Assembly: GCA_014360015.1 (NCBI GenBank)
Contig: JACIYJ010000004.1
Span: 257,520-321,519 of the forward strand
Direction: 5' to 3'
Source of the DNA: Candidatus Aminicenantes bacterium
GTDB taxonomy: Bacteria > Acidobacteriota > Aminicenantia > Aminicenantales > Saccharicenantaceae
Length of the DNA stretch: 64,000 bases
Notes under the pieces: generated by a model
The model's database searches: none
What the model was told of the DNA's origin: nothing
What the model saw: the letters and a program-made list of their open reading frames with translations, nothing else
Position numbers and translations under genes: made by a program
Part shown: piece after piece, positions 1 through 64,000 of the stretch
Numbering within the stretch: position 1 is the stretch's first letter
Layout: each line of letters begins with the position of its first letter

Positions 1-1160
1 TAAAAAGATTCCTTTCTTGCTTAATCCTGTCTCTAATTTATGTGTTTTTTCTATCTTACTATCCCTGCCTGGCAGTTCAGCCATTGAATCAGCCGGCAAC
101 AACTCAAGTTCAGTCCAAGCAGTCAGAAGAGCAGAGCTTCGGACAGGAGAATCAGGAAAATACTCAGACTCAGGAAAACCAGATCCAGCAGACTGTCGAG
201 CAGCAGACCCAAGAGAAAACTCAGGCTCAGGAGAAAACGACTGAACAAAAAACAATAGAGAGACAGCAAAAGGCTGCAGAGCAGGAAACCCAGCAAAAAT
301 CGGAAGAAAAAACTGAAACTAAACCTGGCCAGCAGGAAAGCAATCAGGCTTCACCCCAGCCTGAAAAGAAAAAGACTCTAAAGGACTGGCTCCTGCCCTG
401 GAAAAAAACCATCGAGTTGAGTTATGTGGTCACCGGCGGTAACACCGTATCGTCTTCCTTTAGCCTGGGTAATACTTTGATCAGAACGCCAAACGAAAAG
501 GATACTTATACGATAAAAACCTTCTTCCTCCGCAGCCACTCCACAACCATTACCCAGAAGGCGGTCGGGACAGAAGACAACTACACGATTGAAGAAGAAA
601 AGACCAGGCGTCTGACTGCTGAGAATTATCTAATTTCCGGCCAGTACGACCACCGGGCGACAGGTAGACTGCTCACCAACCTAACTTTTGTCTGGGATCG
701 GAACAAATTTTCAGGGGTCGAAGGCCGGGCTCTGTGGACCGCCGGCGCCGGTCTGGTCCTGGCTGATTCTCCAGGCAGTAAAGTCAAAACCCATGCCGGC
801 GTTAGCTTCACCATAAGGAAATACACCGCTCAGAGTCTTTCCTCTTTTCTCGGTTTTCGCTACAGCTTTTCCTGGGACCAGAAGCTTTTCGACAATGCTT
901 TTTTTACTACTTCTTTTATCTTTGATGATAACCTGGCCAAGATAAGTGACTGGCGTTATGAGTGGGCCTCCAGCCTGACCGCACCACTGAGTAAATCTCT
1001 GGCTTTAAAAACCAGCCTGAAAATAATCAGAACTCACCGGCCACCCGAAATTCAGGTTCCACTTTTTAATCCAGATGGTAGCGAAACAGGACTCTTTGTT
1101 TATGTACCACGCCACAAAGTTGACACTTTTTTCACCACCACCATTGTCCTCAATTTTTGA
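1..1160 (+). CDS. Putative outer-membrane beta-barrel protein with a long Q/E/T-rich low-complexity N-terminal region (5'-partial; the frame stays open to the window edge and reads as a hydrophobic signal-peptide-like segment)
   Basis: The ORF track places a GTG start at 42, but the frame is open back to base 3 and encodes ...FLSCLILSLIYVFF... upstream. About 100 aa of Q/E/T/K-rich polyampholyte follow, then alternating amphipathic strands ending in ...TTTIVLNF with a C-terminal Phe, typical of OMP barrels. Confidence 0.5.
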   Translation, partial: KRFLSCLILSLIYVFFLSYYPCLAVQPLNQPATTQVQSKQSEEQSFGQENQENTQTQENQIQQTVEQQTQEKTQAQEKTTEQKTIERQQKAAEQETQQKSEEKTETKPGQQESNQASPQPEKKKTLKDWLLPWKKTIELSYVVTGGNTVSSSFSLGNTLIRTPNEKDTYTIKTFFLRSHSTTITQKAVGTEDNYTIEEEKTRRLTAENYLISGQYDHRATGRLLTNLTFVWDRNKFSGVEGRALWTAGAGLVLADSPGSKVKTHAGVSFTIRKYTAQSLSSFLGFRYSFSWDQKLFDNAFFTTSFIFDDNLAKISDWRYEWASSLTAPLSKSLALKTSLKIIRTHRPPEIQVPLFNPDGSETGLFVYVPRHKVDTFFTTTIVLNF

Positions 1161-1466
1161 ACTGATCGGAGAAGAATTCGCCAGCATCAGGGACACACAG
1201 AGATATATCTCGCCGTGAAACAACAAACGAAAATACTTTTTAATATGTCCTAAGCATCTAAGGTTATAAGGAGATAAAAGCAAAACAACTTCTTGAGCGG
1301 GGCCCGTCCCTACATTATTGGCGGCCCGACCCCATTCTTTCATTCTTCCATTCTCCATTCTTTCTTCCAGGCAGGACCTCCTGCTTATTGCAAAAGATAA
1401 AATTATACCTTATGATTAAATGACCATTAAATCTCTCTGATAAATTTTTTCTGACGGGAGAACAAG

Positions 1467-2255
1467 TTGAGCGCGGGAAAAACCAAAAAAGAATCGACCA
1501 AAAAGTCGTCTTTTGAAAGGCCTTCGGGCCGAGCCTATGATGAGCTAAGACCAATCCTAATAAAGCCAGATTATTTAGAATTCGCCGAAGGCTCCGCCTA
1601 CATAGAGATGGGAAAGACCAGAGTGGTAGCTTCAGCTTCGGTTGAAGAAAAAGTGCCACAGTTTTTAAAAGGCACGGGTTCGGGCTGGATCACAGCTGAA
1701 TACTCAATGCTACCCCGATCAACAGAAAAAAGAACACCCCGAGAAAGAACTCAGGGTAAAATCTCAGGCCGAACTCAGGAAATCCAACGGCTGATCGGTC
1801 GAGCTCTTAGAGCCGGGACAGATCTGACTCTTCTCGGAGAGAGGACCATTATCATAGATTGCGATGTGATTCAAGCTGATGGCGGAACCAGAACCGCTTC
1901 GGTTAATGCCGGCTGCATCGCCTTAGCTCTGTGCTTGAAGAAACTCCTGGATGAAGGCTTAATCCAAACCTTCCCTATGCGCAACCTGGTAGCTGCGGTC
2001 AGCGTGGGCATAGTTCAGGGGGTCAAGCTGCTCGACCTGGATTATCTTGAAGATTCTCAGGCTGAAGTTGACATGAATGTCATTGAGACCGATAACGGCC
2101 GGCTGATCGAAGTCCAGGCCACAGCCGAGAAGGTCGCTTTCTCCAGGCAGGAGCTGGCTCAATTGCTCAAACTGGCTGATAAAGGTATTCAGGAAATTTT
2201 AGAATCCCAGCGCTCAGTCCTCAAGAAAATCCACCCTGTCTTCATCGCCTACTAA
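1467..2255 (+). CDS. rph: Ribonuclease PH
   Basis: RPSGRAYDELRPI...AEGSAYIEMGKTRVV...DCDVIQADGGTRTASVNAGCIALA matches the RNase PH/PNPase-like fold. The ORF track gives a TTG start. Confidence 0.85.
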   Translation: MSAGKTKKESTKKSSFERPSGRAYDELRPILIKPDYLEFAEGSAYIEMGKTRVVASASVEEKVPQFLKGTGSGWITAEYSMLPRSTEKRTPRERTQGKISGRTQEIQRLIGRALRAGTDLTLLGERTIIIDCDVIQADGGTRTASVNAGCIALALCLKKLLDEGLIQTFPMRNLVAAVSVGIVQGVKLLDLDYLEDSQAEVDMNVIETDNGRLIEVQATAEKVAFSRQELAQLLKLADKGIQEILESQRSVLKKIHPVFIAY

Positions 2256-2273
2256 AAATGGGCGTGAGCATAT

Positions 2274-3677
2274 TTATTTTTTCAGCTGATAACCCTTTTC
2301 TCTGAACAGGCGGAGACAGGTTTCAACTACCTTCTCATCATAAAGACGTCCTCTGTTATTTTCCATTTCCCTCAGTGCTTCCTCAAGAGTATAAGCTTCG
2401 CGATAAGGTCGATGCGAAGACATAGCTTCCACCACATCAGCCACAGCCAGAATTTTAGCTTCGATCATAATCTGGTCACTGGTTAATCCCCGCGGATAGC
2501 CTGAGCCATCCAGCCGTTCATGATGCTGATAAATTATTTCAGCTACCGGCCAGGGAAAATCTATGTCTTTGAGTAAATCGTAGCCAATTTGAGCGTGATT
2601 CCTGACCAGTCCCCATTCGCTTTCGCTTAGCTTCCCGGGTTTACTGAGTATCTCCGACGGGACAGCAATTTTCCCAATGTCGTGGATTTGAGCTGCCAGC
2701 CTGAGCCCGTCGATTTGTTCCGGCGAGAGCCCCATTTCTGTGGCGATGAGCCTGGCCAGGTCAGCCACTCTTCTTTGATGGCCACCGGTATAAGGGTCCT
2801 TTAATTCGACCAATTTATTTAAAGTATCGATGGTTGCCCCAAAAGCCTGGCGTAATCTTCCTAAGGCTTCCTTAAGTTTATCCTCAGTTCTTTTCCTTTC
2901 AGTTATATCATGAATCACCATCAGAGTAGCTGGAGAACCATTGTACTCAATAAGGCTGACATCAACTTCAATCCAGAGCATCTGGCCATTTTTATGGTGC
3001 ACTTTCAGCTCATAATGACTCAGACGAGACTCGCCGGTCAGTCTTTTTCGATAAAGCTCGAATATTTCATAAGCCTTTTTTTCGGGTAAATAGGCATCGA
3101 TTCTGGAACCAATGATTTCTCCAAGGCTGTAGCCAAAAATATCCGATGTAGCCTTATTGGCGAACTTTATTTTCCCGTCCTGAACGATAACAATAGCGGC
3201 CCGGGCATTCTCGATAAGACGGGAACTGATAGATTCTCTCTCTTTAAGCTGCTCCCTGAGATTAATCTGTTCAGTGACGTCCCGGACCACACCAACAACT
3301 CTTCCTCCCGAAATCGGGGTAGTATTGAACTCGAGGTGAATCAGCCGTCCAGATTTAGTAAAAACCCGAAGTTTATATACTGGCGGCAGTTGTTCCCAAC
3401 GGCTTAGGGCCTCTTTTCGCTTCAGGAGCATTTCTCTGTCATCTGGATGGACTTGCTTGAAGATAAGTTCTGTTCCGCTTTCAAGAATTTCTTCTCGACT
3501 GAATTCAGTCATCCGGGCAAAGCCAGTATTGACATACTCAAAGCCTTTTTCACCTATAATGTATATTCCATCCCTAGCTTCTTCTACTAAAACCCGGCAC
3601 AGCTCTTCGTTCATTTTTAAAAGATAAGAGCTATCTGGATTTGACCACTGGTACTCAGGTGGCTTATTTTTTTTCAT
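2274..3677 (-). CDS. PAS-PAS-HD-GYP domain protein (probable c-di-GMP phosphodiesterase)
   Basis: Two PAS-like modules are followed by an HD-GYP catalytic region (HDIGKIAVP...HHERLDGSGYPRGL). Confidence 0.85.
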   Translation of the reverse strand: MKKNKPPEYQWSNPDSSYLLKMNEELCRVLVEEARDGIYIIGEKGFEYVNTGFARMTEFSREEILESGTELIFKQVHPDDREMLLKRKEALSRWEQLPPVYKLRVFTKSGRLIHLEFNTTPISGGRVVGVVRDVTEQINLREQLKERESISSRLIENARAAIVIVQDGKIKFANKATSDIFGYSLGEIIGSRIDAYLPEKKAYEIFELYRKRLTGESRLSHYELKVHHKNGQMLWIEVDVSLIEYNGSPATLMVIHDITERKRTEDKLKEALGRLRQAFGATIDTLNKLVELKDPYTGGHQRRVADLARLIATEMGLSPEQIDGLRLAAQIHDIGKIAVPSEILSKPGKLSESEWGLVRNHAQIGYDLLKDIDFPWPVAEIIYQHHERLDGSGYPRGLTSDQIMIEAKILAVADVVEAMSSHRPYREAYTLEEALREMENNRGRLYDEKVVETCLRLFREKGYQLKK

Positions 3678-4026
3678 TCCTACTCCTCAGCCCGTTTTTC
3701 TTTTCTTTTTTAAAAGTATATTTTTCTTTAGAAAAAGCATTTTAAGAAAATTTTCCCTGAAAAACAACATATTTTGTAATTATTTTTTACAAATTTTGTC
3801 AATCTACTCGGGTTTGACAGGCTGTTTATTTCTTCGTCTCCTTATTTATAAATATGCCCCCCACGAACTCCGTAAAAATTTTAAAAAAATGATAAACAGT
3901 ACGACCTGGCCCTTTTTATTGCCAGGGTGCTTCAGCAGCAAATATTTCTTCTTTCCAAGAAGAGTTCCCTCTTGAAAAATCGCCGGAATGAAAATAGCTC
4001 TACGTCCGCCTGGCTATTTTTTTGGC

Positions 4027-4055
4027 TTGACTTTAAATATCAGAAGAATTAATAT
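4027..4055 (+). promoter_or_regulatory. Candidate sigma-70 promoter (TTGACT-17nt-TAATAT) upstream of the flotillin gene
   Basis: ttgact at 4027-4032, a 17 nt spacer, and taatat at 4050-4055. It lies about 165 nt upstream of the flotillin ATG in a 530 nt AT-rich divergent intergenic region. Confidence 0.35.
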
Positions 4056-4221
4056 CTTTCCTTGATAAAGAGGGCCTTTCAGAATAGCCTGACGAGGGTA
4101 GGTTAGACGAAAAAGAGAATGGAGAATAAGGGATTTTCTTTTTTTCAGAGTAGAAATCATTCTTTCAACCCTATCTTCAAACCAATAATCATAAAATTAC
4201 CTTAATTTGAGGGAGGTTATT

Positions 4222-5655
4222 ATGCCATTAACCACCTGGCTTATTATTATCGGCGCAATCATCCTTTTCTTGGGACTCATTGGATTGCTCTTAGCCACCC
4301 AGTACCGAAAAGTCGGTCCAAACGAAGCCCTCATCATCGCCGGGGGCCGTAAGCGGACCATCACTTTCCCAGACGGGACAAAAAAGAAAGTTGGCTATAG
4401 ATACAAACTCGGCGGCGGTACTTTTGTCTGGCCGTTCATCGAAAAAGTTTATGTCCTGCCGCTTGAAGTTATTACCCTTTTCATTAAAACACCAGAAGTC
4501 CTGACCCACGGCGGGATCCCGATCCTGGCTGAAGCTTCGGCCCAGGTCAAGGTTGATTCCACCGATCTGGCCATTCGCCTGGCAGCCGAGCAATTCCTCG
4601 GCACAGGCAAGGAAGGCATCCGCGATGTGGCCATGAATGTCCTGGAAGGTAAGATGCGGGAAGTCATCGGCACGATGACGGTGGAAGAGATTTACCGCGG
4701 CCGTCAGGAATTCTCCAGAAGAGTGATTGAGACGACCAGAGAAGATTTCGCCAAAATGGGACTGGTGCTCCTGTCCTTCTCGCTCAAGGACATCAGCGAC
4801 ACCCAGGGCTACATCGAGGCTTTGAGCAAACCAGTCATTGCCGCGGCCAAACGGGATGCGGCCATCGCCCAGGCTGAGACGGAAAAAGAAGCTATTATCA
4901 AGTCATCTCAGGCTCGAAAAGAAGCTGAAGTGGCTCGACTCCAGTCAGAGGCTCTCATAGCCAAAGCCCAGTGGGAAAATGAAGCCAAGAAAGCTGAATC
5001 CCAGGTTTTCGTCAACCAGAAAAAAGCTCAGGCTGATTTTTCCTATGAACTCGAACGCAACCGCTTGGCTCAGGAAATTAAGAAAGAAGAAGCTAAGGTT
5101 AAACAGATTGAAAAAGAAGAAGCCATCAAAATCGAAGAGCTGGAAATTAAGCGCAAGGAAAGAGAACTTGAAGCTAATGTCCTGAAACCGGCTGATGCTC
5201 GCAAATATCAGATTCGGGCTGAAGCTGAAGCTGAAGAAATTCGGCTGATGGCTGAAGGAAAAGGCAAGGCCGAAGCCCTGAGGCTGGAAGCTCAGGCTAA
5301 AGCTGAAGAAATCAGACTCCGCGGTCTGGCTGAAGCTGAAGCCATGATGAAGAAAGCTCAGGCCTGGGAAAGATACAACGAAGCCGCACTCCTTGAAACC
5401 TTCATCAAGGTCCTTCCCGAGCTGGCCAGAGCCATCGCCGAACCTTTGTCTAAGGTCGATAAAATCGTCATTATCGGCGGAGACAAAGGGCTGGGGACAA
5501 GCCAGATCACCGGCCAGATTATTGAAATTCTGGCTCAGATGCCGGAAGTGGTCAAGGCTCTCACTGGTGCTGACCTGAGCAAGTTCCTCAGAGATAAGCT
5601 CAATCCGGCCGTTCAGTCTCAGGCCCCTCAGGAAAAAACTCCTGAGAAGAAATAA
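4222..5655 (+). CDS. Flotillin / SPFH (band 7) family protein with a C-terminal EA-rich coiled coil
   Basis: An N-terminal TM anchor is followed by an SPFH domain and a long A/E/K coiled coil (EAEAEEIRL repeats). The start is moved to the ATG at 4222, which follows a GGGAGG RBS; the TTG at 4207 lies within the RBS itself. Confidence 0.8.
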   Translation: MPLTTWLIIIGAIILFLGLIGLLLATQYRKVGPNEALIIAGGRKRTITFPDGTKKKVGYRYKLGGGTFVWPFIEKVYVLPLEVITLFIKTPEVLTHGGIPILAEASAQVKVDSTDLAIRLAAEQFLGTGKEGIRDVAMNVLEGKMREVIGTMTVEEIYRGRQEFSRRVIETTREDFAKMGLVLLSFSLKDISDTQGYIEALSKPVIAAAKRDAAIAQAETEKEAIIKSSQARKEAEVARLQSEALIAKAQWENEAKKAESQVFVNQKKAQADFSYELERNRLAQEIKKEEAKVKQIEKEEAIKIEELEIKRKERELEANVLKPADARKYQIRAEAEAEEIRLMAEGKGKAEALRLEAQAKAEEIRLRGLAEAEAMMKKAQAWERYNEAALLETFIKVLPELARAIAEPLSKVDKIVIIGGDKGLGTSQITGQIIEILAQMPEVVKALTGADLSKFLRDKLNPAVQSQAPQEKTPEKK

Positions 5656-5679
5656 TCGCTTGGAAAAAGCAGGACTGCC

Positions 5680-8004
5680 ATGGTTTCAGAAAGAGTAAAC
5701 AAAATAGGAGCTTCTCCCACTCTTAAAATCTCAGCCAAAGCTAAAGCCATGAAGGCTGAGGGCATAGACGTGGTCGACCTCAGCGTGGGTGAACCTGATT
5801 TCCCGACGCCGGATAACGTCAAGGCAGCGGCGATTAAAGCCATCGAGCAAAATTTCACCAAGTACACCGAAAATGATGGAATTCCGGAGCTGAGAAAAGC
5901 GGTCTGCAAGAGGCTTAAAGAAGATTACGGGCTTGAATACAAACCCAACGAGGTGCTGATTTCGAGCGGGGCCAAAAACTCACTTTTCAATCTGATTCAG
6001 GCCATCGTCAACGAGGGAGATGAAGTGATCATCCCTGCCCCCTACTGGGTCACTTATCCGGAGTGCGTTAATCTGGCTAAGGGCAAGCCGGTTATAGTCG
6101 AGACAAGGGAAGAAGATGGCTTTCTGCTGACACCGGAGCAGCTGCGGGCGGCCATATCGCCATCGACGCGGGCCCTGGTGCTTAATAACCCGTGCAATCC
6201 AACTGGAGCTACATACACCAAGGAACAGCTGGAAGCTCTGGCTGAAGTGATTCGCAAAGAAGACATCTATGTGATTGCCGATGAGATTTACAGCCGCTTA
6301 GTCTATGATGGCTTTCAGTTTGTTAGTTTCGCTGCGCTGGGTGAAGATATCAAGAAAAAAACGATTATCATCAGTGGAGTTTCCAAAAGCTATTCGATGA
6401 CCGGGTGGAGAATCGGCTTTGCTGTCGGACCGGCTGAGATCATCAGTGCTATGTCCAAGATACAGAGCCATACTACTTCCAACGCCTGTTCCATCTCGCA
6501 GAAAGCCAGCGTCGAGGCTCTGGCCGGACCACAATATGAAGTTAATCGGATGGTGGCTGAATTCCAGCGCCGGCGGAATTATGTGCTGATGCGACTTCAG
6601 CAAATTCCAGGAATTTCCTGTTTTAAGCCCCAGGGAGCTTTCTACCTTTTCCCCAATGTGAGTTCATATTATGGCAAGGAAGCTGGTGGCATCCAGATTA
6701 GAAATTCTTACGGTCTGGCTTATTATCTGCTGAAAGAAGCCCGGGTGGCCGTCGTGCCAGGGGATGCGTTTGGAGCCGATAACTACATAAGGATATCTTA
6801 TGCCACCTCGATGGAGAACCTGGAAAAAGGCATGGATAGAATCGCTGAAGCCATGTCTAAGCTGAAGACAGCGAAGAAGGTTAAGAAGATTTACCTCCAG
6901 AATTACGTAACTAAGGTAAAAAAGTCAGTGCCGCTGGATGTAGTGAGTGAGGCTCGGATGCGCGAGGCCTTGGTGGCGGAGATGGAAAGCCATCTCAGCT
7001 ATGACAGCTATTACGAGTGGAATGCCAATATTAACGGGACAATTGTTCAGCTGAGAACTAACGTCGGGCATCTTTATGATTTCTGGGTGGAAAACTGGTA
7101 TCCAGGTCAGATCGAAGCTGGACTTGAACCGCACGCCGTGATTTATGCGGTGGATAATGTTCCGGGAAGAGAGCCGCGAGCTTATTACCATCCAGAGACT
7201 AGGACGGGAATTCTGGTCAACGCTGACAACTACGGACCGCTGAGGAAGCTGGCTCTCGGCATGGTGCTCGACTCGCAGGAGCATTTAGGAATCAATGCCG
7301 TGCGGGGCATGGCCGTTGCAGTGGATGGAAATGGGATGGTCCTGGTGGGCCAGCCAGGGACAAAGAAGACCGAGCTATTTTTCGAGCTCCTGAAGATGCC
7401 GCGGGTCCAGGCTCAGACTAACGAGATTGTGTTTGTGCGGTTTTCAGGGAATAAAGCGGTGGCCGATAGCGTTGAGCGGAAATTCTACATTCCAACAAAT
7501 ACTGTGGAACTTTTCGACAGATTGCCCAAGCTTTTTGACCACAGCAAGTGCGAGAATGTGGTGACCCGCCGTGAAGACTGCACTGACCGAACCTGTCCGC
7601 TTCAGGATGAATGCCGCTTAGATAAAGGCGCACCGTATTGTTTCAGAGCCTCGGCAGAAGCGCATGCCATGCTCGACCCGACCTGGATTGCCGGACCGCA
7701 AGGCTATGCCAGAAGAACCAACCTGAAATCTCTGGTGATACTGCGAAACGACCAGGTGTCGCCGGCGGTGGTGGAGTTGAGCAAAGAAGAAGCGCTGCGG
7801 ATTCTGGAAAGTGGAGAGCCTTCGGGTGCAGTAAAGTCAATCTCGGCTAAAGCTCAGCCTTTCTTCAACCCCCATCTTCTGGTGATGAATGAGGATAAGA
7901 TAGCGATTCAGCGGATGTTCTTCAGCCGCCTGCTGGACCAGGTGAAATGCTATATGGTAAACAGCGGCGTAGCCAGCCCCGACCAGCTCAAGAATCTTTT
8001 ATAG
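5680..8004 (+). CDS. Fusion protein: class I aspartate/aromatic aminotransferase (aa 1-395) joined to an HprK/PEP-carboxykinase-like P-loop domain with a Cys cluster
   Basis: The N-terminal half carries all AspAT class-Ib hallmarks (GEPDFPTP, SGAKNS, NNPCNPTG, SKSYSMTGWRIGF with the PLP lysine in SKS). After a Lys-rich linker, VAVDGNGMVLVGQPGTKKTELFFELLK aligns with the HprK/P core (LITGKSGVGKSETALELIK). A C-x10-C-x4-C-x5-C-x8-C cluster follows. Confidence 0.7.
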   Translation: MVSERVNKIGASPTLKISAKAKAMKAEGIDVVDLSVGEPDFPTPDNVKAAAIKAIEQNFTKYTENDGIPELRKAVCKRLKEDYGLEYKPNEVLISSGAKNSLFNLIQAIVNEGDEVIIPAPYWVTYPECVNLAKGKPVIVETREEDGFLLTPEQLRAAISPSTRALVLNNPCNPTGATYTKEQLEALAEVIRKEDIYVIADEIYSRLVYDGFQFVSFAALGEDIKKKTIIISGVSKSYSMTGWRIGFAVGPAEIISAMSKIQSHTTSNACSISQKASVEALAGPQYEVNRMVAEFQRRRNYVLMRLQQIPGISCFKPQGAFYLFPNVSSYYGKEAGGIQIRNSYGLAYYLLKEARVAVVPGDAFGADNYIRISYATSMENLEKGMDRIAEAMSKLKTAKKVKKIYLQNYVTKVKKSVPLDVVSEARMREALVAEMESHLSYDSYYEWNANINGTIVQLRTNVGHLYDFWVENWYPGQIEAGLEPHAVIYAVDNVPGREPRAYYHPETRTGILVNADNYGPLRKLALGMVLDSQEHLGINAVRGMAVAVDGNGMVLVGQPGTKKTELFFELLKMPRVQAQTNEIVFVRFSGNKAVADSVERKFYIPTNTVELFDRLPKLFDHSKCENVVTRREDCTDRTCPLQDECRLDKGAPYCFRASAEAHAMLDPTWIAGPQGYARRTNLKSLVILRNDQVSPAVVELSKEEALRILESGEPSGAVKSISAKAQPFFNPHLLVMNEDKIAIQRMFFSRLLDQVKCYMVNSGVASPDQLKNLL

Positions 8005-8359
8005 ATGTTAAAAAAACGGGGGACGTCCTACGCGTTTCCTGATTTTCAAGGGACGTACCGTAAAAACTGGTGACACCTTAAGTATTTCCCATTTTTAGGG
8101 ACACTTCTAATAACTGGTTTTTTAACTCAAAGATGGTCCTTAATTCATTGCGAAGAAAATTCCCGCTATTTGTCCTAAGCTCTTTAATTCTTCTTTAGCT
8201 TCCCAATTCTTCAGGCTACTCAGGCTGCACTTCATTTGCGCCAGATTGAAATTCGCTGATACACCCCCCCCTTCACTCACACTATGAATAGAAAATCTCC
8301 CACTCCAGTGCGCACGAGAACAAAACCTCGCCGATCAGAAAACGAGGAAGTCCTGCCTT

Positions 8360-9565
8360 TTAATAAATCGGCCACCGCCTGGTGATGAAACCATCGCGGA
8401 TTTCACGCCAGCTTCCCAACACTTCATCGGCTATTTTATAAACTTCATTTCTGACTTTGCTAACATCCACACCCCATATTTCCACGTTCAAAGCCTGAGG
8501 CTGGGTAATGGGTTCGTTTATCTGGCTGACCATGTAGACATAGACCTGCTTCGCCTCGGGTATTTTCTCCACGATACGGTCGGCAATAAGTTGGCTCATT
8601 ATGCTGTAAATCTTTCCCACATGACTGACCGGATTTTTTCCGGCCACAGCTTCCAGGCTCATCGGCCGGTAGGGAGTGATCAATCCGTTGGCGCGATTAC
8701 CACGGCCTACCTGACCGTCGTCTCCGGCTTCGGCGCTTGTCCCCGTAACCGTTAGGTAGACTGTCTCCGGCGTATCAGCATTATTTATGATAACTTCCAC
8801 CTTTCGCGATGTGTAGCGACGGACAAATTCATCCTGAAGGTAGCGGACGATTTCTTTTTTCATCTCTTCATAGGTCTGTCTATCTGGTACCATTGAAGCT
8901 ACAAAGGCTGCGGCCACTGTTAGGGTTATCGCTTCTCCTTTCCTGACCCCCATCACCTTAATATCTTCACCGAGCGCCGGAAACTTCTGCTTGCCCTGAA
9001 CGCTGTTTAAGAATCTCTCGGTTTCTAAAACCAGCTTTTCCAGTTCACTCAACGGCGCATAGCCGACTGCCAAAGAAGTATCATTGGCCCGCGGCGGCTG
9101 GTCGTTATCAGCGAAGATGCTGACCAGGTCTTCGCTTCCGGAGCGAATCAAAAGCTCAACTTCAAGATGTTCGGGCCGAAGATGGGGCACCTGCCGCATC
9201 ATCCAGTCTTTCAGTTTGGCTTCAAAGTGGCGCCTGTCTATCAATTTTTTCCCGCTGAATTCTTCTGTTGCCCGGCCTACAATGTACAGCTTAACTGGCT
9301 CAATTATCTTCCCTCCGCCAAACTGACACTTTGAACTGCCACCCACCAGAACAGCTTTATCCACATTATGGTGCAGGATTCTGCCGGTATGCTGACGATA
9401 GGTTTCCGAAAGAGCCACTGAAAGCTCTTCAGCCGCTCCATCGCAAAGAGAATCAGGATGGCCTTTTCCCTTGCGCTCTACGATTTCCACGGGCATTTCT
9501 TCCGCCAGTAAATCTCGTCCCGTTCTTACCTCAAAATAAAATCCAGACATTTCTACCTCCGACAT
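8360..9565 (-). CDS. Archaeal-type S-adenosylmethionine synthetase (methionine adenosyltransferase, MAT)
   Basis: VEIVERKGKGHPDSLCDGAAEELS matches the archaeal MAT signature (EIVERKGLGHPDSICDG). At about 400 aa it fits the archaeal form and does not resemble bacterial MetK. Confidence 0.8.
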   Translation of the reverse strand: MSEVEMSGFYFEVRTGRDLLAEEMPVEIVERKGKGHPDSLCDGAAEELSVALSETYRQHTGRILHHNVDKAVLVGGSSKCQFGGGKIIEPVKLYIVGRATEEFSGKKLIDRRHFEAKLKDWMMRQVPHLRPEHLEVELLIRSGSEDLVSIFADNDQPPRANDTSLAVGYAPLSELEKLVLETERFLNSVQGKQKFPALGEDIKVMGVRKGEAITLTVAAAFVASMVPDRQTYEEMKKEIVRYLQDEFVRRYTSRKVEVIINNADTPETVYLTVTGTSAEAGDDGQVGRGNRANGLITPYRPMSLEAVAGKNPVSHVGKIYSIMSQLIADRIVEKIPEAKQVYVYMVSQINEPITQPQALNVEIWGVDVSKVRNEVYKIADEVLGSWREIRDGFITRRWPIY

Positions 9566-9736
9566 TAAAATTTTTTGGGAACGGTTACCCGGCGGGTAGA
9601 ATCAAGCTGGCAATTGTAGGCCGTCTGACGTGGGTCTTTCCCACCATGGTCTCCGCTCCACAATTTCTGGCGAGGCGCCTCTCTTCTGCTCGAGAGGAGC
9701 GGGACCTGGTGGCGATGCTCGCTTTCGCCCCACTCC

Positions 9737-9852
9737 TCTCATCTTTCGCTCCGGCCGAAGCCGGAACTCAACGCTTTTGGCACCTTGCTCTCGCTCCGAG
9801 CAGGTTGCCGGGCTTCATCGGGCGCGTTAACCCTCTGCCTCTCTGGATGAGA
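9737..9852 (-). promoter_or_regulatory. SAM-I (S-box) riboswitch in the leader of the MAT gene
   Basis: The minus strand reads TCTCATCCAGAGAGGCAGAGGGTTAACGCGCCCGATGAAGCCCGGCAACC...GGTGCCAAAAGCG...AAAGATGAGAGG. This carries the conserved AGAGNGGCNGAGGGA, GCCCGATGAANCCCNGCAACC, GGTGC.AA and AGATGAG elements, and P1 pairs CTCATC with GATGAG. A roughly 170 nt expression platform separates it from the ATG. Confidence 0.8.
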
Positions 9853-10035
9853 GGATGAGAACGCCAGCGCCATATTTATTATAGCCAAATAAAAACAGCC
9901 AGACAATCCTGAATTTAATTTTTATAAAATTTTTTGTCAGAATTTTATATTTTCATTTTCAACAATTTTTACTGATTAAATGTTTTATAAAAAGTGTATA
10001 AAAAGAGGATAGAGGTTAACGTCCCTGAATATAGT

Positions 10036-11454
10036 TTAACGTCCGTCAATCAACACCTTCTTAACTCTTGTCCGGTAATCAAGCGGGTTACCACTGAAAA
10101 TGACTATGTCGGCGTCCTTACCTGGAGCGAGACTACCGATTCTATCAGCTACACCGATAACCTCAGCAGCGTTAATGGTGATGGCTCTAAGAGCTTCTTC
10201 CTCTGGCAGGCCGCCCCTCACCGCCAGCGCCGCAATCAAAGGCAGCTCCTCCAGCGCACCCAAGCCATACCGAACCTCACTCTGAAGAACAATTTTTACA
10301 CCTGCCTTATACAGCCGTGCCGCATTACTTGCTTCCACCTTTTCCGTCTCTGTTCTCTTCGGACCAATGCCCATCGGACCGACAATAACCGGTATCTTTC
10401 TTCTAGCAATTTCATCAGCCAGCATATAGCCTTCCACGCAACCTATAAAAACGGCCTTGAGTTTGAATTCGTCCACCAGCCTCAAAGCTCCACTTATATC
10501 ATCAATCCGGTAACATTCGATAAAAGCCGGCAGTTCTCCTCTGACCACCTTAGTTAGTGGCTCGAGCTTCAGGTCTTTTTTGGGAGCCTGAATATTAGAC
10601 ACCTCTTTTTTCGACTTCTTCGCTTCGGCCAGTTTTTTCTCGTAGGCGGCCCATTTCTCCCCATATTCTTTCGCTTCGAGGAGAGCCTGCCTGATGACAT
10701 AGACATTTCCCATCCTGGTGGATGGTAAGCGCCCCTTGCCGCCAAAGGCTTCTTTCGGCCCCTCTCCGATAGAAAACTTCAACCCAGCCGGTGATAGGAT
10801 GGTCATTTCTTCCGCAGTTTTGCCTTTAAGCTTTATGACCGCAGTCTGCCCGCCGATAACCGACCTTCGTCCCGGAGCGACCAGCGCAGCCGTTATCCCT
10901 GCCATCCTGGCCTGTTCAATTCTCTTATCGAACGGATAAAGCCCGTCAATAACCTGAAGCTGAGCCACATTTGGTTCGGACAGCTCTTCATTCTCGCTGC
11001 GCCCGGTTTCATCCACCAGTCCGAGTGTGGAATGAGCATCAATCATACCCGGCAGCACCCAGGCTTCCGGCTCATCAATAACTTCAGCCCCTTCCGGCAT
11101 AGCCAGGTCTTTCCCCACTGCTTTTACCTTCCCGGCTTCAACTATTACCATTCCCTTTTCAATCGCCGGACCGACCATGGTCAGAATCTTTCCGGCTCTG
11201 ATCACCAGCACCTTGCCTGAGCCGGGGGCCTGAATATTTACCTGGCCGGTAACTTCTGCTGCTCTAACTGGCGGAATCATATTTTTATCGATAATTACCC
11301 CGCAGGCCACCACAGCGATAAAACTCAGGAACACAGCCGAGGTCTTCCGCACCAGCCTTGATAGATATCTTATGCTTTTAAAAAAATTTTTCCTAACTCC
11401 CCTGATTATATCCATCTCAACCAGTACCTTCTGCCTTTTCATTTTTTCCATCAT
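10036..11454 (-). CDS. Membrane-anchored metal-dependent amidohydrolase (imidazolonepropionase-related family, COG1228-like)
   Basis: An N-terminal TM segment is followed by GMIDAHSTLGL and an amidohydrolase TIM-barrel pattern. It is a paralog of the adjacent gene. Confidence 0.75.
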   Translation of the reverse strand: MMEKMKRQKVLVEMDIIRGVRKNFFKSIRYLSRLVRKTSAVFLSFIAVVACGVIIDKNMIPPVRAAEVTGQVNIQAPGSGKVLVIRAGKILTMVGPAIEKGMVIVEAGKVKAVGKDLAMPEGAEVIDEPEAWVLPGMIDAHSTLGLVDETGRSENEELSEPNVAQLQVIDGLYPFDKRIEQARMAGITAALVAPGRRSVIGGQTAVIKLKGKTAEEMTILSPAGLKFSIGEGPKEAFGGKGRLPSTRMGNVYVIRQALLEAKEYGEKWAAYEKKLAEAKKSKKEVSNIQAPKKDLKLEPLTKVVRGELPAFIECYRIDDISGALRLVDEFKLKAVFIGCVEGYMLADEIARRKIPVIVGPMGIGPKRTETEKVEASNAARLYKAGVKIVLQSEVRYGLGALEELPLIAALAVRGGLPEEEALRAITINAAEVIGVADRIGSLAPGKDADIVIFSGNPLDYRTRVKKVLIDGR

Positions 11455-11466
11455 TCCTCCTGTTTT

Positions 11467-12825
11467 CTAATCAATTTTTATCGATGGGCTTTTATACACT
11501 TCCTGGCCGTCGATAAAAACCCGCAATGCTTCCTGTCTGATGTCAAACAGATCGCCGCTCCAGACAACCAGGTCGGCATCCTTTCCCTTTTCCAGGCTTC
11601 CCAGCCGGCTTTCCAGTCCGGCCAGCCTGGCCGGATTGATGGTAATGGCTTTAAGCGCCGCTTCAGGGTCCATTCCGTACTTCACAGCTATAGCCGCCTG
11701 GGTTCTCAGGAAAGGCTGCTGGATTACATCGGCATCGGTCATGATGCAGACCTCAACTCCGCGCTGGTACAGATAATCGGCCAGGTTGATGAGCCGGTTC
11801 TGGTCATCGTAGGTTATCATTCTCGGTCCGACTACCACTGTTACCTTGTTCCGGGCCAGCTCGTCAGCCACTTTATAAGCTTCTTCGGCATGGGCCAGGG
11901 AAAGCTGCTTGAAGCCAAACTCCTTAGCCAGACGAACCGCGGTCATGATGTCATCGGCCGAGTTTACATGGATGTGGACGGGAATTTTCCGCTCAAGCAC
12001 TAACAGCATGGCTTCTTTTTTAAGGTCGCGTGGCGGGGCACTGGCTGCCGGATTCTTTTTCTTTTCCCTCTCATAATTTTCAAGCGCTTTCTTGTATTCA
12101 GCCGCCTCCAGCATCGCCTGACGCACAAGATATGCCGTTCCCATCTTGGTCATGGGCATCTGACCTTTCTGAGCATAAGCACTTTTTCGGCCGAGAGCCA
12201 TTTTCATGTCAGCTGGAAAAAGGATGCACATTTCATCAACCGTTCGGCCTCGGAGCTTGAGCACCGCTGACTGTCCTCCGATGACATTGCCCGAGCCGGG
12301 TCTGACCACAGCCGCAGTTACCCCTTCAGCCACCGCATTCAAGAACTGATTCTTATCGGGACCGACGCCTTCGGGGTGGATGGAGTCTATAATCCGGAGC
12401 TGAGGCGTTACCGGATCAGTCATCTCATTATCCTCGGTCACTCCGCCGCTTGGACCCAACCCCAGGTGTGAATGAGCATCTATGAGCCCCGGAGTTATGA
12501 GGCAGCCTGAGACATCCATCACCTTAGCTCCTTCTGGAATTTTGAGACTTTCGCCTATGTCAGCAATTTTCCCGCTCCTGATGATTATTGTTCCCTGCTC
12601 ATAATTCTTACCAGTAGCAGTCAGAATTCTGGCGCCCGTTAGCACAATTATTTCTTCTTTCTGTGACCCAAAACTCATAGCGGGGAGAGAAGCGATAAAT
12701 AATAAAATTGATAAAAGAACGCTGATCTTAAAAAGCCTGTTTTTATCACTGATTTTCTTCCTTCTCCCTGGCTCTAAATTTTTGTCAGGTCGAATCACAA
12801 AAATCTTAAACAGATAATTCTTCAT
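11467..12825 (-). CDS. Membrane-anchored metal-dependent amidohydrolase, tandem paralog
   Basis: An N-terminal hydrophobic anchor is followed by PGLIDAHSHLGL. The protein is collinear with its neighbour (VIGGQ.AV.KL.G and GPRM/GPMG motifs). Confidence 0.75.
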   Translation of the reverse strand: MKNYLFKIFVIRPDKNLEPGRRKKISDKNRLFKISVLLSILLFIASLPAMSFGSQKEEIIVLTGARILTATGKNYEQGTIIIRSGKIADIGESLKIPEGAKVMDVSGCLITPGLIDAHSHLGLGPSGGVTEDNEMTDPVTPQLRIIDSIHPEGVGPDKNQFLNAVAEGVTAAVVRPGSGNVIGGQSAVLKLRGRTVDEMCILFPADMKMALGRKSAYAQKGQMPMTKMGTAYLVRQAMLEAAEYKKALENYEREKKKNPAASAPPRDLKKEAMLLVLERKIPVHIHVNSADDIMTAVRLAKEFGFKQLSLAHAEEAYKVADELARNKVTVVVGPRMITYDDQNRLINLADYLYQRGVEVCIMTDADVIQQPFLRTQAAIAVKYGMDPEAALKAITINPARLAGLESRLGSLEKGKDADLVVWSGDLFDIRQEALRVFIDGQEVYKSPSIKID

Positions 12826-12950
12826 TCTTTCTTTTCTCCTGCGTGATTAAATTAACATTATGAATTCTACTATAACTTCTATCTTTAAAAAAATATGAGG
12901 ACACAAGAAGAAATTCTGGACAACCAGGAGCTTCTACTGGCCAGCGGCCT

Positions 12951-13295
12951 TTAATTTGTTCTGCCAGCTATTATTTTATCTTCTCTAACTAATATGACCC
13001 TTTCCTCTCTGGCCTGCCGAATGAGCTCTTCTGTAAACCCTTTAAGAGAAAAGATGACGAACCTTTTTTCAGTTTTTGAGTTTCCCCAAAGAACCTTGCG
13101 GGCTTTTTCTTTCAACTGGCGCAAGACTTCGCTCCCTACCGGATTTTTGCTCCACTTCACTTCCCCAAAAAGAATAATATTTTTATTTTCGTTCAAACCT
13201 ACAATACAGATCTCTTCATTTCTGTCCCACCAGCGACCTATGCGGTCAAGTTCACCCCATAAACCTCCGTTAAGTCTTATAAATTCAGCCGCCAC
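12951..13295 (-). pseudogene. Stand-alone DUF234 C-terminal fragment of an archaeal-type AAA+ ATPase (gene remnant)
   Basis: EICIVGLNENKNIILFGEVKWSKNPVGSEVLRQLKEKARKV matches the DUF234 module that normally ends roughly 450 aa ATPases. No ATPase domain lies upstream. Confidence 0.45.
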
Positions 13296-13356
13296 TTGCT
13301 CATAGACTGAAGATAAGTAATTTGGAGTATATATGTCAATAGAGACGGGAGAGTTT

Positions 13357-14052
13357 TTAACGGCCGATGGCTTTGGTTACCTCTTCTACCAGGAAAGGGA
13401 TGTCTTCTGCGCTTTTTCCCCTTGTTTCTATGGGCGAATGGAAGATGACTCTAACTTCCCCAGAACGCGGGAAAATCCTGCCTTTGGGCATAAGTTCAAA
13501 GGTGCCCTTGATGGTAATGGGAATGATCGGAGCTTGAGCGGCGATGGCTAAGAAAAAACCGCCGCGCTTGAAAGGTTGAAGCTGTCCGGTGCGGCTTCTG
13601 GTACCCTCGGGAAAAATCAGGAAAGAATAACCTCGCTCTTTCATCAGTCGCGCCGCCTCGTCGATGCTTTTCTTACCGCCACTGGCCCGCTTCCGGTCTA
13701 CCGGTATAAAGCCGACAAAACGCATGCCTGGTCCAACCACGGGAAGACGAAAGATGCTCTTTTTCAAAATGACTCGCACCTTTTGCGGGATAATATAAAA
13801 CAGAAGTGGCCCATCCAGGAAACTCAGATGGTTGGCCATAAAAACATAGCTCTTAGCTGAGTCCACATTCTCCAAGCCCTTAACCTCAACCTTCAGCCCA
13901 AGAATCCACCGGCTCACTCCCATTGCCCATTTCCCCACACTCAGCAGCGGGTCTCTTATTCCTAAGGGCCAGAAAAGCAGCAGCACCGGTGTGAGCAGCA
14001 ACACCAGCACCACATAAAATATCAGCAGAATTACTGTCCTGATTACGGCCAT
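13357..14052 (-). CDS. plsC: 1-acyl-sn-glycerol-3-phosphate acyltransferase (PlsC family)
   Basis: An N-terminal TM is followed by the HxxxxD acyltransferase motif (NHLSFLD), then FPEGTRS. Confidence 0.8.
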   Translation of the reverse strand: MAVIRTVILLIFYVVLVLLLTPVLLLFWPLGIRDPLLSVGKWAMGVSRWILGLKVEVKGLENVDSAKSYVFMANHLSFLDGPLLFYIIPQKVRVILKKSIFRLPVVGPGMRFVGFIPVDRKRASGGKKSIDEAARLMKERGYSFLIFPEGTRSRTGQLQPFKRGGFFLAIAAQAPIIPITIKGTFELMPKGRIFPRSGEVRVIFHSPIETRGKSAEDIPFLVEEVTKAIGR

Positions 14053-14315
14053 AGCTTTATGATTTTATCACAACAATTAAAATTAATTCAGATTTTTACT
14101 CATTCATTCCGATATATTATGTTCTGATTATTATTTATTCCCAGCCCTGTTCCTCAAGATTTTTTTTAGCTTGTTGCTATAGGACAAATACCACGCAATC
14201 TTAAATAACAACACATTTTTGTTGAATTTTAATATTATTATTAATAAAATTTGATTCAATGTTATATAAGATTACATGGGACCCAGATTTGGATAATAAA
14301 TAAGGGGGAATTTAA

Positions 14316-15356
14316 ATGTCCCGTTATTTAATTACTGGGGGATCTGGTTATTTTGGTTCTGTGCTGGTTGAATATCTGCTTTCGCAGGGCCATGAATGTA
14401 TCAATGTGGATATTTGCCCACAAATTATCTCACATGAATCCTTAAAAACTTTTGAGATCGACATCAGAAATTATGAGGAACTCAAAAACATATTTGAATC
14501 ATGCGGTCCTTTTGATTCAGTCTTCCATCTGGCAGCCATGCTGGCCCACTCAGTTAAAGATAAAAAGGCTTTAATGGAAACAAACGTTCTCGGCACTGAA
14601 AATGTGGTCAAATTATGTGCAGAGTTTGGCATCAAAAACCTGGTTTTCACCTCCAGTAACTGCCTTTGGGCTAAACCATTCGGCCGTCCTGTAACCGAAG
14701 AAGATAAACCGGAACCCGTGGAAGTATATGGACTCTCAAAGATGAAGGCAGAGGAAGTTCTTTTTAACTACGCTGATAGAGTCAATTCTGCCATTCTGCG
14801 TGTGCCAACGATTATAAGCTCTGGTCGTCTCGGACTTCTGGCTATATTGTTTGAATTCATAGAAGAAAACAGAATTGTCTGGATGGTAGGGAAAGGGGAA
14901 AACCATTACCAGTTTATCTATGGACCCGACCTTGCCCAGGCTGCCCTTCTGGCTTCTACAATTAACCACACCCGAATTTATAATGTAGGGAGCGATCAGG
15001 TTAAGAGCTTAAAGGAGATTTATCGGTATGTAATAGACAGGGCCGGTTCAAAGTCTAAAATCAAGCACCTGCCCAGAGTGCCCGCCATTCTGGCTATGAA
15101 AATCGCCCACTTTTTAAAATTATCTCCACTCGGCCCCTACCACTATAAAATGATTGCCGAAAGTTTTGAATTTGATACCTCAAGAATAAAAAACGAATTG
15201 GGCTGGAAGCCAACAAAAACAAACGAAGAAATGCTTTTCGAAGCCTTTCTTTATTACAAAGAGCATAAAGATGAAATCCAAAAAAGGCAAATGGCTTCAG
15301 CCCATAGAAAGCCCGCAGAAATGGGAATAATTAAATTATTGAAATGGCTATCATAA
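14316..15356 (+). CDS. NAD-dependent sugar epimerase/dehydratase (extended SDR)
   Basis: An N-terminal Rossmann motif ITGGSGYFGS is followed by the YxxxK catalytic region (YGLSKMKAE). It is the first gene of the AT-rich island. Confidence 0.8.
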   Translation: MSRYLITGGSGYFGSVLVEYLLSQGHECINVDICPQIISHESLKTFEIDIRNYEELKNIFESCGPFDSVFHLAAMLAHSVKDKKALMETNVLGTENVVKLCAEFGIKNLVFTSSNCLWAKPFGRPVTEEDKPEPVEVYGLSKMKAEEVLFNYADRVNSAILRVPTIISSGRLGLLAILFEFIEENRIVWMVGKGENHYQFIYGPDLAQAALLASTINHTRIYNVGSDQVKSLKEIYRYVIDRAGSKSKIKHLPRVPAILAMKIAHFLKLSPLGPYHYKMIAESFEFDTSRIKNELGWKPTKTNEEMLFEAFLYYKEHKDEIQKRQMASAHRKPAEMGIIKLLKWLS

Positions 15357-17053
15357 GCAACAAAAAAACTATCTTTTTAGTATGTATCTTCTCTTTTACA
15401 ATAATTGTTTTCCTGTCTGCCTTTCTAAATTTACTATTGGCTGTATTCCCGGTAAACTATGAACTGGGACATGATGAAGCAGAGCACCTTCATGTAGCCT
15501 ATCTTCTGGAGCAAGGACAAAGACCCTACCTTGATTTTATCGAAAACCATCCAACACTTTTTAACCATTATCTTAAATGGCTCTGGAAATTTTTTAAATT
15601 GCACACGGTTAGAGAGTGGGCCTTCGCCGCCAGGCTAACGATTTTCTTCCATATTGTTTTAATGTTTCTGATATTCTTCATCTGGCTTTCAGGTTTGATA
15701 AAACCAAAACCCAATAAACTGTTTATCACATTCTGCTTTTTGTTAAGTTTTTCTTTTATAGGTTTTTATCACGGCCAGCTGGAATTTATGTGGCAGATCA
15801 GACCGGATTGGATTAGTTATGGGTATTCTTTTTTAGGTTTTTATCTCTTCTATCTCTATCTAAGACACAGGGTTCAAGATAAACACCGTTTACCGTCTGC
15901 GATTTATTTAGTGATTGGCGCAGCGTTTGTTGGGCTCGGAAACGCTATCCTGCCCAAAGGATTTACCATTATATTGGGGATAACTATGGGCCTTTTATTG
16001 CTAACGTTTACGAGGCAGATTAATAGAGACTTAATTTTTAGCAAAAAAGTCATAAATGGCTCGATTCTATTTGGAATATTGGTCTTTATTTTTTTCATTC
16101 TATTTGCGAATTTGGATTGCAAATTATCAAATGTCGACCTGATAAGCTGGGCAAAAGCTAACTTTCTCCTCAATTCTTCAAAACATCTGCCATTAACCAA
16201 TGCAGATAACAATCCGATAACTTCTTTAAGCGCTATTTTTTCGCTCAATTTGACCTTAATTCTCGTCCTTTCGACTTGGCTATTTGTAAAAATTTCATCT
16301 CGGCAAACAGATGAAGGCTCAAACACCGAGAAACAACTATTAGTCTTAAGCACATCTGTAATAATAATTAACGTCTCGATGACAGGATTTGGTAATGGAC
16401 TATCCTGGCCTCATTATTTTATTCCAAGTGTTTTTGCCGCTTTAACCATATACATAATTCTTATCCTTGACCTGATTAGTTTTAAGAGAGCTTTAAGATT
16501 AAAAAAAGCAAACTTCCCAGAAAAATATTTTTTTATACTTGCGATAGTCATAATATTCTCCGTATTGTCAAAGCAGCCCATGGGATTATACAGCGGAATT
16601 ATTAATCGCCAGGCAAACCTTTCCGACAGCCTGGTGATGAAAAATAATGATTACTTAAATGAGTCTATCCTGCCAAATAACTTCATCTATTTCACCCCTA
16701 AGCCAACAGAAATGCCCATAAGGGCCCGCCATGCCGGTTATTATTTTATGCTGGTAATTGACAAAAAAATCTGGAATGATTGTTATAATTTAGGTCTTGC
16801 CCCTGAGCCTGAATCTCACCTCAAGCATCTGTTTGATACAAATCCACCTGATATTTTAGCTTTTAACGGTATGGTTAAATTATATGAGTATGTTGTCTTT
16901 GCTTATGCTGTTCAGGAAGTTAATTTGACTTGGCTTTTTGATGAGGTAGATAAACGCTATGTATTAATGAAAAACAGACAAAGGCAGATTTTCGTAAGAG
17001 AGGATTTAACTGAGCTTATGACATCAAAAGGCTGGGAGAAGGTATCAAAATGA
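15344..17053 (+). CDS. Polytopic membrane protein, possible GT-C-type (ArnT/PMT-like) glycosyltransferase
   Basis: It has at least 12 predicted TM helices and a short N-terminal loop with acidic residues (HDEAEH). It is very AT-rich, and its start overlaps the epimerase stop. Confidence 0.45.
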   Translation: MAIISNKKTIFLVCIFSFTIIVFLSAFLNLLLAVFPVNYELGHDEAEHLHVAYLLEQGQRPYLDFIENHPTLFNHYLKWLWKFFKLHTVREWAFAARLTIFFHIVLMFLIFFIWLSGLIKPKPNKLFITFCFLLSFSFIGFYHGQLEFMWQIRPDWISYGYSFLGFYLFYLYLRHRVQDKHRLPSAIYLVIGAAFVGLGNAILPKGFTIILGITMGLLLLTFTRQINRDLIFSKKVINGSILFGILVFIFFILFANLDCKLSNVDLISWAKANFLLNSSKHLPLTNADNNPITSLSAIFSLNLTLILVLSTWLFVKISSRQTDEGSNTEKQLLVLSTSVIIINVSMTGFGNGLSWPHYFIPSVFAALTIYIILILDLISFKRALRLKKANFPEKYFFILAIVIIFSVLSKQPMGLYSGIINRQANLSDSLVMKNNDYLNESILPNNFIYFTPKPTEMPIRARHAGYYFMLVIDKKIWNDCYNLGLAPEPESHLKHLFDTNPPDILAFNGMVKLYEYVVFAYAVQEVNLTWLFDEVDKRYVLMKNRQRQIFVREDLTELMTSKGWEKVSK

Positions 17054-18444
17054 AAATATTGATAATTGGAGCTGGGCCAGCAGGTCTGACAGCTGGATAT
17101 GAACTGGTTAAAAACGGTCATCAAGTTATCATATTAGAAAAAGAGAGCCAGGTTGGCGGTATTTCCAGAACAATTAACTACAAAGGATATTTATTTGACC
17201 TCGGCGGCCACCGATTTTTTACAAAATATAACGAAGTGGAAAAAATTTGGAAAGAGGTCCTGCCAGATGATTTCTTAAAAAGGCCAAGACTTTCAAGGAT
17301 TTTTTTCAAAGGGAAGTTTTTCTATTACCCGCTAAAACCTTTTAACGCTTTAATAAACCTGGGCCCCGCCAGGGCCGTCATGGCTGTTCTCAGCTACTTC
17401 AAAGCCAGACTTTTTCCATATAAGAACCCGGATACCTTCGAAAAATGGGTTACCAACAAATTTGGCCGGAGTCTTTATAAAATCTTTTTCAAGACCTATA
17501 CCGAAAAGGTATGGGGAATCCCCTGCTCTCAAATTAGTGCAGATTGGGCCGCCCAAAGAATAAAAGGTCTATCCCTGGGAACAGCCATCCTCAATTCTTT
17601 CGGGTTTATAAAAAAGGAAAAAATCAGGACTTTGATAGATGAGTTCTATTATCCCAGGCGCGGACCGGGCCAATTCTGGGAAAAAATGGCCAGTTTGATT
17701 GAAGAGAAAGGAGGCAAAATCATCCTTAATGCAGAGGCCAAAGCAATTTATGCTGAAGATAATTCTGTCATTATAAGTTTTGAAAATAAAGGCCGCCTGG
17801 AAAGCATAAAGGCTGATAGACTAATTACTTCAGCTCCATTAAAAGAAACCGTCCTCAGTTTAAATCCAAAGCCCCCAGAAATAATTTATGAAGCAGCCCA
17901 AGGACTGAATTACAGAGATTTTTTTACTGCCTGCTTGATCATAGATAAAGAAAACATATTCCCGGATAACTGGGTTTATATTCACTCCCCGGAAATAACA
18001 GCCGGCCGCCTCCAGAATTTTAAAAATTGGAGTCCCGAGATGGTCCCGGATCTCAGTAAAACATCATTGGGACTGGAATATTTCTGTTTCCAGACAGACC
18101 CTATCTGGTCAAAACCAGATGTTGAGCTTTTAGAAGTGGCCGCTTCAGACATAGAAAAATTAAAAATGGCCGTCAGAAGTGAGATTTTTGATGGCACAAT
18201 AATCCGAGTCTCAAAAGCTTACCCGGTCTATGACCCTGACTATAGAACAAAAATAGCCATCATAAAAAGCTACCTTCGACAGATTCCAAAAGTTCAGGTG
18301 ATAGGACGGAACGGCCTGCATAGGTATAATAATCAGGACCATTCTATGATGATGGGTATATATGCTGCCCGAAATATAATGGGCGCCGAATTAGATGTTT
18401 GGGACATCAATGTTGAAGAAGAATACCACGAAGAAAAGGCCTAA
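17050..18444 (+). CDS. FAD-dependent oxidoreductase, UDP-galactopyranose mutase (Glf)-like
   Basis: An N-terminal GAGPAGLTAG dinucleotide fold is followed by DLGGHRFF and YTEKVWG (compare UGM GPHIFH and YTIKQWG). Its start overlaps the upstream stop (ATGA). Confidence 0.6.
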   Translation: MKILIIGAGPAGLTAGYELVKNGHQVIILEKESQVGGISRTINYKGYLFDLGGHRFFTKYNEVEKIWKEVLPDDFLKRPRLSRIFFKGKFFYYPLKPFNALINLGPARAVMAVLSYFKARLFPYKNPDTFEKWVTNKFGRSLYKIFFKTYTEKVWGIPCSQISADWAAQRIKGLSLGTAILNSFGFIKKEKIRTLIDEFYYPRRGPGQFWEKMASLIEEKGGKIILNAEAKAIYAEDNSVIISFENKGRLESIKADRLITSAPLKETVLSLNPKPPEIIYEAAQGLNYRDFFTACLIIDKENIFPDNWVYIHSPEITAGRLQNFKNWSPEMVPDLSKTSLGLEYFCFQTDPIWSKPDVELLEVAASDIEKLKMAVRSEIFDGTIIRVSKAYPVYDPDYRTKIAIIKSYLRQIPKVQVIGRNGLHRYNNQDHSMMMGIYAARNIMGAELDVWDINVEEEYHEEKA

Positions 18445-18466
18445 GTTGATACAGCCATAAAAACGC

Positions 18467-28318: not shown

Positions 28319-28670
28319 ATCTTATAGCCTATCTCTCACCAAAGACCGCCAAAAGAGATTTTTGCCCGAAATTTTTATTATTATATTTTCCTTTCATTCC
28401 CATTCTCAGTCAATCCTCAATTCAGATTAATCAGGGGGTGAAATTAATATTTTTTTGTCTCACCTTTTCGGGTAACCTGAAAGTTTCCTGCCCCGTTTCG
28501 CCTGAACCTGCTGCACACGGAAACCCGCCATTCTTCTCTGACTGCTATTTCATTTCCTGGTGTTTATTAAATAATCTAAGCCAGGAGAATTTTCAAGATT
28601 TTTTTGATTTTTCAATTTTACTAAGCTTCAGCCGACTAAAGTGATGTGAAAGGGAAAAAGAGGCTTATAA

Positions 28671-29672
28671 ATGACTGCTGATTATATAAAGAATAACGGG
28701 AAAGAAATCATTAAAGCCATCATCGAAAATATCAAAGAAAGTATTTATGTGGTCTCCTCCCGTGGTTTTGAATTCGTCAATCCTGCCTTTGAAAGGCTCA
28801 CCGGTTACAGCGAAAAGGAGATATATTCCAAAAATTTCAATTTTCTCCAGCTCGTCCACCCAGACGACAGACATCTTTTTTCTGCTAAAAAATCACCGTT
28901 CTCCAAGCCAAGCCTCCCGGCCTCTTCCGAGCTGATCGAATTCCGCCTAATCACCAGGAAAGGAGAAGTCAAGTACGTTGAAGCCAGCACTTCTTCTCTA
29001 AAAGAAAACCCTGACCAGACCTTAGTCATTCTTAGAGATATAACTTCCAGAAAAAAAGCTGAAGAAGAATTGACCCAAACTCTCGATAAATTAAGAAAAG
29101 CTATGTCGGCCACCATTCAGGCTATTTCTCTGACAATTGAATCAAGAGACCCTTACACCGCCGGTCATCAGAAAAGAGTTTCAGATTTGGCCCGGTCTAT
29201 TGCCACCAGACTTACTCTCCCAGCAGAGCAAATCGAGGAGATAAGGTTAGCCGCCCTGGTTCACGACTTGGGAAAAATCTCGGTTCCGGCTGAAATTCTG
29301 AACAAGCCTGGACGTCTCAGTCCTCATGAATTTGACCTGATCAAAGACCACCCGAGGGTTGGCTACGAAATCCTGAAAACCATCGATTTCCCTTGGCCGG
29401 TAGCGGAGATTGTCTATCAACACCATGAAAGAATCGATGGCTCAGGTTATCCTCAGCGATTAAAAGAAGGCCAGATTCACCCCATGGCCAGAATTCTGTC
29501 TGTGGCTGATGTGGTTGAAGCTATGCTTTCTCATCGTCCTTACCGTTCGGCTTTTGCCCCGCGGGAAGTCATCCGGGAAATTAAAATGAATAAAGGCATA
29601 ACTTATGACCCCCAGGCTGTCGAGGCCTGCGTCGACATAATCAGAGAGAGATATCAGCTGGCCAGGGAATAG
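28671..29672 (+). CDS. PAS-HD-GYP domain protein (c-di-GMP phosphodiesterase), divergent from pilB
   Basis: A PAS module is followed by HD-GYP (HDLGKISVP...HHERIDGSGYPQRL). It is a close paralog of the HD-GYP region of the 2274-3677 gene. Confidence 0.85.
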   Translation: MTADYIKNNGKEIIKAIIENIKESIYVVSSRGFEFVNPAFERLTGYSEKEIYSKNFNFLQLVHPDDRHLFSAKKSPFSKPSLPASSELIEFRLITRKGEVKYVEASTSSLKENPDQTLVILRDITSRKKAEEELTQTLDKLRKAMSATIQAISLTIESRDPYTAGHQKRVSDLARSIATRLTLPAEQIEEIRLAALVHDLGKISVPAEILNKPGRLSPHEFDLIKDHPRVGYEILKTIDFPWPVAEIVYQHHERIDGSGYPQRLKEGQIHPMARILSVADVVEAMLSHRPYRSAFAPREVIREIKMNKGITYDPQAVEACVDIIRERYQLARE

Positions 29673-29913
29673 TCAATCTATTGAAAATCACCATATTGTC
29701 TCCTTAAGGAAGACCCCTTTTTTGAAAAGAATTAGACCATTAAAGCTGTCTGCTTAATTTATTGGTTCCTCCGGCTTCTTAATTTTTGGCATCCTTTCGA
29801 TGATATCTGCCCCAGTTTGATCCCATTCCATTTTTTATTTATTTCTGGTGAGATGCCTTTGATTTTGCTGGTTGACTGAACCAGCCTGAGAATAGCAAAT
29901 AATAAAAGAAAAA

Positions 29914-29987
29914 CGCGCCTGGAGGGATTCGAACCCCCGACCCGCTGCTTAGAAGGCAGCTGCTCTATCCTGCTGAGCTACAGGCGC
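29914..29987 (-). tRNA. tRNA-Arg (anticodon TCT)
   Basis: A manual cloverleaf fits: acceptor GCGCCTG/CAGGCGC, D-arm GCTC/GAGC, anticodon stem GCTGC/GCAGC with loop CTTCTAA, T-arm GGGGG-TTCGAAT-CCCTC, discriminator G. No CCA is encoded. Confidence 0.9.
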
Positions 29988-30009
29988 GCAGGTTTCTCAA
30001 ATCAGAAAA

Positions 30010-30084
30010 TCGGGGAGATCGGATTTGAACCGACGACCTCCTGCTCCCAAGGCAGGCGCGCTAACCAGGCTGCGCCACTCCCCG
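30010..30084 (-). tRNA. tRNA-Pro (anticodon TGG)
   Basis: A manual cloverleaf fits: acceptor CGGGGAG/CTCCCCG (C1:G72, typical of bacterial tRNA-Pro), anticodon stem CCTGC/GCAGG with loop CTTGGGA (G37), T-loop TTCAAAT, discriminator A. It sits 22 nt upstream of tRNA-Arg on the same strand. Confidence 0.9.
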
Positions 30085-30139
30085 TTTTTAAATCAAAAAT
30101 CAAAGAACAGGGCAGTTCTGCCACCACTTTTGAGCTAAA

Positions 30140-30169
30140 ATGTTAACAGAAAGACCCCGAGATTGTCAA
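30140..30169 (-). promoter_or_regulatory. Candidate promoter for the tRNA-Pro/tRNA-Arg pair (TTGACA-18-TAACAT)
   Basis: On the minus strand, TTGACA (30169-30164), an 18 nt spacer and TAACAT (30145-30140) lie about 55 nt upstream of the tRNA-Pro 5' end. Confidence 0.3.
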
Positions 30170-30183
30170 TTTAACCGGGGTTA

Positions 30184-31941
30184 TTAGGGCTGACGTCCAA
30201 GTGTCCGTTCTATCTTTGAACGGTCTATTCTGATAACCACGGGCCGGCCATGCGGACAGACTCCCGGATGTTCAGTCTGAAATAGTTCAGAAGTCAGAAA
30301 TTCCATCTCTGCTCTGGTTAAAGGCTGGCCGGCTTTAATTGCTGTTTTGCAGGCCATGGTAGCCAACATTCTGGTTCTCTTATCCTTAAACTTATCGCTG
30401 CTGGCTTCTTCCAGAAGAGACAGCAAAATGTCTGAAGCTTCCTTTTCCTTAAAAACATCCGGATATTCTTTAAGGGCAAAACTGTTCCTGCCTATTGGTT
30501 CAAGCCTGAACCCCACTTCCTCCAGCTCGTTCTGAAGTTCTTCATAATTTAGCCGCTGGGCAGGTGATAACTCCAGTACTGAAGGAAACAGCATCTGCCT
30601 CGAAGTCCAGGTTCTGTTTTTGTCCATCTGCTGAAATTTTTCAAAAAGAATTCTTTCATGAGCATTATGTTGGTCGATGATAAAAAGGCCCTCATTTGAA
30701 GACACCACTAAGTAAGAATTCAGATACTGACCCAGAACCTGATAAGGCTTCCGGCTTTCAGCCAGATTTTCCGATATGCCTTTTAATCTATGTCCTCCCG
30801 GCTCTCTCCTCTTTTGATCTGCAGGCAATTCAGCTTCATTCAGGTTCAAACTGGCCTGATTGTTTAGAGCTTCTTGGGAGGTTTCTGTCTCTATTTCTCC
30901 GGGTTTCTTTTCTTTTTCGACTTCCTCATCCACAATAATCGGCTTGACCAGACTTTCATGTTGAGCCGCAAATTCCACCGCTCTCAGGATTAGCCTGTAA
31001 ACCTGCTGTGGTTCTTTGAACCGGACTTCCGCCTTAGCCGGATGGACGTTGACATCTACTTGGTCATAAGGAATTTCCAGAAAAAGAAAACATTCTGGAT
31101 TCTTCTGTTTTTCCAGAAGCCCGAGGTAGGCCTGGGTTAAGGCTGCTATTAACATTCTGTCTTTAACCGGCCGCCGGTTGACAAAGAAAAGCTGATGCTG
31201 ACGGTCGAAGCGTCCGGAAAAGGGCCTGGAGCTCAAGCCAGATATTTTATAGCCGCCTTCCTCATAATCAACCGACATCAAATTGTCCAGTAATTTTTTC
31301 CCGTAAAGCTGATAAACCCGATCTTTTAAGGATAAAACCGACGGGCAGTTAATTATTTCCCGGTTATTGTGGCTTAAACTGAATTTAACTTCTGGAAAAG
31401 CTAAGGCTACCTGGGTTAGATAGTTCACTATAAGGCTTAATTCCGACCTCTCAGCTCTGAGAAATTTTCTGCGGGCCGGCAGGTTGAAGAAAAGATCACG
31501 CACTTCAACTAAGGTTCCCCGGGGGAAAGCGATTTCTGAAAAACGAATCAGCTTATCCCCTTCCCTTTCTACTTGATAACCCTTATCTCCAGAACCATTA
31601 AAGGTTTTAAGAGTCAGCCTGGAAACAGCCGAGATACTGGCTAAAGCTTCTCCTCTAAAACCAAGAGTGGCAATTCGCTCCAGGTCTTCTTCTCTGGCGA
31701 TTTTACTGGTGGCATGCCGCCTGAAACAAAGAACTGCATCTTCCTGGCTCATCCCGCAGCCATTGTCCTGAATGCGGATGAGCTTTTTCCCGCCGTCTAT
31801 AAGCTCAATCCTTATTTCTGTTGCCCCGGCATCAAGAGAGTTTTCTACGAGCTCTTTAACTACTGAAACCGGACGTTCTACCACTTCACCAGCGGCAATT
31901 TTCTGGGCTACTTCGGGCGGAAGAATTTTGATCAGGCCCAT
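30184..31941 (-). CDS. mutL: DNA mismatch repair protein MutL
   Basis: A GHKL ATPase N-terminus (IAAGEVVERPVSVVKELVENSLDAG, DNGCGM) precedes a MutL C-terminal dimerisation domain. Confidence 0.9.
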   Translation of the reverse strand: MGLIKILPPEVAQKIAAGEVVERPVSVVKELVENSLDAGATEIRIELIDGGKKLIRIQDNGCGMSQEDAVLCFRRHATSKIAREEDLERIATLGFRGEALASISAVSRLTLKTFNGSGDKGYQVEREGDKLIRFSEIAFPRGTLVEVRDLFFNLPARRKFLRAERSELSLIVNYLTQVALAFPEVKFSLSHNNREIINCPSVLSLKDRVYQLYGKKLLDNLMSVDYEEGGYKISGLSSRPFSGRFDRQHQLFFVNRRPVKDRMLIAALTQAYLGLLEKQKNPECFLFLEIPYDQVDVNVHPAKAEVRFKEPQQVYRLILRAVEFAAQHESLVKPIIVDEEVEKEKKPGEIETETSQEALNNQASLNLNEAELPADQKRREPGGHRLKGISENLAESRKPYQVLGQYLNSYLVVSSNEGLFIIDQHNAHERILFEKFQQMDKNRTWTSRQMLFPSVLELSPAQRLNYEELQNELEEVGFRLEPIGRNSFALKEYPDVFKEKEASDILLSLLEEASSDKFKDKRTRMLATMACKTAIKAGQPLTRAEMEFLTSELFQTEHPGVCPHGRPVVIRIDRSKIERTLGRQP

Positions 31942-33189
31942 TTAAACCACCTCACCTTTAACTGCATACGGGCTGATTTCGCTTATCCGAACCTTAATGA
32001 GCTGGCGCAAGGTAACATCCACGTTTTTATCCAGGATGACCTTCAGGTAATTTGAGGTCAGAGTTTCAATTTGGAGACCATTCTTTTTAACCACGATTGC
32101 CGGCAAAGTCTGGCTTAGAAAGTTTTTCTTAAAAGCCAGATTTTTCTCTCTTGACAGCTTCCTCAGCTCTTCCGACCTTTTCTTCTTGATTTTCTCATCC
32201 ACCTGTGGCCAGCAAGCCGCTGGCGTGCCTTCCCGTGGGGAAAAAGAAAACACATGAAAATAGGTCAGAGGTGAAGAAGCTAAGAAATTTTTCAAAAATT
32301 CGTAATCTGTCTCTTGTTCCCCAGGAAAGCCAACAATGATATCAGCTCCGAGGCTGGCTTCAGGCCGGCCTTTTCTTAAATACTCCAGTATCTGGAGATA
32401 TTCTTCCGGCCTGCTTTTCCTGCCCATTTTTTTGAGTACTTCAACCGAAGCATGCTGGAGCGAAAGATGAAAGTGCGGACAGATTTTTTCTTCAGAAACC
32501 AGAAATTCCAGAAGCTCTGTCGGCATGAGTCTCGGGTCGAGCGAGCTCAATCTAAGAAGCTTGAGTCCTGGAATCTGAGTTAAGCTTTTCAGTAGCTCCA
32601 GCAGAGACGACTTTGGGCTCAGGTCCTGTCCATAAGCACAGAGATGAATTCCAGCCAGGACAACTTCATTGTACCCCTGGTTAATCGCTCTTCTTACCTG
32701 CTCAACCACCTGTCCCGCAGGCACACTCCGGCTTTTCCCGCGAAGCGATGGAATTATGCAGAAGGTGCAGTGGGAATCACAGCCATCCTGGACTTTTACC
32801 AGGGCTCTTGATCTGAATGGCCGTCTTTCCACTGCTTCATCTTTTATCCCTGTCAGCTTTAAAAGTTCTTCCAGGAGATTGTCCTTCCGAGAATTTGGAA
32901 TGATCAGGGACACATTGGGAAATTTCTTGAATTCTTCGGAACTTTTCTCGGCCAGGCAACCGGTGATGATCAGCTTGGCCTGAGGCGATTCACGCTGCAG
33001 GCGTCGGATGAACTGACGAACGTCGGCTTCAGCTCTGGCTGTCAGAGCGCAGGAGTTGACGACGACCACATCAGATTTACGCCAGTCTTTTTCCACATAA
33101 ATCCCAGCTTCAGCTAAGCGGTCCGACCAGTCAAAAGCTTCAGCCTGATTTACCCGGCAGCCGAAGTTATGGATAAAAACCGAGGTCAT
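31942..33189 (-). CDS. MiaB/MtaB/RimO-family radical-SAM methylthiotransferase
   Basis: An N-terminal MTTase domain (three Cys: FGCRVN, NSCALT, TGC) is followed by a radical-SAM CDSHCTFC motif and a C-terminal TRAM domain. Its size of 415 aa best fits the MtaB type. Confidence 0.8.
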   Translation of the reverse strand: MTSVFIHNFGCRVNQAEAFDWSDRLAEAGIYVEKDWRKSDVVVVNSCALTARAEADVRQFIRRLQRESPQAKLIITGCLAEKSSEEFKKFPNVSLIIPNSRKDNLLEELLKLTGIKDEAVERRPFRSRALVKVQDGCDSHCTFCIIPSLRGKSRSVPAGQVVEQVRRAINQGYNEVVLAGIHLCAYGQDLSPKSSLLELLKSLTQIPGLKLLRLSSLDPRLMPTELLEFLVSEEKICPHFHLSLQHASVEVLKKMGRKSRPEEYLQILEYLRKGRPEASLGADIIVGFPGEQETDYEFLKNFLASSPLTYFHVFSFSPREGTPAACWPQVDEKIKKKRSEELRKLSREKNLAFKKNFLSQTLPAIVVKKNGLQIETLTSNYLKVILDKNVDVTLRQLIKVRISEISPYAVKGEVV

Positions 33190-33677
33190 AACTTTTCTTT
33201 GAGCCTCCTGGAGCTTTCCTCCACCTTTTCGGCCATTTTTTTACGATAGGCCTCAAGCTTATTCTTAAGTTCTTCGTCTCTTACAGCCAGAATGGAAATT
33301 GCCAGAAGCGCGGCATTGGCTCCGCCAGTTTTCCCTAAGGCCACCGTGGCCACTGGAATACCCTTAGGCATCTGGACGATCGAAAGAAGTGCATCCAGCC
33401 CGGCTAAGGCCTGACTTTCCACTGGCACTCCGATTACGGGACAAACCGTGTGAGAAGCGACTACTCCCGGAAGATGAGCTGCTTTGCCGGCAACAGCGAT
33501 AAATATCTTTGTCCCCTGCTGTTCGGCTTCCTTTATCAGCCTGACCGTTCTCTCCGGTGAGCGATGGGCTGAAGTTACTTCTAAATTAAAAGGCACCTGG
33601 AATTCTTTAAGAATCTCCAGTCCTTCTTTGATAACTTCAAAATCAGAATCGCTGCCTAAAAAAATGGTTACACTCAT
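33186..33677 (-). CDS. purE: N5-carboxyaminoimidazole ribonucleotide mutase PurE
   Basis: GSDSD, AGKAAHLPGVVA and TVCPVIGVPV are PurE class I motifs. Confidence 0.9.
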   Translation of the reverse strand: MSVTIFLGSDSDFEVIKEGLEILKEFQVPFNLEVTSAHRSPERTVRLIKEAEQQGTKIFIAVAGKAAHLPGVVASHTVCPVIGVPVESQALAGLDALLSIVQMPKGIPVATVALGKTGGANAALLAISILAVRDEELKNKLEAYRKKMAEKVEESSRRLKEKL

Positions 33678-34975
33678 CTTGCCTCCTTCACGGCTCCAAT
33701 ATCTTTTCTATAGAACATTCCCTCAAAATAGATCTTGGGTATATGTTCATAAATCTTCTTCATGGTCTGGGCCAGTGTGGGTTCGGAGGCACAGACGTTC
33801 AGCACCCGACCGCCGTTGGTGTAAAACTGGCCATTGACGAAGCTTGTTCCAGCATGAAAGATCACCAGACCCGGGACCTTAGCCACTTCTTCCAGTCCAG
33901 TGATCAATTTCCCTTTTTCATATTTTAGGGGATAACCACCTGAAGCCAGCACCACACAGCCAGAAGGCTTGGAACTCCATTTGATTTCTTCTCTCAAAAG
34001 ATCTTCATCTACCACTGACATCAGGACTTCGACCAGGTCGCTTTCCAGCCGCAACATCTGAGCCTGGGTTTCAGGGTCTCCGAAGCGGCAGTTGTATTCC
34101 AGAACTTTGGGGCCATCGTCAGTAATCATCAAACCAGCATAAAGAGTTCCTTTAAAGCGCCGGCCTTCTTCCAGAAGCCGGGTGACTGTCGGGAAAATTA
34201 TCTCATCCATTATCTGGTTGAAAAGTTGTTCCGAAACAAAAGGCGATGGAGAAATAGCACCCATGCCTCCGGTATTGGGACCTTTATCACCATCATAAGC
34301 GGCTTTGTGGTCCATGGTAGTCACCAGTGGCTGAACGCGAATTCCATCAGTTATGACAATAAACGATACTTCTCGGCCTCTCAGAAATTCTTCGATGACT
34401 ACCCGCTCTCCGGCCGGACCAAATTTTTTCTTGACCATCATCTCCACGATGGTGTCTTCTGCTCTCTTGACGTTGGCACAAACAGAGACGCCTTTTCCCG
34501 CGGCCAGACCCTCAGCCTTGATCACCACCGGGTATTCGAATTCTCCGGAGTTTAGAATCTTCATGGCCTGGTCAGGATTATCGGCCACCCGAAACCGTCC
34601 GGTCGGAATTCGGTGTCTCTTCATAAATTCCTTAGCAAAAACTTTGCTCTTTTCTATCTCAGCCGCTTTTTTGCTCGGTCCATAAATCTTCAGTCCCCGA
34701 TTCTCAAACTCATCCACAATTCCCATAGCTAAGGGAACTTCAGGACCGACCACGGTCAGGTCGATTTTCTTTTCTTCAGCAAACCGGGCCAGCATAGAGA
34801 TGTTGGTTTCCTCAATCGGCACTATCTCAGCAATCTGAGCCATCCCGCCGTTTCCCGGTGCACAGTAAAGCTGCTCGCAGTGAGGACTCTGGGCAAGTTT
34901 CCAGGCTAAAGCATGTTCCCGTCCGCCAGACCCGACGACTAAAATCTTCATCTTTCCTCCTTTTTTAATCAGCAA
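33674..34975 (-). CDS. purD: Phosphoribosylamine-glycine ligase PurD
   Basis: MKILVVGSGGREHALAWKL and an ATP-grasp core give collinearity with GARS throughout. Confidence 0.9.
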   Translation of the reverse strand: MLIKKGGKMKILVVGSGGREHALAWKLAQSPHCEQLYCAPGNGGMAQIAEIVPIEETNISMLARFAEEKKIDLTVVGPEVPLAMGIVDEFENRGLKIYGPSKKAAEIEKSKVFAKEFMKRHRIPTGRFRVADNPDQAMKILNSGEFEYPVVIKAEGLAAGKGVSVCANVKRAEDTIVEMMVKKKFGPAGERVVIEEFLRGREVSFIVITDGIRVQPLVTTMDHKAAYDGDKGPNTGGMGAISPSPFVSEQLFNQIMDEIIFPTVTRLLEEGRRFKGTLYAGLMITDDGPKVLEYNCRFGDPETQAQMLRLESDLVEVLMSVVDEDLLREEIKWSSKPSGCVVLASGGYPLKYEKGKLITGLEEVAKVPGLVIFHAGTSFVNGQFYTNGGRVLNVCASEPTLAQTMKKIYEHIPKIYFEGMFYRKDIGAVKEAR

Positions 34976-36416
34976 GTTCCTTAGCTTTTTTAACCAGATT
35001 TTCCGCCATCAGCATTCCCACTTCTTTAGAAGGTAGAATGCTCAGGAGCAACTTAGAAGCCAGCTCCACTGCCTGTTTCTCCGGGAGGCAGTACTGCATC
35101 TCCAGAAAGTTCTGCCGGTAGCGCCTGACTTCTTCCTTGACCTTTTTGTTCCTGATGACCACATCAGCAATCAACCCGGCCAGAATCTCAAAATCCTTTT
35201 CTTTCATCCCGAACCTGGTCATTTCCTGAACGCCCATTCTGATTCCTGACGATTCCAGAAAAGTAGTGTCATCGGGCAGGGCCTGATAATTGGTCAGGAT
35301 GTTGTTATCTTCTAAGCGACGGGCAATCTCCTGGCCGACTCCGAATTTCTTAACCCGGATGAGTACCTGATGGGTTTCTGTAAAACCATCAGCTTCCTCG
35401 CCTTCGACCGGAATGCCGGCTTCCTTGAGATAACGGGCAAAAGCTTTAGCATTTTTCTTAACCTGTGTCTGGTAGGCTTCTTTAAACTCATTCATTTCAT
35501 AAGCTGAAAGCAGCAGACCAAGCAAAGTTCCGAGATGATGGTTGGAGGTCGAACCTGGGAAAGCTCTGCCCTGAATGTCGGTCCAGAGCTGCTTGAACGG
35601 ACTGTTCTCAGGGAAATTGCCGGCGATGACTCCGCGCTGGGTGCCGAAGAAGGTCTTATGAGTGCTGCCAGTCACGAGATCTGCCCCTTCTTCAAACGGA
35701 GACTGAAAGGCTCCATAAAGACCGAGCACGTGAGCCATGTCGTACATCAAAACCGGTCGATCCGGCCAGTCTTTGACCAGGTCATAGACAAACTTCACCG
35801 GTTCCGGATAGAGGAACATGCTTTTGCCGAAAATCACAAGCTCTGGACGATACTCCTTGAGCATACTGGCCAGCCGGTCAAGATCGGCTTTATAGGGATT
35901 GTCCTGACGAACAGGGATATTAACGACTTTTTCTTTTCCGGTGGCCGGGTCTTCTTCGACCAGGTTGAACAGAGCGCCCATCGGTTGGGAACTGAGATGT
36001 CCTCCCTTGTTCAGGTCGTTGTTCATTACCATCCTCAGACGCCGGAAAGGCTGTCCGGCCGGTCTATTCCGGTTGACAAATTTAACCAGCCCTTTGAACA
36101 CCACTTCGTTGGCCATCTGGCCGCTGATGGGTCGGAGCTCGACATCCGTGCAGCCAAAGTACTGGCAGAGTTGCTTTTTAGCTTCAAGCTCTACCTCGCG
36201 GATAAAATCAGTTCCCTGATAAAAATAAATTTCCTGCCCTTTCATCGTCCGGTGCTCAGCGTACCGGCCAGAAGGGTCGGAGATCTCAGCCAGCTTTACC
36301 AGAAGAGAAGGAGTGTTTTCTGAAGGAATCAGGTTAAAACACTCTTTCTGGCGCCAGATGTTATTTTTTTCTATTTTTTCACACCAGAAAGAAATTCTTT
36401 CAGCCAGTGAGCTCAT
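34965..36416 (-). CDS. Serine hydroxymethyltransferase-like PLP enzyme (long, divergent GlyA family member)
   Basis: LIPSENTPS (compare LIASENFTS), GGHLSSQP and the PLP-lysine motif TGSTHKTFFGTQRG (compare GTTHKTLRGPRGG) are present. At 483 aa it has insertions relative to canonical GlyA. Confidence 0.65.
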   Translation of the reverse strand: MSSLAERISFWCEKIEKNNIWRQKECFNLIPSENTPSLLVKLAEISDPSGRYAEHRTMKGQEIYFYQGTDFIREVELEAKKQLCQYFGCTDVELRPISGQMANEVVFKGLVKFVNRNRPAGQPFRRLRMVMNNDLNKGGHLSSQPMGALFNLVEEDPATGKEKVVNIPVRQDNPYKADLDRLASMLKEYRPELVIFGKSMFLYPEPVKFVYDLVKDWPDRPVLMYDMAHVLGLYGAFQSPFEEGADLVTGSTHKTFFGTQRGVIAGNFPENSPFKQLWTDIQGRAFPGSTSNHHLGTLLGLLLSAYEMNEFKEAYQTQVKKNAKAFARYLKEAGIPVEGEEADGFTETHQVLIRVKKFGVGQEIARRLEDNNILTNYQALPDDTTFLESSGIRMGVQEMTRFGMKEKDFEILAGLIADVVIRNKKVKEEVRRYRQNFLEMQYCLPEKQAVELASKLLLSILPSKEVGMLMAENLVKKAKELAD

Positions 36417-36500
36417 TATTTTTCTCCTTTCCGGATAATTTCATTTATCAGATTATGTTTTAAGGCAAACCCTCTCCCAGTCAGAAAGCCTGCTTGCAGA

Positions 36501-36959
36501 TCAAACTTTCTTAAAGTTTCCTTCTTCCAGCTGAGCTATCTTTTTAACCCGGCGCTCGTGTCGTCCGCCTTCAAACTCTTTTTCTAACCAGATTTTAACG
36601 ATAGCGATCGCCTGTTCAGGAGTCAGGACCCGACCCCCCAGAGTCAGGCAGTTGGAATTATTATGCGTCCGGCTGACGGTGGCTGTGAACTCATCCCAGC
36701 AGGGTGTGGCGATGATTCCGGGAAATTTATTGGCCACCACGGCCATGCCCAGCCCCGTACCACAAAAAAGAATTGCCCGATCGCACTCTTTACAGACCAC
36801 TCTGCGGATGGCTTCGGCTCCGTAGTCAACGTAGTCAACATTTTCTCCTGGCCCACAGCCAAAATCGATAAAATCAACTCCGACTGATTTCAGATAATCC
36901 ACGACTGCTTTTTTCAAATCATAGCCCGCATGGTCTGAAGCTAAGGCTAATTTCATCAC
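36501..36959 (-). CDS. rpiB: Ribose-5-phosphate isomerase B (RpiB/LacAB family)
   Basis: MKLALASDHAGYDLKKAVVDYL...GCGPGENVDY...LFCGTGLGMAVVANK matches the RpiB fold and active-site Cys region. Confidence 0.85.
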   Translation of the reverse strand: MMKLALASDHAGYDLKKAVVDYLKSVGVDFIDFGCGPGENVDYVDYGAEAIRRVVCKECDRAILFCGTGLGMAVVANKFPGIIATPCWDEFTATVSRTHNNSNCLTLGGRVLTPEQAIAIVKIWLEKEFEGGRHERRVKKIAQLEEGNFKKV

Positions 36960-37006
36960 CGGCTCCTTTTACCTGATATGATAAAGGCCGAACCAATCCT
37001 CGCGAG

Positions 37007-38593
37007 TTATTTTCCTCTGACAAAAGCGGCTGCTTCCGGCATCACTTCAATGGCTTTGAGCACCACCGGATCGCTTTTTCTGAAGACTTTTATCCCTTCC
37101 TCAAGGCTGATGATCGAGGAAAACAGCTCTCTCTTTATCTCGTTCTTAATCTCTGATTCGGCCTCTCTGAACTTAGCCTGATCATAATTTATTTTTAAAG
37201 AGACAAGATAATCCTGAAAATCCTGAATAATTTCAGGCCCGACTTCAAAATTTTTATCAAAAAGTTTTTTGCCAGCAGGCACTGCCCCAGATTTTATTTC
37301 CTGAGGAAATACGTAATCCTTAGAAAGTTTCGTCTGGTGCTGACTGAATTTGCGGCCATAGCTGAAAAAGGTGCCTTTAAAGATCAACTCAACAGTTATC
37401 GGCTTATAATTGAATTTGACTTCATAATCCGGAGTTATTCCTCCTTGGCCGAGCACTTTTCTTCCTTTTAAAGTATACTTGACATCTCTTTTGTCTTCTG
37501 GAGCTCTTTTGGCCAGATAATAATCCTCCAGATGAGAAAAATCTCTCTGGATGAGGCGACCACTCGGGGTCAGATATTTAGCTGTAGTGATAGCCACCGC
37601 CATGTCAGAAGATAAAGGAAAAACAGTCTGAACCAGGCCTTTTCCCCAGGAATCTTCGCCTACAATCAAGCCGCGATCATTATCCATGACAGCTCCACTG
37701 ACTATCTCTGAAGCGCTGGCTGTACCCTGGTTAATCAGGATGACCAGCGGTAAATCTTCGTATTGATTATTCCGGCTGGCATAAAAATCTCGGTTATAAG
37801 CCGGGTTTCGACCACGCATGGAGACGATCAGGGCTCCTTTGGGCAGGAACTCATCAGCCATTTCTACTGCCTGGAAGACCGGTCCGCCGGTGTTGCCCCT
37901 GAGGTCAAGGATCAGGCTTTTCATTCCCTGAGCCGACAATTCCTGAAGTTTTTCTTCCAGCTCATCAACCGTATTCCGGCCAAAAGAGCGAACGAAGATG
38001 TAGCCTATTTTCTGCTGCTCATCGAGCATGAAAGCATAGGGAACACTTTTGAGCGGTATTTCTTCGCGGGTGATGGTCAGGTCAAAAGGTTTATCCAGTC
38101 CTTCACGCTGGATGGTGATGGTCACTTTAGTCCCCTTTTCCCCGCGCAGTTTCTGCATGGCTTCAAAACTGCTCAGGGGCCGGGTGCTTTCGCCGTCAAT
38201 GTGAGTGATGACATCACCGGGCTGGATACCGAGACGCCAAGCTGGAGTACCTTCAATCGGAGCAATGACCACTAAGCGATCTTCCTGCTTCTGAATCTGA
38301 ATGCCCAAGCCATAGTATCTCCCGGTGTAATCTTCGGTGAATCGCATTGAAGTTTCAGGGTCGAGAAAATAGGAGTGGGGGTCAAGAGTATCCAGCATCC
38401 CACGGATGGCGGCAAAAGTCAGTTTCTGGGGGTCTTTTTCTTCATAATAGTTCTGCTGGACGAGTGAAGTCAGAGTCAAAACTTTGTTCAGTCCCTGTTC
38501 CCACGGATCTATGGCTACAGAAGACCTGCAGACCAGAAACAGGACGGCGACAAATAAAGTGAGAAAAACTATTTTTTTTGAACTATGAATCAT
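37007..38593 (-). CDS. Carboxyl-terminal processing protease (S41 family) with PDZ domain
   Basis: A signal anchor is followed by PDZ (GIQPGDVITHIDG) and the S41 catalytic region LILDLRGNTGGPV. Coordinates are the ORF-track ORF; the first Met-plus-TM reading starts near 38593. Confidence 0.85.
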   Translation of the reverse strand: MIHSSKKIVFLTLFVAVLFLVCRSSVAIDPWEQGLNKVLTLTSLVQQNYYEEKDPQKLTFAAIRGMLDTLDPHSYFLDPETSMRFTEDYTGRYYGLGIQIQKQEDRLVVIAPIEGTPAWRLGIQPGDVITHIDGESTRPLSSFEAMQKLRGEKGTKVTITIQREGLDKPFDLTITREEIPLKSVPYAFMLDEQQKIGYIFVRSFGRNTVDELEEKLQELSAQGMKSLILDLRGNTGGPVFQAVEMADEFLPKGALIVSMRGRNPAYNRDFYASRNNQYEDLPLVILINQGTASASEIVSGAVMDNDRGLIVGEDSWGKGLVQTVFPLSSDMAVAITTAKYLTPSGRLIQRDFSHLEDYYLAKRAPEDKRDVKYTLKGRKVLGQGGITPDYEVKFNYKPITVELIFKGTFFSYGRKFSQHQTKLSKDYVFPQEIKSGAVPAGKKLFDKNFEVGPEIIQDFQDYLVSLKINYDQAKFREAESEIKNEIKRELFSSIISLEEGIKVFRKSDPVVLKAIEVMPEAAAFVRGK

Positions 38594-38712
38594 AATTTTC
38601 CCGCAAAATCAGTTTCGTTAATATTAAATCTTACCAGAGGGATATTTCAAAGTAAAGCCGAATTTGGCTTGACTCACCCTGATTTAAAGGCTATAGTTAA
38701 CTTGAAAAGACC

Positions 38713-39018
38713 ATGTTTGGCAGTATTGGCCTACCGGAATTAATTGTAATATTTATCATTGCTCTGCTTGTTTTTGGGCCTAAAAAACTGCCTGAAGTCG
38801 GCAAATCAGTAGGGCGAGCCATTCGCGAATTCAAAAAAGCTTCTGATGAACTGCGGAGTAAAGTCGAAGAAGAAATCAACGCTACCGAAATCAAGACTGA
38901 AATCAAGAGCGTTCAGGATGACCTGAACGAGTTTAAAGGCGACCTGAACCAGTTCCAGGACTCTATAAAAAAGGAATTGAAAACCGATGAGACCGAGGAA
39001 GGCCAGAAAGTCCCCTGA
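38713..39018 (+). CDS. tatA: Twin-arginine translocase subunit TatA/TatB
   Basis: [43 protein letters not shown]: a TM helix followed by an amphipathic helix, the canonical TatA/E/B N-terminus. Confidence 0.8.
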
Positions 39019-39796
39019 TGAGATGACCTTCCTTGAACATCTGGAAGACCTGCGAAAACGCCTGCTCTATTCCTTTATCGCTATTTTTGTAGCAGTCATT
39101 CCTGGCTGGATCTTCAGCCGGCAACTGTATGCCATTTTAGCCCGACCGGTCACTCAATACCTTCCTGAAGGCACCAAGCTGGCTTTCACCACTTTAACCG
39201 CTCCTTTCATGCTCTATCTTAAAGTTTCTTTTCTGGCTGCTCTTTTCTTCACCTCGCCGTTTGTTTTCTATCAGCTGTGGATGTTCGTGTCGCCTGGACT
39301 CTATCAGAAAGAAAAAAAATATGTCATTCCGTTCGTCTTTTTCACCAGCTTTTTCTTCCTACTGGGCGCGGTTTTTGGTTACTTCATCGTTTTTCCCTGG
39401 GCCTGCCGGTTTTTCCTGACCCTGGGAAAGGATTTCCAACCAGTCATCACTGTTGATCAGTACTTCAGCTTTGCCCTCAAAGTTCTCCTCGGAATCGCTC
39501 TGGTCTTTGAGCTACCGACGTTGGTTTATTTTCTTTCAAAAATCGGACTAATTACTTCTCGTTGGATGATAAAGAATTTCCAGTATGCTGTCCTGGCCGC
39601 CTTCATCATCGCCGCAGTGATCACTCCCACTCCAGATATGATTACTCAGAGCATCGTGGCTGTGCCGATGATTGCCCTCTATGGCCTGAGCATTTTAATA
39701 GCCTTAGTCGTCGGAAAGAACAAAGAAAGACAGAAGAGGAAAGAAGAAGTTGTAGCAAAAGAAAAAGCTCAAAATCCGGACAACCTGGCTGGCTGA
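38987..39796 (+). CDS. tatC: Twin-arginine translocase subunit TatC
   Basis: Six TM helices with a TatC-typical N-terminus ([17 protein letters not shown]). Confidence 0.85.
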
Positions 39797-39864
39797 GCGT
39801 GAATTTTGAATTTTCTTGCACTTAAGATATATTTTATTTTAAAGATTTTTTTATTTTACAGTGG

Positions 39865-40422
39865 ATGATGATGACAGGCGTCGGGCTTTCAAAAATAAAG
39901 TTAATCGGACTTACCGGAACCAACGGAGCGGGCAAAGGAGAAGTGGCGGCCTATCTTAAAAAGAAAGGTTATGCCTACGTTTCGCTTTCCGATATCATAA
40001 GGGATGAACTGAAAAGAAGGGGTTTAGAACCCAGCCGGGATAACCTGATTGCCTGCGGCAATGAGCTCAGAGAAAAATACGGTCCTGACGTCTTGGCCAG
40101 AAGAGCTGCGGAGAAAATCACAGGACCAACAGTCATCGACAGCATCCGCAACTCAAAGGAAGTCGAGTACCTGAGGAGCCTGGGCAATTTTATTCTGATT
40201 GCAGTTGATGCTCCGGTGGAAATTCGATTTGAGAGAGCCAAGAAAAGAGGCCGGAATGAATCAGCATCGACCCTGGAAGAATTTAAACAGAAAGAAGAGC
40301 TGGAAAAGAGCAACCAGGAGAACGGCCAACAACTTGACGCCTGTATGAAACTGGCTGATATAACTATCATCAATGACGGCACCTTAGAAGAGCTCTGGCA
40401 TAAACTGGAGGAACTCGGATGA
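39865..40422 (+). CDS. P-loop nucleotide/nucleoside kinase (CoaE/UPF0200 adenylate-kinase-like fold)
   Basis: Walker A reads IGLTGTNGAGKG. At about 185 aa it has the size and layout of small NMP/dNMP kinases. Its stop overlaps the dCMP deaminase start (ATGA). Confidence 0.55.
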   Translation: MMMTGVGLSKIKLIGLTGTNGAGKGEVAAYLKKKGYAYVSLSDIIRDELKRRGLEPSRDNLIACGNELREKYGPDVLARRAAEKITGPTVIDSIRNSKEVEYLRSLGNFILIAVDAPVEIRFERAKKRGRNESASTLEEFKQKEELEKSNQENGQQLDACMKLADITIINDGTLEELWHKLEELG

Positions 40423-41024
40423 AAAAACCGGAAAAAAAGTCAAAGAAAACTTCAGGACAAAAAACAGCTGGAATGACTCAGCTACCCCCCAGAATTTCCA
40501 AGGATGAATATTATCTGAGCATTGCCCGGGAAGTCTCCAAGAGAAGCACCTGTTTCCGGCGGTCGATTGGAGCCATCATCGTTCGTGATGATCAGATCAT
40601 TTCCACAGGTTATGTCGGCGCTCCGCGAAAAACCAAAGACAGCTTAGAGCACGGGTTCTGCCTGCGCGACCGGCTGAACATCCCCCACGGCCAGCGTTAT
40701 GAACTCTGCCGCTCGGTCCACGCTGAACAGAACGCCATCATCAATGCGGCCCGGGCGGGCGTCAGCCTCTTAGGCGGAGATATGTTTATCTTCGGCAGCG
40801 ACCCAAAAACCGGTCAGCCGATTGATGCCTTCCCCTGTTTTATCTGTAAAAAAATGATCATCAACGCCGGTTTGAACCGGGTAGTCTGCTCGACTTCCGG
40901 CGGCGGGTTGCATATTTTTTCAGTCGAAGACTGGATTAAAGACTGGCAGGAAAACGATATCCTGGATGATACCCATAAATATGGAATGCCCTATGAAGAA
41001 AAAAATGAAGAAGAAAAGAAATAG
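40419..41024 (+). CDS. dCMP deaminase (ComEB/cytidine-deoxycytidylate deaminase family)
   Basis: The zinc motifs HAEQNAI and PCFICKKMII, plus CxRxxxGxxxVxxD-like upstream elements, are present. Confidence 0.8.
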   Translation: MKKPEKKSKKTSGQKTAGMTQLPPRISKDEYYLSIAREVSKRSTCFRRSIGAIIVRDDQIISTGYVGAPRKTKDSLEHGFCLRDRLNIPHGQRYELCRSVHAEQNAIINAARAGVSLLGGDMFIFGSDPKTGQPIDAFPCFICKKMIINAGLNRVVCSTSGGGLHIFSVEDWIKDWQENDILDDTHKYGMPYEEKNEEEKK

Positions 41025-43209
41025 AACCAAAGAGTCTCTTTTAAGAATGATTCTTTTCTGTTTAATTCTTACTATTTTAGTAGGAATTTTGGCAGCTCTC
41101 AATCTTCCCCGGCAGGAACAACCGGCTTCCACCATCTCTTCCAACCTCCTCCAGCTCCTGGGAATTGAAGTTTCACCGGAGTCTCTCGATTACGTCCAGA
41201 ACAAAACCCAGTTTCAACTTCACACTCTTCTGACAGAACAACGCCATCCTAAAACCTGGAATTTAGGCGAAAGAATCAAGACCGATGTCCAAACCGGGTT
41301 GCATATGCTTTTCTCGGTGGATGAAGACATAGTCTCCCGACTTGATCAGCTCTCCGCTTCACCTGAAGTTCTCCAGGAGCTGTCTTCGGAAATTAAGAAA
41401 ACTATTCTGGACAAAAAAAAGATTTATATCTATGGCTGTGGAGCCACCGGCCGCTTAGCCAAACAGATGGAAAGTACTTTCTGGCGTCCCTTCTGGAATT
41501 CTCTACTTCAGGATAAAACCATCTGGCAGAAAGTAGAAAAAAACCTTGGCCCGGATATCGGGGAAAAACTGATCGGCGAGATGACCGGTGGCGACCGGGC
41601 GTTGATTTCTTCTCTTGAAGGCTTTGAAGACCTACAGCTCATCGGTCGTCTGCAGCTTAAAGACCGCGGAGTAGAGAAAGGCGACCTGGTAATCTGTGTG
41701 ACTGAAGGCGGAGAAACTTCCTCCGTCATCGGCACCATCTTAGCCGCTTTAGACCAGTGGAAAGAAGCCCCGGATTATTCCCCGGCAAAAAGCCGCAGGA
41801 AACTGTATTTTGTCTACAACAACCCTGACGACCGGCTGCGTCCTTTTGACCGCAGTCGTTCGGTGATTGATGAGCCAGGAATAACTAAAATCAACCTAAC
41901 TACCGGACCAATGGCCATCACTGGCTCGACCAGGATGCAGGCCACTACCATCGAGACTTATGTCATCGGTGTCGCTCTCCAGTCAGCCGTTTATGATCTC
42001 CTTCAGGAAATTCTTACGCCTAAGGAGCTCCAGAGAATTGGTTTTGTAAAAAAGTATGAAATCGTAGAAAACCTTAAATCTTTCAGCTCGCTGCTGAGGA
42101 AAATCAAGAACCTTGTTCCCCAGATTGCTCGCTGGACTGAGCTTGAAGCTCGGACCTATGCCGCTAACCATTTTTCCACTTATTTCGCCCAAAAAGCTTT
42201 GATCACCGTTTTCATCGACAGCACGGAAAGAAGCCCGACTTTCAGGCTTTTTCCTCTGGATACAGTCGAAGAGCCAGCTCGGAAGTGCTGGATTCAGGTC
42301 TGGACCCCGGCTAAGGATAAATACCAGGCCTGGCAGAGTTTTCTGGGGCGCCCCTTTCGCGGACTGAAAGAAGAATTTTACCGGCCTGAGTTTGAAGAAA
42401 AAGTTGACGACGCTTATCTCCAAAGAGCGGCTCTCGAAAGTCTGAAAAAAGCTGGTAACAACCAGCAAGACCTTTATGATTTCTCTTTTTCTGAATTCAA
42501 TATCAGCAAAAGAGGACCGAAGCCCGGAGATCTGGGTGTCGTTGCCTGTCTGAGTCCTGAAGAAAATAATTTGTTGGACGGGAATTCTGCTTTCAGTCAA
42601 TTTGTCAATCTTTTCCTGGAAAACGGGGCTAACGTGGTCATGGTGAGCCTCACTGACCTGACTGAGAAAAAAATCGCTGAGCTGGAGAAAAGAGTTTGGA
42701 ATTTCTATCAGGACAGAGCTGGTCGGGACAGCCAGAGGTTGATTCAGATCTGGTTAAACGTTGACCACGACAATGATCCGTTCCAGCTTAAACAGAACAC
42801 CGCTCTCAAAATGGTACTCAATACCCACTCAACTGCGGTTATGGCCAGACTTGGCCGGGTTATCGGCAACACCATGACTAATGTCAGTCCCAGCAACCTG
42901 AAGCTCATCGGCCGGGCCACTTATCTCATTCAGTCGCATGTCAATGATTGTCTGAGAAAGCCTGAATGGATAAAAAAATACGGGCTTAGGCCCCCCATCA
43001 GTTATGGCGAAGCCAATGCGGTTCTGTTCGACTCGATTGCTTTTCTTAAAGAAAAACAGGAAGTTGCCGGTCAGACGGCGGAAGTTGCCCTGTCCATTAT
43101 CCGGATCCTGGAATCACTCCGTCAGAAAAAAGGAGTAACCAACGAAGAAGCTCTGGCTATTGTCCAGAATGTTGGGCTGGCTGAATACCTGAGTAAAGCT
43201 GCTTCTTAA
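41005..43209 (+). CDS. Large membrane-anchored MurQ/GCKR-family (SIS domain) protein with roughly 350 aa C-terminal extension
   Basis: A Lys-rich n-region and TM anchor are followed by YIYGCGATGRLAKQ (compare MurQ GAGTSGRLG) and ITGSTRMQATT (compare MurQ TGSTRLKAGTA). The start is uncertain among the Met codons at 40966, 40981, 40993 and 41005. Confidence 0.55.
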   Translation: MKKKRNRTKESLLRMILFCLILTILVGILAALNLPRQEQPASTISSNLLQLLGIEVSPESLDYVQNKTQFQLHTLLTEQRHPKTWNLGERIKTDVQTGLHMLFSVDEDIVSRLDQLSASPEVLQELSSEIKKTILDKKKIYIYGCGATGRLAKQMESTFWRPFWNSLLQDKTIWQKVEKNLGPDIGEKLIGEMTGGDRALISSLEGFEDLQLIGRLQLKDRGVEKGDLVICVTEGGETSSVIGTILAALDQWKEAPDYSPAKSRRKLYFVYNNPDDRLRPFDRSRSVIDEPGITKINLTTGPMAITGSTRMQATTIETYVIGVALQSAVYDLLQEILTPKELQRIGFVKKYEIVENLKSFSSLLRKIKNLVPQIARWTELEARTYAANHFSTYFAQKALITVFIDSTERSPTFRLFPLDTVEEPARKCWIQVWTPAKDKYQAWQSFLGRPFRGLKEEFYRPEFEEKVDDAYLQRAALESLKKAGNNQQDLYDFSFSEFNISKRGPKPGDLGVVACLSPEENNLLDGNSAFSQFVNLFLENGANVVMVSLTDLTEKKIAELEKRVWNFYQDRAGRDSQRLIQIWLNVDHDNDPFQLKQNTALKMVLNTHSTAVMARLGRVIGNTMTNVSPSNLKLIGRATYLIQSHVNDCLRKPEWIKKYGLRPPISYGEANAVLFDSIAFLKEKQEVAGQTAEVALSIIRILESLRQKKGVTNEEALAIVQNVGLAEYLSKAAS

Positions 43210-44309
43210 ATCCGCTGACCTTCCACCGTGTAACACGGTGGGTGAGGTCTCGTTTTTCTTCGCTTCGGAGTCTTCACCTGCGGATAGACATAAATCTCTC
43301 CGGCGTAATTTCGCATCACCACTTTTTCATCGGAAATTGACTGGACATATTCTGGAATCAATGGAATTTTGCCACCACCACCAGGTGCATCGATGACATA
43401 CTGAGGAACGGCTAAACCAGAAGTCCACCCCCTTAAACCCTGATAAATTTCCAGACCTTTCTCCACTGTCGTCCGGAAATGGTCGGTACCTTTGACATAA
43501 TCAGCCTGGTAGATGTAATAAGGGCGGACCCTGACCGTCAGCAGCTTCTGCATCAACTTTCTCATGGTCAGGACATCATCGTTGATGCCTTTGAGCAGGA
43601 CGGTCTGATTGCCAAGGGGAATTCCAGCATCGGCCAACATATTCAGGGCTCGGGCTGATTCTGGAGTAATTTCATCAGGGTGGTTAAAGTGCACGTTCAT
43701 ATAGAGCGGATGATATTTCTTCAGCATGTTGACCAGCTTTTCGGTGATTCTCTGCGGCAGAAAACAGGGCACTCGACTGCCAATGCGTAGAATTTCAACA
43801 TGGGGAATAGCCCGGAGCCTGCTCAGAATGCTTTCCAGCTTTTCATCACTCAGAATGAGAGGGTCGCCACCGGAGATGATGACATCGCGAACTTCAGGAT
43901 GGTCTTTGATGTAGTCAATCCCATTCTCGATGTAGCGTGGATGAATTTTGGTGACATCGCCAACCTTTCTCTTTCTGGTACAGAAACGACAGTAAGAAGC
44001 ACAACTGTGAGACACCAAGAAGAGCACCCGATCAGGATAACGATGCACGATGCTGGGTACCGGAGAATCCAGGTCTTCTTGGAGTGGGTCGTCTTCGCCC
44101 GAGTTTTCGGCCAGCTCGGCGATATCAGGCACCACCTGCTTGTAGATGGGGTCACCTTTTCTCTTGATTAGACTTGCGTAGTAAGGGGTGATCTGGATCT
44201 TGAATGCCCGGCTGATCTTTCTGACTTCTTCCAGGTCCAGACCGAAACGGTCAGCGATTTCTTCGGGCGTTCGCAAGCTGTCGCGTAAGATTCGTTGCCA
44301 GTCGTCCAT
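43206..44309 (-). CDS. KamA-family radical-SAM 2,3-aminomutase (lysine 2,3-aminomutase-like; AblA/EpmB-sized)
   Basis: CASYCRFCTRK gives the CxxxCxxC cluster in its KamA-specific context. ISGGDPL, PYYIYQAD and a C-terminal region are present. At 367 aa it is shorter than clostridial KamA. Confidence 0.8.
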   Translation of the reverse strand: MDDWQRILRDSLRTPEEIADRFGLDLEEVRKISRAFKIQITPYYASLIKRKGDPIYKQVVPDIAELAENSGEDDPLQEDLDSPVPSIVHRYPDRVLFLVSHSCASYCRFCTRKRKVGDVTKIHPRYIENGIDYIKDHPEVRDVIISGGDPLILSDEKLESILSRLRAIPHVEILRIGSRVPCFLPQRITEKLVNMLKKYHPLYMNVHFNHPDEITPESARALNMLADAGIPLGNQTVLLKGINDDVLTMRKLMQKLLTVRVRPYYIYQADYVKGTDHFRTTVEKGLEIYQGLRGWTSGLAVPQYVIDAPGGGGKIPLIPEYVQSISDEKVVMRNYAGEIYVYPQVKTPKRRKTRPHPPCYTVEGQRI

Positions 44310-44330
44310 TGTCTCCCTTTTTCACTCCTT

Positions 44331-44804
44331 TTAGCGGAAGTATTTGCCGAAAATCACCCGGTCGTCTCCCGGCCGATAAAAATCGGGAATCCGGGCAACT
44401 TCGGTATATCCTAATTTTTCATAAAATTTTCTTGTTGGTTGATACTTGGGCTGGGAAGAGGTTTCAATTAAAATCAACCTCCCACCCTTCCGTCTGACTT
44501 CTTCTTCTAAGTGGCGGACCAGCATCCGGCCATAGCCTTTCCCCTGTTCCGCTGGCGAAACAGCAATCCAGTAAAGGTCCCAGGTACCTTCAGTCAGGGG
44601 CGTGGGGCCATAAGTCATATAGCCAGTTACCTGGCCGGAGTCATTCTCAACCACCACAATAAAATAATCACGCTGGGCCGGATTGGTGAGGTAAATATCG
44701 ATCAGCTCTTCCGCCACCTTGACCTCATCGGGGGTAAAAAAGCCAGTGGCCTGGATGAGGTTGAGCACCGGCTCCCGGTCAGCGCTTACCATTGGTCGAA
44801 GCAT
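44331..44804 (-). CDS. GNAT family N-acetyltransferase
   Basis: The acetyl-CoA binding segment (QGKGYGRMLVRHLEEEVRRKGG) is typical of GNATs. It sits between the aminomutase and ATP-grasp genes with overlapping boundaries. Confidence 0.7.
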   Translation of the reverse strand: MLRPMVSADREPVLNLIQATGFFTPDEVKVAEELIDIYLTNPAQRDYFIVVVENDSGQVTGYMTYGPTPLTEGTWDLYWIAVSPAEQGKGYGRMLVRHLEEEVRRKGGRLILIETSSQPKYQPTRKFYEKLGYTEVARIPDFYRPGDDRVIFGKYFR

Positions 44805-45810
44805 CGGTTATTTTCCTTTTTAAGGCGTTTTGAATCATCATTATCCAGAATTCGGCATAGTCAATGCCCGCAGCTTTTAAGGCCCGGGCATAGCCGGCAT
44901 CCAGGCTGATATCCGGGTTGGGATTAACTTCTAAGATAAAAATTTCACCTTTATTATTCATCCTGAAATCCACCCGGGCATAGTCACGGCAGCCCATAAC
45001 CTTAAAAGCCGTGATGGCCAGAGTCTGAAGTTTTTCGCGGAGTTCATCATCAATTGGTGCCGGGCAAATAGGCGGGGTGGCCTGATAAAGGATATGGTCA
45101 GGGTACCACTTGGCTTCATAGCTGCAGATTCGTGGATAGCCTTCGGGCATGGCTGAAAAATCTATTTCCGAGACGGGCAGGGCTTTTATTTCTTCATTTT
45201 CCAACACAGCCACATTAAACTCTCGTCCATCAATGAACTCTTCTACCAGCGCCGGCTGGCTGTAAGTTTCAATTACTCTTTTAACCTGAGCAGCCAATGC
45301 TTCCCGGTCATAAACAACCGACTCCGGATGGACACCCAGGCTGGCATCTTCAGAATTCGGCTTGACTATGAGCGGGAACCTGAGGTCAACCATTTCGTCG
45401 GCCGAAGTGATTAACTGACTTGGAGCCACAGGCAAATTGAATGAGCTTAGAATAGCCTTGGCTTGATGCTTGTCCTGACAGAGAGCTAAGGTGCGGGAAC
45501 CGTTTCCGGTAAAAGGAATGTGCAAGACTTCCATCACCGCGGCCACATTGGATTCCCACTGCGGCTTCCCAAAAAAGCCTTCACATAAATTGACAATGAC
45601 CTCGGCGTCCAGTTCCTTTATCCGCCGGAGGAAATTGAACATACTTCTCTGTAAAGGAATGAGAGTGGCTTCCAGACCGGCCTGGTTCAGTGTTTCGCAG
45701 ACTACTTCAGCCACCTTAGCCAGTGAATCTTCAGAAACTCTTTCTTTCCGATAGATAAACGGCTCGTAGGTGTTAAAAGCCACGCCCACTTTCAACCGGT
45801 CAATTACCAT
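44779..45810 (-). CDS. ATP-grasp ligase, D-Ala-D-Ala-ligase-like (copy 2)
   Basis: The start is set at the ATG at 45810 (MVIDRLKVGVAF...), 5 nt after the upstream stop. A Ddl-like N-domain, an ATP-grasp core (FPLIVKP...EFIDGREFNVAVL...LEVNPNPD) are present. Confidence 0.75.
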   Translation of the reverse strand: MVIDRLKVGVAFNTYEPFIYRKERVSEDSLAKVAEVVCETLNQAGLEATLIPLQRSMFNFLRRIKELDAEVIVNLCEGFFGKPQWESNVAAVMEVLHIPFTGNGSRTLALCQDKHQAKAILSSFNLPVAPSQLITSADEMVDLRFPLIVKPNSEDASLGVHPESVVYDREALAAQVKRVIETYSQPALVEEFIDGREFNVAVLENEEIKALPVSEIDFSAMPEGYPRICSYEAKWYPDHILYQATPPICPAPIDDELREKLQTLAITAFKVMGCRDYARVDFRMNNKGEIFILEVNPNPDISLDAGYARALKAAGIDYAEFWIMMIQNALKRKITDASTNGKR

Positions 45811-46924
45811 CAGCTCCTCCAATTCTCCTAAGGTTATGAGCAGACAAAAAGTAGTTTTCTTCAAAATCAAGGGGAAGGCCATATCTTTTGCAGGCTTCAA
45901 ACACCACCCGGTTGATAAGCTGATCGTAGCTATAACCAGCAGCCCTGGCTGCTTTGGGTAGACAGGAATTATCTTCAGGATTAGGCAGAATTCCAGGAAG
46001 CGGATTTATTTCCAAGACATTAGGCTCACCGTTTTCATCCAGCCTGAGATCAATCCTGGCCCAATCTTTAATTCGTAAAATCCGGCAGGTTTCTTTAACC
46101 ACACTTTCAATTTTGTTCTGAAGCTCAGCCGATATCTCGGCTGGGCATCTGAAAATCTCCAGCGGTTTATCCGGTGTGTCCCAGACCCATTTAGCTTCAT
46201 AAGAATAAATCGGCTTAGCTCCGGGTGGCAGCTGGCTGTGGTCAATTTCTACAATCGGCAGAATTTCAAGTTCAGGATAATTACCCAGGACTCCAACCGT
46301 GAACTCCCGGCCAGTTAAAAATCTTTCGACAATGGCCGGCTGGTTATAGAGCTTTTTAATCTCAGCTATTTTGAATTTCAGTTCATCCAGGCTTTCGACA
46401 ACTGAATTGTTCTTAATTCCTTTGCTTGAACCTTCATAAAGCGGCTTGACGATGGCTGGAAAAGTTATATCAGCCGGAATTTCTTCATCATCTTCGACCA
46501 CCCAGAATTTGGGGTTCGGAATTCCATAATAAGAAAGAATCTCTTTGGCTCTGGATTTATCCAGACAGATTCCTAAGGTCAGAGGGTCAGAACCGGTATA
46601 AGGGATGTTCAGGACTTCGCAGATGGTGGGAATGTGAGATTCCCGGTTGGGACCGAAAAGCCTTTCAGCGATATTAAAAACTAAATCTGGCCTTTCTTCG
46701 AGAAGTCTCAGATAAGCTTGTTCGTCAGATTCAATTGGGATAACTTGATGGTACTTCTGGAGTGCTTGCTGAACGGCTTTGATCGTTTCATCACTATCGC
46801 ATTCAGCAAGCAAATCAGGTGGAGGTTCTTCGCCCTCCTCGATTTTTTCTTCGTGAGGAAAACGCATAAGGGATTTGGCCATTCCCTGTTTTGAGCTGAA
46901 AAGCAAAGCGATCTTCATTTTCAT
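45800..46924 (-). CDS. ATP-grasp ligase, D-Ala-D-Ala-ligase-like (copy 1)
   Basis: MKIALLFSS..., FPAIVKPLYEGSSKGI, ERFLTGREFTVGVLGN and LEINPLPG show Ddl-family architecture. It is a paralog of the downstream gene. Confidence 0.75.
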   Translation of the reverse strand: MKMKIALLFSSKQGMAKSLMRFPHEEKIEEGEEPPPDLLAECDSDETIKAVQQALQKYHQVIPIESDEQAYLRLLEERPDLVFNIAERLFGPNRESHIPTICEVLNIPYTGSDPLTLGICLDKSRAKEILSYYGIPNPKFWVVEDDEEIPADITFPAIVKPLYEGSSKGIKNNSVVESLDELKFKIAEIKKLYNQPAIVERFLTGREFTVGVLGNYPELEILPIVEIDHSQLPPGAKPIYSYEAKWVWDTPDKPLEIFRCPAEISAELQNKIESVVKETCRILRIKDWARIDLRLDENGEPNVLEINPLPGILPNPEDNSCLPKAARAAGYSYDQLINRVVFEACKRYGLPLDFEENYFLSAHNLRRIGGADGN

Positions 46925-47089
46925 TTCTCTCTGTCTTTAAAATTTTTTATAAACATTCCCCCATTGAATTTTTAAATCGCTGCTTTCAGTCTCATTTCTT
47001 TCATTCATTTTCAATTGTATATATACAGCTTTTTTTCAGGATGTCAATAGATTTTATGGATTTTTATACTTTTTTTTGTATTTTTTTTA

Positions 47090-47110
47090 AAAAAAACCAC
47101 TATTAGTGGT
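47090..47110 (-). terminator. Possible intrinsic terminator at the end of the V-ATPase operon
   Basis: On the minus strand, a short hairpin CCAC-TAATA-GTGG overlaps the atpD stop codon and is followed by TTTTTTTT (plus 47090-47097). The stem is weak. Confidence 0.3.
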
Positions 47111-47720
47111 GGCGAACTATCTCTTTGACCCGCATTAACTGGACCTGATAGGAGCGTTCGATTTCTTCCAGGCGGGAAGAAATTGCCTGGATAGTTTCTT
47201 TGAGACTGGGGATCAAAATGTATTCCAGAGCATTGACTCGTCTTCTGGTGACTTCAATTTCCTTAGCCAGAAGCTCGAGCTTTTTCCAGAGGCTGGCGAA
47301 TTCTAAAAGCTTTGGCAGAAGTTTTTGAAAATGTTTTACCGCCACATCCATCTCGCTTTCAGTCACAAATAAATCGTATGAAGCTAATTCTATGTTTTTT
47401 ACCCTGAATTCAGGAACGGTCAGATTTAACAGTCTTCCTTTCTGCACTTCGAGGAAAAGATTCCCCTCCGGAATTAATTCAGAAATCTCAGCTACGGGCT
47501 GAGAAATCCTGACTGTGGCTAAAGCCCGGGTGATGATTTCAAACTCTCTGTCCACCTCCTGATGAAGAGCACTGAGCTTTCGGGCTGATTCCAGAAATTG
47601 ACGCATCAGCTCTTCCAATTTGTCTTTGAGCAGCTTATGCCCTCTTTCCGCCAGCACCAGACGGCGTCTGAGTCTCAGTAACTCCATCCGGTTGGGATTA
47701 ACTTTTAACTTCATCTTCAA
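47103..47720 (-). CDS. atpD: A/V-type ATPase subunit D
   Basis: MKLKVNPNRMELLRLRRRLVLAERGHKLLKDKLEEL is the canonical V-type subunit D N-terminus. It is the last gene of the operon. Confidence 0.85.
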   Translation of the reverse strand: MKMKLKVNPNRMELLRLRRRLVLAERGHKLLKDKLEELMRQFLESARKLSALHQEVDREFEIITRALATVRISQPVAEISELIPEGNLFLEVQKGRLLNLTVPEFRVKNIELASYDLFVTESEMDVAVKHFQKLLPKLLEFASLWKKLELLAKEIEVTRRRVNALEYILIPSLKETIQAISSRLEEIERSYQVQLMRVKEIVRHH

Positions 47721-47742
47721 CCTCAGCTAATCCAGAAATCGT

Positions 47743-49107
47743 TCAATAATATTTTTCGAGATATTCAGGTCTTATTCTCTTAAGTTCTTTCTTCGGCAGG
47801 AGACGCAGGAGTTTCCAGCCGATTTCAAGGGTCTCTTCTATAGAACGAGCTTCAAACTCTCCCTGCCGGACAAATTCTGTTTCAAACAGATCAGCAAATT
47901 TTAGATATAACCGGTCAAGGTCTGTCAGGGCCGCTTCTCCCAGAATCAGAGCCAGTTCCCGGGCTTCTTTGCCGCGAGCATAGCAGGCAAAAAGCTGGTT
48001 TAAGACATCAGCATGGTCTTCCCGCGTTTTGCCAGCACCGATTCCTTTATCTTTTAAGCGCGAAAGAGACGGCAGAACATCTATCGGCGGATAGATGCCC
48101 TTTCGATGAAGTTCCCGGCTTAGGATAATCTGGCCTTCAGTGATGTAGCCAGTCAGGTCAGGAATGGGATGAGTCTTGTCATCTTCAGGCATGGTCAGAA
48201 TGGGAATCATGGTGATCGAGCCTTTTTTGCCTTTGATTCGGCCGGCACGTTCGTACATCGTAGCTAAGTCGGTGTAGAGATAGCCGGGATAACCACGTCG
48301 TCCGGGAATTTCTTTGCGAGCCGCAGAAATTTCTCGCAGAGCTTCGGCATAGAAGGTCATATCCACCAGAATAACCAGCACATGCATGTCAAGGTCGAAG
48401 GCCAAATATTCAGCACAGGTCAGAGCTAAACGCGGGGTGGCAATTCTTTCGATGGCCGGCTCGTTGGCCAGGTTCAGGAAGAGTACGGCTCTTTCTAAGG
48501 CCCCGGTGTTGCGGAAGTCTTCGATGAAAAAGTTGGCTTCTTCAAAGGTGATGCCCATGGCCCCGAAGACCACGGCAAATTTTTCTTCTTTGCCCAGAAC
48601 TTTGGCCTGACGGGCAATCTGAGCCGCGATTCGTGGATGAGGCAAACCGCTTCCGGAAAAGATCGGCAGTTTCTGACCGCGCACTAAGGGATTCATGCCG
48701 TCGATGGCTGAAATTCCGGTCTGGATAAACTCAGACGGATAATCGCGAGCATCAGGATTTATGGGGCTACCGTTAATGTCCAGCATTTTCCTGGCGATGA
48801 TCTGCGGACCATTGTCTCTTGGTTTACCCGAACCATCGAACACCCGGCCGATGATTTCTTCTGAAACCGGCAATTGCTGAGAACGCCCGAGAAATCGCAC
48901 TCGCGACTTATCAATGTCCAGACCGACCGTGCCTTCAAACACCTGGACTACAGCCTGCTCGGTGGAAACGTCAAGCACGGTTCCGCGACGGATATTACCG
49001 TGCGCGTCTTCGATTTCCACCAGCTCGTTGTATTTAACATCGGCAATCTTTTCCACAATTACCAGCGGTCCAACTATGTTGGAAACAGTTAAGTATTCTT
49101 TATGCAT
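47743..49107 (-). CDS. atpB: A/V-type ATPase subunit B (non-catalytic)
   Basis: The start is set at Met26 of the track ORF ([18 protein letters not shown]), 17 nt after the atpA stop, with a GAGGGTGAGGA RBS. A degenerate P-loop region and the nucleotide-binding fold are present. Confidence 0.9.
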
Positions 49108-49123
49108 TGTCCTCACCCTCAGT

Positions 49124-50869
49124 TTAAAGTGCCTTGAACGAAGCTTCGATTTCTTTTTCCACCTGAAGCAGCGCTTCTTCATCCTCGGGTAAATATTTCA
49201 TCTTGGAGATGCGGTCGCGAACTTCGAGCGAGACGATGGTGCTGAATTCTTTGCCTTCGTCCAGGGCCTGGTTGGCTTTATGATGAAAATAAAGGATATT
49301 ACGGAGCATTAAATATTGTTTTCGAAGTGAAGTGTAAGTGTCCTGTGGATGATAAGCATTCTGGTGGAGGAAATCTTCTCGAATCGACCTGGCTGTTTCC
49401 AGAATCAACCTTTCTTTGAAGGACAGAGATTCAACTCCAATGAGCCGGGCAATTTCCTGAAGTTCAGCTTCAAGCTCCAGTAACTTCATCGCTTCCTGGC
49501 TGAGGTCAACAAAATCTTCAGCCACTTTTTCCGACAGATATTTTTTGAGGGAATCGCGATAAAGTGAATAACTCTGGAGCCAATTGATGGCTGGAAAATG
49601 GCGCATGTTGGCTAAGCGGTCATCAAGAGCCCAGAAAACTTTGACCACCTTCAGCGTGGCCTGAACCACCGGGTCGGATAGGTCACCGCCGGGCGGACTG
49701 ACCGCACCGATGACGCTTAGAGCCCCGATGCGATTATCAGAACCGACACAGACGACTTTACCAGCTCTTTCATAAAACTCTGCCAGACGGCTGGCCAAGT
49801 AAGCCGGATAACCTTCATCACCCGGCATTTCTTCCATTCGGCCTGAAATTTCGCGCAGAGCTTCAGCCCAGCGGGATGAAGAGTCAGCCATCAAAGCCAC
49901 TGAATAGCCCATGTCGCGGAAATACTCGGCGATGGTCATTCCGGTGTAGATAGAAGCTTCGCGGGCAGCCACTGGCATGTTGGAAGTGTTGGCAATGATG
50001 ATGGTCCGCTCTAAAAGGGGCCGGCCGGTGGTCGGGTCTTTAAGTTCGGGGAAACTCAGCAGAAGGTCGGCCACTTCGTTGCCGCGCTCCCCGCAGGCCA
50101 CGTAGACAATAATCTGGGCATCAGACCATTTGGCTAACTGGTGCTGGACCACGGTCTTACCGCTGCCAAAAGGACCCGGTACACAGGCGGTCCCGCCCTT
50201 GGCTAAAGGAAAGAGCGTGTCCAGAATTCTCTGGCCGGTGACTAAGGGTTCAAGCGGCATCAGCCGCTCTTTGACCGGACGCTGTTTACGCACTGGCCAT
50301 ACTTGGAACAGGTTGAGTTCTCTTATTTCTCCCGAATCTTTTTTCACCCGACAGACCACCTCGGTCACTAAGAACTCGCCTTCCAGAATCTCAACGATTT
50401 CTCCTCCGCTGTTTTCGGGAACCAGAATGCGGTGTTGAATGAGCGGTGTTTCCTGGACATAGCCGATGATATCTCCGGGGATAACCCGCTCGCCCTTTTT
50501 CTTGAGCGGGGTGAATTTCCAGCGCCTCTCACGGCTCAGGGCTGGCACCTCAATGCCCCTGGAAACAAAATCGCCGTACTGGGCTCGGATGATATCAAGC
50601 GGCCGCTGAATTCCGTCATAGATCGAGCCCAGAAGCCCTGGCCCCAGCTCAACCGACAGCGGTTTTTCAGTTAAAACAACAGGCTCACCAGGGCCGACGC
50701 CGGTTGTATCTTCGTAAACCTGGATGTAAGCCTGGTCGTTTTTGAGCTCGATTATTTCACCGATCAGGCCTAAATGGCCAACCTTGACCATATCGTACAT
50801 TTTGGCCCCGAGACATTCTGAGGCTACCACTAAGGGGCCGGCAACTCGAATAATCTTACCTTGTCTCAT
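49124..50869 (-). CDS. atpA: A/V-type ATPase catalytic subunit A
   Basis: The start is set at [16 protein letters not shown] (a GAGGAAGGA RBS 6 nt upstream). Walker A reads GPFGSGKT, and the non-homologous insert typical of V/A-type A subunits is present. Confidence 0.9.
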
Positions 50870-51206
50870 GGTCATTCCTTCCTCTGGTAAAAAGTGCATC
50901 TGAACCAGTGGCTTTAATCGAAAGTTCTCTCAGCAATTTTTCCACTGATTCTGAAATTTCTCGGTAATCAGAAAAACCAACACAGACCGGAGAAAACTTC
51001 CGGCTGAGTTCAGCGATTTCAGTTTTTAACGGCTCCAGCCAGTTTTCCTGAATCAGACAGAGGGTATATTTTTCATCAACCACTTGAGCCAGCATAGCTT
51101 TAGCTTCTCCCACCGAAGTCGGTGAAAAAATAGAAAGACCGAATACTCGAAGCGGAGAGCACAAATCTTTATCTCCAATGATAGCTATCCGGCTTGTCTC
51201 AGACAT
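50856..51206 (-). CDS. atpF: A/V-type ATPase subunit F
   Basis: A small (116 aa) alpha/beta protein occupies the F position between C and A; its N-terminus is IAIIGDKDL. Confidence 0.7.
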   Translation of the reverse strand: MSETSRIAIIGDKDLCSPLRVFGLSIFSPTSVGEAKAMLAQVVDEKYTLCLIQENWLEPLKTEIAELSRKFSPVCVGFSDYREISESVEKLLRELSIKATGSDALFTRGRNDHETR

Positions 51207-51987
51207 AGGTCTGACTTATCCTTTCTTTTAAGATCGAGGCCGGAACTTGAAGCAGTTTTCCGGCCAGGACCATCCGAACCAGCCTCAACTCCTGTTTTTT
51301 GGCCAGCCCATAGGCAAAAACTGGTTCGGGCCCAAACGTTATTCTTTTGGCTCTTTTTAAATAATTCATCAGCAGGCTTTCGATTTCCCTTTCTAATGCC
51401 ACAAAGCTTTCTTTTGAGGTCAAAAAATCCACCCCCTGCTTCCAGACATCGAGGTAAGGAGTGGAGCGAATAACCTGGCCGAATTCTTCCAGCTCGGAGT
51501 CATAGTTTTCGGTGAATAATTTTTTCTCTAAGTTTCCGCCTAAGATAAACTTTTGCTCAAACTGGCTGGCCGGCCACTCGAGATAACGGCAGCGCAGGAA
51601 AAGCTTTAGGTTAGAGAGGTCAATCCGCTGACGGAAATAATCTTGGATGAATAGATTGCTTACTCCTGTCAGGCTTGAAGCAATTTCTTTTATTTCTTCG
51701 GCTGCCTGATAATAATGGTAAAAATCTTTTTCCAGAAAAAGCTCCTGGAGGGTGAAGTCCAGGCCAATTTTTTCTTTCAGCAGAAATTTCTCCAGCTGGT
51801 CAGAGGTTCGGATTTCCAAAAGCTCTTCCCCGAATTTACCCGCATCTGAAATCAGCTCAACAGCTCTGTCCAGACTCGGAGCTTCAGCCGCTTCCCGAAA
51901 AACCGGGTAGGGAATTAAATAGTTTTCCAGCGCCCGGATTCGGCCTACGGCAAAAGCATAATCTAAAGGAGAAAACCTTCCAGCCAT
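51199..51987 (-). CDS. atpC: A/V-type ATPase subunit C (d-type central stalk/socket)
   Basis: A 262 aa helical protein lies between E and F in the conserved operon order. Confidence 0.65.
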   Translation of the reverse strand: MAGRFSPLDYAFAVGRIRALENYLIPYPVFREAAEAPSLDRAVELISDAGKFGEELLEIRTSDQLEKFLLKEKIGLDFTLQELFLEKDFYHYYQAAEEIKEIASSLTGVSNLFIQDYFRQRIDLSNLKLFLRCRYLEWPASQFEQKFILGGNLEKKLFTENYDSELEEFGQVIRSTPYLDVWKQGVDFLTSKESFVALEREIESLLMNYLKRAKRITFGPEPVFAYGLAKKQELRLVRMVLAGKLLQVPASILKERISQTYV

Positions 51988-51988
51988 T

Positions 51989-52423
51989 TTAGATTTTCAA
52001 CCACTCCAAAATGTCATTTTCAACTTCCTGACCAAGCTCAATCAAGATGCGGTCATAAGATAAAGTTTCTTCCTTGATTCCGTCGCGAGAGACAATTTCT
52101 TTTTTTAATCTGGCTTTTTTAAGCTCTTCTTTTTGAAGAGCGGCCTTCAGCACCTGGTCGATCAATTCGCGTCTGGTGCGAAGTAGCTCCATCCTCTTCT
52201 GCAGTTGAGCCTGAGTCAGGATCCGCTTAGCTTCCAGCTTAGCTTCATTTTCAGCCTGCTTCAGGATGGCTCCGGCCTGTTCTCGAGCCCTCTGCTCAGC
52301 TTCCTGCTTTATGGCTTCAGCTTTTTCCCTGGCTTCTTCTAAGATGGCTGCGACTTCCTGCTGTGCCTCCCGGTCAATCTTCTCCAGAATTTTTTCCAGA
52401 CTCATTTCAGCCTCAGCCCGCAA
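51989..52423 (-). CDS. atpE: A/V-type ATPase subunit E (peripheral stalk)
   Basis: An A/E/K-rich coiled-coil protein lies directly after the proteolipid gene. At 144 aa it is short for subunit E. Confidence 0.6.
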   Translation of the reverse strand: MRAEAEMSLEKILEKIDREAQQEVAAILEEAREKAEAIKQEAEQRAREQAGAILKQAENEAKLEAKRILTQAQLQKRMELLRTRRELIDQVLKAALQKEELKKARLKKEIVSRDGIKEETLSYDRILIELGQEVENDILEWLKI

Positions 52424-52900
<477 letters not shown>

Positions 52901-52935
52901 CTACCTCCTGATGGAGTCCAAAATCTTTATGTTTA

Positions 52936-54852
52936 TCATCTGATAAACTCAACGTATTTATTCTCTAATTTAAATGGTTTAAAGGGTTTGCCCCCAGCCT
53001 GATAAAACCTGGTGAAAAACTCGACAAACTGAAGCCTCATAGAGTGAACAAAAGCTCCAAGGAAACTGATGCCCAGGTTAAAAAGATGGCCACCGACAAA
53101 AATCAAAACGGCTAACAACCAGCCAACAAAAGGAATCTTCCAGGCAATCTGGACTAAGGAGTTGACCACCATGGCAATCACCCCCGTGGAAAGCCCGAGG
53201 GCCAGAATACGAGAGTAAGAAAGAGTGTCAGCTAAATAGCCCGATATACCATAGAGGGCATAAAGACCACTGAAAAATCTGGCTAAAGGATTGCGAGAAG
53301 ATGAGGTAAAAAAGACAATGCCAGCGGCACCAACAAGAGTCAGAATCCCGAAAACAGGCTGTTTTAAAACGAGATAAGCCAGAAGCGATGGCAGAAGCAG
53401 AAGCCATCCTCCTTTAACTGCAATCGCTCCGACCTTATTCCCTGCACGATATTCCTTGACCAGGCTGAGAAAAGTTGATAGCAGCACCTGAATAAAACCC
53501 AGCGCTAAAGACAGAATCATAAAGGGAATTGGATCTTTAAGTGGGTCGATGAGCAGCAAAGATTTTATCGGATAACCAAACCAGCCACCGACCAGAGTGC
53601 CAAGGATAACGTTGGATAACCCTAAATAAAAAAGCAGGCGCATAAAGAGCTTGGTATCACCATGGGGTTTAGCCAGTTTAAGATAAAGTAAGCTCAAAAG
53701 AGCCACCAGCAAACCATAACCGGCTTCACTGACGCATAGCCCGACAAACACGAAGAAAAACGGAGCTAAATAGATAGTTGGTTCTATTGTCCGTGGTTGG
53801 GGCAGACCATAAAGACTGGTGATGATTTCAAAAGGCTTGATGATTTCCGGATTCTCTAAAATGACCGGTGCCTGTTCCACTTCTTCTGGCAGCGGGTCTC
53901 TGAGATTTAGATAAATATGCTCGGAAAATTTATGGACTTTGCGGGAAAAGTTCTCAGCTTCAGCCGCCGGTATCCAGCCGGCTAAGCAGCTGGTTTTTTC
54001 TGTCAAACCGGCCAGACTGGCTCCAATAACCTTTTCTTTCTCGTTGAGCAGGACGTCATAGACAGCCATTAGGGCCGGCCGATGAACGGCAAAACCAGCC
54101 ATCTCTTTTTCCAGGCGTCTTATCAGCTCAAACTTTTCAGCTTTTTTCTGGCTGAGCTCGCTCAGGATGTCAAACACTTTTTCATCTTTTTTTGCCCGGC
54201 TGATGTATGGTGCCAGAGAAATAAAATTAGCCTTAATCTCAGAAAATATTTTTTCGACTTCTTCTCTGGCGCTAAAGTGGTAGATGAGAAGAATGAAGAT
54301 TCGGCTTTTCTCTTTAGAAATTACCGAAATCTGCGAAGGGAGTTCCAGGCTCTCGGTGATAATCTTCTCCAAATCCTGAGGCTGAACCTGAACGAGCTGC
54401 ACCTCACAGCGATCAAACCCGGTTAGCTCTTTTAAGGGAATATTCAACGCCAGGAGCGGTTTGAGGAATTCCTCTTCCTTTTCTATCTGTTTGATCTCCT
54501 GAAGAAGCTCATTCTTGCGGGCTTCAAGTTTTTCGTAATCTTCTACCACTTTCTGGTAGCCAAAATCGAGCAGTGCCTTCCTCAGGCTGGCTGAATATTT
54601 AGGCTTCTGGGCCAGGAGTTTATCCAAACCTTTTTTCTCATCTGTCTCAGGCAGATTCTGCAGGAGATGATTTATCCGGTTAAGCCAGCGCTCATATTCT
54701 GAGGGGTCAGTTTCCGATGGTTCAAGTTTTAAATCTTCATAAGGGAGAGAATCGAGCTGGGCCAGACCCAACTCCTGAAGATAGGACAGAAAGCTTTCCA
54801 GCTCTTCCTTTGGAAGCAGAATCTCGAAACGCTTTACCGGAGAGATGGCCAT
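52936..54852 (-). CDS. atpI: A/V-type ATPase subunit I (a)
   Basis: A roughly 300 aa cytoplasmic coiled-coil N-domain is followed by a 7-8 TM C-domain, 638 aa in all, in the I position. Confidence 0.8.
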   Translation of the reverse strand: MAISPVKRFEILLPKEELESFLSYLQELGLAQLDSLPYEDLKLEPSETDPSEYERWLNRINHLLQNLPETDEKKGLDKLLAQKPKYSASLRKALLDFGYQKVVEDYEKLEARKNELLQEIKQIEKEEEFLKPLLALNIPLKELTGFDRCEVQLVQVQPQDLEKIITESLELPSQISVISKEKSRIFILLIYHFSAREEVEKIFSEIKANFISLAPYISRAKKDEKVFDILSELSQKKAEKFELIRRLEKEMAGFAVHRPALMAVYDVLLNEKEKVIGASLAGLTEKTSCLAGWIPAAEAENFSRKVHKFSEHIYLNLRDPLPEEVEQAPVILENPEIIKPFEIITSLYGLPQPRTIEPTIYLAPFFFVFVGLCVSEAGYGLLVALLSLLYLKLAKPHGDTKLFMRLLFYLGLSNVILGTLVGGWFGYPIKSLLLIDPLKDPIPFMILSLALGFIQVLLSTFLSLVKEYRAGNKVGAIAVKGGWLLLLPSLLAYLVLKQPVFGILTLVGAAGIVFFTSSSRNPLARFFSGLYALYGISGYLADTLSYSRILALGLSTGVIAMVVNSLVQIAWKIPFVGWLLAVLIFVGGHLFNLGISFLGAFVHSMRLQFVEFFTRFYQAGGKPFKPFKLENKYVEFIR

Positions 54853-54854
54853 GG

Positions 54855-55232
54855 TCAGCTTTTCCTGTTCTCGATGATAGTCAAGAGTTTATCTGCGGCC
54901 TTCTCCACCGCTTGATTAAAGTTGGCTTCGGCTTTTTTTAGAATCAGCTGCTTTTCAGCTTCAGTTTGCTCACTTATGGTGTGGGCTTCAGCTTCAGCTT
55001 TTTCGATGATGTCTTTTTTGAGCTTTTCAGCCTGAAGTTTGGCTTCAGTCACGATTTTTTTCTTCAATTCTTCAGCTTCCTCTGCGGCTCTTCTGATGAT
55101 TTCAGGTGAAGTTTTCTGTCTGGCCTCTTCAATCATCAGCCGGGCTTTTTCTTCAGCCTGTTTGACTTTCTGGAGAGCCTGCCAGGCTTCGCCTTCAGTC
55201 TTTTCTGATTCTTTCAATTCTTTTTCTTCCAT
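54855..55232 (-). CDS. atpH: A/V-type ATPase subunit H/G (peripheral stalk, E/A/K-rich)
   Basis: A 125 aa all-helical E/K/A-rich protein lies immediately upstream of subunit I, 3 nt from it. Confidence 0.55.
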   Translation of the reverse strand: MEEKELKESEKTEGEAWQALQKVKQAEEKARLMIEEARQKTSPEIIRRAAEEAEELKKKIVTEAKLQAEKLKKDIIEKAEAEAHTISEQTEAEKQLILKKAEANFNQAVEKAADKLLTIIENRKS

Positions 55233-55337
55233 CTGATTTTTCCAGAGAAAATTTCAGAAGATATATTATATTCAAAATTTTCTCATAAGGAACATTTTTG
55301 AGCTTTAATTGTCAAATTAATTCCAGGTCAGTAGGCC

Positions 55338-56117
55338 TCAGGCCATCACCTCTTTATAAAGGTAGAAAGCTTGCTCCGGTAATTTTTTCTTCAGCCAGCG
55401 AGCTTCGAGGGGATAGAGTTTCGAGGTGTGTTCAACCGGTGGTATGTTAAAAATCAAAAAAGCACCGTGGTCGCTTAAAAGTTTCAAAAAGTAGTAAGAC
55501 TGGCTGCGGTCGATATGAACAACCAGATGGCCTTTCTTTTCTTTTATGTCCTTGAGCAGGTCGAGGACAAGCATTTCGTTCTCTTCCTCGAAAAATTTGT
55601 TGGATACATGTATCCAGCATCTTTTATGACCGATTTCAGCTAACTTTTCTTCCAGATTTCCATGATGGTAATAAACAAAGTTAGAACCGGAACGGGAAAC
55701 CTGTTCTGAAAGCCGGGCGAGAAGTTCAAGATTCCGGGGTTTTTCCCGGCTGGAAACAAAAACAGTGGTAAAAATCTCAGGTAAAACAAAAATCGGAGAA
55801 TCCTCGCTGATTTCAGTCTGAAGGAAATAATACGCGGGGCAATCACTGGCTCGCAAAACTTCAGCCAGCAAGGCTAATTCCTGAAAATCGCTCCTCACTG
55901 AGTCAGCAGTATAAAAAGAAAAAGGAACGGCGCTTAAGGTTTCAATTTCCAGATGATTTAGTTTCCCACTATCGATGAGATGAATTTTAAATTTTTTCTT
56001 ATCAGCCAGACGCAAAATTTCCTGAAGCTCCGGCAATTCATACTGGTCATCACGGATAATTAAAGACTTCCCCCGCGGCATCTTCTCCAGCCAGCTTTCA
56101 ATCCTCTCCATTTGCAT
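55338..56117 (-). CDS. Hypothetical protein (no recognisable motif)
   Basis: A 259 aa ORF on the operon strand lies 105 nt upstream of the first V-ATPase gene. Composition is normal and coding potential is good. Confidence 0.5.
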   Translation of the reverse strand: MQMERIESWLEKMPRGKSLIIRDDQYELPELQEILRLADKKKFKIHLIDSGKLNHLEIETLSAVPFSFYTADSVRSDFQELALLAEVLRASDCPAYYFLQTEISEDSPIFVLPEIFTTVFVSSREKPRNLELLARLSEQVSRSGSNFVYYHHGNLEEKLAEIGHKRCWIHVSNKFFEEENEMLVLDLLKDIKEKKGHLVVHIDRSQSYYFLKLLSDHGAFLIFNIPPVEHTSKLYPLEARWLKKKLPEQAFYLYKEVMA

Positions 56118-56267
56118 AGTCTTATAAAGTTAGCACCACCAGCTGAGCCTGTCAATCAAAACCAGCAACAAAAAGGTATAATAGTTGAGTCGGGCAGCAG
56201 GCTGAGGTATCATTCTGGAAGAAAGCGACACAAAATAATTATAAAACAGGAAACCGGAAAAAAAGCT

Positions 56268-56987
56268 ATGCCAGCAGTCAAAAAAGTCAAGAACAGGGCC
56301 TGCCTGGTACTTTTGTCAGGGGGCATAGATTCGACCACGGCCCTGCACTGGGCTCTCCAGAGATATCAGCTGGTACAGCCGATTGTGTTCGATTATGGTC
56401 AAAGACACAGGGTAGAAATCAGGATGGCTAAGAAGACCTGCCAGAGATTGGAACTTACTCCTAAGGTGATCAAGATTGACCTGCGCCAGGTGGGGGGCTC
56501 AGCTCTGACTGATGGCCGGATAAAAGTCCCGGCTTTTAAAAAAGTTGAAGAAATAAAAGAAGGCTTGCCTGTTACCTATGTGCCTTTCCGCAACGGGATT
56601 TTCATCTCGTTGGCAGCAGCCCTGGCTGAAACCTTAGGCATAACTGATCTCATCTGCGGCTTTAATGTGATAGATTCTCCCAACTATCCTGACACCACCG
56701 GCTCATTTGTCAGAGCCATGGAAAAAGCCATAAACGAAGGAACCGGGGCTAAATTCAGCCAGCAGAAATTCCGGATAATTGCCCCATTTCTCAAAATGAA
56801 AAAATCAGAGATAATTGCTTATGGCCTTTCCGTCGGGGCCGATTACTCCTATTCCATCACCTGCTATTCTGGAAGCGAAATCCCTTGCGGCCGCTGTTCG
56901 GCCTGTTTGCTCCGGGCTCAAGCCTGGAAAGAGGTCGGCCAGGAAGACCATCTATTATCTCGCCTTAAAAAGGAGAGGAAATTATGA
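56268..56987 (+). CDS. queC: 7-cyano-7-deazaguanine synthase QueC
   Basis: LLSGGIDSTTALHWA is the PP-loop, YGQRH follows, and the C-terminal zinc cysteines are CGRCSACLLR. The start is chosen at the ATG at 56268; the longer track ORF would overlap the divergent neighbour. Confidence 0.85.
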   Translation: MPAVKKVKNRACLVLLSGGIDSTTALHWALQRYQLVQPIVFDYGQRHRVEIRMAKKTCQRLELTPKVIKIDLRQVGGSALTDGRIKVPAFKKVEEIKEGLPVTYVPFRNGIFISLAAALAETLGITDLICGFNVIDSPNYPDTTGSFVRAMEKAINEGTGAKFSQQKFRIIAPFLKMKKSEIIAYGLSVGADYSYSITCYSGSEIPCGRCSACLLRAQAWKEVGQEDHLLSRLKKERKL

Positions 56988-57328
56988 GCTGGATCTTAAA
57001 GGTCAGAGATAAATTTTCCGCTGCCCACTTTCTTCGGGAATATAAGGGAAAATGTGAGAAGCTTCATGGCCACACCTTTCAGGTCGAAGTGGAGATTATG
57101 GTAAAAGAGCTCGATCGGACCGGAATCGGCACTGATTTTACTGAAATCAAGAAAAAGCTGGCTGAAATCCTGCCCGACCATACCCTGCTCAATGAAGTTT
57201 ACGACTTCAATCCTTCGGCCGAGAACCTGGCCCGGGAGATTTATCGCCGGATGAAAGAATTTTATCCAGTCCGAAGCGTCACGGTCTGGGAGTCTGAGGA
57301 TGCCTCAGCCACCTATACTGAAGATTAG
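56984..57328 (+). CDS. queD: 6-carboxy-5,6,7,8-tetrahydropterin synthase QueD
   Basis: CEKLHGHTFQVEV with a Cys...His-x-His zinc triad, 114 aa. Its start overlaps the queC stop (ATGA). Confidence 0.85.
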   Translation: MSWILKVRDKFSAAHFLREYKGKCEKLHGHTFQVEVEIMVKELDRTGIGTDFTEIKKKLAEILPDHTLLNEVYDFNPSAENLAREIYRRMKEFYPVRSVTVWESEDASATYTED

Positions 57329-57929
57329 TGAGATTTTTTTCTCAGTCGAAGGCGAAGGCCTGAGGCAGGGAGAGCCAACCATCTTTATCCGCCTGGCCGG
57401 CTGTAATTTGCGCTGTCGGTTCTGTGATACCAAATATGCCTGGGAAGATGGCCAGAAGATACCGGAAGAGCTAATTCTTAGTAAAATAGTAGGGATTGGA
57501 AAAAAGTATCCGGCCACCTGGGTTTCGCTGACCGGTGGCGAGCCGCTGCTTCAGGATTTGAAATCCTTAGTTTCGAAGCTCAGAAAGACTGGCTTTAAAA
57601 TTCAGGTGGAAACCAATGGCACACAACCGGTGCCAGTGCGGGTTGACTGGCTGACTGTTTCTCCCAAACCGCCGGCTTATCAGGTGACCGACGATTGTCG
57701 CCACCAGGCTAAAGAAGTCAAACTGATAGTGACCAGAAGTTTGAAATTTAAAGACCTGAAAAAAGTCAGACAGGATTTCCCAGAAAAAGTGCCTATCCTA
57801 CTTCAGCCCGAGTCAAATGAAGGCTGGAGTTACAAAAAAGCCTGGCGATTGTTCCAACAGGCTGTAAAGGCGGATTTAAAAAACATCAGGTTGTCCTGCC
57901 AGCTCCATAAGATTTATGGCTTGAAATAG
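57300..57929 (+). CDS. queE: 7-carboxy-7-deazaguanine synthase QueE (radical SAM)
   Basis: ISEIFFSVEGEG is followed by the QueE-type Cys motif CNLRCRFCDTKYAW. Its 5' end overlaps queD by 29 nt. Confidence 0.85.
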   Translation: MPQPPILKISEIFFSVEGEGLRQGEPTIFIRLAGCNLRCRFCDTKYAWEDGQKIPEELILSKIVGIGKKYPATWVSLTGGEPLLQDLKSLVSKLRKTGFKIQVETNGTQPVPVRVDWLTVSPKPPAYQVTDDCRHQAKEVKLIVTRSLKFKDLKKVRQDFPEKVPILLQPESNEGWSYKKAWRLFQQAVKADLKNIRLSCQLHKIYGLK

Positions 57930-58986
57930 ATAATTTTTTAAAAAGGTGGTAGCCATTTCGAGTCAGATAAACGCCGACAAAAATCACCAGAGCGCTAAGG
58001 ATTTGAAGAGGAGTGATTTTATCTCCGAGGAAGATCACCGCCGTGAGCACCCCGAAAACCGGGGTCAGATTGCTGTAAACGCCGGTTCGGGCATTGCCGA
58101 CCCGCTTTACTGATTTATACCAGACGATAAAACCGAAGACCAGGGCTAAGGAGCCCGAATATATCAGGCCCAGCCAGCCGCCGAGAGAAACCTTAGAAAA
58201 GTCGGCCTTGGAAAAATCTTTCCAGGCAAAAGGAAGATAAAACAGCGTGCCGATGATGTTGGTCAGAGCAGCCAGTTTGGTCGGTGAAATATACTGGAGC
58301 ACGGGTCTGGCGAAAATCGTATAAAAAGCCCACATCAGCCCAGCCAGAAGAATTAGGAAAGCACCTGAAACCTCGGCACCATTGAGGTTAAACCCGTTGG
58401 CCCGGCCGAGGATAATGCCATAAAAGCCAACAAAAGATAGAATTATTCCCAGCCAGCCCGTCCAGCGGAGTCGGTCATAACCTAAGAGCGAGCTCAAGAC
58501 CGCGATAAAAATCGGGGTCATAGCATTGGCCATAGAAACCAAAGAAGCTGTAGTCCGGCTCAAGCCACCGATAAAAAAAAGTTGATAAAAAGTTATTCCA
58601 GTCAGGGCCAGGAATATGACTCTCGAAACATCCTGACGCCTGATATTCAGCCCTTCCCCAGTTCTCCAGAGGATGACAATATAGATCAAAGATGACAGGA
58701 AAAACCGAGCCAGATTAAAGGCGTGGGGAGAAAGCTGGGTAAAAGAAACCTTGATCACCGAGACATTGGCTCCCCAAACCATGGTGGTCAGGACCATCAG
58801 CACATCAGTCAAACCAAATCCCGGCGCCTGCTCGACAGTTAGGCTGGTTTTTTCGCTGGATGTTTCTTTATTGCTTGGGGAAATCGGGCTGGCTTCAGTC
58901 GACTCAGGTCTAGCCACAGAGTTTTCGGCTTCGGGTTCTTGATTTTTTATAGTTAAACCTTTCTCGTCCATCTTTTTTTTCGCCAC
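57886..58986 (-). CDS. EamA/DMT-family transporter (10 TM) with a Ser/Glu/Thr-rich N-terminal tail
   Basis: Two EamA repeats (5+5 TM) follow a roughly 70 aa hydrophilic N-terminus. The gene is embedded between queE and queF, and its end converges into queE by about 44 nt. Confidence 0.75.
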   Translation of the reverse strand: MAKKKMDEKGLTIKNQEPEAENSVARPESTEASPISPSNKETSSEKTSLTVEQAPGFGLTDVLMVLTTMVWGANVSVIKVSFTQLSPHAFNLARFFLSSLIYIVILWRTGEGLNIRRQDVSRVIFLALTGITFYQLFFIGGLSRTTASLVSMANAMTPIFIAVLSSLLGYDRLRWTGWLGIILSFVGFYGIILGRANGFNLNGAEVSGAFLILLAGLMWAFYTIFARPVLQYISPTKLAALTNIIGTLFYLPFAWKDFSKADFSKVSLGGWLGLIYSGSLALVFGFIVWYKSVKRVGNARTGVYSNLTPVFGVLTAVIFLGDKITPLQILSALVIFVGVYLTRNGYHLFKKLSISSHKSYGAGRTT

Positions 58987-59016
58987 TAATTAATAAATAA
59001 AAGGTGGGATTAAACC

Positions 59017-59439
59017 TCATTCCCCGCGGGGATAACGGGCTTCCACCGTGGATTTTATCCCGCCGCGGGGTGTGAATTCTCCCCTTACCAGGGCTTTTTT
59101 TGGTCTGCAGGCTTTAACCACATCTTCTAAGATGCGATTAACTGCGTTTTCATAAAAAATTCCCAGATTCCTGTAAGCTAAGATATACATTTTGAGCGAC
59201 TTGAGCTCAATCACCTGTTTATCAGGCACATACCAGATGGTTATTTTCCCGAAATCTGGAAGACCGGTCTTGGGACAGACTGAAGTATATTCAGGGATTT
59301 CAATGGTGATTTCGTAATCCGGGAACTGGTTGGGGAAAGTCTGAATTTCGGGCAGCCGGGCTTTGAGACCGGCCTTTGCTTCTTTTTCTGTATATTCTAA
59401 TTTTTTTTCCGCTTTTTTCTCAGTCATTTTTCTTCTCAT
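59017..59439 (-). CDS. queF: NADPH-dependent 7-cyano-7-deazaguanine reductase QueF (type I)
   Basis: EYTSVCPKTGLPDFGKITIWYVPD carries the catalytic Cys in a CPKTGxPDF context, and ELKSLKMYILAYRN is the QueF E(S/L)K(S/A)hK(L/Y)(Y/F/W) motif. Confidence 0.85.
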   Translation of the reverse strand: MRRKMTEKKAEKKLEYTEKEAKAGLKARLPEIQTFPNQFPDYEITIEIPEYTSVCPKTGLPDFGKITIWYVPDKQVIELKSLKMYILAYRNLGIFYENAVNRILEDVVKACRPKKALVRGEFTPRGGIKSTVEARYPRGE

Positions 59440-59597
59440 CTTATAATTTTAACCTGTTTGTTTTTAATAATAGCCCAAAACCCGGACTTCAGCAAGGAAT
59501 CGACCTGGGCAGTCAGTGGGCCGAAGAAAACCAGGCTGATTGAATTGAATCTGTAAAATTAAATATAATAAGCAATGTAAAGGGGAGTCAAGAGAAG

Positions 59598-61370
59598 ATG
59601 AAGCTGACCACACTTTTCCCTGAAAGCTCGCCTGAGCCGAAGCGTTCTCTGGCTCTTAAAATTCAGGACGCTTTCGCCTCTATAAAGCAGACTTTTGATA
59701 GCTTTACTGGAGCCTTATTGCTTTCGACCTTCAGCCATCTCCTGTTAATTTTTCTTCTCTCTCTAACAGCCGTTGTTTATTACCCGGCACCACCCGAAGC
59801 CAGAGGCTCATCTGACCTCAATCTTTTTGCCCGGGCTCTCGACGAGCTCACCAAGGAAAAAGGCCTGGAAGAGCAGCTGACTGAAGTCATCAACCATCTG
59901 CAAGAAGAACAATTGCCCGCTATTGCCGACAGTCTTCTGGTTCTGGATGATTCGATGACTGAGGCTGAAAAACTCGAGGTTTACAAGAAATTGCTCGAGG
60001 CCTATTTTTCCGGGGATTCCAGAATCTCTCTTTCCGGAAAAAGCCAGACTGGGGGCAGGTTTTCAGTCAACCCCGAAGAAAGCTTTGAAATCCGGAGTGG
60101 TGAAAAAATCTATCTCAGCCCATCAGCCAGTGACGAGGGCAAATTTGAACTGTATAAACTCGATAGCAGCACTTATCGCCAGCTAAAAAACTTTCAGCAG
60201 AGTGGAGGCTTTCAATCAAGCCCGAAAGTCGGACCAGGACAAATTGTGAAATTAAAAACTAAAACTCAGTTTGCCGAAGTCCCGGCTGAATATTATTACC
60301 GAACCTCTCCCTACGAAGAAATAATGGCCAAGGGAAGTATGAATTTTTCCATTGTCAAGGGCTTTGCTCCGATGGCCGAAGAAAAAACCGAAGAGAAAAA
60401 TGAAGAAAAGCTACCAGAAACGCAAGCCGAAGAGATTTTCCCGCAATCAGGCTTCAAAGTTATTTATTATGGCCAGCTTAAATTGCCGGAGCCGAAAATT
60501 TCAGCCTCAGAATCTAAAATTGATAAGAACAGAATTTTCAACCTGCCCAAAGACAGGTGGGAAGAAAAATTAGACGAGCTGATGGCTTATCCAGAAGAAG
60601 AGCAGTTTCGGATTTTTGAACAGGAATATCTGCAGAAATTTGACTGGAATTCTGCTGCTCTGGCTGAGTTTACCCGGAGTTTTATCAACTCTAACCTGAA
60701 CGGCGTCTTTCTTATTCACGACCCGTTTACCACAGCTTTTGACTCCTTGGAAGAACTCTTTTACAAAAAGCAGATTTTTGAAAGAATTGCAGCCTTAGTC
60801 GAAAAATACCCGCAGACCAGGGTGAGCGATGAGCTGCTTTTCTGCTTAGCTTCCTCCTACGATTTTGAAAAAAGGGTCATAGGATATCTCAACCGCGCCT
60901 ATCCTGAGGCCAGCGAGGTTTATCTTAAGAAAAGTCAGCTTGATTACGTCTTCAATTCCTTGGCCAAAGCCCTGACCATCAAGAATGTTTATGAAAAGCT
61001 CCTCGAGAGTCTTAAGCGAAAAGGTTTTTCTTCTATTGATGAGGCCCTAAGCAGATACATCGAACAGGAGTTAAAAATTTATGAGCAGCTGGCTGAACGA
61101 GGAGGGAAAACGAGAGCCCGGGCACTTTATGCCATAGGGCTGACTTACTGGGAGAAAGGAGACAAAGAGCGCGCTCTTAAAACCTGGCACCAGATTGAAG
61201 AGAAAGACTGCCCGGCTTCTCTGGTCAGGTTCGTCCGACTGCTTAAAGAAACGGCAGCCGATAGGCTCTTCCAAGAGATTGAGCTCGAGCTCAACTATGA
61301 ATCGTCTCGCAACAGTAAATACCTTTACCAGCGCTCCCTCACTTTCCATAAATGGTCCCGCCGCACTTAA
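59598..61370 (+). CDS. Hypothetical membrane-anchored protein with TPR-like C-terminal region
   Basis: A single N-terminal TM (LLLSTFSHLLLIFLLSLTAVVYY) is followed by about 540 aa of mostly helical sequence; the C-terminus has a TPR-like ALYAIGLTYWEKGDKERALKTW. No catalytic motif was recognised. Confidence 0.5.
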   Translation: MKLTTLFPESSPEPKRSLALKIQDAFASIKQTFDSFTGALLLSTFSHLLLIFLLSLTAVVYYPAPPEARGSSDLNLFARALDELTKEKGLEEQLTEVINHLQEEQLPAIADSLLVLDDSMTEAEKLEVYKKLLEAYFSGDSRISLSGKSQTGGRFSVNPEESFEIRSGEKIYLSPSASDEGKFELYKLDSSTYRQLKNFQQSGGFQSSPKVGPGQIVKLKTKTQFAEVPAEYYYRTSPYEEIMAKGSMNFSIVKGFAPMAEEKTEEKNEEKLPETQAEEIFPQSGFKVIYYGQLKLPEPKISASESKIDKNRIFNLPKDRWEEKLDELMAYPEEEQFRIFEQEYLQKFDWNSAALAEFTRSFINSNLNGVFLIHDPFTTAFDSLEELFYKKQIFERIAALVEKYPQTRVSDELLFCLASSYDFEKRVIGYLNRAYPEASEVYLKKSQLDYVFNSLAKALTIKNVYEKLLESLKRKGFSSIDEALSRYIEQELKIYEQLAERGGKTRARALYAIGLTYWEKGDKERALKTWHQIEEKDCPASLVRFVRLLKETAADRLFQEIELELNYESSRNSKYLYQRSLTFHKWSRRT

Positions 61371-61735
61371 ATTTTTAAACACCAAAGGCCAAATGATTAA
61401 ACTAACTGATGGCATTTTTTAAGGCATTTCAATATAATTTAAAAGGGAAAATTAAAATAACAAAAATTTATGCCAAAGATGATAAACTATTATATCTCAT
61501 TCGTCCTTATTTAATGGAGGATATATTTTGTCAAACCCACTCGAGCTCATTTTCGATGATAAAAATTTGGTTCTAAAAATACAAAGGCGTCTTCCGTTTT
61601 TATTTCAGCTGGCTGAAATAGAGAGTTCAAGGGCTGGTAAGACAGGCATGGAAGCGGGGTCTGTTCGAGACTTATTCTAATTAATTGGAAAAAATCAGAA
61701 ATAAATATAAGTCCATATAAAAGGTGGGTTGAGCT

Positions 61736-62695
61736 ATGGAAAGAAGACTAAAAATACCACCAACAAAACGAAGAATCGTCGGCACAAAAACCAGTTCTTT
61801 TGGTTCGCCTGGGCGCATAAATCACGATTCAACTAAATTTTACAGCAGCCGCTTATATGATGATCTACCCAAAGAAGAACCAGTTGATTATGTGGAAAAT
61901 CCGGTTGAAGCTGACTTATTAGATAAAATATTTTGTAAATCGAGCGAAAAGATGGACGAATTGCCCGAAAATAGTATTCATTTAATGGTCACCTCTCCGC
62001 CATATAATGTAGGCAAGGAATATGATCAAGACCTTTCTCTGTCTGAATATAGAGATTTTCTAAGGTGCGTCTGGAAAGAGGTTTATAGAGTGCTGGTTCC
62101 CGGCGGCCGGGCTTGCATTAATATTGCTAATCTTGGAAGGAAGCCCTATCTGCCACTACACATATTCATCATCAAAGATATGCTTGACCTTGGATTTTTG
62201 ATGAGAGGTGAAATAATATGGAATAAGGGCTCAAGCGTCAGCCCGTCCACGGCCTGGGGAACCTGGAAATCGGCTAAAAATCCTATACTTCGCGATATCC
62301 ATGAATATATTTTAGTTTTTTCCAAAAAATCCTTTACCAGAAAGCCCTCTCTCAATAGACGAAATACTATTTCGAAAGAAGAGTTTTTGGAATTTACCAA
62401 GAGCGTCTGGAATTTCCCGGCAGAATCAGCCACCAAGGTTGGCCATCCAGCTCCATTTCCCATCGAATTACCTTACAGGCTAATTCAACTTTATACCTTT
62501 GAAAACGAAGTTATCCTTGATCCTTTTATGGGCAGCGGACAGACCGCTATTGCTGCTTTAAAAACAAAGCGACACTATGTGGGATATGAAATCAACAAAG
62601 ATTATGTGCTTTTAGCCGAAAAACGGATAAAAGAGTTCTTGAACGAAATTTCCAGCCCGAAGTTAATCGATATCGATAAAAGAATCATGGAATAA
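61736..62695 (+). CDS. DNA methyltransferase, beta-class amino-MTase (N4-cytosine or N6-adenine)
   Basis: Motif IV TSPPYN precedes motif I (DPFMGSGQTAIAA) near the C-terminus, the beta-class arrangement (IV...I). The product falls in the PF01555 N-4/N-6 MTase family. Confidence 0.8.
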   Translation: MERRLKIPPTKRRIVGTKTSSFGSPGRINHDSTKFYSSRLYDDLPKEEPVDYVENPVEADLLDKIFCKSSEKMDELPENSIHLMVTSPPYNVGKEYDQDLSLSEYRDFLRCVWKEVYRVLVPGGRACINIANLGRKPYLPLHIFIIKDMLDLGFLMRGEIIWNKGSSVSPSTAWGTWKSAKNPILRDIHEYILVFSKKSFTRKPSLNRRNTISKEEFLEFTKSVWNFPAESATKVGHPAPFPIELPYRLIQLYTFENEVILDPFMGSGQTAIAALKTKRHYVGYEINKDYVLLAEKRIKEFLNEISSPKLIDIDKRIME

Positions 62696-62797
62696 AATCT
62701 CCTGACTAATATCTCATTTTCAGAATCAATTCACATCCTGAATGAATTAAGTTAGAATGTAAGTCAATACCAAAATCAAATTCTTTCGGGAGTGTGA

Positions 62798-63004
62798 TTG
62801 ATGAGAGAATGCCGGTCAGAAAAAAACCTCAAAAGATGTAATTGCTCCTGGGAGCCCTGCGAGCGCAAAGGAATCTGCTGTGAATGTCTCGCTTATCATT
62901 GGAGTCATCGAGAATTGCCAGCCTGTTTTTTCCCTGACGACATCGAAAAAACCTATGACCGCTCGCTCGAAAGATTCATCCAGGTTTATAAAAATATGAA
63001 ATAA
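62798..63004 (+). CDS. Small Cys-rich protein (8 Cys in 68 aa), probable metal-binding mini-protein
   Basis: [39 protein letters not shown]. The ORF is intact and sits 145 nt upstream of a radical-SAM gene on the same strand. Confidence 0.4.
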
Positions 63005-63148
63005 GTAGAAAATAAAAAAGGTTCAGGAAAAACCTGCTTTGGATAAACAGAATGACAGATAACCTGGCCTGGATAAAAGCAGAAAAAGATAAAATTACCT
63101 TAAGGTCAGGCTGTGGCAGGTTCTGGAAATAAAGTCAGGAGAAAAAAA

Positions 63149-64000
63149 ATGTCTGATATGAAAAAAGTCAAAAACTCAGTCAGGGCCCAGGCCAAAAAAC
63201 CAGGTGAGGTTGGAGAAGCAAGAGAACATAAAAGCCAGGAAAAAGAAGTAAAGATAAAGCCAAAAAAAAAATTTCAGTATCTATATGGGCCGGTGCCTTC
63301 CAGGCGCCTGGGCTATTCCTTAGGCGTTGATCTTTTGCCTTTTAAGACCTGCACCTTAAACTGCATTTACTGCCAGCTCGGCCCCACCCGAAAAAAGACT
63401 ATCAGGCGGAGTAGCTTTTTCTCTGAAAAACAAATCCTCGAAGAAATAAGAGAATTTTTAAAGACCGGAGCCAAAGTTGATTTCATCACTTTCTCCGGCT
63501 CGGGCGAGCCAACCCTTAATAAATCAATTGGACGGCTAATCAGAAAAATAAAAAAAATGACCAGCCTGCCAGTGGCTGTGCTCACCAACAGCACCCTTCT
63601 CACCCGACCTGAAGTCAGGAAAGACCTGATGGCGGCTGATGTAGTGGTGCCCTCTCTCGATGGGGTCACTCAGAAAGTTTTTGAGAAAGTTAATCGGCCG
63701 CATCCGTCTTTAAAAGCAGAAAAAATAACTGAGGGATTAATTAAATTCCGCCAGCAGTTTAAAGGTCAGATCTGGCTGGAAGTGATGTTAGTCAAAGGAG
63801 TGAATGACTCCGCCGCTCACCTCAAAAAACTCAAACAGGCGATTGAAAAAATCCATCCGGATAAAACTCATTTGAACACTGTGGTCAGGCCGCCGGCCGA
63901 AAAATCAGCTCAGCCCCTATCTCTTGATGAACTAAATAAAATCAAAGAATTTCTCGGTGAAAAGACCGAAGTGGTGGCCAGCTTCAGGAAAAAAGAGCAG
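63149..64000 (+). CDS. Radical-SAM enzyme (3'-partial, runs off window end), subfamily unassigned
   Basis: Translating from the ATG at 63149 gives a Lys-rich N-tail, then YLYGPVPSRRLGYSLGVDLLPFKTCTLNCIYCQLG (a CxxxCxxC motif) and FSGSGEPT (a GGE-like SAM motif). It is not in the ORF track because no stop occurs before base 64000. Confidence 0.7.
   Translation, partial: MSDMKKVKNSVRAQAKKPGEVGEAREHKSQEKEVKIKPKKKFQYLYGPVPSRRLGYSLGVDLLPFKTCTLNCIYCQLGPTRKKTIRRSSFFSEKQILEEIREFLKTGAKVDFITFSGSGEPTLNKSIGRLIRKIKKMTSLPVAVLTNSTLLTRPEVRKDLMAADVVVPSLDGVTQKVFEKVNRPHPSLKAEKITEGLIKFRQQFKGQIWLEVMLVKGVNDSAAHLKKLKQAIEKIHPDKTHLNTVVRPPAEKSAQPLSLDELNKIKEFLGEKTEVVASFRKKEQ

Follow-up and report, generated by a model that had tools for sequence, protein, structure and literature searches.

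An aspartate aminotransferase gene with a C-terminal extension

The window, by which we mean the whole 64,000-nucleotide (64 kb) stretch of Candidatus Aminicenantes DNA analysed here, contains a gene that joins an aspartate aminotransferase (AspAT) to a domain that we term mini-PEPCK (PEPCK, PEP carboxykinase). The gene lies in one open reading frame of 774 aa, as an earlier note on this DNA had claimed. The features discussed below are the following.

4207..5655, + strand: flotillin/SPFH gene, a conserved neighbour upstream of the fusion gene (PF01145, PF15975)
5680..8004, + strand: whole gene for the 774-aa AspAT/mini-PEPCK fusion protein, with stop codon (single ATG-started open reading frame)
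5680..6861, + strand: class Ib aspartate aminotransferase domain, aa 1–394 (PF00155, NCBIfam and PDB matches)
6385..6387, + strand: codon of Lys236, the PLP Schiff-base lysine, in the motif SGVSKSYSMTGWR (aligned with gvskayamtgwrig of AspAT 6F35)
6862..6894, + strand: Lys-rich linker, aa 395–405, LKTAKKVKKIY (pLDDT <50)
6895..8001, + strand: predicted mini-PEPCK-fold domain, aa 406–774, of the remodelled 'R148' class (AF2, Foldseek, hhalign)
7303..7305, + strand: Arg542, at the position of the PckA Mn-ligand His232 and the conserved His of HprK (hhalign mapping)
7348..7371, + strand: degenerate Walker A GQPGTKKT, aa 557–564 (aligned to PckA G248–T255)
7414..7431, + strand: QTNEIV, with the equivalents of PckA Asp268-Asp269 (Asn581-Glu582; hhalign mapping, class counts)
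7579..7641, + strand: Cys4 insert C634-x4-C639-x5-C645-x8-C654, a probable structural metal site (predicted)

The N-terminal half matches PF00155 over the full length of the profile (residues 30–388, profile positions 2–361 of 361; E 3.9e-83, 280 bits with a cut-off of 19.7). Its best NCBIfam matches are aspartate transaminase models, which span residues 3–395 and reach a top score of 465 bits, under the equivalog cut-offs (465 vs 617 bits and 436 vs 550 bits). The closest solved structures are the class Ib AspATs 6F35 and 1J32 (E ~1e-112), and the nearest structures include AspATs that also use prephenate. In AspATs, a lysine forms the Schiff base with PLP and a C-terminal arginine binds the α-carboxylate. 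The lysine motif SGVSK236SYSMTGWR aligns with 6F35, as do NNPCNPTG (169–176), ADEIY (200–204) and the C-terminal Arg motif YIRISYATS (369–377). Judged by its sequence, the N half is an intact class Ib AspAT with all PLP motifs present, as had been proposed. The Lys-rich linker described earlier is also found (KLKTAKKVKK, at about residues 395–405) and is the sole low-confidence junction segment, with pLDDT below 50 at residues 1–6 of the domain model and 400–405 of the full-length model. From L406 on, the sequence LxNxxTxVK already belongs to the mini-PEPCK family and recurs in free-standing members.

The many 'partial' or split products of the fusion gene listed in public databases, and assemblies in which AspAT and C half are called as two genes, could point to an artefact: two genes brought together by a frameshift that arose in sequencing or assembly, or the decaying tail of a pseudogene. 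The earlier note had itself named a frameshift as the finding that would undo its reading, and had suggested a search for homologues with the same fusion. Such homologues exist. Of the 80 species-level genomes that carry a relative, 79 encode the two halves in a single frame of 776–816 aa without a stop, and in the remaining one the fusion gene is interrupted by a contig end. The L094 locus was considered as a natural split gene and rejected: the frameshift, in a long-read assembly, falls within the AspAT portion, and the frame is unbroken across the junction. The AspAT and C-half gene calls overlap in L098 as in L094. Identity across the Aminicenantes lineage is 56–90%. In both halves of the gene dS is saturated and nonsynonymous divergence is low, with ω of about 0.02–0.04 for the N half and 0.04–0.06 for the C half, which is under strong purifying selection. 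Reading frames, ω and the L094 junction already refute the artefact reading, to which we attach practically no probability.

Fold and family of the C-terminal half

Direct searches with the C half were unproductive. Pfam gave no match at E values up to 10, including PF01293 and PF07475, a search of PDB sequences returned nothing, and no NCBIfam model passed its cut-off (TIGR00679 scored 14.3 bits against a cut-off of 240). The homology of this half is visible only via a family profile, a structure model and profile–profile comparison. AlphaFold2 (AF2) modelled the domain with a pLDDT of 89.3 and a pTM of 0.88. Foldseek searches with this model returned ATP-type PEPCKs (PckA) as all of the top 35 PDB matches (E 2.5e-18 to 3.6e-16), with TM scores of 0.65–0.73 on the query and about 400 aligned columns. 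Profile–profile alignment in hhalign likewise paired the C half with PckA at 95–97% probability (E 2.5e-8 to 1.6e-10), and the free-standing relatives described below at 97.8% (E 6.9e-13). On the evidence of these models, the C half has a truncated, two-lobed ATP-type PEPCK fold. The full-length AF2 model, built on an alignment of 63 sequences, reached a pTM of 0.51 and is uninformative on domain packing; its AspAT half is poor because the alignment holds few full-length N halves.

The earlier note had called this half HprK-like. The superfamily was correct, since HprK/P and PEPCK have the P-loop lobe in common, but the label was too narrow, as both lobes match PckA; the structure prediction that the note had suggested is HprK/PEPCK-like. 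Its alignment of the core to the HprK/P Walker A was reproduced when the family profile was searched against PDB sequences: AVRGMAVAVDGNGMVLVGQPGTKKTELFFELL was matched to that core, and the HprK/P chains 1KNX, 1KO7 and 1JB1 were the sole matches below E 0.05 (E 0.005–0.01). Family members also show weak NCBIfam matches to the HprK, HprK_rel_A/B and ScmC models. PF27840, a candidate dedicated family from a precomputed match of archaeal members, was rejected as a faint match to the HprK-related ScmC family.

Relatives of the domain number 138 in the database at E ≤ 1e-3 (best 1e-150), and the family comprises 408 cluster representatives among 1.84 billion proteins, with 453 species genomes. The mini-PEPCK family is small, uncurated and unnamed, and in alignments the window's domain is a full-length (~370 aa) member.

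Two classes of mini-PEPCK, one of them remodelled

Free-standing mini-PEPCKs of about 355–390 aa occur in Bathyarchaeia, Methanosarcinales, Asgard archaea and some Deltaproteobacteria (e.g. P0112, P0128 and P0314). They have the same length and lobes as the window's C half, to which they are 35–39% identical (E 1e-58 to 1e-65). They are unfused, annotated as hypothetical and found in housekeeping neighbourhoods, and many are without the Cys4 insert. This class retains the equivalents of PckA R65 (88/90), Y207 (90/90), K212 (90/90) and H232 (90/90; the sorting criterion), together with GxGKS (88–90/90), the acidic pair DD (90/90), K288 as R or K (88/90) and R333 (88/90). Because the whole PckA catalytic set is kept, its members are probably active enzymes.

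The fused class differs at each of these sites. At the positions of R65, Y207, K212, H232, the P-loop, D268, K288 and R333 it carries S/A/P, N, R, R, K/R/N, N, P and H/Q/Y, respectively. In the window, hhalign places S416, N517 (with Y518 adjacent) and R522/K523 opposite E. coli PckA R65, Y207 and K212/K213, and R542, K562, N581/E582, P605 and H662 opposite H232, G253, D268/D269, K288 and R333; this mapping is a profile–profile alignment, not a superposition, and may be off by about one position at R65 and Y207. The derived states R459, R522, R542, N581 and P605, and the loss of the R65 equivalent, are all present in the window. Position 542 is Arg in 81/81 Aminicenantes and in all 56 other fused-class sequences and His in 90/90 free-standing ones, Arg or His at this position being the criterion used to sort sequences into the two classes. 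The remodelled class is monophyletic (93/100 NJ bootstrap), and its members are fused to AspAT in Aminicenantes, Zixibacteria, Calditrichota and relatives. As aligned, about seven residues for PEPCK chemistry are replaced in this class, as is the Walker Gly.

The P-loop is degenerate, as previously observed, reading GQPGTKKT with Lys instead of Gly before the Walker Lys. All 90 free-standing members have Gly at position 562, which varies among the 81 Aminicenantes sequences (K55/R16/N7/G2/Q1). These 81 share K563 and T564 without exception, as well as D/E582 and E599-R600-K601 (the ERK motif). The DD pair of the free-standing class corresponds in Aminicenantes to N (76/81) followed by D or E (81/81). 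Cleft-type residues invariant across the class are K563, T564, D/E582, ERK, R459, R522 and R542. Several lineages, fused or PckA-linked, no longer have the Walker Lys (GMKRGS, GLSRGT, GGPGSGMSG, HAPNVKKER and GSSENDIAT).

The Cys cluster reported earlier is real, with a first spacing of x9 and not x10 (C624-x9-C634-x4-C639-x5-C645-x8-C654). The four Cys of the insert proper are invariant in 81/81 Aminicenantes sequences and most likely hold a structural metal; model confidence is lower in this region (pLDDT 67–79). The insert is missing in P0110-type free-standing proteins and present in some other free-standing members, and it is thus not specific to the fusion.

Genomic context, proposed function and known relatives

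The fusion gene is neighboured in the window by genes for the flotillin, RNase PH, a PAS/HD protein and SAM synthetase. The flotillin/SPFH gene adjoins the fusion in 71 of 80 related loci and also in the distant lineages L097 and L098. In the window, 24 nt separate the two genes, the + strand shows no terminator-like site there, and co-transcription is probable. Among the neighbouring genes scanned, none encodes HPr or a PTS component. Small upstream proteins were considered as HPr-like substrates and rejected, nothing being consistent across loci: a 67-aa protein in L001 and L087 is His-rich and ribbon-helix-helix-like, and an 84-aa protein in L088 is unrelated to it. An NDK gene adjoins in two loci only, too few to build on.

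A second recurrent association is with PckA. Archaeal members of the remodelled class show either a fusion to a true PckA gene or an overlap with one: P0136, found in 3 samples, is a mini-PEPCK fused to a PF01293 PckA, P0267 is a second such fusion (49% identical), and in L095 the mini-PEPCK module gene overlaps the pckA start by 4 nt. Of the 68 Aminicenantes loci with the AspAT fusion that could be assessed, 21 have pckA as the next gene downstream, on the same strand; these 21 come from related genomes and do not represent 21 independent events. In L098, pckA begins 4 nt past the fusion gene, and in L097 it is about 3 kb off. The catalytic set is complete in the partner PckAs. In the 20 loci of Saccharicenans, the clade to which the window belongs, no pckA adjoins the fusion, and within the 64 kb of the window none is found, adjacent or elsewhere.

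We propose, with a probability of about one half, that the C half is a non-carboxykinase ligand-binding or adaptor module coupling AspAT to PckA at the oxaloacetate (OAA) node. It would no longer act as a carboxykinase or an HprK-type kinase and, pseudoenzyme-like, would bind an anionic ligand in the old active-site cleft. Candidate ligands are nucleotides and those metabolites of the OAA/PEP node that bear a phosphate or carboxylate. The coupling to PckA could be that of an allosteric sensor or of an adaptor; in the latter case, aspartate-derived OAA would be passed to PckA and converted to PEP (Asp → OAA → PEP). Of the options listed in the earlier note, a regulatory or pseudo-kinase module has the best support. 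The invariant Walker Lys563, Thr564, D/E582 and E599-R600-K601 fit retained binding of a phosphoryl ligand, and another reaction would also be possible.

Those same invariant residues in 81 Aminicenantes sequences, with the strong purifying selection, could be read as signs of a true bifunctional enzyme. The C half would then be a phosphotransferase or carboxykinase with a remodelled metal site, working on the product or substrate of AspAT; it may convert OAA to PEP with PPi or polyphosphate as donor, decarboxylate OAA or phosphorylate aspartate. OAA is common to AspAT and PEPCK, and both the extra basic P-loop residue (K/R at 562, 71/81) and the missing C-terminal nucleotide subdomain of PckA could suit a non-nucleotide donor. 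However, seven PEPCK catalytic equivalents are replaced, among them the Mn ligand His232 and the position aligned to the Lys212-Lys213 pair, and the Walker Gly is replaced as well. Sister fused lineages and PckA-linked members are without the Walker Lys, so phosphotransfer is not a requirement across the class, and the intact PckA encoded next door in many genomes would make a second carboxykinase redundant. We regard bifunctionality as possible but rather unlikely.

A purely structural role, in which the C half serves oligomerisation or localisation, for instance as a tether of AspAT to flotillin-organised parts of the membrane, with neither sensing nor PckA coupling, would account for the conserved upstream flotillin/SPFH gene (71/80 loci and distant lineages), the 24-nt gap lacking a terminator and the P-loop decay in several lineages. 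It leaves unexplained the invariant cleft-type residues across the class and the repeated fusion or adjacency to PckA, and we consider it improbable. Very improbable, in our view, is an HprK/P-like protein kinase/phosphorylase that regulates the AspAT domain, PckA or a small partner by phosphorylation. HprK/P chains are the family profile's sole sequence-level PDB matches, near the P-loop, and the weak NCBIfam matches to HprK and HprK-related kinases point the same way. Yet both lobes fit PckA far better than HprK/P, the score is far under the HprK cut-off (14 vs 240 bits), Arg542, Asn581-Glu582 and Lys stand where HprK has its conserved His, Asp-Asp and Walker Gly, no HPr-like gene is nearby, and sister lineages lost the Walker Lys.

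PEP carboxykinase and aspartate aminotransferase are textbook enzymes of the PEP-pyruvate-oxaloacetate node, and we know of no accessory module that either carries or needs in prokaryotes. The fusion module is not described in the searchable literature on aminotransferase/HprK/PEPCK fusions, PEPCK-like proteins and Saccharicenans/Aminicenantes, in keeping with the earlier note's statement that it knew of no characterised aminotransferase/HprK-like fusion. Within the PEPCK/HprK superfamily, our analysis delimits a small branch that has no name and occurs in two states, a probably active minimal form, mainly archaeal, and a remodelled form that evolution has repeatedly wired to OAA-handling enzymes (AspAT and PckA). 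It offers a concrete hypothesis for regulation or channelling along Asp → OAA → PEP. More tentatively, the remodelled mini-PEPCK might be a dedicated pseudoenzyme subunit of PEPCK, a dead paralogue binding PckA, the AspAT fusion might assemble an OAA-channelling Asp → OAA → PEP metabolon, and the free-standing class might be a carboxykinase or kinase of a new, minimal kind in archaeal central metabolism. If this is so, prokaryotic PEPCKs would have their first described accessory or channelling subunit, and the AspAT fusion in Aminicenantes and relatives would serve the channelling of labile OAA. Among pseudoenzyme domains of enzymatic origin, the remodelled form would be a further clear case from bacterial central metabolism. 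Aminicenantes are widespread, uncultured and fermentative, and their amino-acid and gluconeogenic metabolism is known from annotation only. The family definition is of practical use for genes currently annotated only as 'aminotransferase' or 'hypothetical protein', often partial or split.

When comparing mini-PEPCK with PckA (PF01293; E. coli 1AQ2/1OS1, Thermus 2PC9), the two-lobed fold is common to both, as are, in the same order, the motifs Y-G-x-x-[KR], P-loop, acidic pair, ENV, 'LxxDxxxxxPxxxxL' and NxG. Full-length PckA, which catalyses OAA + ATP ↔ PEP + ADP + CO2, has about 520–610 aa, with an N-terminal R65 loop region and a C-terminal nucleotide subdomain. Mini-PEPCK, at about 370 aa versus 540, is without roughly the first 90 PckA residues, including most of the R65 loop region, and without the last ~80 (the nucleotide-base subdomain), stopping after the NSG motif. 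In hhalign, the C half aligns to PckA residues ~37–459 only, and the R65-loop region is largely deleted. Unlike PckA, the window's domain carries the Cys4 insert and is fused to an aminotransferase.

HprK/P (PF07475, TIGR00679) and HprK-related kinases (lasso-peptide kinases, ScmC) share with the C half the superfamily P-loop lobe, and AVRGM...GQPGTKKTELFFELL aligns to the HprK Walker-A core (E 0.005–0.01). However, the N lobe of the C half is PEPCK-like and is not the HprK N-terminal domain, the canonical G-x-S-G-x-G-K-S of HprK is GQPGTKKT in the window, and the conserved His, Asp-Asp and Walker Gly of HprK are all replaced. No gene for HPr or a precursor peptide lies near the fusion among the neighbours scanned.

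The N half aligns end to end, PLP and substrate motifs being conserved, with stand-alone class Ib AspATs (Sinorhizobium AatB 6F35, Phormidium 1J32 and Thermus 1BKG, and the prephenate-aminotransferase-capable 5WMH and 6F77), all of which, unlike the fusion, are without a C-terminal extension. The overall arrangement is reminiscent of the malic enzyme MaeB, in which a fused, catalytically inactive PTA-like domain is an allosteric sensor at the PEP-pyruvate-OAA node (PMC8100219). The domain folds of MaeB and the mini-PEPCK fusion are unrelated, and for mini-PEPCK we infer the regulatory role. The analogy is one of function only: as in the AspAT/mini-PEPCK protein, an enzyme of central metabolism carries a fused domain derived from another enzyme.

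An aspartate aminotransferase fused to a PEPCK-fold domain

The gene under study and the features of the window touched on here are:

2274-3677 (-): PAS + HD_5 (HD-GYP-like) signalling protein
4207-5655 (+): flotillin/SPFH gene (Band_7 + Flot), directly upstream of the fusion
5680-8004 (+): the fusion, a single ORF of 774 codons with an ATG start
8360-9565 (-): 3' neighbour on the opposite strand, an S-adenosylmethionine synthetase of archaeal type (PF01941, E 1.7e-144), although the genome is bacterial
15344-17053 (+): ORF of 569 aa for which Pfam gave no match at E 1e-3; its neighbours are an NAD-dependent epimerase gene, whose end it overlaps, and a flavin amine-oxidase-like gene, which follows it
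21369-24164: sigma-54 two-component pair
24184-28318: type IV pilus block (T2SSF, two T2SSE ATPases)
28671-29672 (+): second PAS + HD_5 signalling protein

By its sequence, the N-terminal half is an ordinary, intact class Ib aspartate aminotransferase (AspAT). Pfam PF00155 is covered over its whole length by residues 30-388 (E 3.9e-83). The nearest solved structures, at E ~1e-112, are the class Ib AspATs 6F35 and 1J32, which share the PLP-lysine motif and the remaining AspAT signature motifs. The top NCBIfam models are aspartate transaminases, with scores under the equivalog cut-offs.

When one genome per species was scanned, a relative turned up in 453 of them. The nearest 20, at 78-90% identity, are MAGs of Candidatus Saccharicenans or other Aminicenantes, and this places the window among these lineages. 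The earlier note had called for homologues of the same architecture and had named a frameshift separating two genes as a possible refutation. Among the best 80 of the 453 loci, 79 carry both halves in one stop-free frame of 776-816 aa and the last is truncated by a contig end, so that homologues with the same fusion exist and an artefactual fusion has a negligible chance of being correct. Against Saccharicenans relatives, dS is saturated for both halves. The N half has a dN of 0.04-0.09 and an omega of roughly 0.02-0.04, the C half a dN of 0.06-0.135 and an omega of roughly 0.04-0.06; both halves are therefore under strong purifying selection.

Natural split genes were considered and rejected, as the junction of locus L094 reads straight through. 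Many 'partial' or split database products result from gene calling and frameshifts in long-read assemblies; frameshift-split calls account for many partial or free-looking C-half entries and may distort counts of domain architectures. In the long-read metagenome loci L094 (3724-6065) and L098 (5001-7287), each gene is covered by two gene calls, with frameshifts inside the AspAT part.

From about residue 395, the protein has no match of its own in Pfam, NCBIfam or PDB sequences. An AF2 model of the C half, built from 30 family members (pLDDT 89.3, pTM 0.88), was compared with the PDB using Foldseek. The top 35 matches were all ATP-dependent PEP carboxykinases (PEPCKs) from E. coli, Thermus, Anaerobiospirillum, Actinobacillus and Trypanosoma (E 2.5e-18 to 3.6e-16; ~400 aligned columns; TM 0.65-0.73 on the query), and GTP-PEPCKs ranked after them. 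Profile-profile comparison with the ATP-dependent enzyme PckA aligned domain residues 8-380 with PckA 37-459 (95.2%, E 2.5e-8), rising to 96.9% (E 1.6e-10) with a richer PckA profile. Model and profiles thus predict a truncated, two-lobed PEPCK-fold domain, here called mini-PEPCK, which is missing about 90 residues from the PckA N-terminus and about 80 from its C-terminus. An AF2 model of the full-length fusion was uninformative.

The structure prediction proposed in the earlier note thus returned a PEPCK-like fold, and its description of the domain as HprK-like holds in part. The Walker-A alignment was reproduced: the HprK/P chains 1KNX, 1KO7 and 1JB1 (E 0.005-0.01) are the sole PDB matches of the family profile below E 0.05, aligned on AVRGM...GQPGTKKTE. 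HprK/P has the P-loop lobe alone in common with mini-PEPCK, whereas both lobes match PckA. The reported Lys-rich linker exists but spans only ~10 residues, because the domain sequence begins by L406 (LxNxxTxVK). The Cys cluster is present as C624-x9-C634-x4-C639-x5-C645-x8-C654, its first gap being x9 rather than x10.

Two classes of mini-PEPCK

The family is small, with 408 cluster representatives among 1.84 billion proteins, and no curated model for it was found. PF27840 was rejected as the family's own model, since its precomputed match, in some members, is merely a faint one to the HprK-related ScmC family. When 229 members with full coverage were sorted according to which residue occupies the PckA His232 position (E. 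coli numbering), two clean classes emerged: a free-standing class from Bathyarchaeia, Methanosarcinales and some Deltaproteobacteria, which aligns with PckA at 97.8% (E 6.9e-13), and a remodelled, fused class. This split holds independently of the PckA residue mapping.

Table. Residues at PckA positions in the free-standing class (n=90, median 387 aa) and the fused class (81 Aminicenantes + 56 others; counts refer to the 81 Aminicenantes sequences). Mapping is alignment-based, without superposition, with an uncertainty of about one residue at R65 and Y207.
Position; free-standing; fused; window
R65; R 88/90; S/A/P; S416
Y207; Y 90/90; N 70/81; N517
K212; K 90/90; R 80/81; R522
H232; H 90/90 (sorting criterion); R, all members; R542
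P-loop; A-x-x-G-x-G-K-S 88-90/90; G-x-x-G-T-[K55/R16/N7/G2/Q1]-K-T; GQPGTKKT
D268-D269; DD 90/90; N, then D/E; N581-E582
K288; R/K 88/90; P 75/81; P605
R333; R 88/90; H50/Q16/Y7/R4; H662

At these aligned positions, the remodelled class has exchanged the PEPCK catalytic residues in a coordinated way. The class is monophyletic: neighbour joining on 41 sequences and 348 columns sets PckA-linked and AspAT-fused modules apart from all free-standing catalytic-type members in 93/100 bootstraps, and the AspAT-fused set has 95/100 support. The remodelled, putatively cleft-lining residues are strongly constrained. New invariant residues such as R459 occur in the fused class, and K563, T564, D/E582, R600, K601, E625-N626 and the four insert Cys are invariant in Aminicenantes (81/81; E599, 80/81). 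In further fused lineages even the Walker Lys is gone (Zixibacteria-type GMKRGS/GLSRGT; GGPGSGMSG and HAPNVKKER in cluster representatives P0086 and P0122). The Cys4 insert is found in some free-standing members and absent from others, and is therefore a feature of the family, not of the fusion.

The free-standing, catalytic-type representative P0192 (754 aa) carries an intein (PF14890, residues ~216-393) directly after its GTGKS P-loop. Inteins are usually located at functionally critical sites, and this position therefore fits the free-standing class being an active enzyme. In a single case, the Bathyarchaeia locus L090, a class I aminotransferase (4235-5428, -) with 38% identity to the AspAT half of the window fusion is found two genes away from a free-standing mini-PEPCK of the catalytic type, which is encoded on the other strand (7001-8164, +). 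In two Deltaproteobacteria-like contigs, a 67-aa protein (L001 7671-7874; L087 6031-6234), His-rich at its N-terminus and with a core resembling a ribbon-helix-helix, is encoded before the free-standing gene, and an NfeD1b/S49 protease gene follows 3'. As this protease is a usual partner of SPFH proteins, it echoes the flotillin link of the fusion.

Genomic association with PckA

The remodelled class is repeatedly fused or adjacent to AspAT and PckA, the two enzymes producing or consuming oxaloacetate (OAA). P0136 (899 aa) joins a remodelled module whose P-loop is gone (GSSENDIAT) to a bona fide PckA (PF01293). Three contigs, each from a different sample, carry it, and its surroundings look archaeal, with V4R, Roadblock and TFIIE-like genes. 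P0267, 49% identical to P0136, likewise continues into PckA, and in locus L095 the stop of a separate module gene overlaps the start of a 538-aa PckA gene by 4 nt. Moreover, a ~610-aa ATP-PEPCK gene lies directly 3' of the fusion on the same strand, with gaps from overlap to ~250 nt, in 21 of the 68 Aminicenantes loci whose sequence extends 1.8 kb or more downstream, these pckA-adjacent loci being phylogenetically related. No pckA adjoins the fusion in the window or in 20 Saccharicenans loci, and none was found anywhere in the 64-kb window. The partner PckAs, whose P-loop reads FGL[ST]ATGK[ST]T, keep the complete catalytic set and share 40-42% identity across bacteria and archaea, versus 26% to E. 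coli PckA.

The flotillin gene lies 24 nt from the fusion in the window, without a terminator-like site between them. This adjacency recurs in 71 of 80 Aminicenantes loci and in two lineages further removed (L097 4173-5810, with PckA ~3 kb off; L098 3529-4767), and it sets a membrane-microdomain scaffold gene beside a soluble metabolic enzyme pair. The order in L098 is flotillin, fusion, PckA (starting 4 nt after the fusion) and nucleoside diphosphate kinase (9149-9562). The kinase gene also follows the fusion on a Zixibacteria chromosome (L096, 7587-8015); its adjacency was observed at these two loci alone.

A candidate coupling module

We propose, with a probability of about 0.5, that the C half is a non-carboxykinase module that senses a metabolite and/or docks PckA, coupling AspAT to PckA. 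Carboxykinase chemistry would be lost: the equivalents of the His232 Mn ligand, R65, K288 and R333 are gone and that of Lys212/213 is changed. The module would retain a cleft that binds anions and whose lining is now Arg and Lys (R459, R522, R542, K562, K563, R600, K601). This cleft may serve to sense a nucleotide, or an OAA/PEP-node metabolite that is phosphorylated or carboxylated, and/or to dock onto PckA; either would couple Asp to OAA conversion by AspAT to OAA to PEP conversion by PckA. This coupling is directly testable.

The main competing explanation, possible though somewhat unlikely, holds that the domain in Aminicenantes remains a catalyst whose chemistry or donor has changed, in line with the invariance of K563, T564 and D/E582 there; the replaced PEPCK residues speak against it. 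A purely structural or flotillin-tethering role is improbable, and an HprK-type protein kinase, against which the far better match of both lobes to PckA speaks, is very improbable.

A precedent for the proposed coupling module exists at the same metabolic node. The malic enzyme MaeB carries a fused, catalytically inactive phosphotransacetylase-like domain, whose deletion abolishes allosteric inhibition by acetyl-CoA (PMC8100219). Full-text literature searches returned no description of an AspAT-PEPCK/HprK fusion, a mini-PEPCK family or a PckA accessory paralogue, and public annotations of family proteins read 'aminotransferase' or 'hypothetical protein'. The fusion is a new branch and a new architecture inside a known superfamily. 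Its C half belongs to neither curated family: it is homologous to HprK/P and PckA, yet by the defining features tested it would work like neither.

Follow-up and report, generated by a model that had tools for sequence, protein, structure and literature searches.

The window, by which we mean the whole 64,000-nucleotide stretch of DNA that was analysed, comes from a member of the Aminicenantes (Ca. Saccharicenans). A candidate-phylum host had been suggested by an earlier reading of the letters alone (the sequence-only reading), and Aminicenantes/OP8 is indeed a bacterial phylum that was formerly of candidate rank. On the minus strand, at 8360–9550, lies a gene for an archaeal-type methionine adenosyltransferase (MAT, SAM synthetase) of 396 amino acids, with a TAA stop codon at 8362–8360. 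The open reading frame was listed as 8360–9565, and the ATG at 9550 was preferred as the start on the basis of the homologues and of a GGAGG located 5 nt upstream; this start is kept in all Aminicenantes relatives. PF01941 was the sole Pfam family matched by the product (482 bits, cutoff 27; profile positions 11–392 of 395), and the NCBIfam model NF003366 was matched with a score of 471.8 against a cutoff of 435. The product contains EIVERKGKGHPDSLCDG as well as the GHPD catalytic signature KGKGHPDSLCDG. Six PDB chains (4l4q, 6s81, 7p83, 7p82, 4hpv and 4ws9), all deposited under the name S-adenosylmethionine synthase and all of which we take to be archaeal enzymes, were related to it with E values of 2e-103 to 2e-94, and 4l4q, 6s81, 7p83 and 4hpv aligned to residues 17–386 (E 2e-103 to 2.6e-95). 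The bacterial MetK motifs GAGDQG and GGGAFSGKD were not found in any of the six frames of the window. Judged from its sequence, the open reading frame at 9550–8360 is therefore an archaeal-type SAM synthetase of the PF01941 family. The same assignment, unlike bacterial MetK, had been made in the sequence-only reading, which named placement with bacterial MetK as the outcome that would count against it; the protein instead belongs to PF01941.

A sigma-70-type promoter was located upstream on the same strand (9906–9878), with a -35 element TTGTCT (9906–9901), a 17-nt spacer and a -10 element TATAAT (9883–9878) that together match the consensus at 10 of 12 positions, which places the inferred transcription start at about 9871. 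Between this promoter and the MAT start at 9550 lies a leader of approximately 320 nt, and its first 135 nt contain a SAM-I (S-box) aptamer with a P1–P4 four-way junction (9853–9736, minus strand). TATAAT recurs at an identical distance from the aptamer in the leader of locus L028 and in 20 more from the Aminicenantes. The aptamer matched Rfam RF00162 over the full model (1–108 of 108) with 62.0 bits, above the gathering score of 44.4 (E 5.6e-12), and the S-box assignment of the sequence-only reading was thus borne out by the covariance model that it had proposed as a check. Among the aptamer strings that it quoted, the P1 strands CTCTCATC/GATGAGAG and the blocks GCCCGATGAAGCCCGGCAACC and GGTGCCAA were found in the sequence, but one block reads AGAGAGGCAGAGGGT and does not end in GGGA. 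The aptamer, which it placed about 170 nt upstream of the gene, ends 186 nt before the ATG at 9550 and 171 nt before the in-frame ATG that lies further upstream. A consensus fold of 12 relatives by RNAalifold recovered P1, P2a/b, P3 and P4 de novo, and 10 of the 35 aptamer pairs, located in P3 and P4, showed changes on both sides with pairing kept. The aptamer core is invariant among the relatives, which scored 50–64.5 bits, and the Rfam threshold was exceeded in 31 of the 31 riboswitch-bearing loci scanned. The RNA at 9853–9736 is predicted on these grounds to be a full-length SAM-I riboswitch aptamer.

In the RNA, the order of elements is Z, the P1 5' strand, the aptamer core, B, C, Z', D, a spacer, E and the Shine-Dalgarno (SD) sequence, all on the minus strand. 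Strand Z, GGCGCUGGCGUUCUCAUC (9871–9854), forms the 5' end of the transcript, and strand B, GAUGAGAGGAGUGGGG (9743–9728), comprises the P1 3' strand and its tail. Strand C, CCACCAGGUCCCGCUCCUCUC (9712–9692), can pair with either B or D, and strand Z', GAAGAGAGGCGCCUCGCCA (9686–9668), with either Z or itself in local hairpins. Strand D, GGAGCGGAGACCAUGGUGGG (9659–9640), is purine-rich and SD-like, and is a potential partner of both C and E. It is followed by a variable spacer (9639–9597), which is not conserved in sequence and averages 60% A+U, 23% C and 17% G in the Aminicenantes. Strand E consists of CCCGCCGGGUAACCGUUCC (9596–9578) and a 5' flank UUCUA (9601–9578 in all), and lies upstream of the SD sequence GGAGG (9560–9556) and the start codon ATG (9550–9548). 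Pyrimidine-rich and purine-rich strands alternate along the leader, and the SD sequence is the last of the purine strands. The approximately 105 nt that follow the aptamer are nearly invariant among relatives, some loop bases included, and the next 60 nt or so are scrambled.

A terminator scan of 8100–10100 found no G+C-rich hairpin with a U-run in the leader (9550–9736), in line with the remark of the sequence-only reading that its downstream hairpin lacks a U-tract. The sole strong terminator site in the scanned region was at 8347–8326, after the MAT gene, where an intrinsic terminator (8347–8316) consists of CCUCG..CGAGG followed by UUUUGUUCUC. Since the MAT gene itself ends with a normal hairpin and UUUUGUU, the organism appears to use ordinary U-tract terminators, and it is this element that is missing from the leader.

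The sequence-only reading proposed that GAGAGGAG and CTCCTCTC are complementary, which was confirmed, and that the P1 3' strand competes for a downstream strand, CUCCUCUC, that otherwise closes a local hairpin. The first pairing (B:C) stood, its 14 pairs being invariant across 27 diverse leaders, with energies of -26 to -31.5 kcal/mol. The local CCUCUC/GAGAGG hairpin, however, is not the conserved alternative; its UCUC/GAGA stem was found only in the Aminicenantes and is missing in the Fervidibacterota relatives. The CUCCUCUC strand has its conserved second partner in the distal strand D, GGAGCGGAGACC..GGUGGG (9659–9640), with which it forms a G+C-rich helix of -29 to -40 kcal/mol. Two further swaps were identified, one in which D moves to E (9596–9578) and one in which the transcript 5' end, Z, moves between an extension of P1 and the internal strand Z'. 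D:E pairing was predicted in 51 of 51 leaders at -20 to -33 kcal/mol (for the window, -30.1 kcal/mol with a z of -4.7). The Z:Z' duplex, at -22 to -32 kcal/mol in the 51 leaders (mean z -2.6 relative to shuffles), differs in sequence between clades with pairing kept through compensations, and was found in the unconstrained minimum free energy (MFE) fold of the window leader.

The outer part of C covaries with D. Positions 12–18 of D differ by clade, and both of its partners change accordingly: position 14 is G:C in 27 and A:U in 5 leaders in both C:D and D:E, and position 16 is U:A in 19 and G:C in 12 with C, and U:G in 14 and G:C in 14 with E. B:C and the inner part of C:D never vary, so that their support comes from conservation and energy and not from covariation. 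When the platform was aligned with MAFFT and folded with RNAalifold, the invariant B:C helix alone was recovered, with 0 compensatory pairs. Because the register of the outer helices differs by one position from clade to clade, duplexes were predicted for each sequence separately with the conserved cores as anchors, and the covariation tables compiled from them do not amount to an independent structural alignment. All folding was carried out at 37 C with nearest-neighbour rules. The modelling showed four predicted alternative helices that covary in their variable parts.

Smaller elements of the predicted folds differ between clades. In the folds without SAM, the loop of B:C contains a small hairpin, Py (GCGA-GCA-UCGC, 9722–9712), whose 3' strand shares bases with the outer part of C and whose counterparts vary by clade (GCGG/CCGC, AAGGC/GCCCUU and AAGG/CCUU). 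With SAM, Z is predicted to extend P1 by pairing with the tail of B and the next bases (GGGGCG..AGCG), and Z' to fold into the 3' strand of the UCUC/GAGA hairpin (9695–9680) and a GGCG-CCU-CGCC hairpin (9679–9669), both of which sit inside a three-way junction enclosed by C:D. The interior of this domain is such a three-way junction in the Aminicenantes versus a single long hairpin in the Fervidibacterota. In the window, the unconstrained MFE fold is essentially the state without SAM, and in about 15 relatives this state has the same energy as the unconstrained MFE. On average it lies 7.8 kcal/mol below the SAM-bound state, and it is the more stable of the two in 44 of 49 leaders; by our own estimate, ligand binding could be expected to offset a gap of this size.

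With moderate confidence, these models are taken to describe a feedback OFF switch on SAM synthesis, a two-state leader in which free E most likely occludes the SD sequence. The device would begin at the transcription start and run for approximately 320 nt, stopping shortly before the ribosome-binding site, and nearly every base after the aptamer would lie in a strand with two alternative partners. In the SAM-bound state, P1 would be locked and extended, the P1 5' strand and Z pairing with B and its tail, and C would consequently pair with D in a long helix that holds Z' in small hairpins, leaving the pyrimidine-rich E free. In the state without SAM, B would invade C, the freed Z would pair with Z', and D would pair with E. 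We infer both the sign of the control, repression by SAM, and its last step, which is most likely the pairing of free E with the SD region, by which translation initiation would be blocked. Rho, working on a leader that is G-poor and untranslated, may add a second layer.

The modelled exposure of E is consistent with this proposal, the average unpaired probability of E being 0.37 with SAM versus 0.15 without. In a constrained SAM-bound fold of the window leader, the SD sequence is buried in an 11-bp helix with the 5' half of E, in which UUCUACCCGCCGG (9601–9589) pairs with UCGGAGGUAGAA (9562–9551) with the ribosome-binding site inside (duplex energy -13.6 kcal/mol), and clear anti-SD strings occur within E or next to it in the Fervidibacterota relatives (AAGCCCCUCC with GGAGGUGGCUU, and CCCCUC with GAGGGG). 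The probability of SD:E pairing in the ensemble of the SAM-bound state was only 0.03 in the window. The modelled accessibility of the SD sequence, computed with the P1 3' strand present or left out and under hard constraints for both states, showed no consistent difference between them (0.24 versus 0.27 overall). The complementarity of E to the SD sequence was no better than expected from the base composition of E (mean z +0.2 relative to shuffles of E), and, within clades, the SD sequence of a leader was paired no better by the leader's own free region than by the free regions of other leaders (p 0.56 and 0.14). A test of whether the best SD partner lies inside E was uninformative, since about 0.8 was already expected by chance under its lax criterion.

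The same two-state leader might be read out by Rho-dependent termination, the chief alternative, which we regard as possible but rather unlikely. With SAM bound, C would hold D, and the G-poor stretch of about 75 nt from D to the start codon, including the C-rich E, would be single-stranded and serve as a loading site; without SAM, D:E would close this stretch into a helix and a loop. Such a readout would agree with the missing terminator, with an SD accessibility that is unchanged between the modelled states, with the finding of no specific SD/anti-SD co-evolution and with the higher exposure of E in the presence of SAM. It would also agree with the composition of the region from the end of D to the SD sequence, which averages 33% C and 18% G as against 25% C and 28% G in the open reading frame, and reaches about 50% C in one Fervidibacterota subgroup. 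In the Aminicenantes, however, only the 22-nt E box is rich in C, the segment from E to the SD sequence being 77% A+U and the spacer 60% A+U with 23% C, which would make for a weak rut site; E is expected to be C-rich in any case because it must pair with the purine-rich D. Moreover, the spacing from E to the ATG is fairly constant within clades (26–32 nt in the Aminicenantes), which a loading site would not require. It appears quite improbable that the C:D helix is an intrinsic terminator that dispenses with a U-tract, as part of classical S-box termination and antitermination. C:D is strong and G+C-rich and would form only when P1 is locked, as an S-box terminator does, with B:C as the antiterminator, and a few relatives have U-containing tails after the following hairpin (UUGUUGU in L023, for example). 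However, in the window and in most relatives C:D lacks a following U-run, the MAT gene itself has a normal hairpin with UUUUGUU at its end, and neither the E box nor the conserved swap of D to E would have a function.

We give equally little credence to the domain between aptamer and start codon being a second sensor, for a metabolite, tRNA or protein, in a two-input switch. The near invariance of about 105 nt, loop bases among them, would suit a sensor, and a SAM-I platform with a second input has a precedent (PMC7270179). However, an Rfam scan of 9500–9760 with E values up to 10 returned only chance matches to microRNA hairpin models, the interior architecture differs by clade with no common pocket conserved, and the dual pairing of Z', C and D already accounts for the invariance. 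Least probable of all, and barely credible, is a relic aptamer or a constitutive leader whose sequence is conserved for mRNA stability or another non-regulatory role: the aptamer stays above the Rfam threshold in every riboswitch-bearing locus scanned, compensatory changes occur in P3 and P4 around an invariant core, and the alternative helices exclude one another, with the P1 3' strand as the hinge. Blocking of the SD sequence by free E remains the preferred readout, at the moderate confidence given above.

Other candidate elements were rejected. A leader peptide could start at an AUG in the P1 3' strand (46 codons in the window), but its length varies from 18 to more than 100 codons among relatives. 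A low-threshold Rfam scan of the platform for a tandem second aptamer gave no real match, and a tRNA acceptor-end mimic, CGCCACCA, in C with a T-box-like UGG in D is not conserved in the Fervidibacterota.

Of 22 Aminicenantes genome loci, 21 had enough DNA upstream of MAT, and RF00162 was found there in all 21; the 22nd (L018) had only 197 nt. Relatives from the Fervidibacterota/Armatimonadota, down to 54% protein identity, also carry the aptamer upstream of MAT. Both aptamer and leader were kept in every relative checked with enough upstream DNA. A metagenome scan with the platform core returned 39 loci, with MAT 190–210 nt downstream in all 35 that had downstream DNA. The riboswitch-bearing MATs form one clade (bootstrap 95/100), and no riboswitch was found at the four archaeal-type MAT loci examined outside it. 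The comparison of sequences indicates that the riboswitch-gene unit is old and common to two phyla as one clade; the archaeal-family enzyme itself may have been acquired horizontally, as the sequence-only reading proposed. A bolder and doubtful view would make the leader and the archaeal-type MAT a mobile or very ancient cassette shared by two unrelated phyla, with a 'register-shift' platform of a new kind that perhaps takes a second signal, like the Xanthomonas SAM-I switch. In the 'register-shift' idea, five to six alternating purine and pyrimidine strands would each re-pair by one partner on SAM binding, with a terminator-free readout.

The metK and met S-box leaders of Bacillus subtilis share with this locus the RF00162 aptamer family, SAM feedback on a SAM/methionine gene and the first competing pair, in which the P1 3' strand opposes a downstream pyrimidine strand (the antiterminator equivalent). 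Classical S-box leaders end in a hairpin and a U-tract. The Aminicenantes leader differs from that of B. subtilis in having no U-tract terminator, in the additional predicted D:E and Z:Z' swaps and in controlling a PF01941 enzyme instead of MetK. The TPP riboswitch of Escherichia coli thiM acts on translation through an anti-anti-SD strand, and the S_MK box (SAM-III) of Enterococcus metK regulates a SAM synthetase at the level of translation, with one or two swaps within about 50–100 nt in these systems. The likeness to thiM and S_MK would lie in a pyrimidine anti-SD strand that chooses between an SD-like decoy and the real SD according to the ligand, whereas the Aminicenantes leader has four swapped helices predicted over approximately 320 nt and an SD-occluding step that is weak in the window model. 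The Salmonella mgtA Mg2+ leader and E. coli ribB (FMN) are Rho-dependent riboswitches, as shown experimentally. They are alike in being terminator-less leaders whose ligand state exposes or hides a C-rich single strand, but Rho is here only a possibility and rut-like composition is weak in the Aminicenantes.

According to PMC7270179, the SAM-I riboswitch of the Xanthomonas campestris met operon controls genes of methionine synthesis mainly at translation, by a terminator-less anti-SD/SD platform to which uncharged initiator tRNA binds as well. Compared with the system as described there, the Aminicenantes leader is also terminator-less, and its control would presumably be translational; the MAT leaders showed no feature resembling or binding tRNA that is conserved from clade to clade. 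Geobacter and Desulfuromonas have an archaeal-type SAM synthetase as a second isozyme (PMC545781) and thus likewise a PF01941-type enzyme in a bacterial genome. In that report, S-boxes, which in Geobacter are described as ending in a hairpin and U-tract, were located upstream of metIC and metX, and none was reported for the archaeal-type enzyme (PMC545781), whereas in the Aminicenantes the predicted riboswitch lies directly on the archaeal-type gene.

In the set of papers searched on related terms, none described a riboswitch on an archaeal-type MAT, and none joined Aminicenantes with a riboswitch. The aptamer and the enzyme family are both known, and the expression platform is a new variant. 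The locus would represent a regulatory capture, in which a bacterial metabolite-sensing RNA has long been kept on a non-orthologous enzyme of the archaeal branch. Annotation pipelines built to look for a terminator or an evident anti-SD sequence beside the aptamer would mis-describe such leaders. With almost every nucleotide predicted to have two partners, the leader may serve as a natural test bed for the long-distance relay of ligand binding without a terminator.

The Rfam scan of the whole window gave three matches above threshold, which were two adjacent tRNA genes (29914-29987 and 30010-30084, minus strand; 70 and 67 bits) and a full-length match to the SAM-I riboswitch model RF00162 at 9853-9736 on the minus strand (62.0 bits, E 5.6e-12; gathering score 44.4 bits). 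This match bore out the near-consensus S-box aptamer proposed in the sequence-only reading upstream of the SAM synthetase (MAT) gene; the aptamer strings quoted there are present, apart from the end of the P2 block, which reads GGGT instead of GGGA. De novo consensus folding of 12 aptamers from both phyla recovered P1, P2, P3 and P4, with an invariant core and compensated both-side changes in 10 of 35 pairs, all in distal P3 or P4. Selection acts on the aptamer.

The MAT ORF was listed at 8360-9565 (minus strand), and all homologues, together with a GGAGG five bases upstream, place its start at the ATG at 9550. The 396-aa product, which contains EIVERKGKGHPDSLCDG, has PF01941 as its sole Pfam family (482 bits), in agreement with the earlier assignment as an archaeal-type enzyme, and scores above the cutoff of NF003366, the NCBIfam model for a methionine adenosyltransferase subfamily. 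Its PDB relatives are six chains (4l4q, 6s81, 7p83, 7p82, 4hpv and 4ws9; E 2e-103 to 2e-94), all archaeal enzymes and all entered as S-adenosylmethionine synthase. No bacterial MetK motifs were found within the window. Both the aptamer and the enzyme are ordinary members of RF00162 and PF01941, respectively.

A separate promoter (TTGTCT, 17 nt, TATAAT) precedes the riboswitch-MAT unit, and its -10 box is conserved in relatives. Directly upstream of this promoter, on the same minus strand, are two tandem amidohydrolase-family genes (10036-11454 and 11467-12825), and downstream of MAT is a convergent 774-aa ORF (5680-8004, plus strand), in which residues 30-388 form a class I/II aminotransferase domain and the C-terminal ~380 residues had no Pfam match. 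A 569-aa ORF (15344-17053, plus strand) that matches no Pfam family at E 1e-5 is located between genes for an NAD-dependent epimerase and an amine-oxidase-like flavoprotein. The wider neighbourhood, including RNase PH, a PAS-HD protein, flotillin and a sigma-54 activator, is ordinary bacterial chromosome, and the window G+C is 45.6%.

Alignment of 22 Aminicenantes leaders, sampled as one genome per species, showed that ~105 nt 3' of the aptamer are almost invariant, followed by ~60 unalignable nt, a conserved 21-nt box, a variable A+U-rich stretch, GGAGG and the ATG. Fervidibacterota relatives share the platform core strings GAUGAGAGGAGUGGGG, CCCGCUCCUCUC and GGAGCGG. An exact-pattern scan of a metagenome collection with the first two strings matched 39 loci, and an archaeal-type MAT start was found 190-210 nt past the pattern in all 35 loci with downstream DNA. 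The resulting leader set was 51 non-redundant sequences. In a 422-aa Armatimonadota/Fervidibacterota subgroup (L070/L071, 2030-2501), 326 nt separate the aptamer end and the start codon, compared with 186 nt in the window; these leaders carry a ~60-nt insertion between strands C and D and two additional copies of AUGCCCC, which may be able to pair with outer D.

The leader strands with alternative partners are, on the minus strand, Z (9871-9854), followed by the P1 5' strand, B (9743-9728), C (9712-9692), Z' (9686-9668), D (9659-9640) and E (9596-9578). B:C comprises 14 pairs that do not vary across 27 diverse leaders (-26 to -31.5 kcal/mol); C:D has energies of -29 to -40 kcal/mol, and D:E, across all 51 leaders, of -20 to -33 kcal/mol (window -30.1, z -4.7). 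The outer half of D is clade-dependent (GGUGGG, UUGUGAGGG or GAAGGG), and C and E change alongside. In both C:D and D:E, D position 14 is G:C in 27 types and A:U in 5, and position 18 is G:C in 27, C:G in 3 and U:G in 2; position 16 is U:A in 19 and G:C in 12 with C, and U:G in 14 and G:C in 14 with E. D covaries with both partners. Z:Z' pairs the first transcript bases with the segment between C and D (-22 to -32 kcal/mol, mean z -2.6), by UGGCG/CGCCA, GGCG/CGCC and UUCUC/GAGAG in Aminicenantes, GGCG/CGCC and GGCGCUCCC/GGGAGCGCC in Fervidibacterota, AGGCGCUGUCG/UGGCAGCGCCU in the relative L028 and GAGGCGCCCCU/AGGGGCGCUUC in L070. In Aminicenantes, a near-copy of the P1 5' strand lies upstream of it (UCUCAUCC UCUCAUCC; window 9846-9860, minus strand). 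This upstream copy forms the P1 extension or part of Z:Z', and Fervidibacterota have CUCCCACC in its place.

When P1 and C:D were enforced in the window fold, P1 was lengthened to about 20 pairs via Z and the B tail, C:D closed a three-way junction holding the hairpins UCUC/GAGA and GGCG/CGCC, and UUCUACCCGCCGG (the 5' half of E and its flank) paired with UCGGAGGUAGAA at the ribosome-binding site. Enforcing Z:Z', B:C and D:E, the no-SAM state, gave -144.2 kcal/mol versus -134.3 kcal/mol for the P1-locked state, and the unconstrained minimum (-145.8 kcal/mol) was essentially the no-SAM fold. The no-SAM state was the stabler in 44 of 49 leaders, by 7.8 kcal/mol on average, and its energy equalled the unconstrained minimum in about 15. 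Such a modelled arrangement is the one expected of an OFF riboswitch, with the ligand-free fold as ground state and the P1-locked fold trapped when ligand binds during transcription.

No intrinsic terminator was found in the leader, in which the sequence-only reading had noted a hairpin lacking an obvious U-tract; an ordinary hairpin followed by UUUUGUU terminates the gene. Some Fervidibacterota leaders (L023 about 2905-2945, and the F1-type leaders) have a G+C-rich hairpin directly after D and then a U-containing tail (for example GGGGGCAG..CUGUGCCCCC UUGUUGU), which is terminator-like but inconsistent between relatives. A second aptamer in the platform was rejected: there was no Rfam match, the platform interior forms a three-way junction in Aminicenantes but one hairpin in Fervidibacterota, and the dual pairing already explains the conservation. 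A leader peptide was rejected on ORF length, which is not conserved.

The strands alternate pyrimidine/purine in the order P1 5' strand, B, C, D, E and Shine-Dalgarno (SD) sequence. The SAM-bound register would pair E with the SD, and the D core GGAGCGG looks like an SD decoy. This strand logic points to the ribosome-binding site as the probable readout target. Relatives have clear anti-SD strings in or beside E, E-to-ATG spacing is nearly constant within clades, and modelled E exposure is higher with SAM (0.37 vs 0.15). Modelled SD accessibility was the same in both states, the SD:E probability in the window ensemble was only 0.03, and E:SD complementarity showed no excess over composition or over cross-leader controls within clades. 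Rho-dependent termination could instead act on the G-poor stretch that is exposed (33% C and 18% G; the ORF has 25% C and 28% G), although in Aminicenantes the C is concentrated in E itself. Translational occlusion was put first and Rho second, and neither precludes the other.

Xanthomonas has a known SAM-I switch that acts on translation (PMC7270179). Archaeal-type SAM synthetases in bacteria were noted previously, and the S-boxes reported in Geobacter lie in front of metIC and metX, with none reported for the archaeal-type enzyme (PMC545781), whereas in the window the SAM-I riboswitch precedes an archaeal-type MAT. Neither this pairing nor a four-helix swap that spans the whole leader, lacks a terminator and is conserved in two phyla was found in the literature searched.

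L076 (GCA_049721245.1, JBNASA010000023.1, 2148 bp; gene 261-1397), from a MAG labelled Methanothermobacter tenebrarum, encodes a MAT 74% identical to the window's, without a riboswitch or the first ~18 residues and ~30 nt after another ORF; a bacterial fragment that was mis-binned or rearranged may explain it, as may a genuine transfer into an archaeon. Four records labelled 'uncultured Eubacteriales bacterium' (L002, L005, L009 and L019) carry an Aminicenantes-type MAT (76-80% identity) and leader, and their labels look wrong. At L075, a divergent Csx1/CARF-domain gene (717-1892, minus strand) adjoins the MAT of a riboswitch-less Aquificae-type locus.

The closest proteins to the window MAT belong to Candidatus Saccharicenans and Aminicenantes MAGs (72-86% identity), and the next closest (54-68%) to Fervidibacterota, Armatimonadota and bacterium HR17; the archaeal sequences share 47-54% identity with it and the Aquificae sequence 51%. 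RF00162 precedes MAT in all 21 Aminicenantes loci with enough upstream DNA (58.5-64.5 bits) and at seven Fervidibacterota/Armatimonadota loci (five proteins; 50-58 bits), with identity down to 54%. Four loci with archaeal-type MATs that fall outside this group lack it; two of them are Aquificae-type, one carries a Planctomycetes label and the fourth has an archaeal gene context. A neighbour-joining tree of 28 sequences united the riboswitch-bearing MATs in one clade (bootstrap 95/100; 100 without the 422-aa subgroup), with named archaeal sequences and the Aquificae group outside. One riboswitch-bearing clade spans phyla and the outgroups lack the riboswitch; the riboswitch-gene unit therefore arose once, and is either old or was transferred between phyla as one piece, rather than recently acquired in the window's lineage.

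Follow-up and report, generated by a model that had tools for sequence, protein, structure and literature searches.

The question raised by the stretch of DNA analyzed here (64,000 nucleotides from a Candidatus Aminicenantes bacterium, GCA_014360015.1 JACIYJ010000004.1:257520-321519; hereinafter, the window) is what could be produced by a compact cluster encoding a KamA-type aminomutase, a GNAT acetyltransferase and two paralogous ATP-grasp ligases. A reading of the sequence alone (the sequence-only reading) had recognized no characterized pathway of such composition, and a literature search agrees with it, as no paper on this cluster was found. On balance, we lean towards a self-contained, independently promoted biosynthetic operon that would make a small cytoplasmic amide compound derived from beta-lysine. 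All chemical steps past KamA we infer from the conserved residues and the gene neighborhoods.

The dense arrangement described in the sequence-only reading (four minus-strand genes with spacers or overlaps of 5-25 nt) is found in the window (Table 1): kamA and the GNAT gene are separated by a 21-nt spacer, the GNAT gene overlaps the ligase 2 gene by 26 nt, and the two ligase genes overlap by 11 nt. The start chosen for ligase 2 agrees with the starts of its homologs; the longest open reading frame extends to a TTG at 45900.

Table 1. Coordinates, within the window, of the four genes and of the predicted signals upstream of them
Feature	Position	Strand	Description
kamA	43206-44309	minus	367 aa; motif CASYCRFCTRK from residue 103
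GNAT gene	44331-44804	minus	157 aa; single-domain acyl-CoA N-acyltransferase
Ligase 2 gene	44779-45810	minus	343 aa from ATG at 45810; Ddl-family ATP-grasp
Ligase 1 gene	45800-46924	minus	374 aa; Ddl-family ATP-grasp; opens the operon
Motif ACTGAAAGCRGCGATT	46975-46990	minus	16 nt, in the 5' leader; near-invariant in 9 of 10 aligned upstream regions
Promoter-like element	47020-47047	minus	TTGACA (47047-47042), 16-nt spacer, TATATA (47025-47020); TG precedes
Terminator-like hairpin and T-run	47096-47110	minus	At the end of the V-ATPase D gene, upstream of the operon

The four-gene operon appears to be a transcription unit of its own. Read from the sequence, both hexamers of the promoter-like element are located 3' of the terminator-like hairpin of the V-ATPase D gene, which is predicted to set the two transcription units apart. 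With A as the last base of its second hexamer, this promoter was not listed by the consensus scanner; nonetheless, TTGACA and the core TGTATATAT are unchanged in the window and in nine Saccharicenans-type loci, with variation in the flanking bases. The leader motif ACTGAAAGCRGCGATT is possibly an operator. No consensus RNA structure was obtained for it (3 pairs, -0.8 kcal/mol), and Rfam gave no match at E<=1.

The KamA-type protein exceeds the cut-off of TIGR00238 (315 bits against 199) and also matches Radical_SAM and LAM_C; its best equivalog is lys_2_3_AblA (TIGR03820), with 487.5 bits, under the cut-off of 525.4. It is about 55% identical (E 7e-124) to the crystallized lysine 2,3-aminomutase (PDB 2A5H). 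In that enzyme, the CxxxCxxC motif holds the cluster, Lys337 binds PLP, Arg134 the carboxylate of the substrate, and Asp293 and Asp330 its epsilon-ammonium group. In the 2A5H numbering, C125, C129, C132, R134, D293, D330 and K337 are invariant or missing from at most one of the 68 cluster members, and their counterparts in the window are C103, C107, C110, R112, D270, D307 and K314. Because the cluster, PLP and lysine-binding residues are all retained, the substrate is, with high probability, lysine. Position C268, a zinc ligand in 2A5H, is occupied by D, N, E or S in the KamA proteins of these clusters, and the window protein stops approximately 50 residues short of the end of 2A5H, the C-terminal domain being absent. 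As a short enzyme of the KamA family that lacks this domain and has lysine as the likely substrate, it resembles EpmB, a firm grouping with which would, for the sequence-only reading, have counted against its proposal if the ligases also grouped with true Ddl/MurF enzymes; profile subtyping, however, does not place it there (TIGR03821 gives 244 bits, its cut-off being 369, and the AblA model 487.5 bits; identity to Escherichia coli EpmB, about 33%). Glutamate and arginine 2,3-aminomutases were rejected as well (441 against 650 and 384 against 600 bits, respectively; both Asp residues kept).

Another possible function is protein modification, for example, an EpmA-independent route by which elongation factor P (EF-P), or some other translation factor, would receive beta-lysine. 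In gamma-proteobacteria, the beta-lysine of EF-P indeed comes from KamA-type enzymes, and a deoxyhypusine-synthase-like (DHS-like) protein encoded next to the ligase pair in another lineage scores 300.1 bits with the dhys model, nearly attaining its cut-off of 304.25. Nevertheless, we consider this explanation highly unlikely: efp is absent from the window and from the approximately 85 loci examined, no EpmA-like ligase is encoded nearby, the EpmB model is unreached, and the known substrates of Ddl-clade ATP-grasp enzymes are small, those enzymes that modify proteins being of the RimK/TTL type.

The GNAT protein matches Acetyltransf_1 (PF00583, E 4e-16) and contains the acetyl-CoA loop QGKGYG, the G.G core of which is kept in at least 90% of 73 aligned sequences (72 loci and the window). 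It attains no NCBIfam equivalog (RimI, 48.9 bits with a cut-off of 86). The AblB parallel invoked in the sequence-only reading does not hold for this protein, since TIGR03827 yields 20.6 bits, far under the cut-off of 205.1, and the 157 residues compare with a model of 266 positions. There is clear similarity to PDB 2R7H (144 bits, E 2.7e-41).

Both ligases match Dala_Dala_lig_C (E 5e-34 for ligase 1 and 3e-34 for ligase 2) and are 37% identical to each other across 293 residues. The family profile matches thus bear out the gene content proposed from the sequence alone, that is, a KamA-type aminomutase, a GNAT and two paralogous Ddl-like ligases; because the open reading frames are long and these matches are very strong, the four genes are no chance pattern. 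The ligases share the fold and the sub-clade of Ddl and VanA (E values of 1e-25 to 1e-30 with the solved structures of these enzymes; the best PDB match of ligase 1 is VanA, E 8e-30), and none of the residues for ATP, Mg or phosphoryl transfer is lost. In the DdlB numbering, used here for all ligase positions, K97, K144, E180, E187, K215, R255, D257, E270 and N272 are invariant in 80 of 80 ligase 1 sequences; K97, K144, E187, K215, R255 and D257 are invariant in all 73 ligase 2 sequences, with E180, E270 and N272 retained in 70-72 of the 73. Unlike Ddl and VanA, the operon ligases have an insertion in the omega-loop region and altered specificity positions: all members of both families carry Y216W and H63E, ligase 2 additionally shows S150A, G276D, S281A and L282G, and ligase 1 shows L282C, with S150 and S281 retained. 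By sequence alignment with DdlB, in which a Ser binds the carboxylate of the acceptor, the retention of this Ser suggests an acceptor of the amino acid type for ligase 1. In ligase 2, S281A and L282G remove the site and G276D adds an Asp, which suggests an acceptor amine that has no carboxylate next to it; a polyamine-like amine would fit, as would the epsilon-amine of beta-lysine.

Could the ligases nevertheless be cell-wall enzymes, either Ddl paralogs or enzymes by which peptidoglycan precursors would acquire beta-lysine or a diamine? Their nearest solved or curated relatives comprise only D-Ala-D-Ala, D-Ala-D-Lac and D-Ala-D-Ser ligases, and ATP-grasp enzymes that decorate such precursors exist, D-aspartate ligase being an example. 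We judge this very unlikely given that both proteins fall under every Ddl/Van cut-off, with all equivalogs far from reached (179 and 161 bits for ligases 1 and 2, respectively, with the Ddl subfamily models, the cut-off being 243), that Y216W is invariant, and that S281 and L282 are altered in ligase 2. The gene context points the same way because the ligases form a conserved pair with no mur/dcw genes or other cell-wall neighbors, and the 25 most common Pfam families among 126 nearest-neighbor genes (taken at 36 loci, none of the Aminicenantes/KSB1 group) include none for peptidoglycan synthesis. Calling these proteins Ddl-like, as opposed to true Ddl, is accordingly upheld by profile subtyping.

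The co-occurrence of the four genes, on which the sequence-only reading hinged, extends strongly across genomes: all four are found together in 65 of the 71 informative loci, and in the same order in 62. Judging by record titles, the carriers represent about ten bacterial groups, among them Aminicenantes/Acidobacteriota, KSB1, Lentisphaerae/Victivallales, Planctomycetota, Calditrichota-type bacteria, Bacteroidota, Ignavibacteriota, Chlorobiaceae and Neomarinimicrobiota. An adjacent kamA is absent from three loci that have room for it, in one of which it is replaced by an IS200-like transposase. A rearranged order (KamA, ligase, ligase, GNAT) is found in cultured Desulfovibrionales and in two further metagenome contigs. 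Beside the module, no additional gene is conserved across phyla, and neither efp nor a mur gene nor a transporter was detected there.

These distributions bear on the possibility that the ligases are mere neighbors of unrelated function. Methanogens synthesize N-epsilon-acetyl-beta-lysine with AblA and AblB, and kamA-yodP of Bacillus subtilis is a comparable pair; KamA and the GNAT might likewise act as an AblA/AblB-like pair on their own. As in those systems, a lysine 2,3-aminomutase with the lysine-binding residues kept adjoins a GNAT, an arrangement that follows the AblA/AblB logic cited for Pelobacter (PMC3543383), and the best NCBIfam match of the aminomutase is the AblA equivalog; it differs from AblA in the missing C-terminal domain and the replaced C268. 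We find this explanation quite unlikely: the GNAT, with its score far from that of AblB, belongs to a different and much shorter family, and the operon has two integral ligases, encoded by overlapping genes, that accompany KamA and the GNAT in two gene orders and many phyla. Moreover, the source records are, by title, mostly metagenome-assembled genomes from freshwater, soil, peat, groundwater, digesters and hot springs, that is, mainly non-saline settings.

Microviridin clusters combine two ATP-grasp ligases with a GNAT, so that the composition of the operon could suggest a RiPP-type system of this kind; alternatively, KamA could open a catabolic route, given that it catalyzes the first step of lysine fermentation (PMC8674449). 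We attach hardly any probability to either. The leader contains no conserved precursor open reading frame, the sole candidate (25 aa) being disrupted by indels in relatives, and the ligases are of the Ddl type, not the RimK/MdnC type. KamA retains the ligands for the carboxylate and the epsilon-ammonium group of free lysine, and the Pfam families of the flanking genes include no 5,6-aminomutase, 3,5-diaminohexanoate dehydrogenase or cleavage enzyme of lysine fermentation.

Gene neighborhoods in several lineages hint at amine or polyamine chemistry. A fusion of a GNAT with an HDAC-type deacetylase is located beside or inside the module in five loci (L049, L066, L074, L087 and L091), the last three fusions being 57-60% identical to each other. 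Given this repeated association with a deacetylase, acetylation may be only temporary. In two Planctomycetota loci, the module is followed by a gene for a LysA/ODC-fold decarboxylase, which is weakly similar to the model of FslC, the N-citrylornithine decarboxylase of rhizoferrin synthesis (72 bits with a cut-off of 500). Four loci of Thermodesulfobacteriota encode ligase orthologs that are 54-57% identical to those in the window and have identical signature residues. These pairs come after genes for the DHS-like protein, agmatinase and pyruvoyl arginine decarboxylase and are accompanied by a methyltransferase gene; the spacers between the polyamine genes and the ligases are about 20-50 nt in three of the four loci and 461 nt in the fourth (L082). 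No KamA or GNAT is encoded within 8 kb in the flanks examined. Because these orthologs occur without KamA and GNAT, beta-lysine may not be an obligatory substrate of the ligases, unless the respective Thermodesulfobacteriota genomes encode KamA elsewhere.

Accordingly, the most substantial rival, albeit one that we consider unlikely, is that the ligases act not on beta-lysine as such but on polyamines or other diamines, acylating the primary amines of a 1,4-diamine skeleton or joining carboxylates to them. Beta-lysine is a carboxymethyl-substituted 1,4-diamine, so KamA and the homospermidine/putrescine genes would be alternative suppliers of the scaffold, and the GNAT or the methyltransferase would cap the product. 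The orthologous ligases with the same signature that trail polyamine genes, the decarboxylase in Planctomycetota, the recurrent deacetylase and the additional acidic residues (H63E in both ligases and also G276D in ligase 2) are all consistent with such a scheme. Against it, the polyamine neighbors are confined to one lineage, with the long gap in L082, and lineage-specific synteny can be accidental, as with the V-ATPase operon beside the cluster in the window; KamA and the GNAT are the partners of the ligases in 65 of the 71 loci.

Under the favored reading, a beta-lysine-derived amide, the pathway would begin with the conversion of L-lysine to beta-lysine (3,6-diaminohexanoate) by the short-form KamA through radical-SAM/PLP chemistry, a step that we regard as very probable. 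Each ligase would then make one amide bond in the manner customary for ATP-grasp enzymes, with an amine attacking an acyl-phosphate, and the GNAT would acetylate one amine, with the acetyl group being either a part of the final N-acetylated product or a protecting group. The best reading of the product is a beta-lysine oligo-amide that is N-acetylated, perhaps only transiently; more speculatively, it would be a di- or tri-amide behaving as an organic cation or zwitterion and serving as a compatible solute or, as hinted by the neighbors in other lineages, as a polyamine-like molecule. The osmolyte role is the less secure because ligase pairs free of KamA and GNAT trail polyamine genes and because the deacetylase fusion recurs; the mostly non-saline origin of the carriers, as judged by record titles, lends it no support either.

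Two known types of pathways offer parallels. Synthesis of NAGGN (Ngg/AsnO) and its kin joins N-acetylation with ATP-grasp amide formation to yield a small soluble peptide-like molecule, and the operon resembles it in pathway logic; unlike the fused GNAT/ATP-grasp protein Ngg, the operon enzymes are separate, with two ligases and a beta-amino acid building block, and no amidotransferase is encoded near the operon. In staphyloferrin A and rhizoferrin synthesis, a PLP enzyme provides an unusual diamino acid or diamine, both amines of which are acylated by two ligases. The operon similarly combines one enzyme for a diamine scaffold with two dedicated ligases; these are, however, ATP-grasp enzymes as opposed to NIS synthetases, and no transporter or receptor genes lie alongside.

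A broader proposal, to be taken as tentative, is that such operons make "pseudo-polyamines", a new family of beta-lysine oligo-amide cations that would be common among anaerobes from many phyla. The same two ligases would be coupled either to a lysine aminomutase, with the GNAT and the deacetylase carrying out protecting-group chemistry, or to a homospermidine-type polyamine pathway. If correct, this would amount to a new branch of polyamine-like metabolism rather than an osmolyte pathway.

The product may differ between module types because the ligases of the rearranged Desulfovibrionales operon have diverged (25-35% identity to those in the window) and have other pocket residues. The GNAT of that operon is 99% identical to 2R7H, a structural-genomics protein from a Desulfovibrio/Oleidesulfovibrio strain that shares its GNAT family with the window protein and is named only a 'putative D-alanine N-acetyltransferase of GNAT family'; unlike the module in the window, the one to which 2R7H belongs combines the diverged ligases with a long-form KamA.

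The four minus-strand ORFs in which the sequence-only reading had seen an operon for a beta-amino-acid-containing peptide or osmolyte are present in the ORF listing (see the table), and very strong Pfam and NCBIfam scores back the family assignments of all four proteins: two paralogous Ddl-family ATP-grasp ligases (37% identical to each other), a GNAT acetyltransferase and a KamA-family aminomutase. The genes are joined by one 21-nt spacer and by overlaps of 26 nt and 11 nt. The SIS-domain protein encoded convergently with kamA shows two weak matches to MurNAc-6-phosphate etherase models and a GKRP-type SIS domain; its family is found downstream of the module in 30 loci of the Aminicenantes/KSB1-type group.

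Positions of the features discussed, in the window and in loci (L-numbers) collected from other genomes
Feature	Locus	Positions	Strand	Remarks
kamA	window	43206-44309	-	367-aa ORF
GNAT gene	window	44331-44804	-	157-aa ORF
Ddl-like ligase 2	window	44779-45810	-	ATG start; longest ORF extends to TTG at 45900
Ddl-like ligase 1	window	45800-46924	-	374-aa ORF
Leader motif ACTGAAAGCRGCGATT	window	46975-46990	-	16 nt; nearly invariant in related loci
V/A-type ATPase operon	window	47103-54852	-	subunits D, B, A, F, C, E, I-like; directly upstream of the cluster
SIS-domain protein	window	40966-43209	+	747 aa; overlaps kamA stop by 4 nt
S-adenosylmethionine synthetase, archaeal type	window	8360-9565	-	PF01941, E 2e-144
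SAM-I (S-box) riboswitch	window	9736-9853	-	62 bits vs gathering score 44.4
Low-GC stretch	window	14000-20500		0.37-0.38 vs about 0.46 elsewhere in the window
IS200-like transposase	L042	10670-11608	-	in the place of kamA
Lone GNAT overlapping RF-1-domain gene	L089	2634-3567		
Cysteine-rich protein	L091	3671-4195		174 aa
Sigma-54 promoter match	L087	5457		Desulfovibrio mangrovi
GNAT/HDAC fusion	L087	9629-11386		after GNAT in D. mangrovi
GNAT/HDAC fusion	L091	6211-8004		inside operon
GNAT/HDAC fusion	L074	11831-13576		just after module
GNAT/HDAC fusion	L049	11958-12803		just after module
GNAT/HDAC fusion	L066	13658-15400		further downstream of module
Thermodesulfobacteriota operon	L083	5449-11139		
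Thermodesulfobacteriota operon	L085	5422-11103		
Thermodesulfobacteriota operon	L082	6071-11138		
Thermodesulfobacteriota operon	L071	6502-11134		

Adjacency to the V/A-type ATPase genes is found mainly in Saccharicenans-type loci (about 16-20, L036 and L038 among them) and hence looks like lineage synteny rather than a functional link. The last gene of the ATPase operon ends in a terminator-like hairpin, upstream of the module, and the AT-rich region that follows carries TTGACA and TATATA separated by a 16-nt spacer; across nine related loci neither TTGACA nor the TGTATATAT core varies, whereas the bases around them drift. Given the hairpin and this conserved promoter-like element, the four genes very probably form a transcription unit of their own. 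The leader motif, for which neither an RNA structure nor an Rfam match was detected, is a candidate protein-binding site. Other readings of the leader were rejected: at the Rfam gathering threshold none of the three hits in the window, two tRNAs and a SAM riboswitch, falls upstream of the operon, the leader had no match in Rfam under permissive settings either, RNAalifold on eight leaders yielded only 3 pairs at -0.8 kcal/mol, and the sole small ORF, a potential precursor peptide, is not conserved.

A genome scan with ligase 1 retrieved 80 loci, 71 of which have enough downstream sequence to judge gene content. All four genes stay together in 65 of these informative loci, in 62 cases in the order ligase 1, ligase 2, GNAT, kamA. 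The titles of the records that keep this tightly coupled module name about ten bacterial groups, among them Aminicenantes/Acidobacteriota, KSB1, Victivallales/Lentisphaerae, Planctomycetota, Caldithrix/Calditrichaceae, Bacteroidota, Ignavibacteriota, Chlorobiaceae and Neomarinimicrobiota. OY969762.1 and a MAG of Victivallis vadensis are among the carriers. MAGs of Candidatus Saccharicenans and Aminicenantes encode close homologs, at 86-92% identity; across phyla, KamA keeps 53-70% identity to its window counterpart, ligase 1 52-59%, ligase 2 36-47% and the GNAT 41-56%. For each of the three proteins used as queries, the protein collection contains thousands of relatives, the KamA and ligase counts also taking in ordinary aminomutases and Ddl-family enzymes. 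Clustering of 1701 flanking ORFs recovered no additional genes conserved across phyla, only within-lineage synteny, and a Pfam census of the 126 nearest neighbors outside the Aminicenantes/KSB1 group found no family common across phyla, with sigma-54 activators, M24 peptidases and an HDAC fusion as sporadic exceptions. Given the co-conservation of the four genes and the lack of an efp gene near any copy examined, we see neither the scattering of the genes nor the EpmB and cell-wall affiliations for which the sequence-only reading would have been abandoned. One complete Aminicenantes chromosome has a gene for an IS200-like transposase directly after the GNAT gene.

With 315 bits, the aminomutase exceeds the KamA family cut-off of 199, and it scores far under the cut-offs of the glutamate, arginine and EpmB aminomutase models. 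The model it fits best is the AblA-type lysine 2,3-aminomutase equivalog, whose cut-off of 525.4 it narrowly misses with 487.5 bits, partly because the protein is a short form that ends ~50 residues before the C-terminus of the crystallised Clostridium enzyme (PDB 2A5H; E 7e-124, ~55% identity). The position of Cys268 of 2A5H, which we take to be a zinc ligand, is occupied by D, N, E or S. The three cluster cysteines, Arg134, Asp293, Asp330 and Lys337 are each invariant or missing in at most one of the 68 cluster-associated KamA members; in 2A5H, Arg134 binds the carboxylate, Asp293 and Asp330 the epsilon-ammonium group, and Lys337 PLP. The retention of the lysine-binding, cluster and PLP residues strongly suggests that the substrate, left open by the sequence-only reading, is lysine and the product beta-lysine.

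All solved or curated relatives of the two ligases are D-Ala-D-Ala, D-Ala-D-Lac or D-Ala-D-Ser ligases, and ligases 1 and 2 score well under all curated cut-offs (179 and 161 bits, respectively, versus 243). In an alignment of 80 ligase-1 and 73 ligase-2 sequences with Escherichia coli DdlB (the numbering used here), the ATP, Mg and phosphoryl-transfer set comprising K97, K144, E180, E187, K215, R255, D257, E270 and N272 shows no variation in ligase 1; six of the nine residues are likewise invariant in ligase 2, where E180, E270 and N272 are present in 70-72 of the 73 sequences. The specificity positions are changed: Y216W and H63E are invariant in both ligases, ligase 1 retains S150 and S281 and carries L282C, and ligase 2 carries S150A, G276D, S281A and L282G. 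With the catalytic set kept, these positions altered and the scores below the cut-offs, both proteins are predicted to be active amide ligases other than Ddl. Judging from the alignment and from what is known of the DdlB structure, the acceptor site of ligase 1 would be of the amino-acid type, and that of ligase 2 would take an amine without a neighboring carboxylate.

The GNAT is a plain single-domain protein whose acetyl-CoA loop is intact. Its 20.6 bits, against an AblB cut-off of 205, show that it is not an AblB, and it strongly matches (144 bits) PDB 2R7H, a solved Desulfovibrio/Oleidesulfovibrio protein annotated as 'putative D-alanine N-acetyltransferase of GNAT family'. A lone member of the window GNAT family overlaps a gene for an RF-1-domain (peptidyl-tRNA-hydrolase-like) protein in a Desulfobacterales MAG, with KamA and the ligases absent nearby.

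The match to 2R7H leads to a second type of the module in cultured bacteria. In Desulfovibrio mangrovi (CP104208.1), the gene order is sigma-54 activator, long-form KamA, two Ddl-like ligases and GNAT; the same arrangement appears on a contig encoding a GNAT with 99% identity to the crystallised protein, and two further metagenome contigs share the order. The ligases of this type are only 25-36% identical to those of the window and differ in their pockets (A, E or R at 216 and D at 282 in ligase A; W216 and C276 in ligase B), so the products of the two module types may differ in detail. Sigma-54 activator genes precede the module in several lineages, and a good -24/-12 promoter match was found only in D. 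mangrovi and in L069; the window and the remaining loci tested have none, and we do not propose sigma-54 control of the window operon. One module encodes a CxxCxxCC-type protein (a faint PF03692 match) between kamA and the first ligase gene.

Several accessory genes bear on the chemistry of the product. A conserved fusion (~580-600 aa) of a weak N-terminal GNAT-like region with an HDAC-type deacetylase domain lies beside or within the module in different lineages, with 57-60% identity among the copies in L074, L087 and L091. With an acetyltransferase and a deacetylase paired in this way, the acetyl group may have a transient role in protection or regulation and is not necessarily present in the final product. 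Two Planctomycetota loci add a LysA/ODC-fold decarboxylase. An M24 metallopeptidase (~399 aa, 54-58% identical among loci) encoded about 100-300 nt after kamA in six Ignavibacteriota/Bacteroidota loci (L050, L054, L062, L067, L070, L078) may act in turnover or simply reflect synteny.

Both ligases also have orthologs in four Thermodesulfobacteriota loci, GCA_040960625.1 being one of the genomes concerned. Ligase 1 there has 54-57% identity to the window protein, and the signature residues are identical. Where the 5' flank is covered, the order is agmatinase, pyruvoyl arginine decarboxylase, ligase 1, ligase 2, SAM methyltransferase and small membrane protein, and GT4 glycosyltransferase genes follow where the downstream flank is covered. 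Only L083 and L085 have a deoxyhypusine-synthase-like gene (300.1 bits versus the dhys cut-off of 304.25) ahead of agmatinase, with no such gene detected in L082 and L071. In the flanks covered, no KamA or GNAT gene lies within 8 kb. This variant is the main caveat on beta-lysine as the ligase substrate: should KamA really be missing from these genomes, the ligases can do without beta-lysine. A link to polyamines, if true, would alter the way genomes are read for polyamine sufficiency.

Taken together, the module is real, conserved and apparently uncharacterised, a new combination of known enzyme families. We propose that KamA would convert lysine to beta-lysine, the ligases would form two ATP-dependent amide bonds and the GNAT would perform one N-acetylation, probably yielding a small soluble beta-lysine-containing amide; its partners, regiochemistry and physiological role are matters of speculation. 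In beta-lysine the amines have the same 1,4-diamine spacing as in putrescine, a geometry that would suit two ligases acting on two amines. The osmolyte role put forward in the sequence-only reading is possible, in keeping with the KamA and GNAT logic, a Na/Ca exchanger gene adjoining the module in Calditrichota-type loci and OsmC in one flank; however, by record titles the sources are mostly non-saline, and the accessory genes indicate amine or polyamine-like chemistry instead.

To our knowledge, beta-lysine occurs in bacteria and archaea in few settings only, namely as an osmolyte precursor, a fermentation intermediate, an EF-P modifier and a building block of a few actinomycete antibiotics. 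The module indicates a further, unrecognised use and points to a new metabolite in major uncultured lineages that inhabit sediments, soils, digesters and guts. It provides a lead to the function of 2R7H, having been present in model sulfate reducers and in the PDB with no function assigned so far; since these Desulfovibrionales are cultured and genetically tractable, with transposon libraries available for Oleidesulfovibrio alaskensis G20, the question is directly testable. A full-text literature search, which did not cover the 2009 Iyer-Aravind amidoligase survey, found no description of the cluster, and neither the Desulfovibrio vulgaris sigma-54 regulome paper nor a paper on salt evolution mentions its genes; there is a small but real chance that it has been described outside the literature searched.

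Elsewhere in the window, the SAM-I riboswitch has the S-adenosylmethionine synthetase gene directly downstream, a bacterial riboswitch thus being placed ahead of an archaeal-type MAT. The low-GC stretch may be an acquired island; it encodes an NAD-dependent epimerase, a 569-aa protein without a Pfam match, a flavin amine-oxidase-like protein and a sulfatase.
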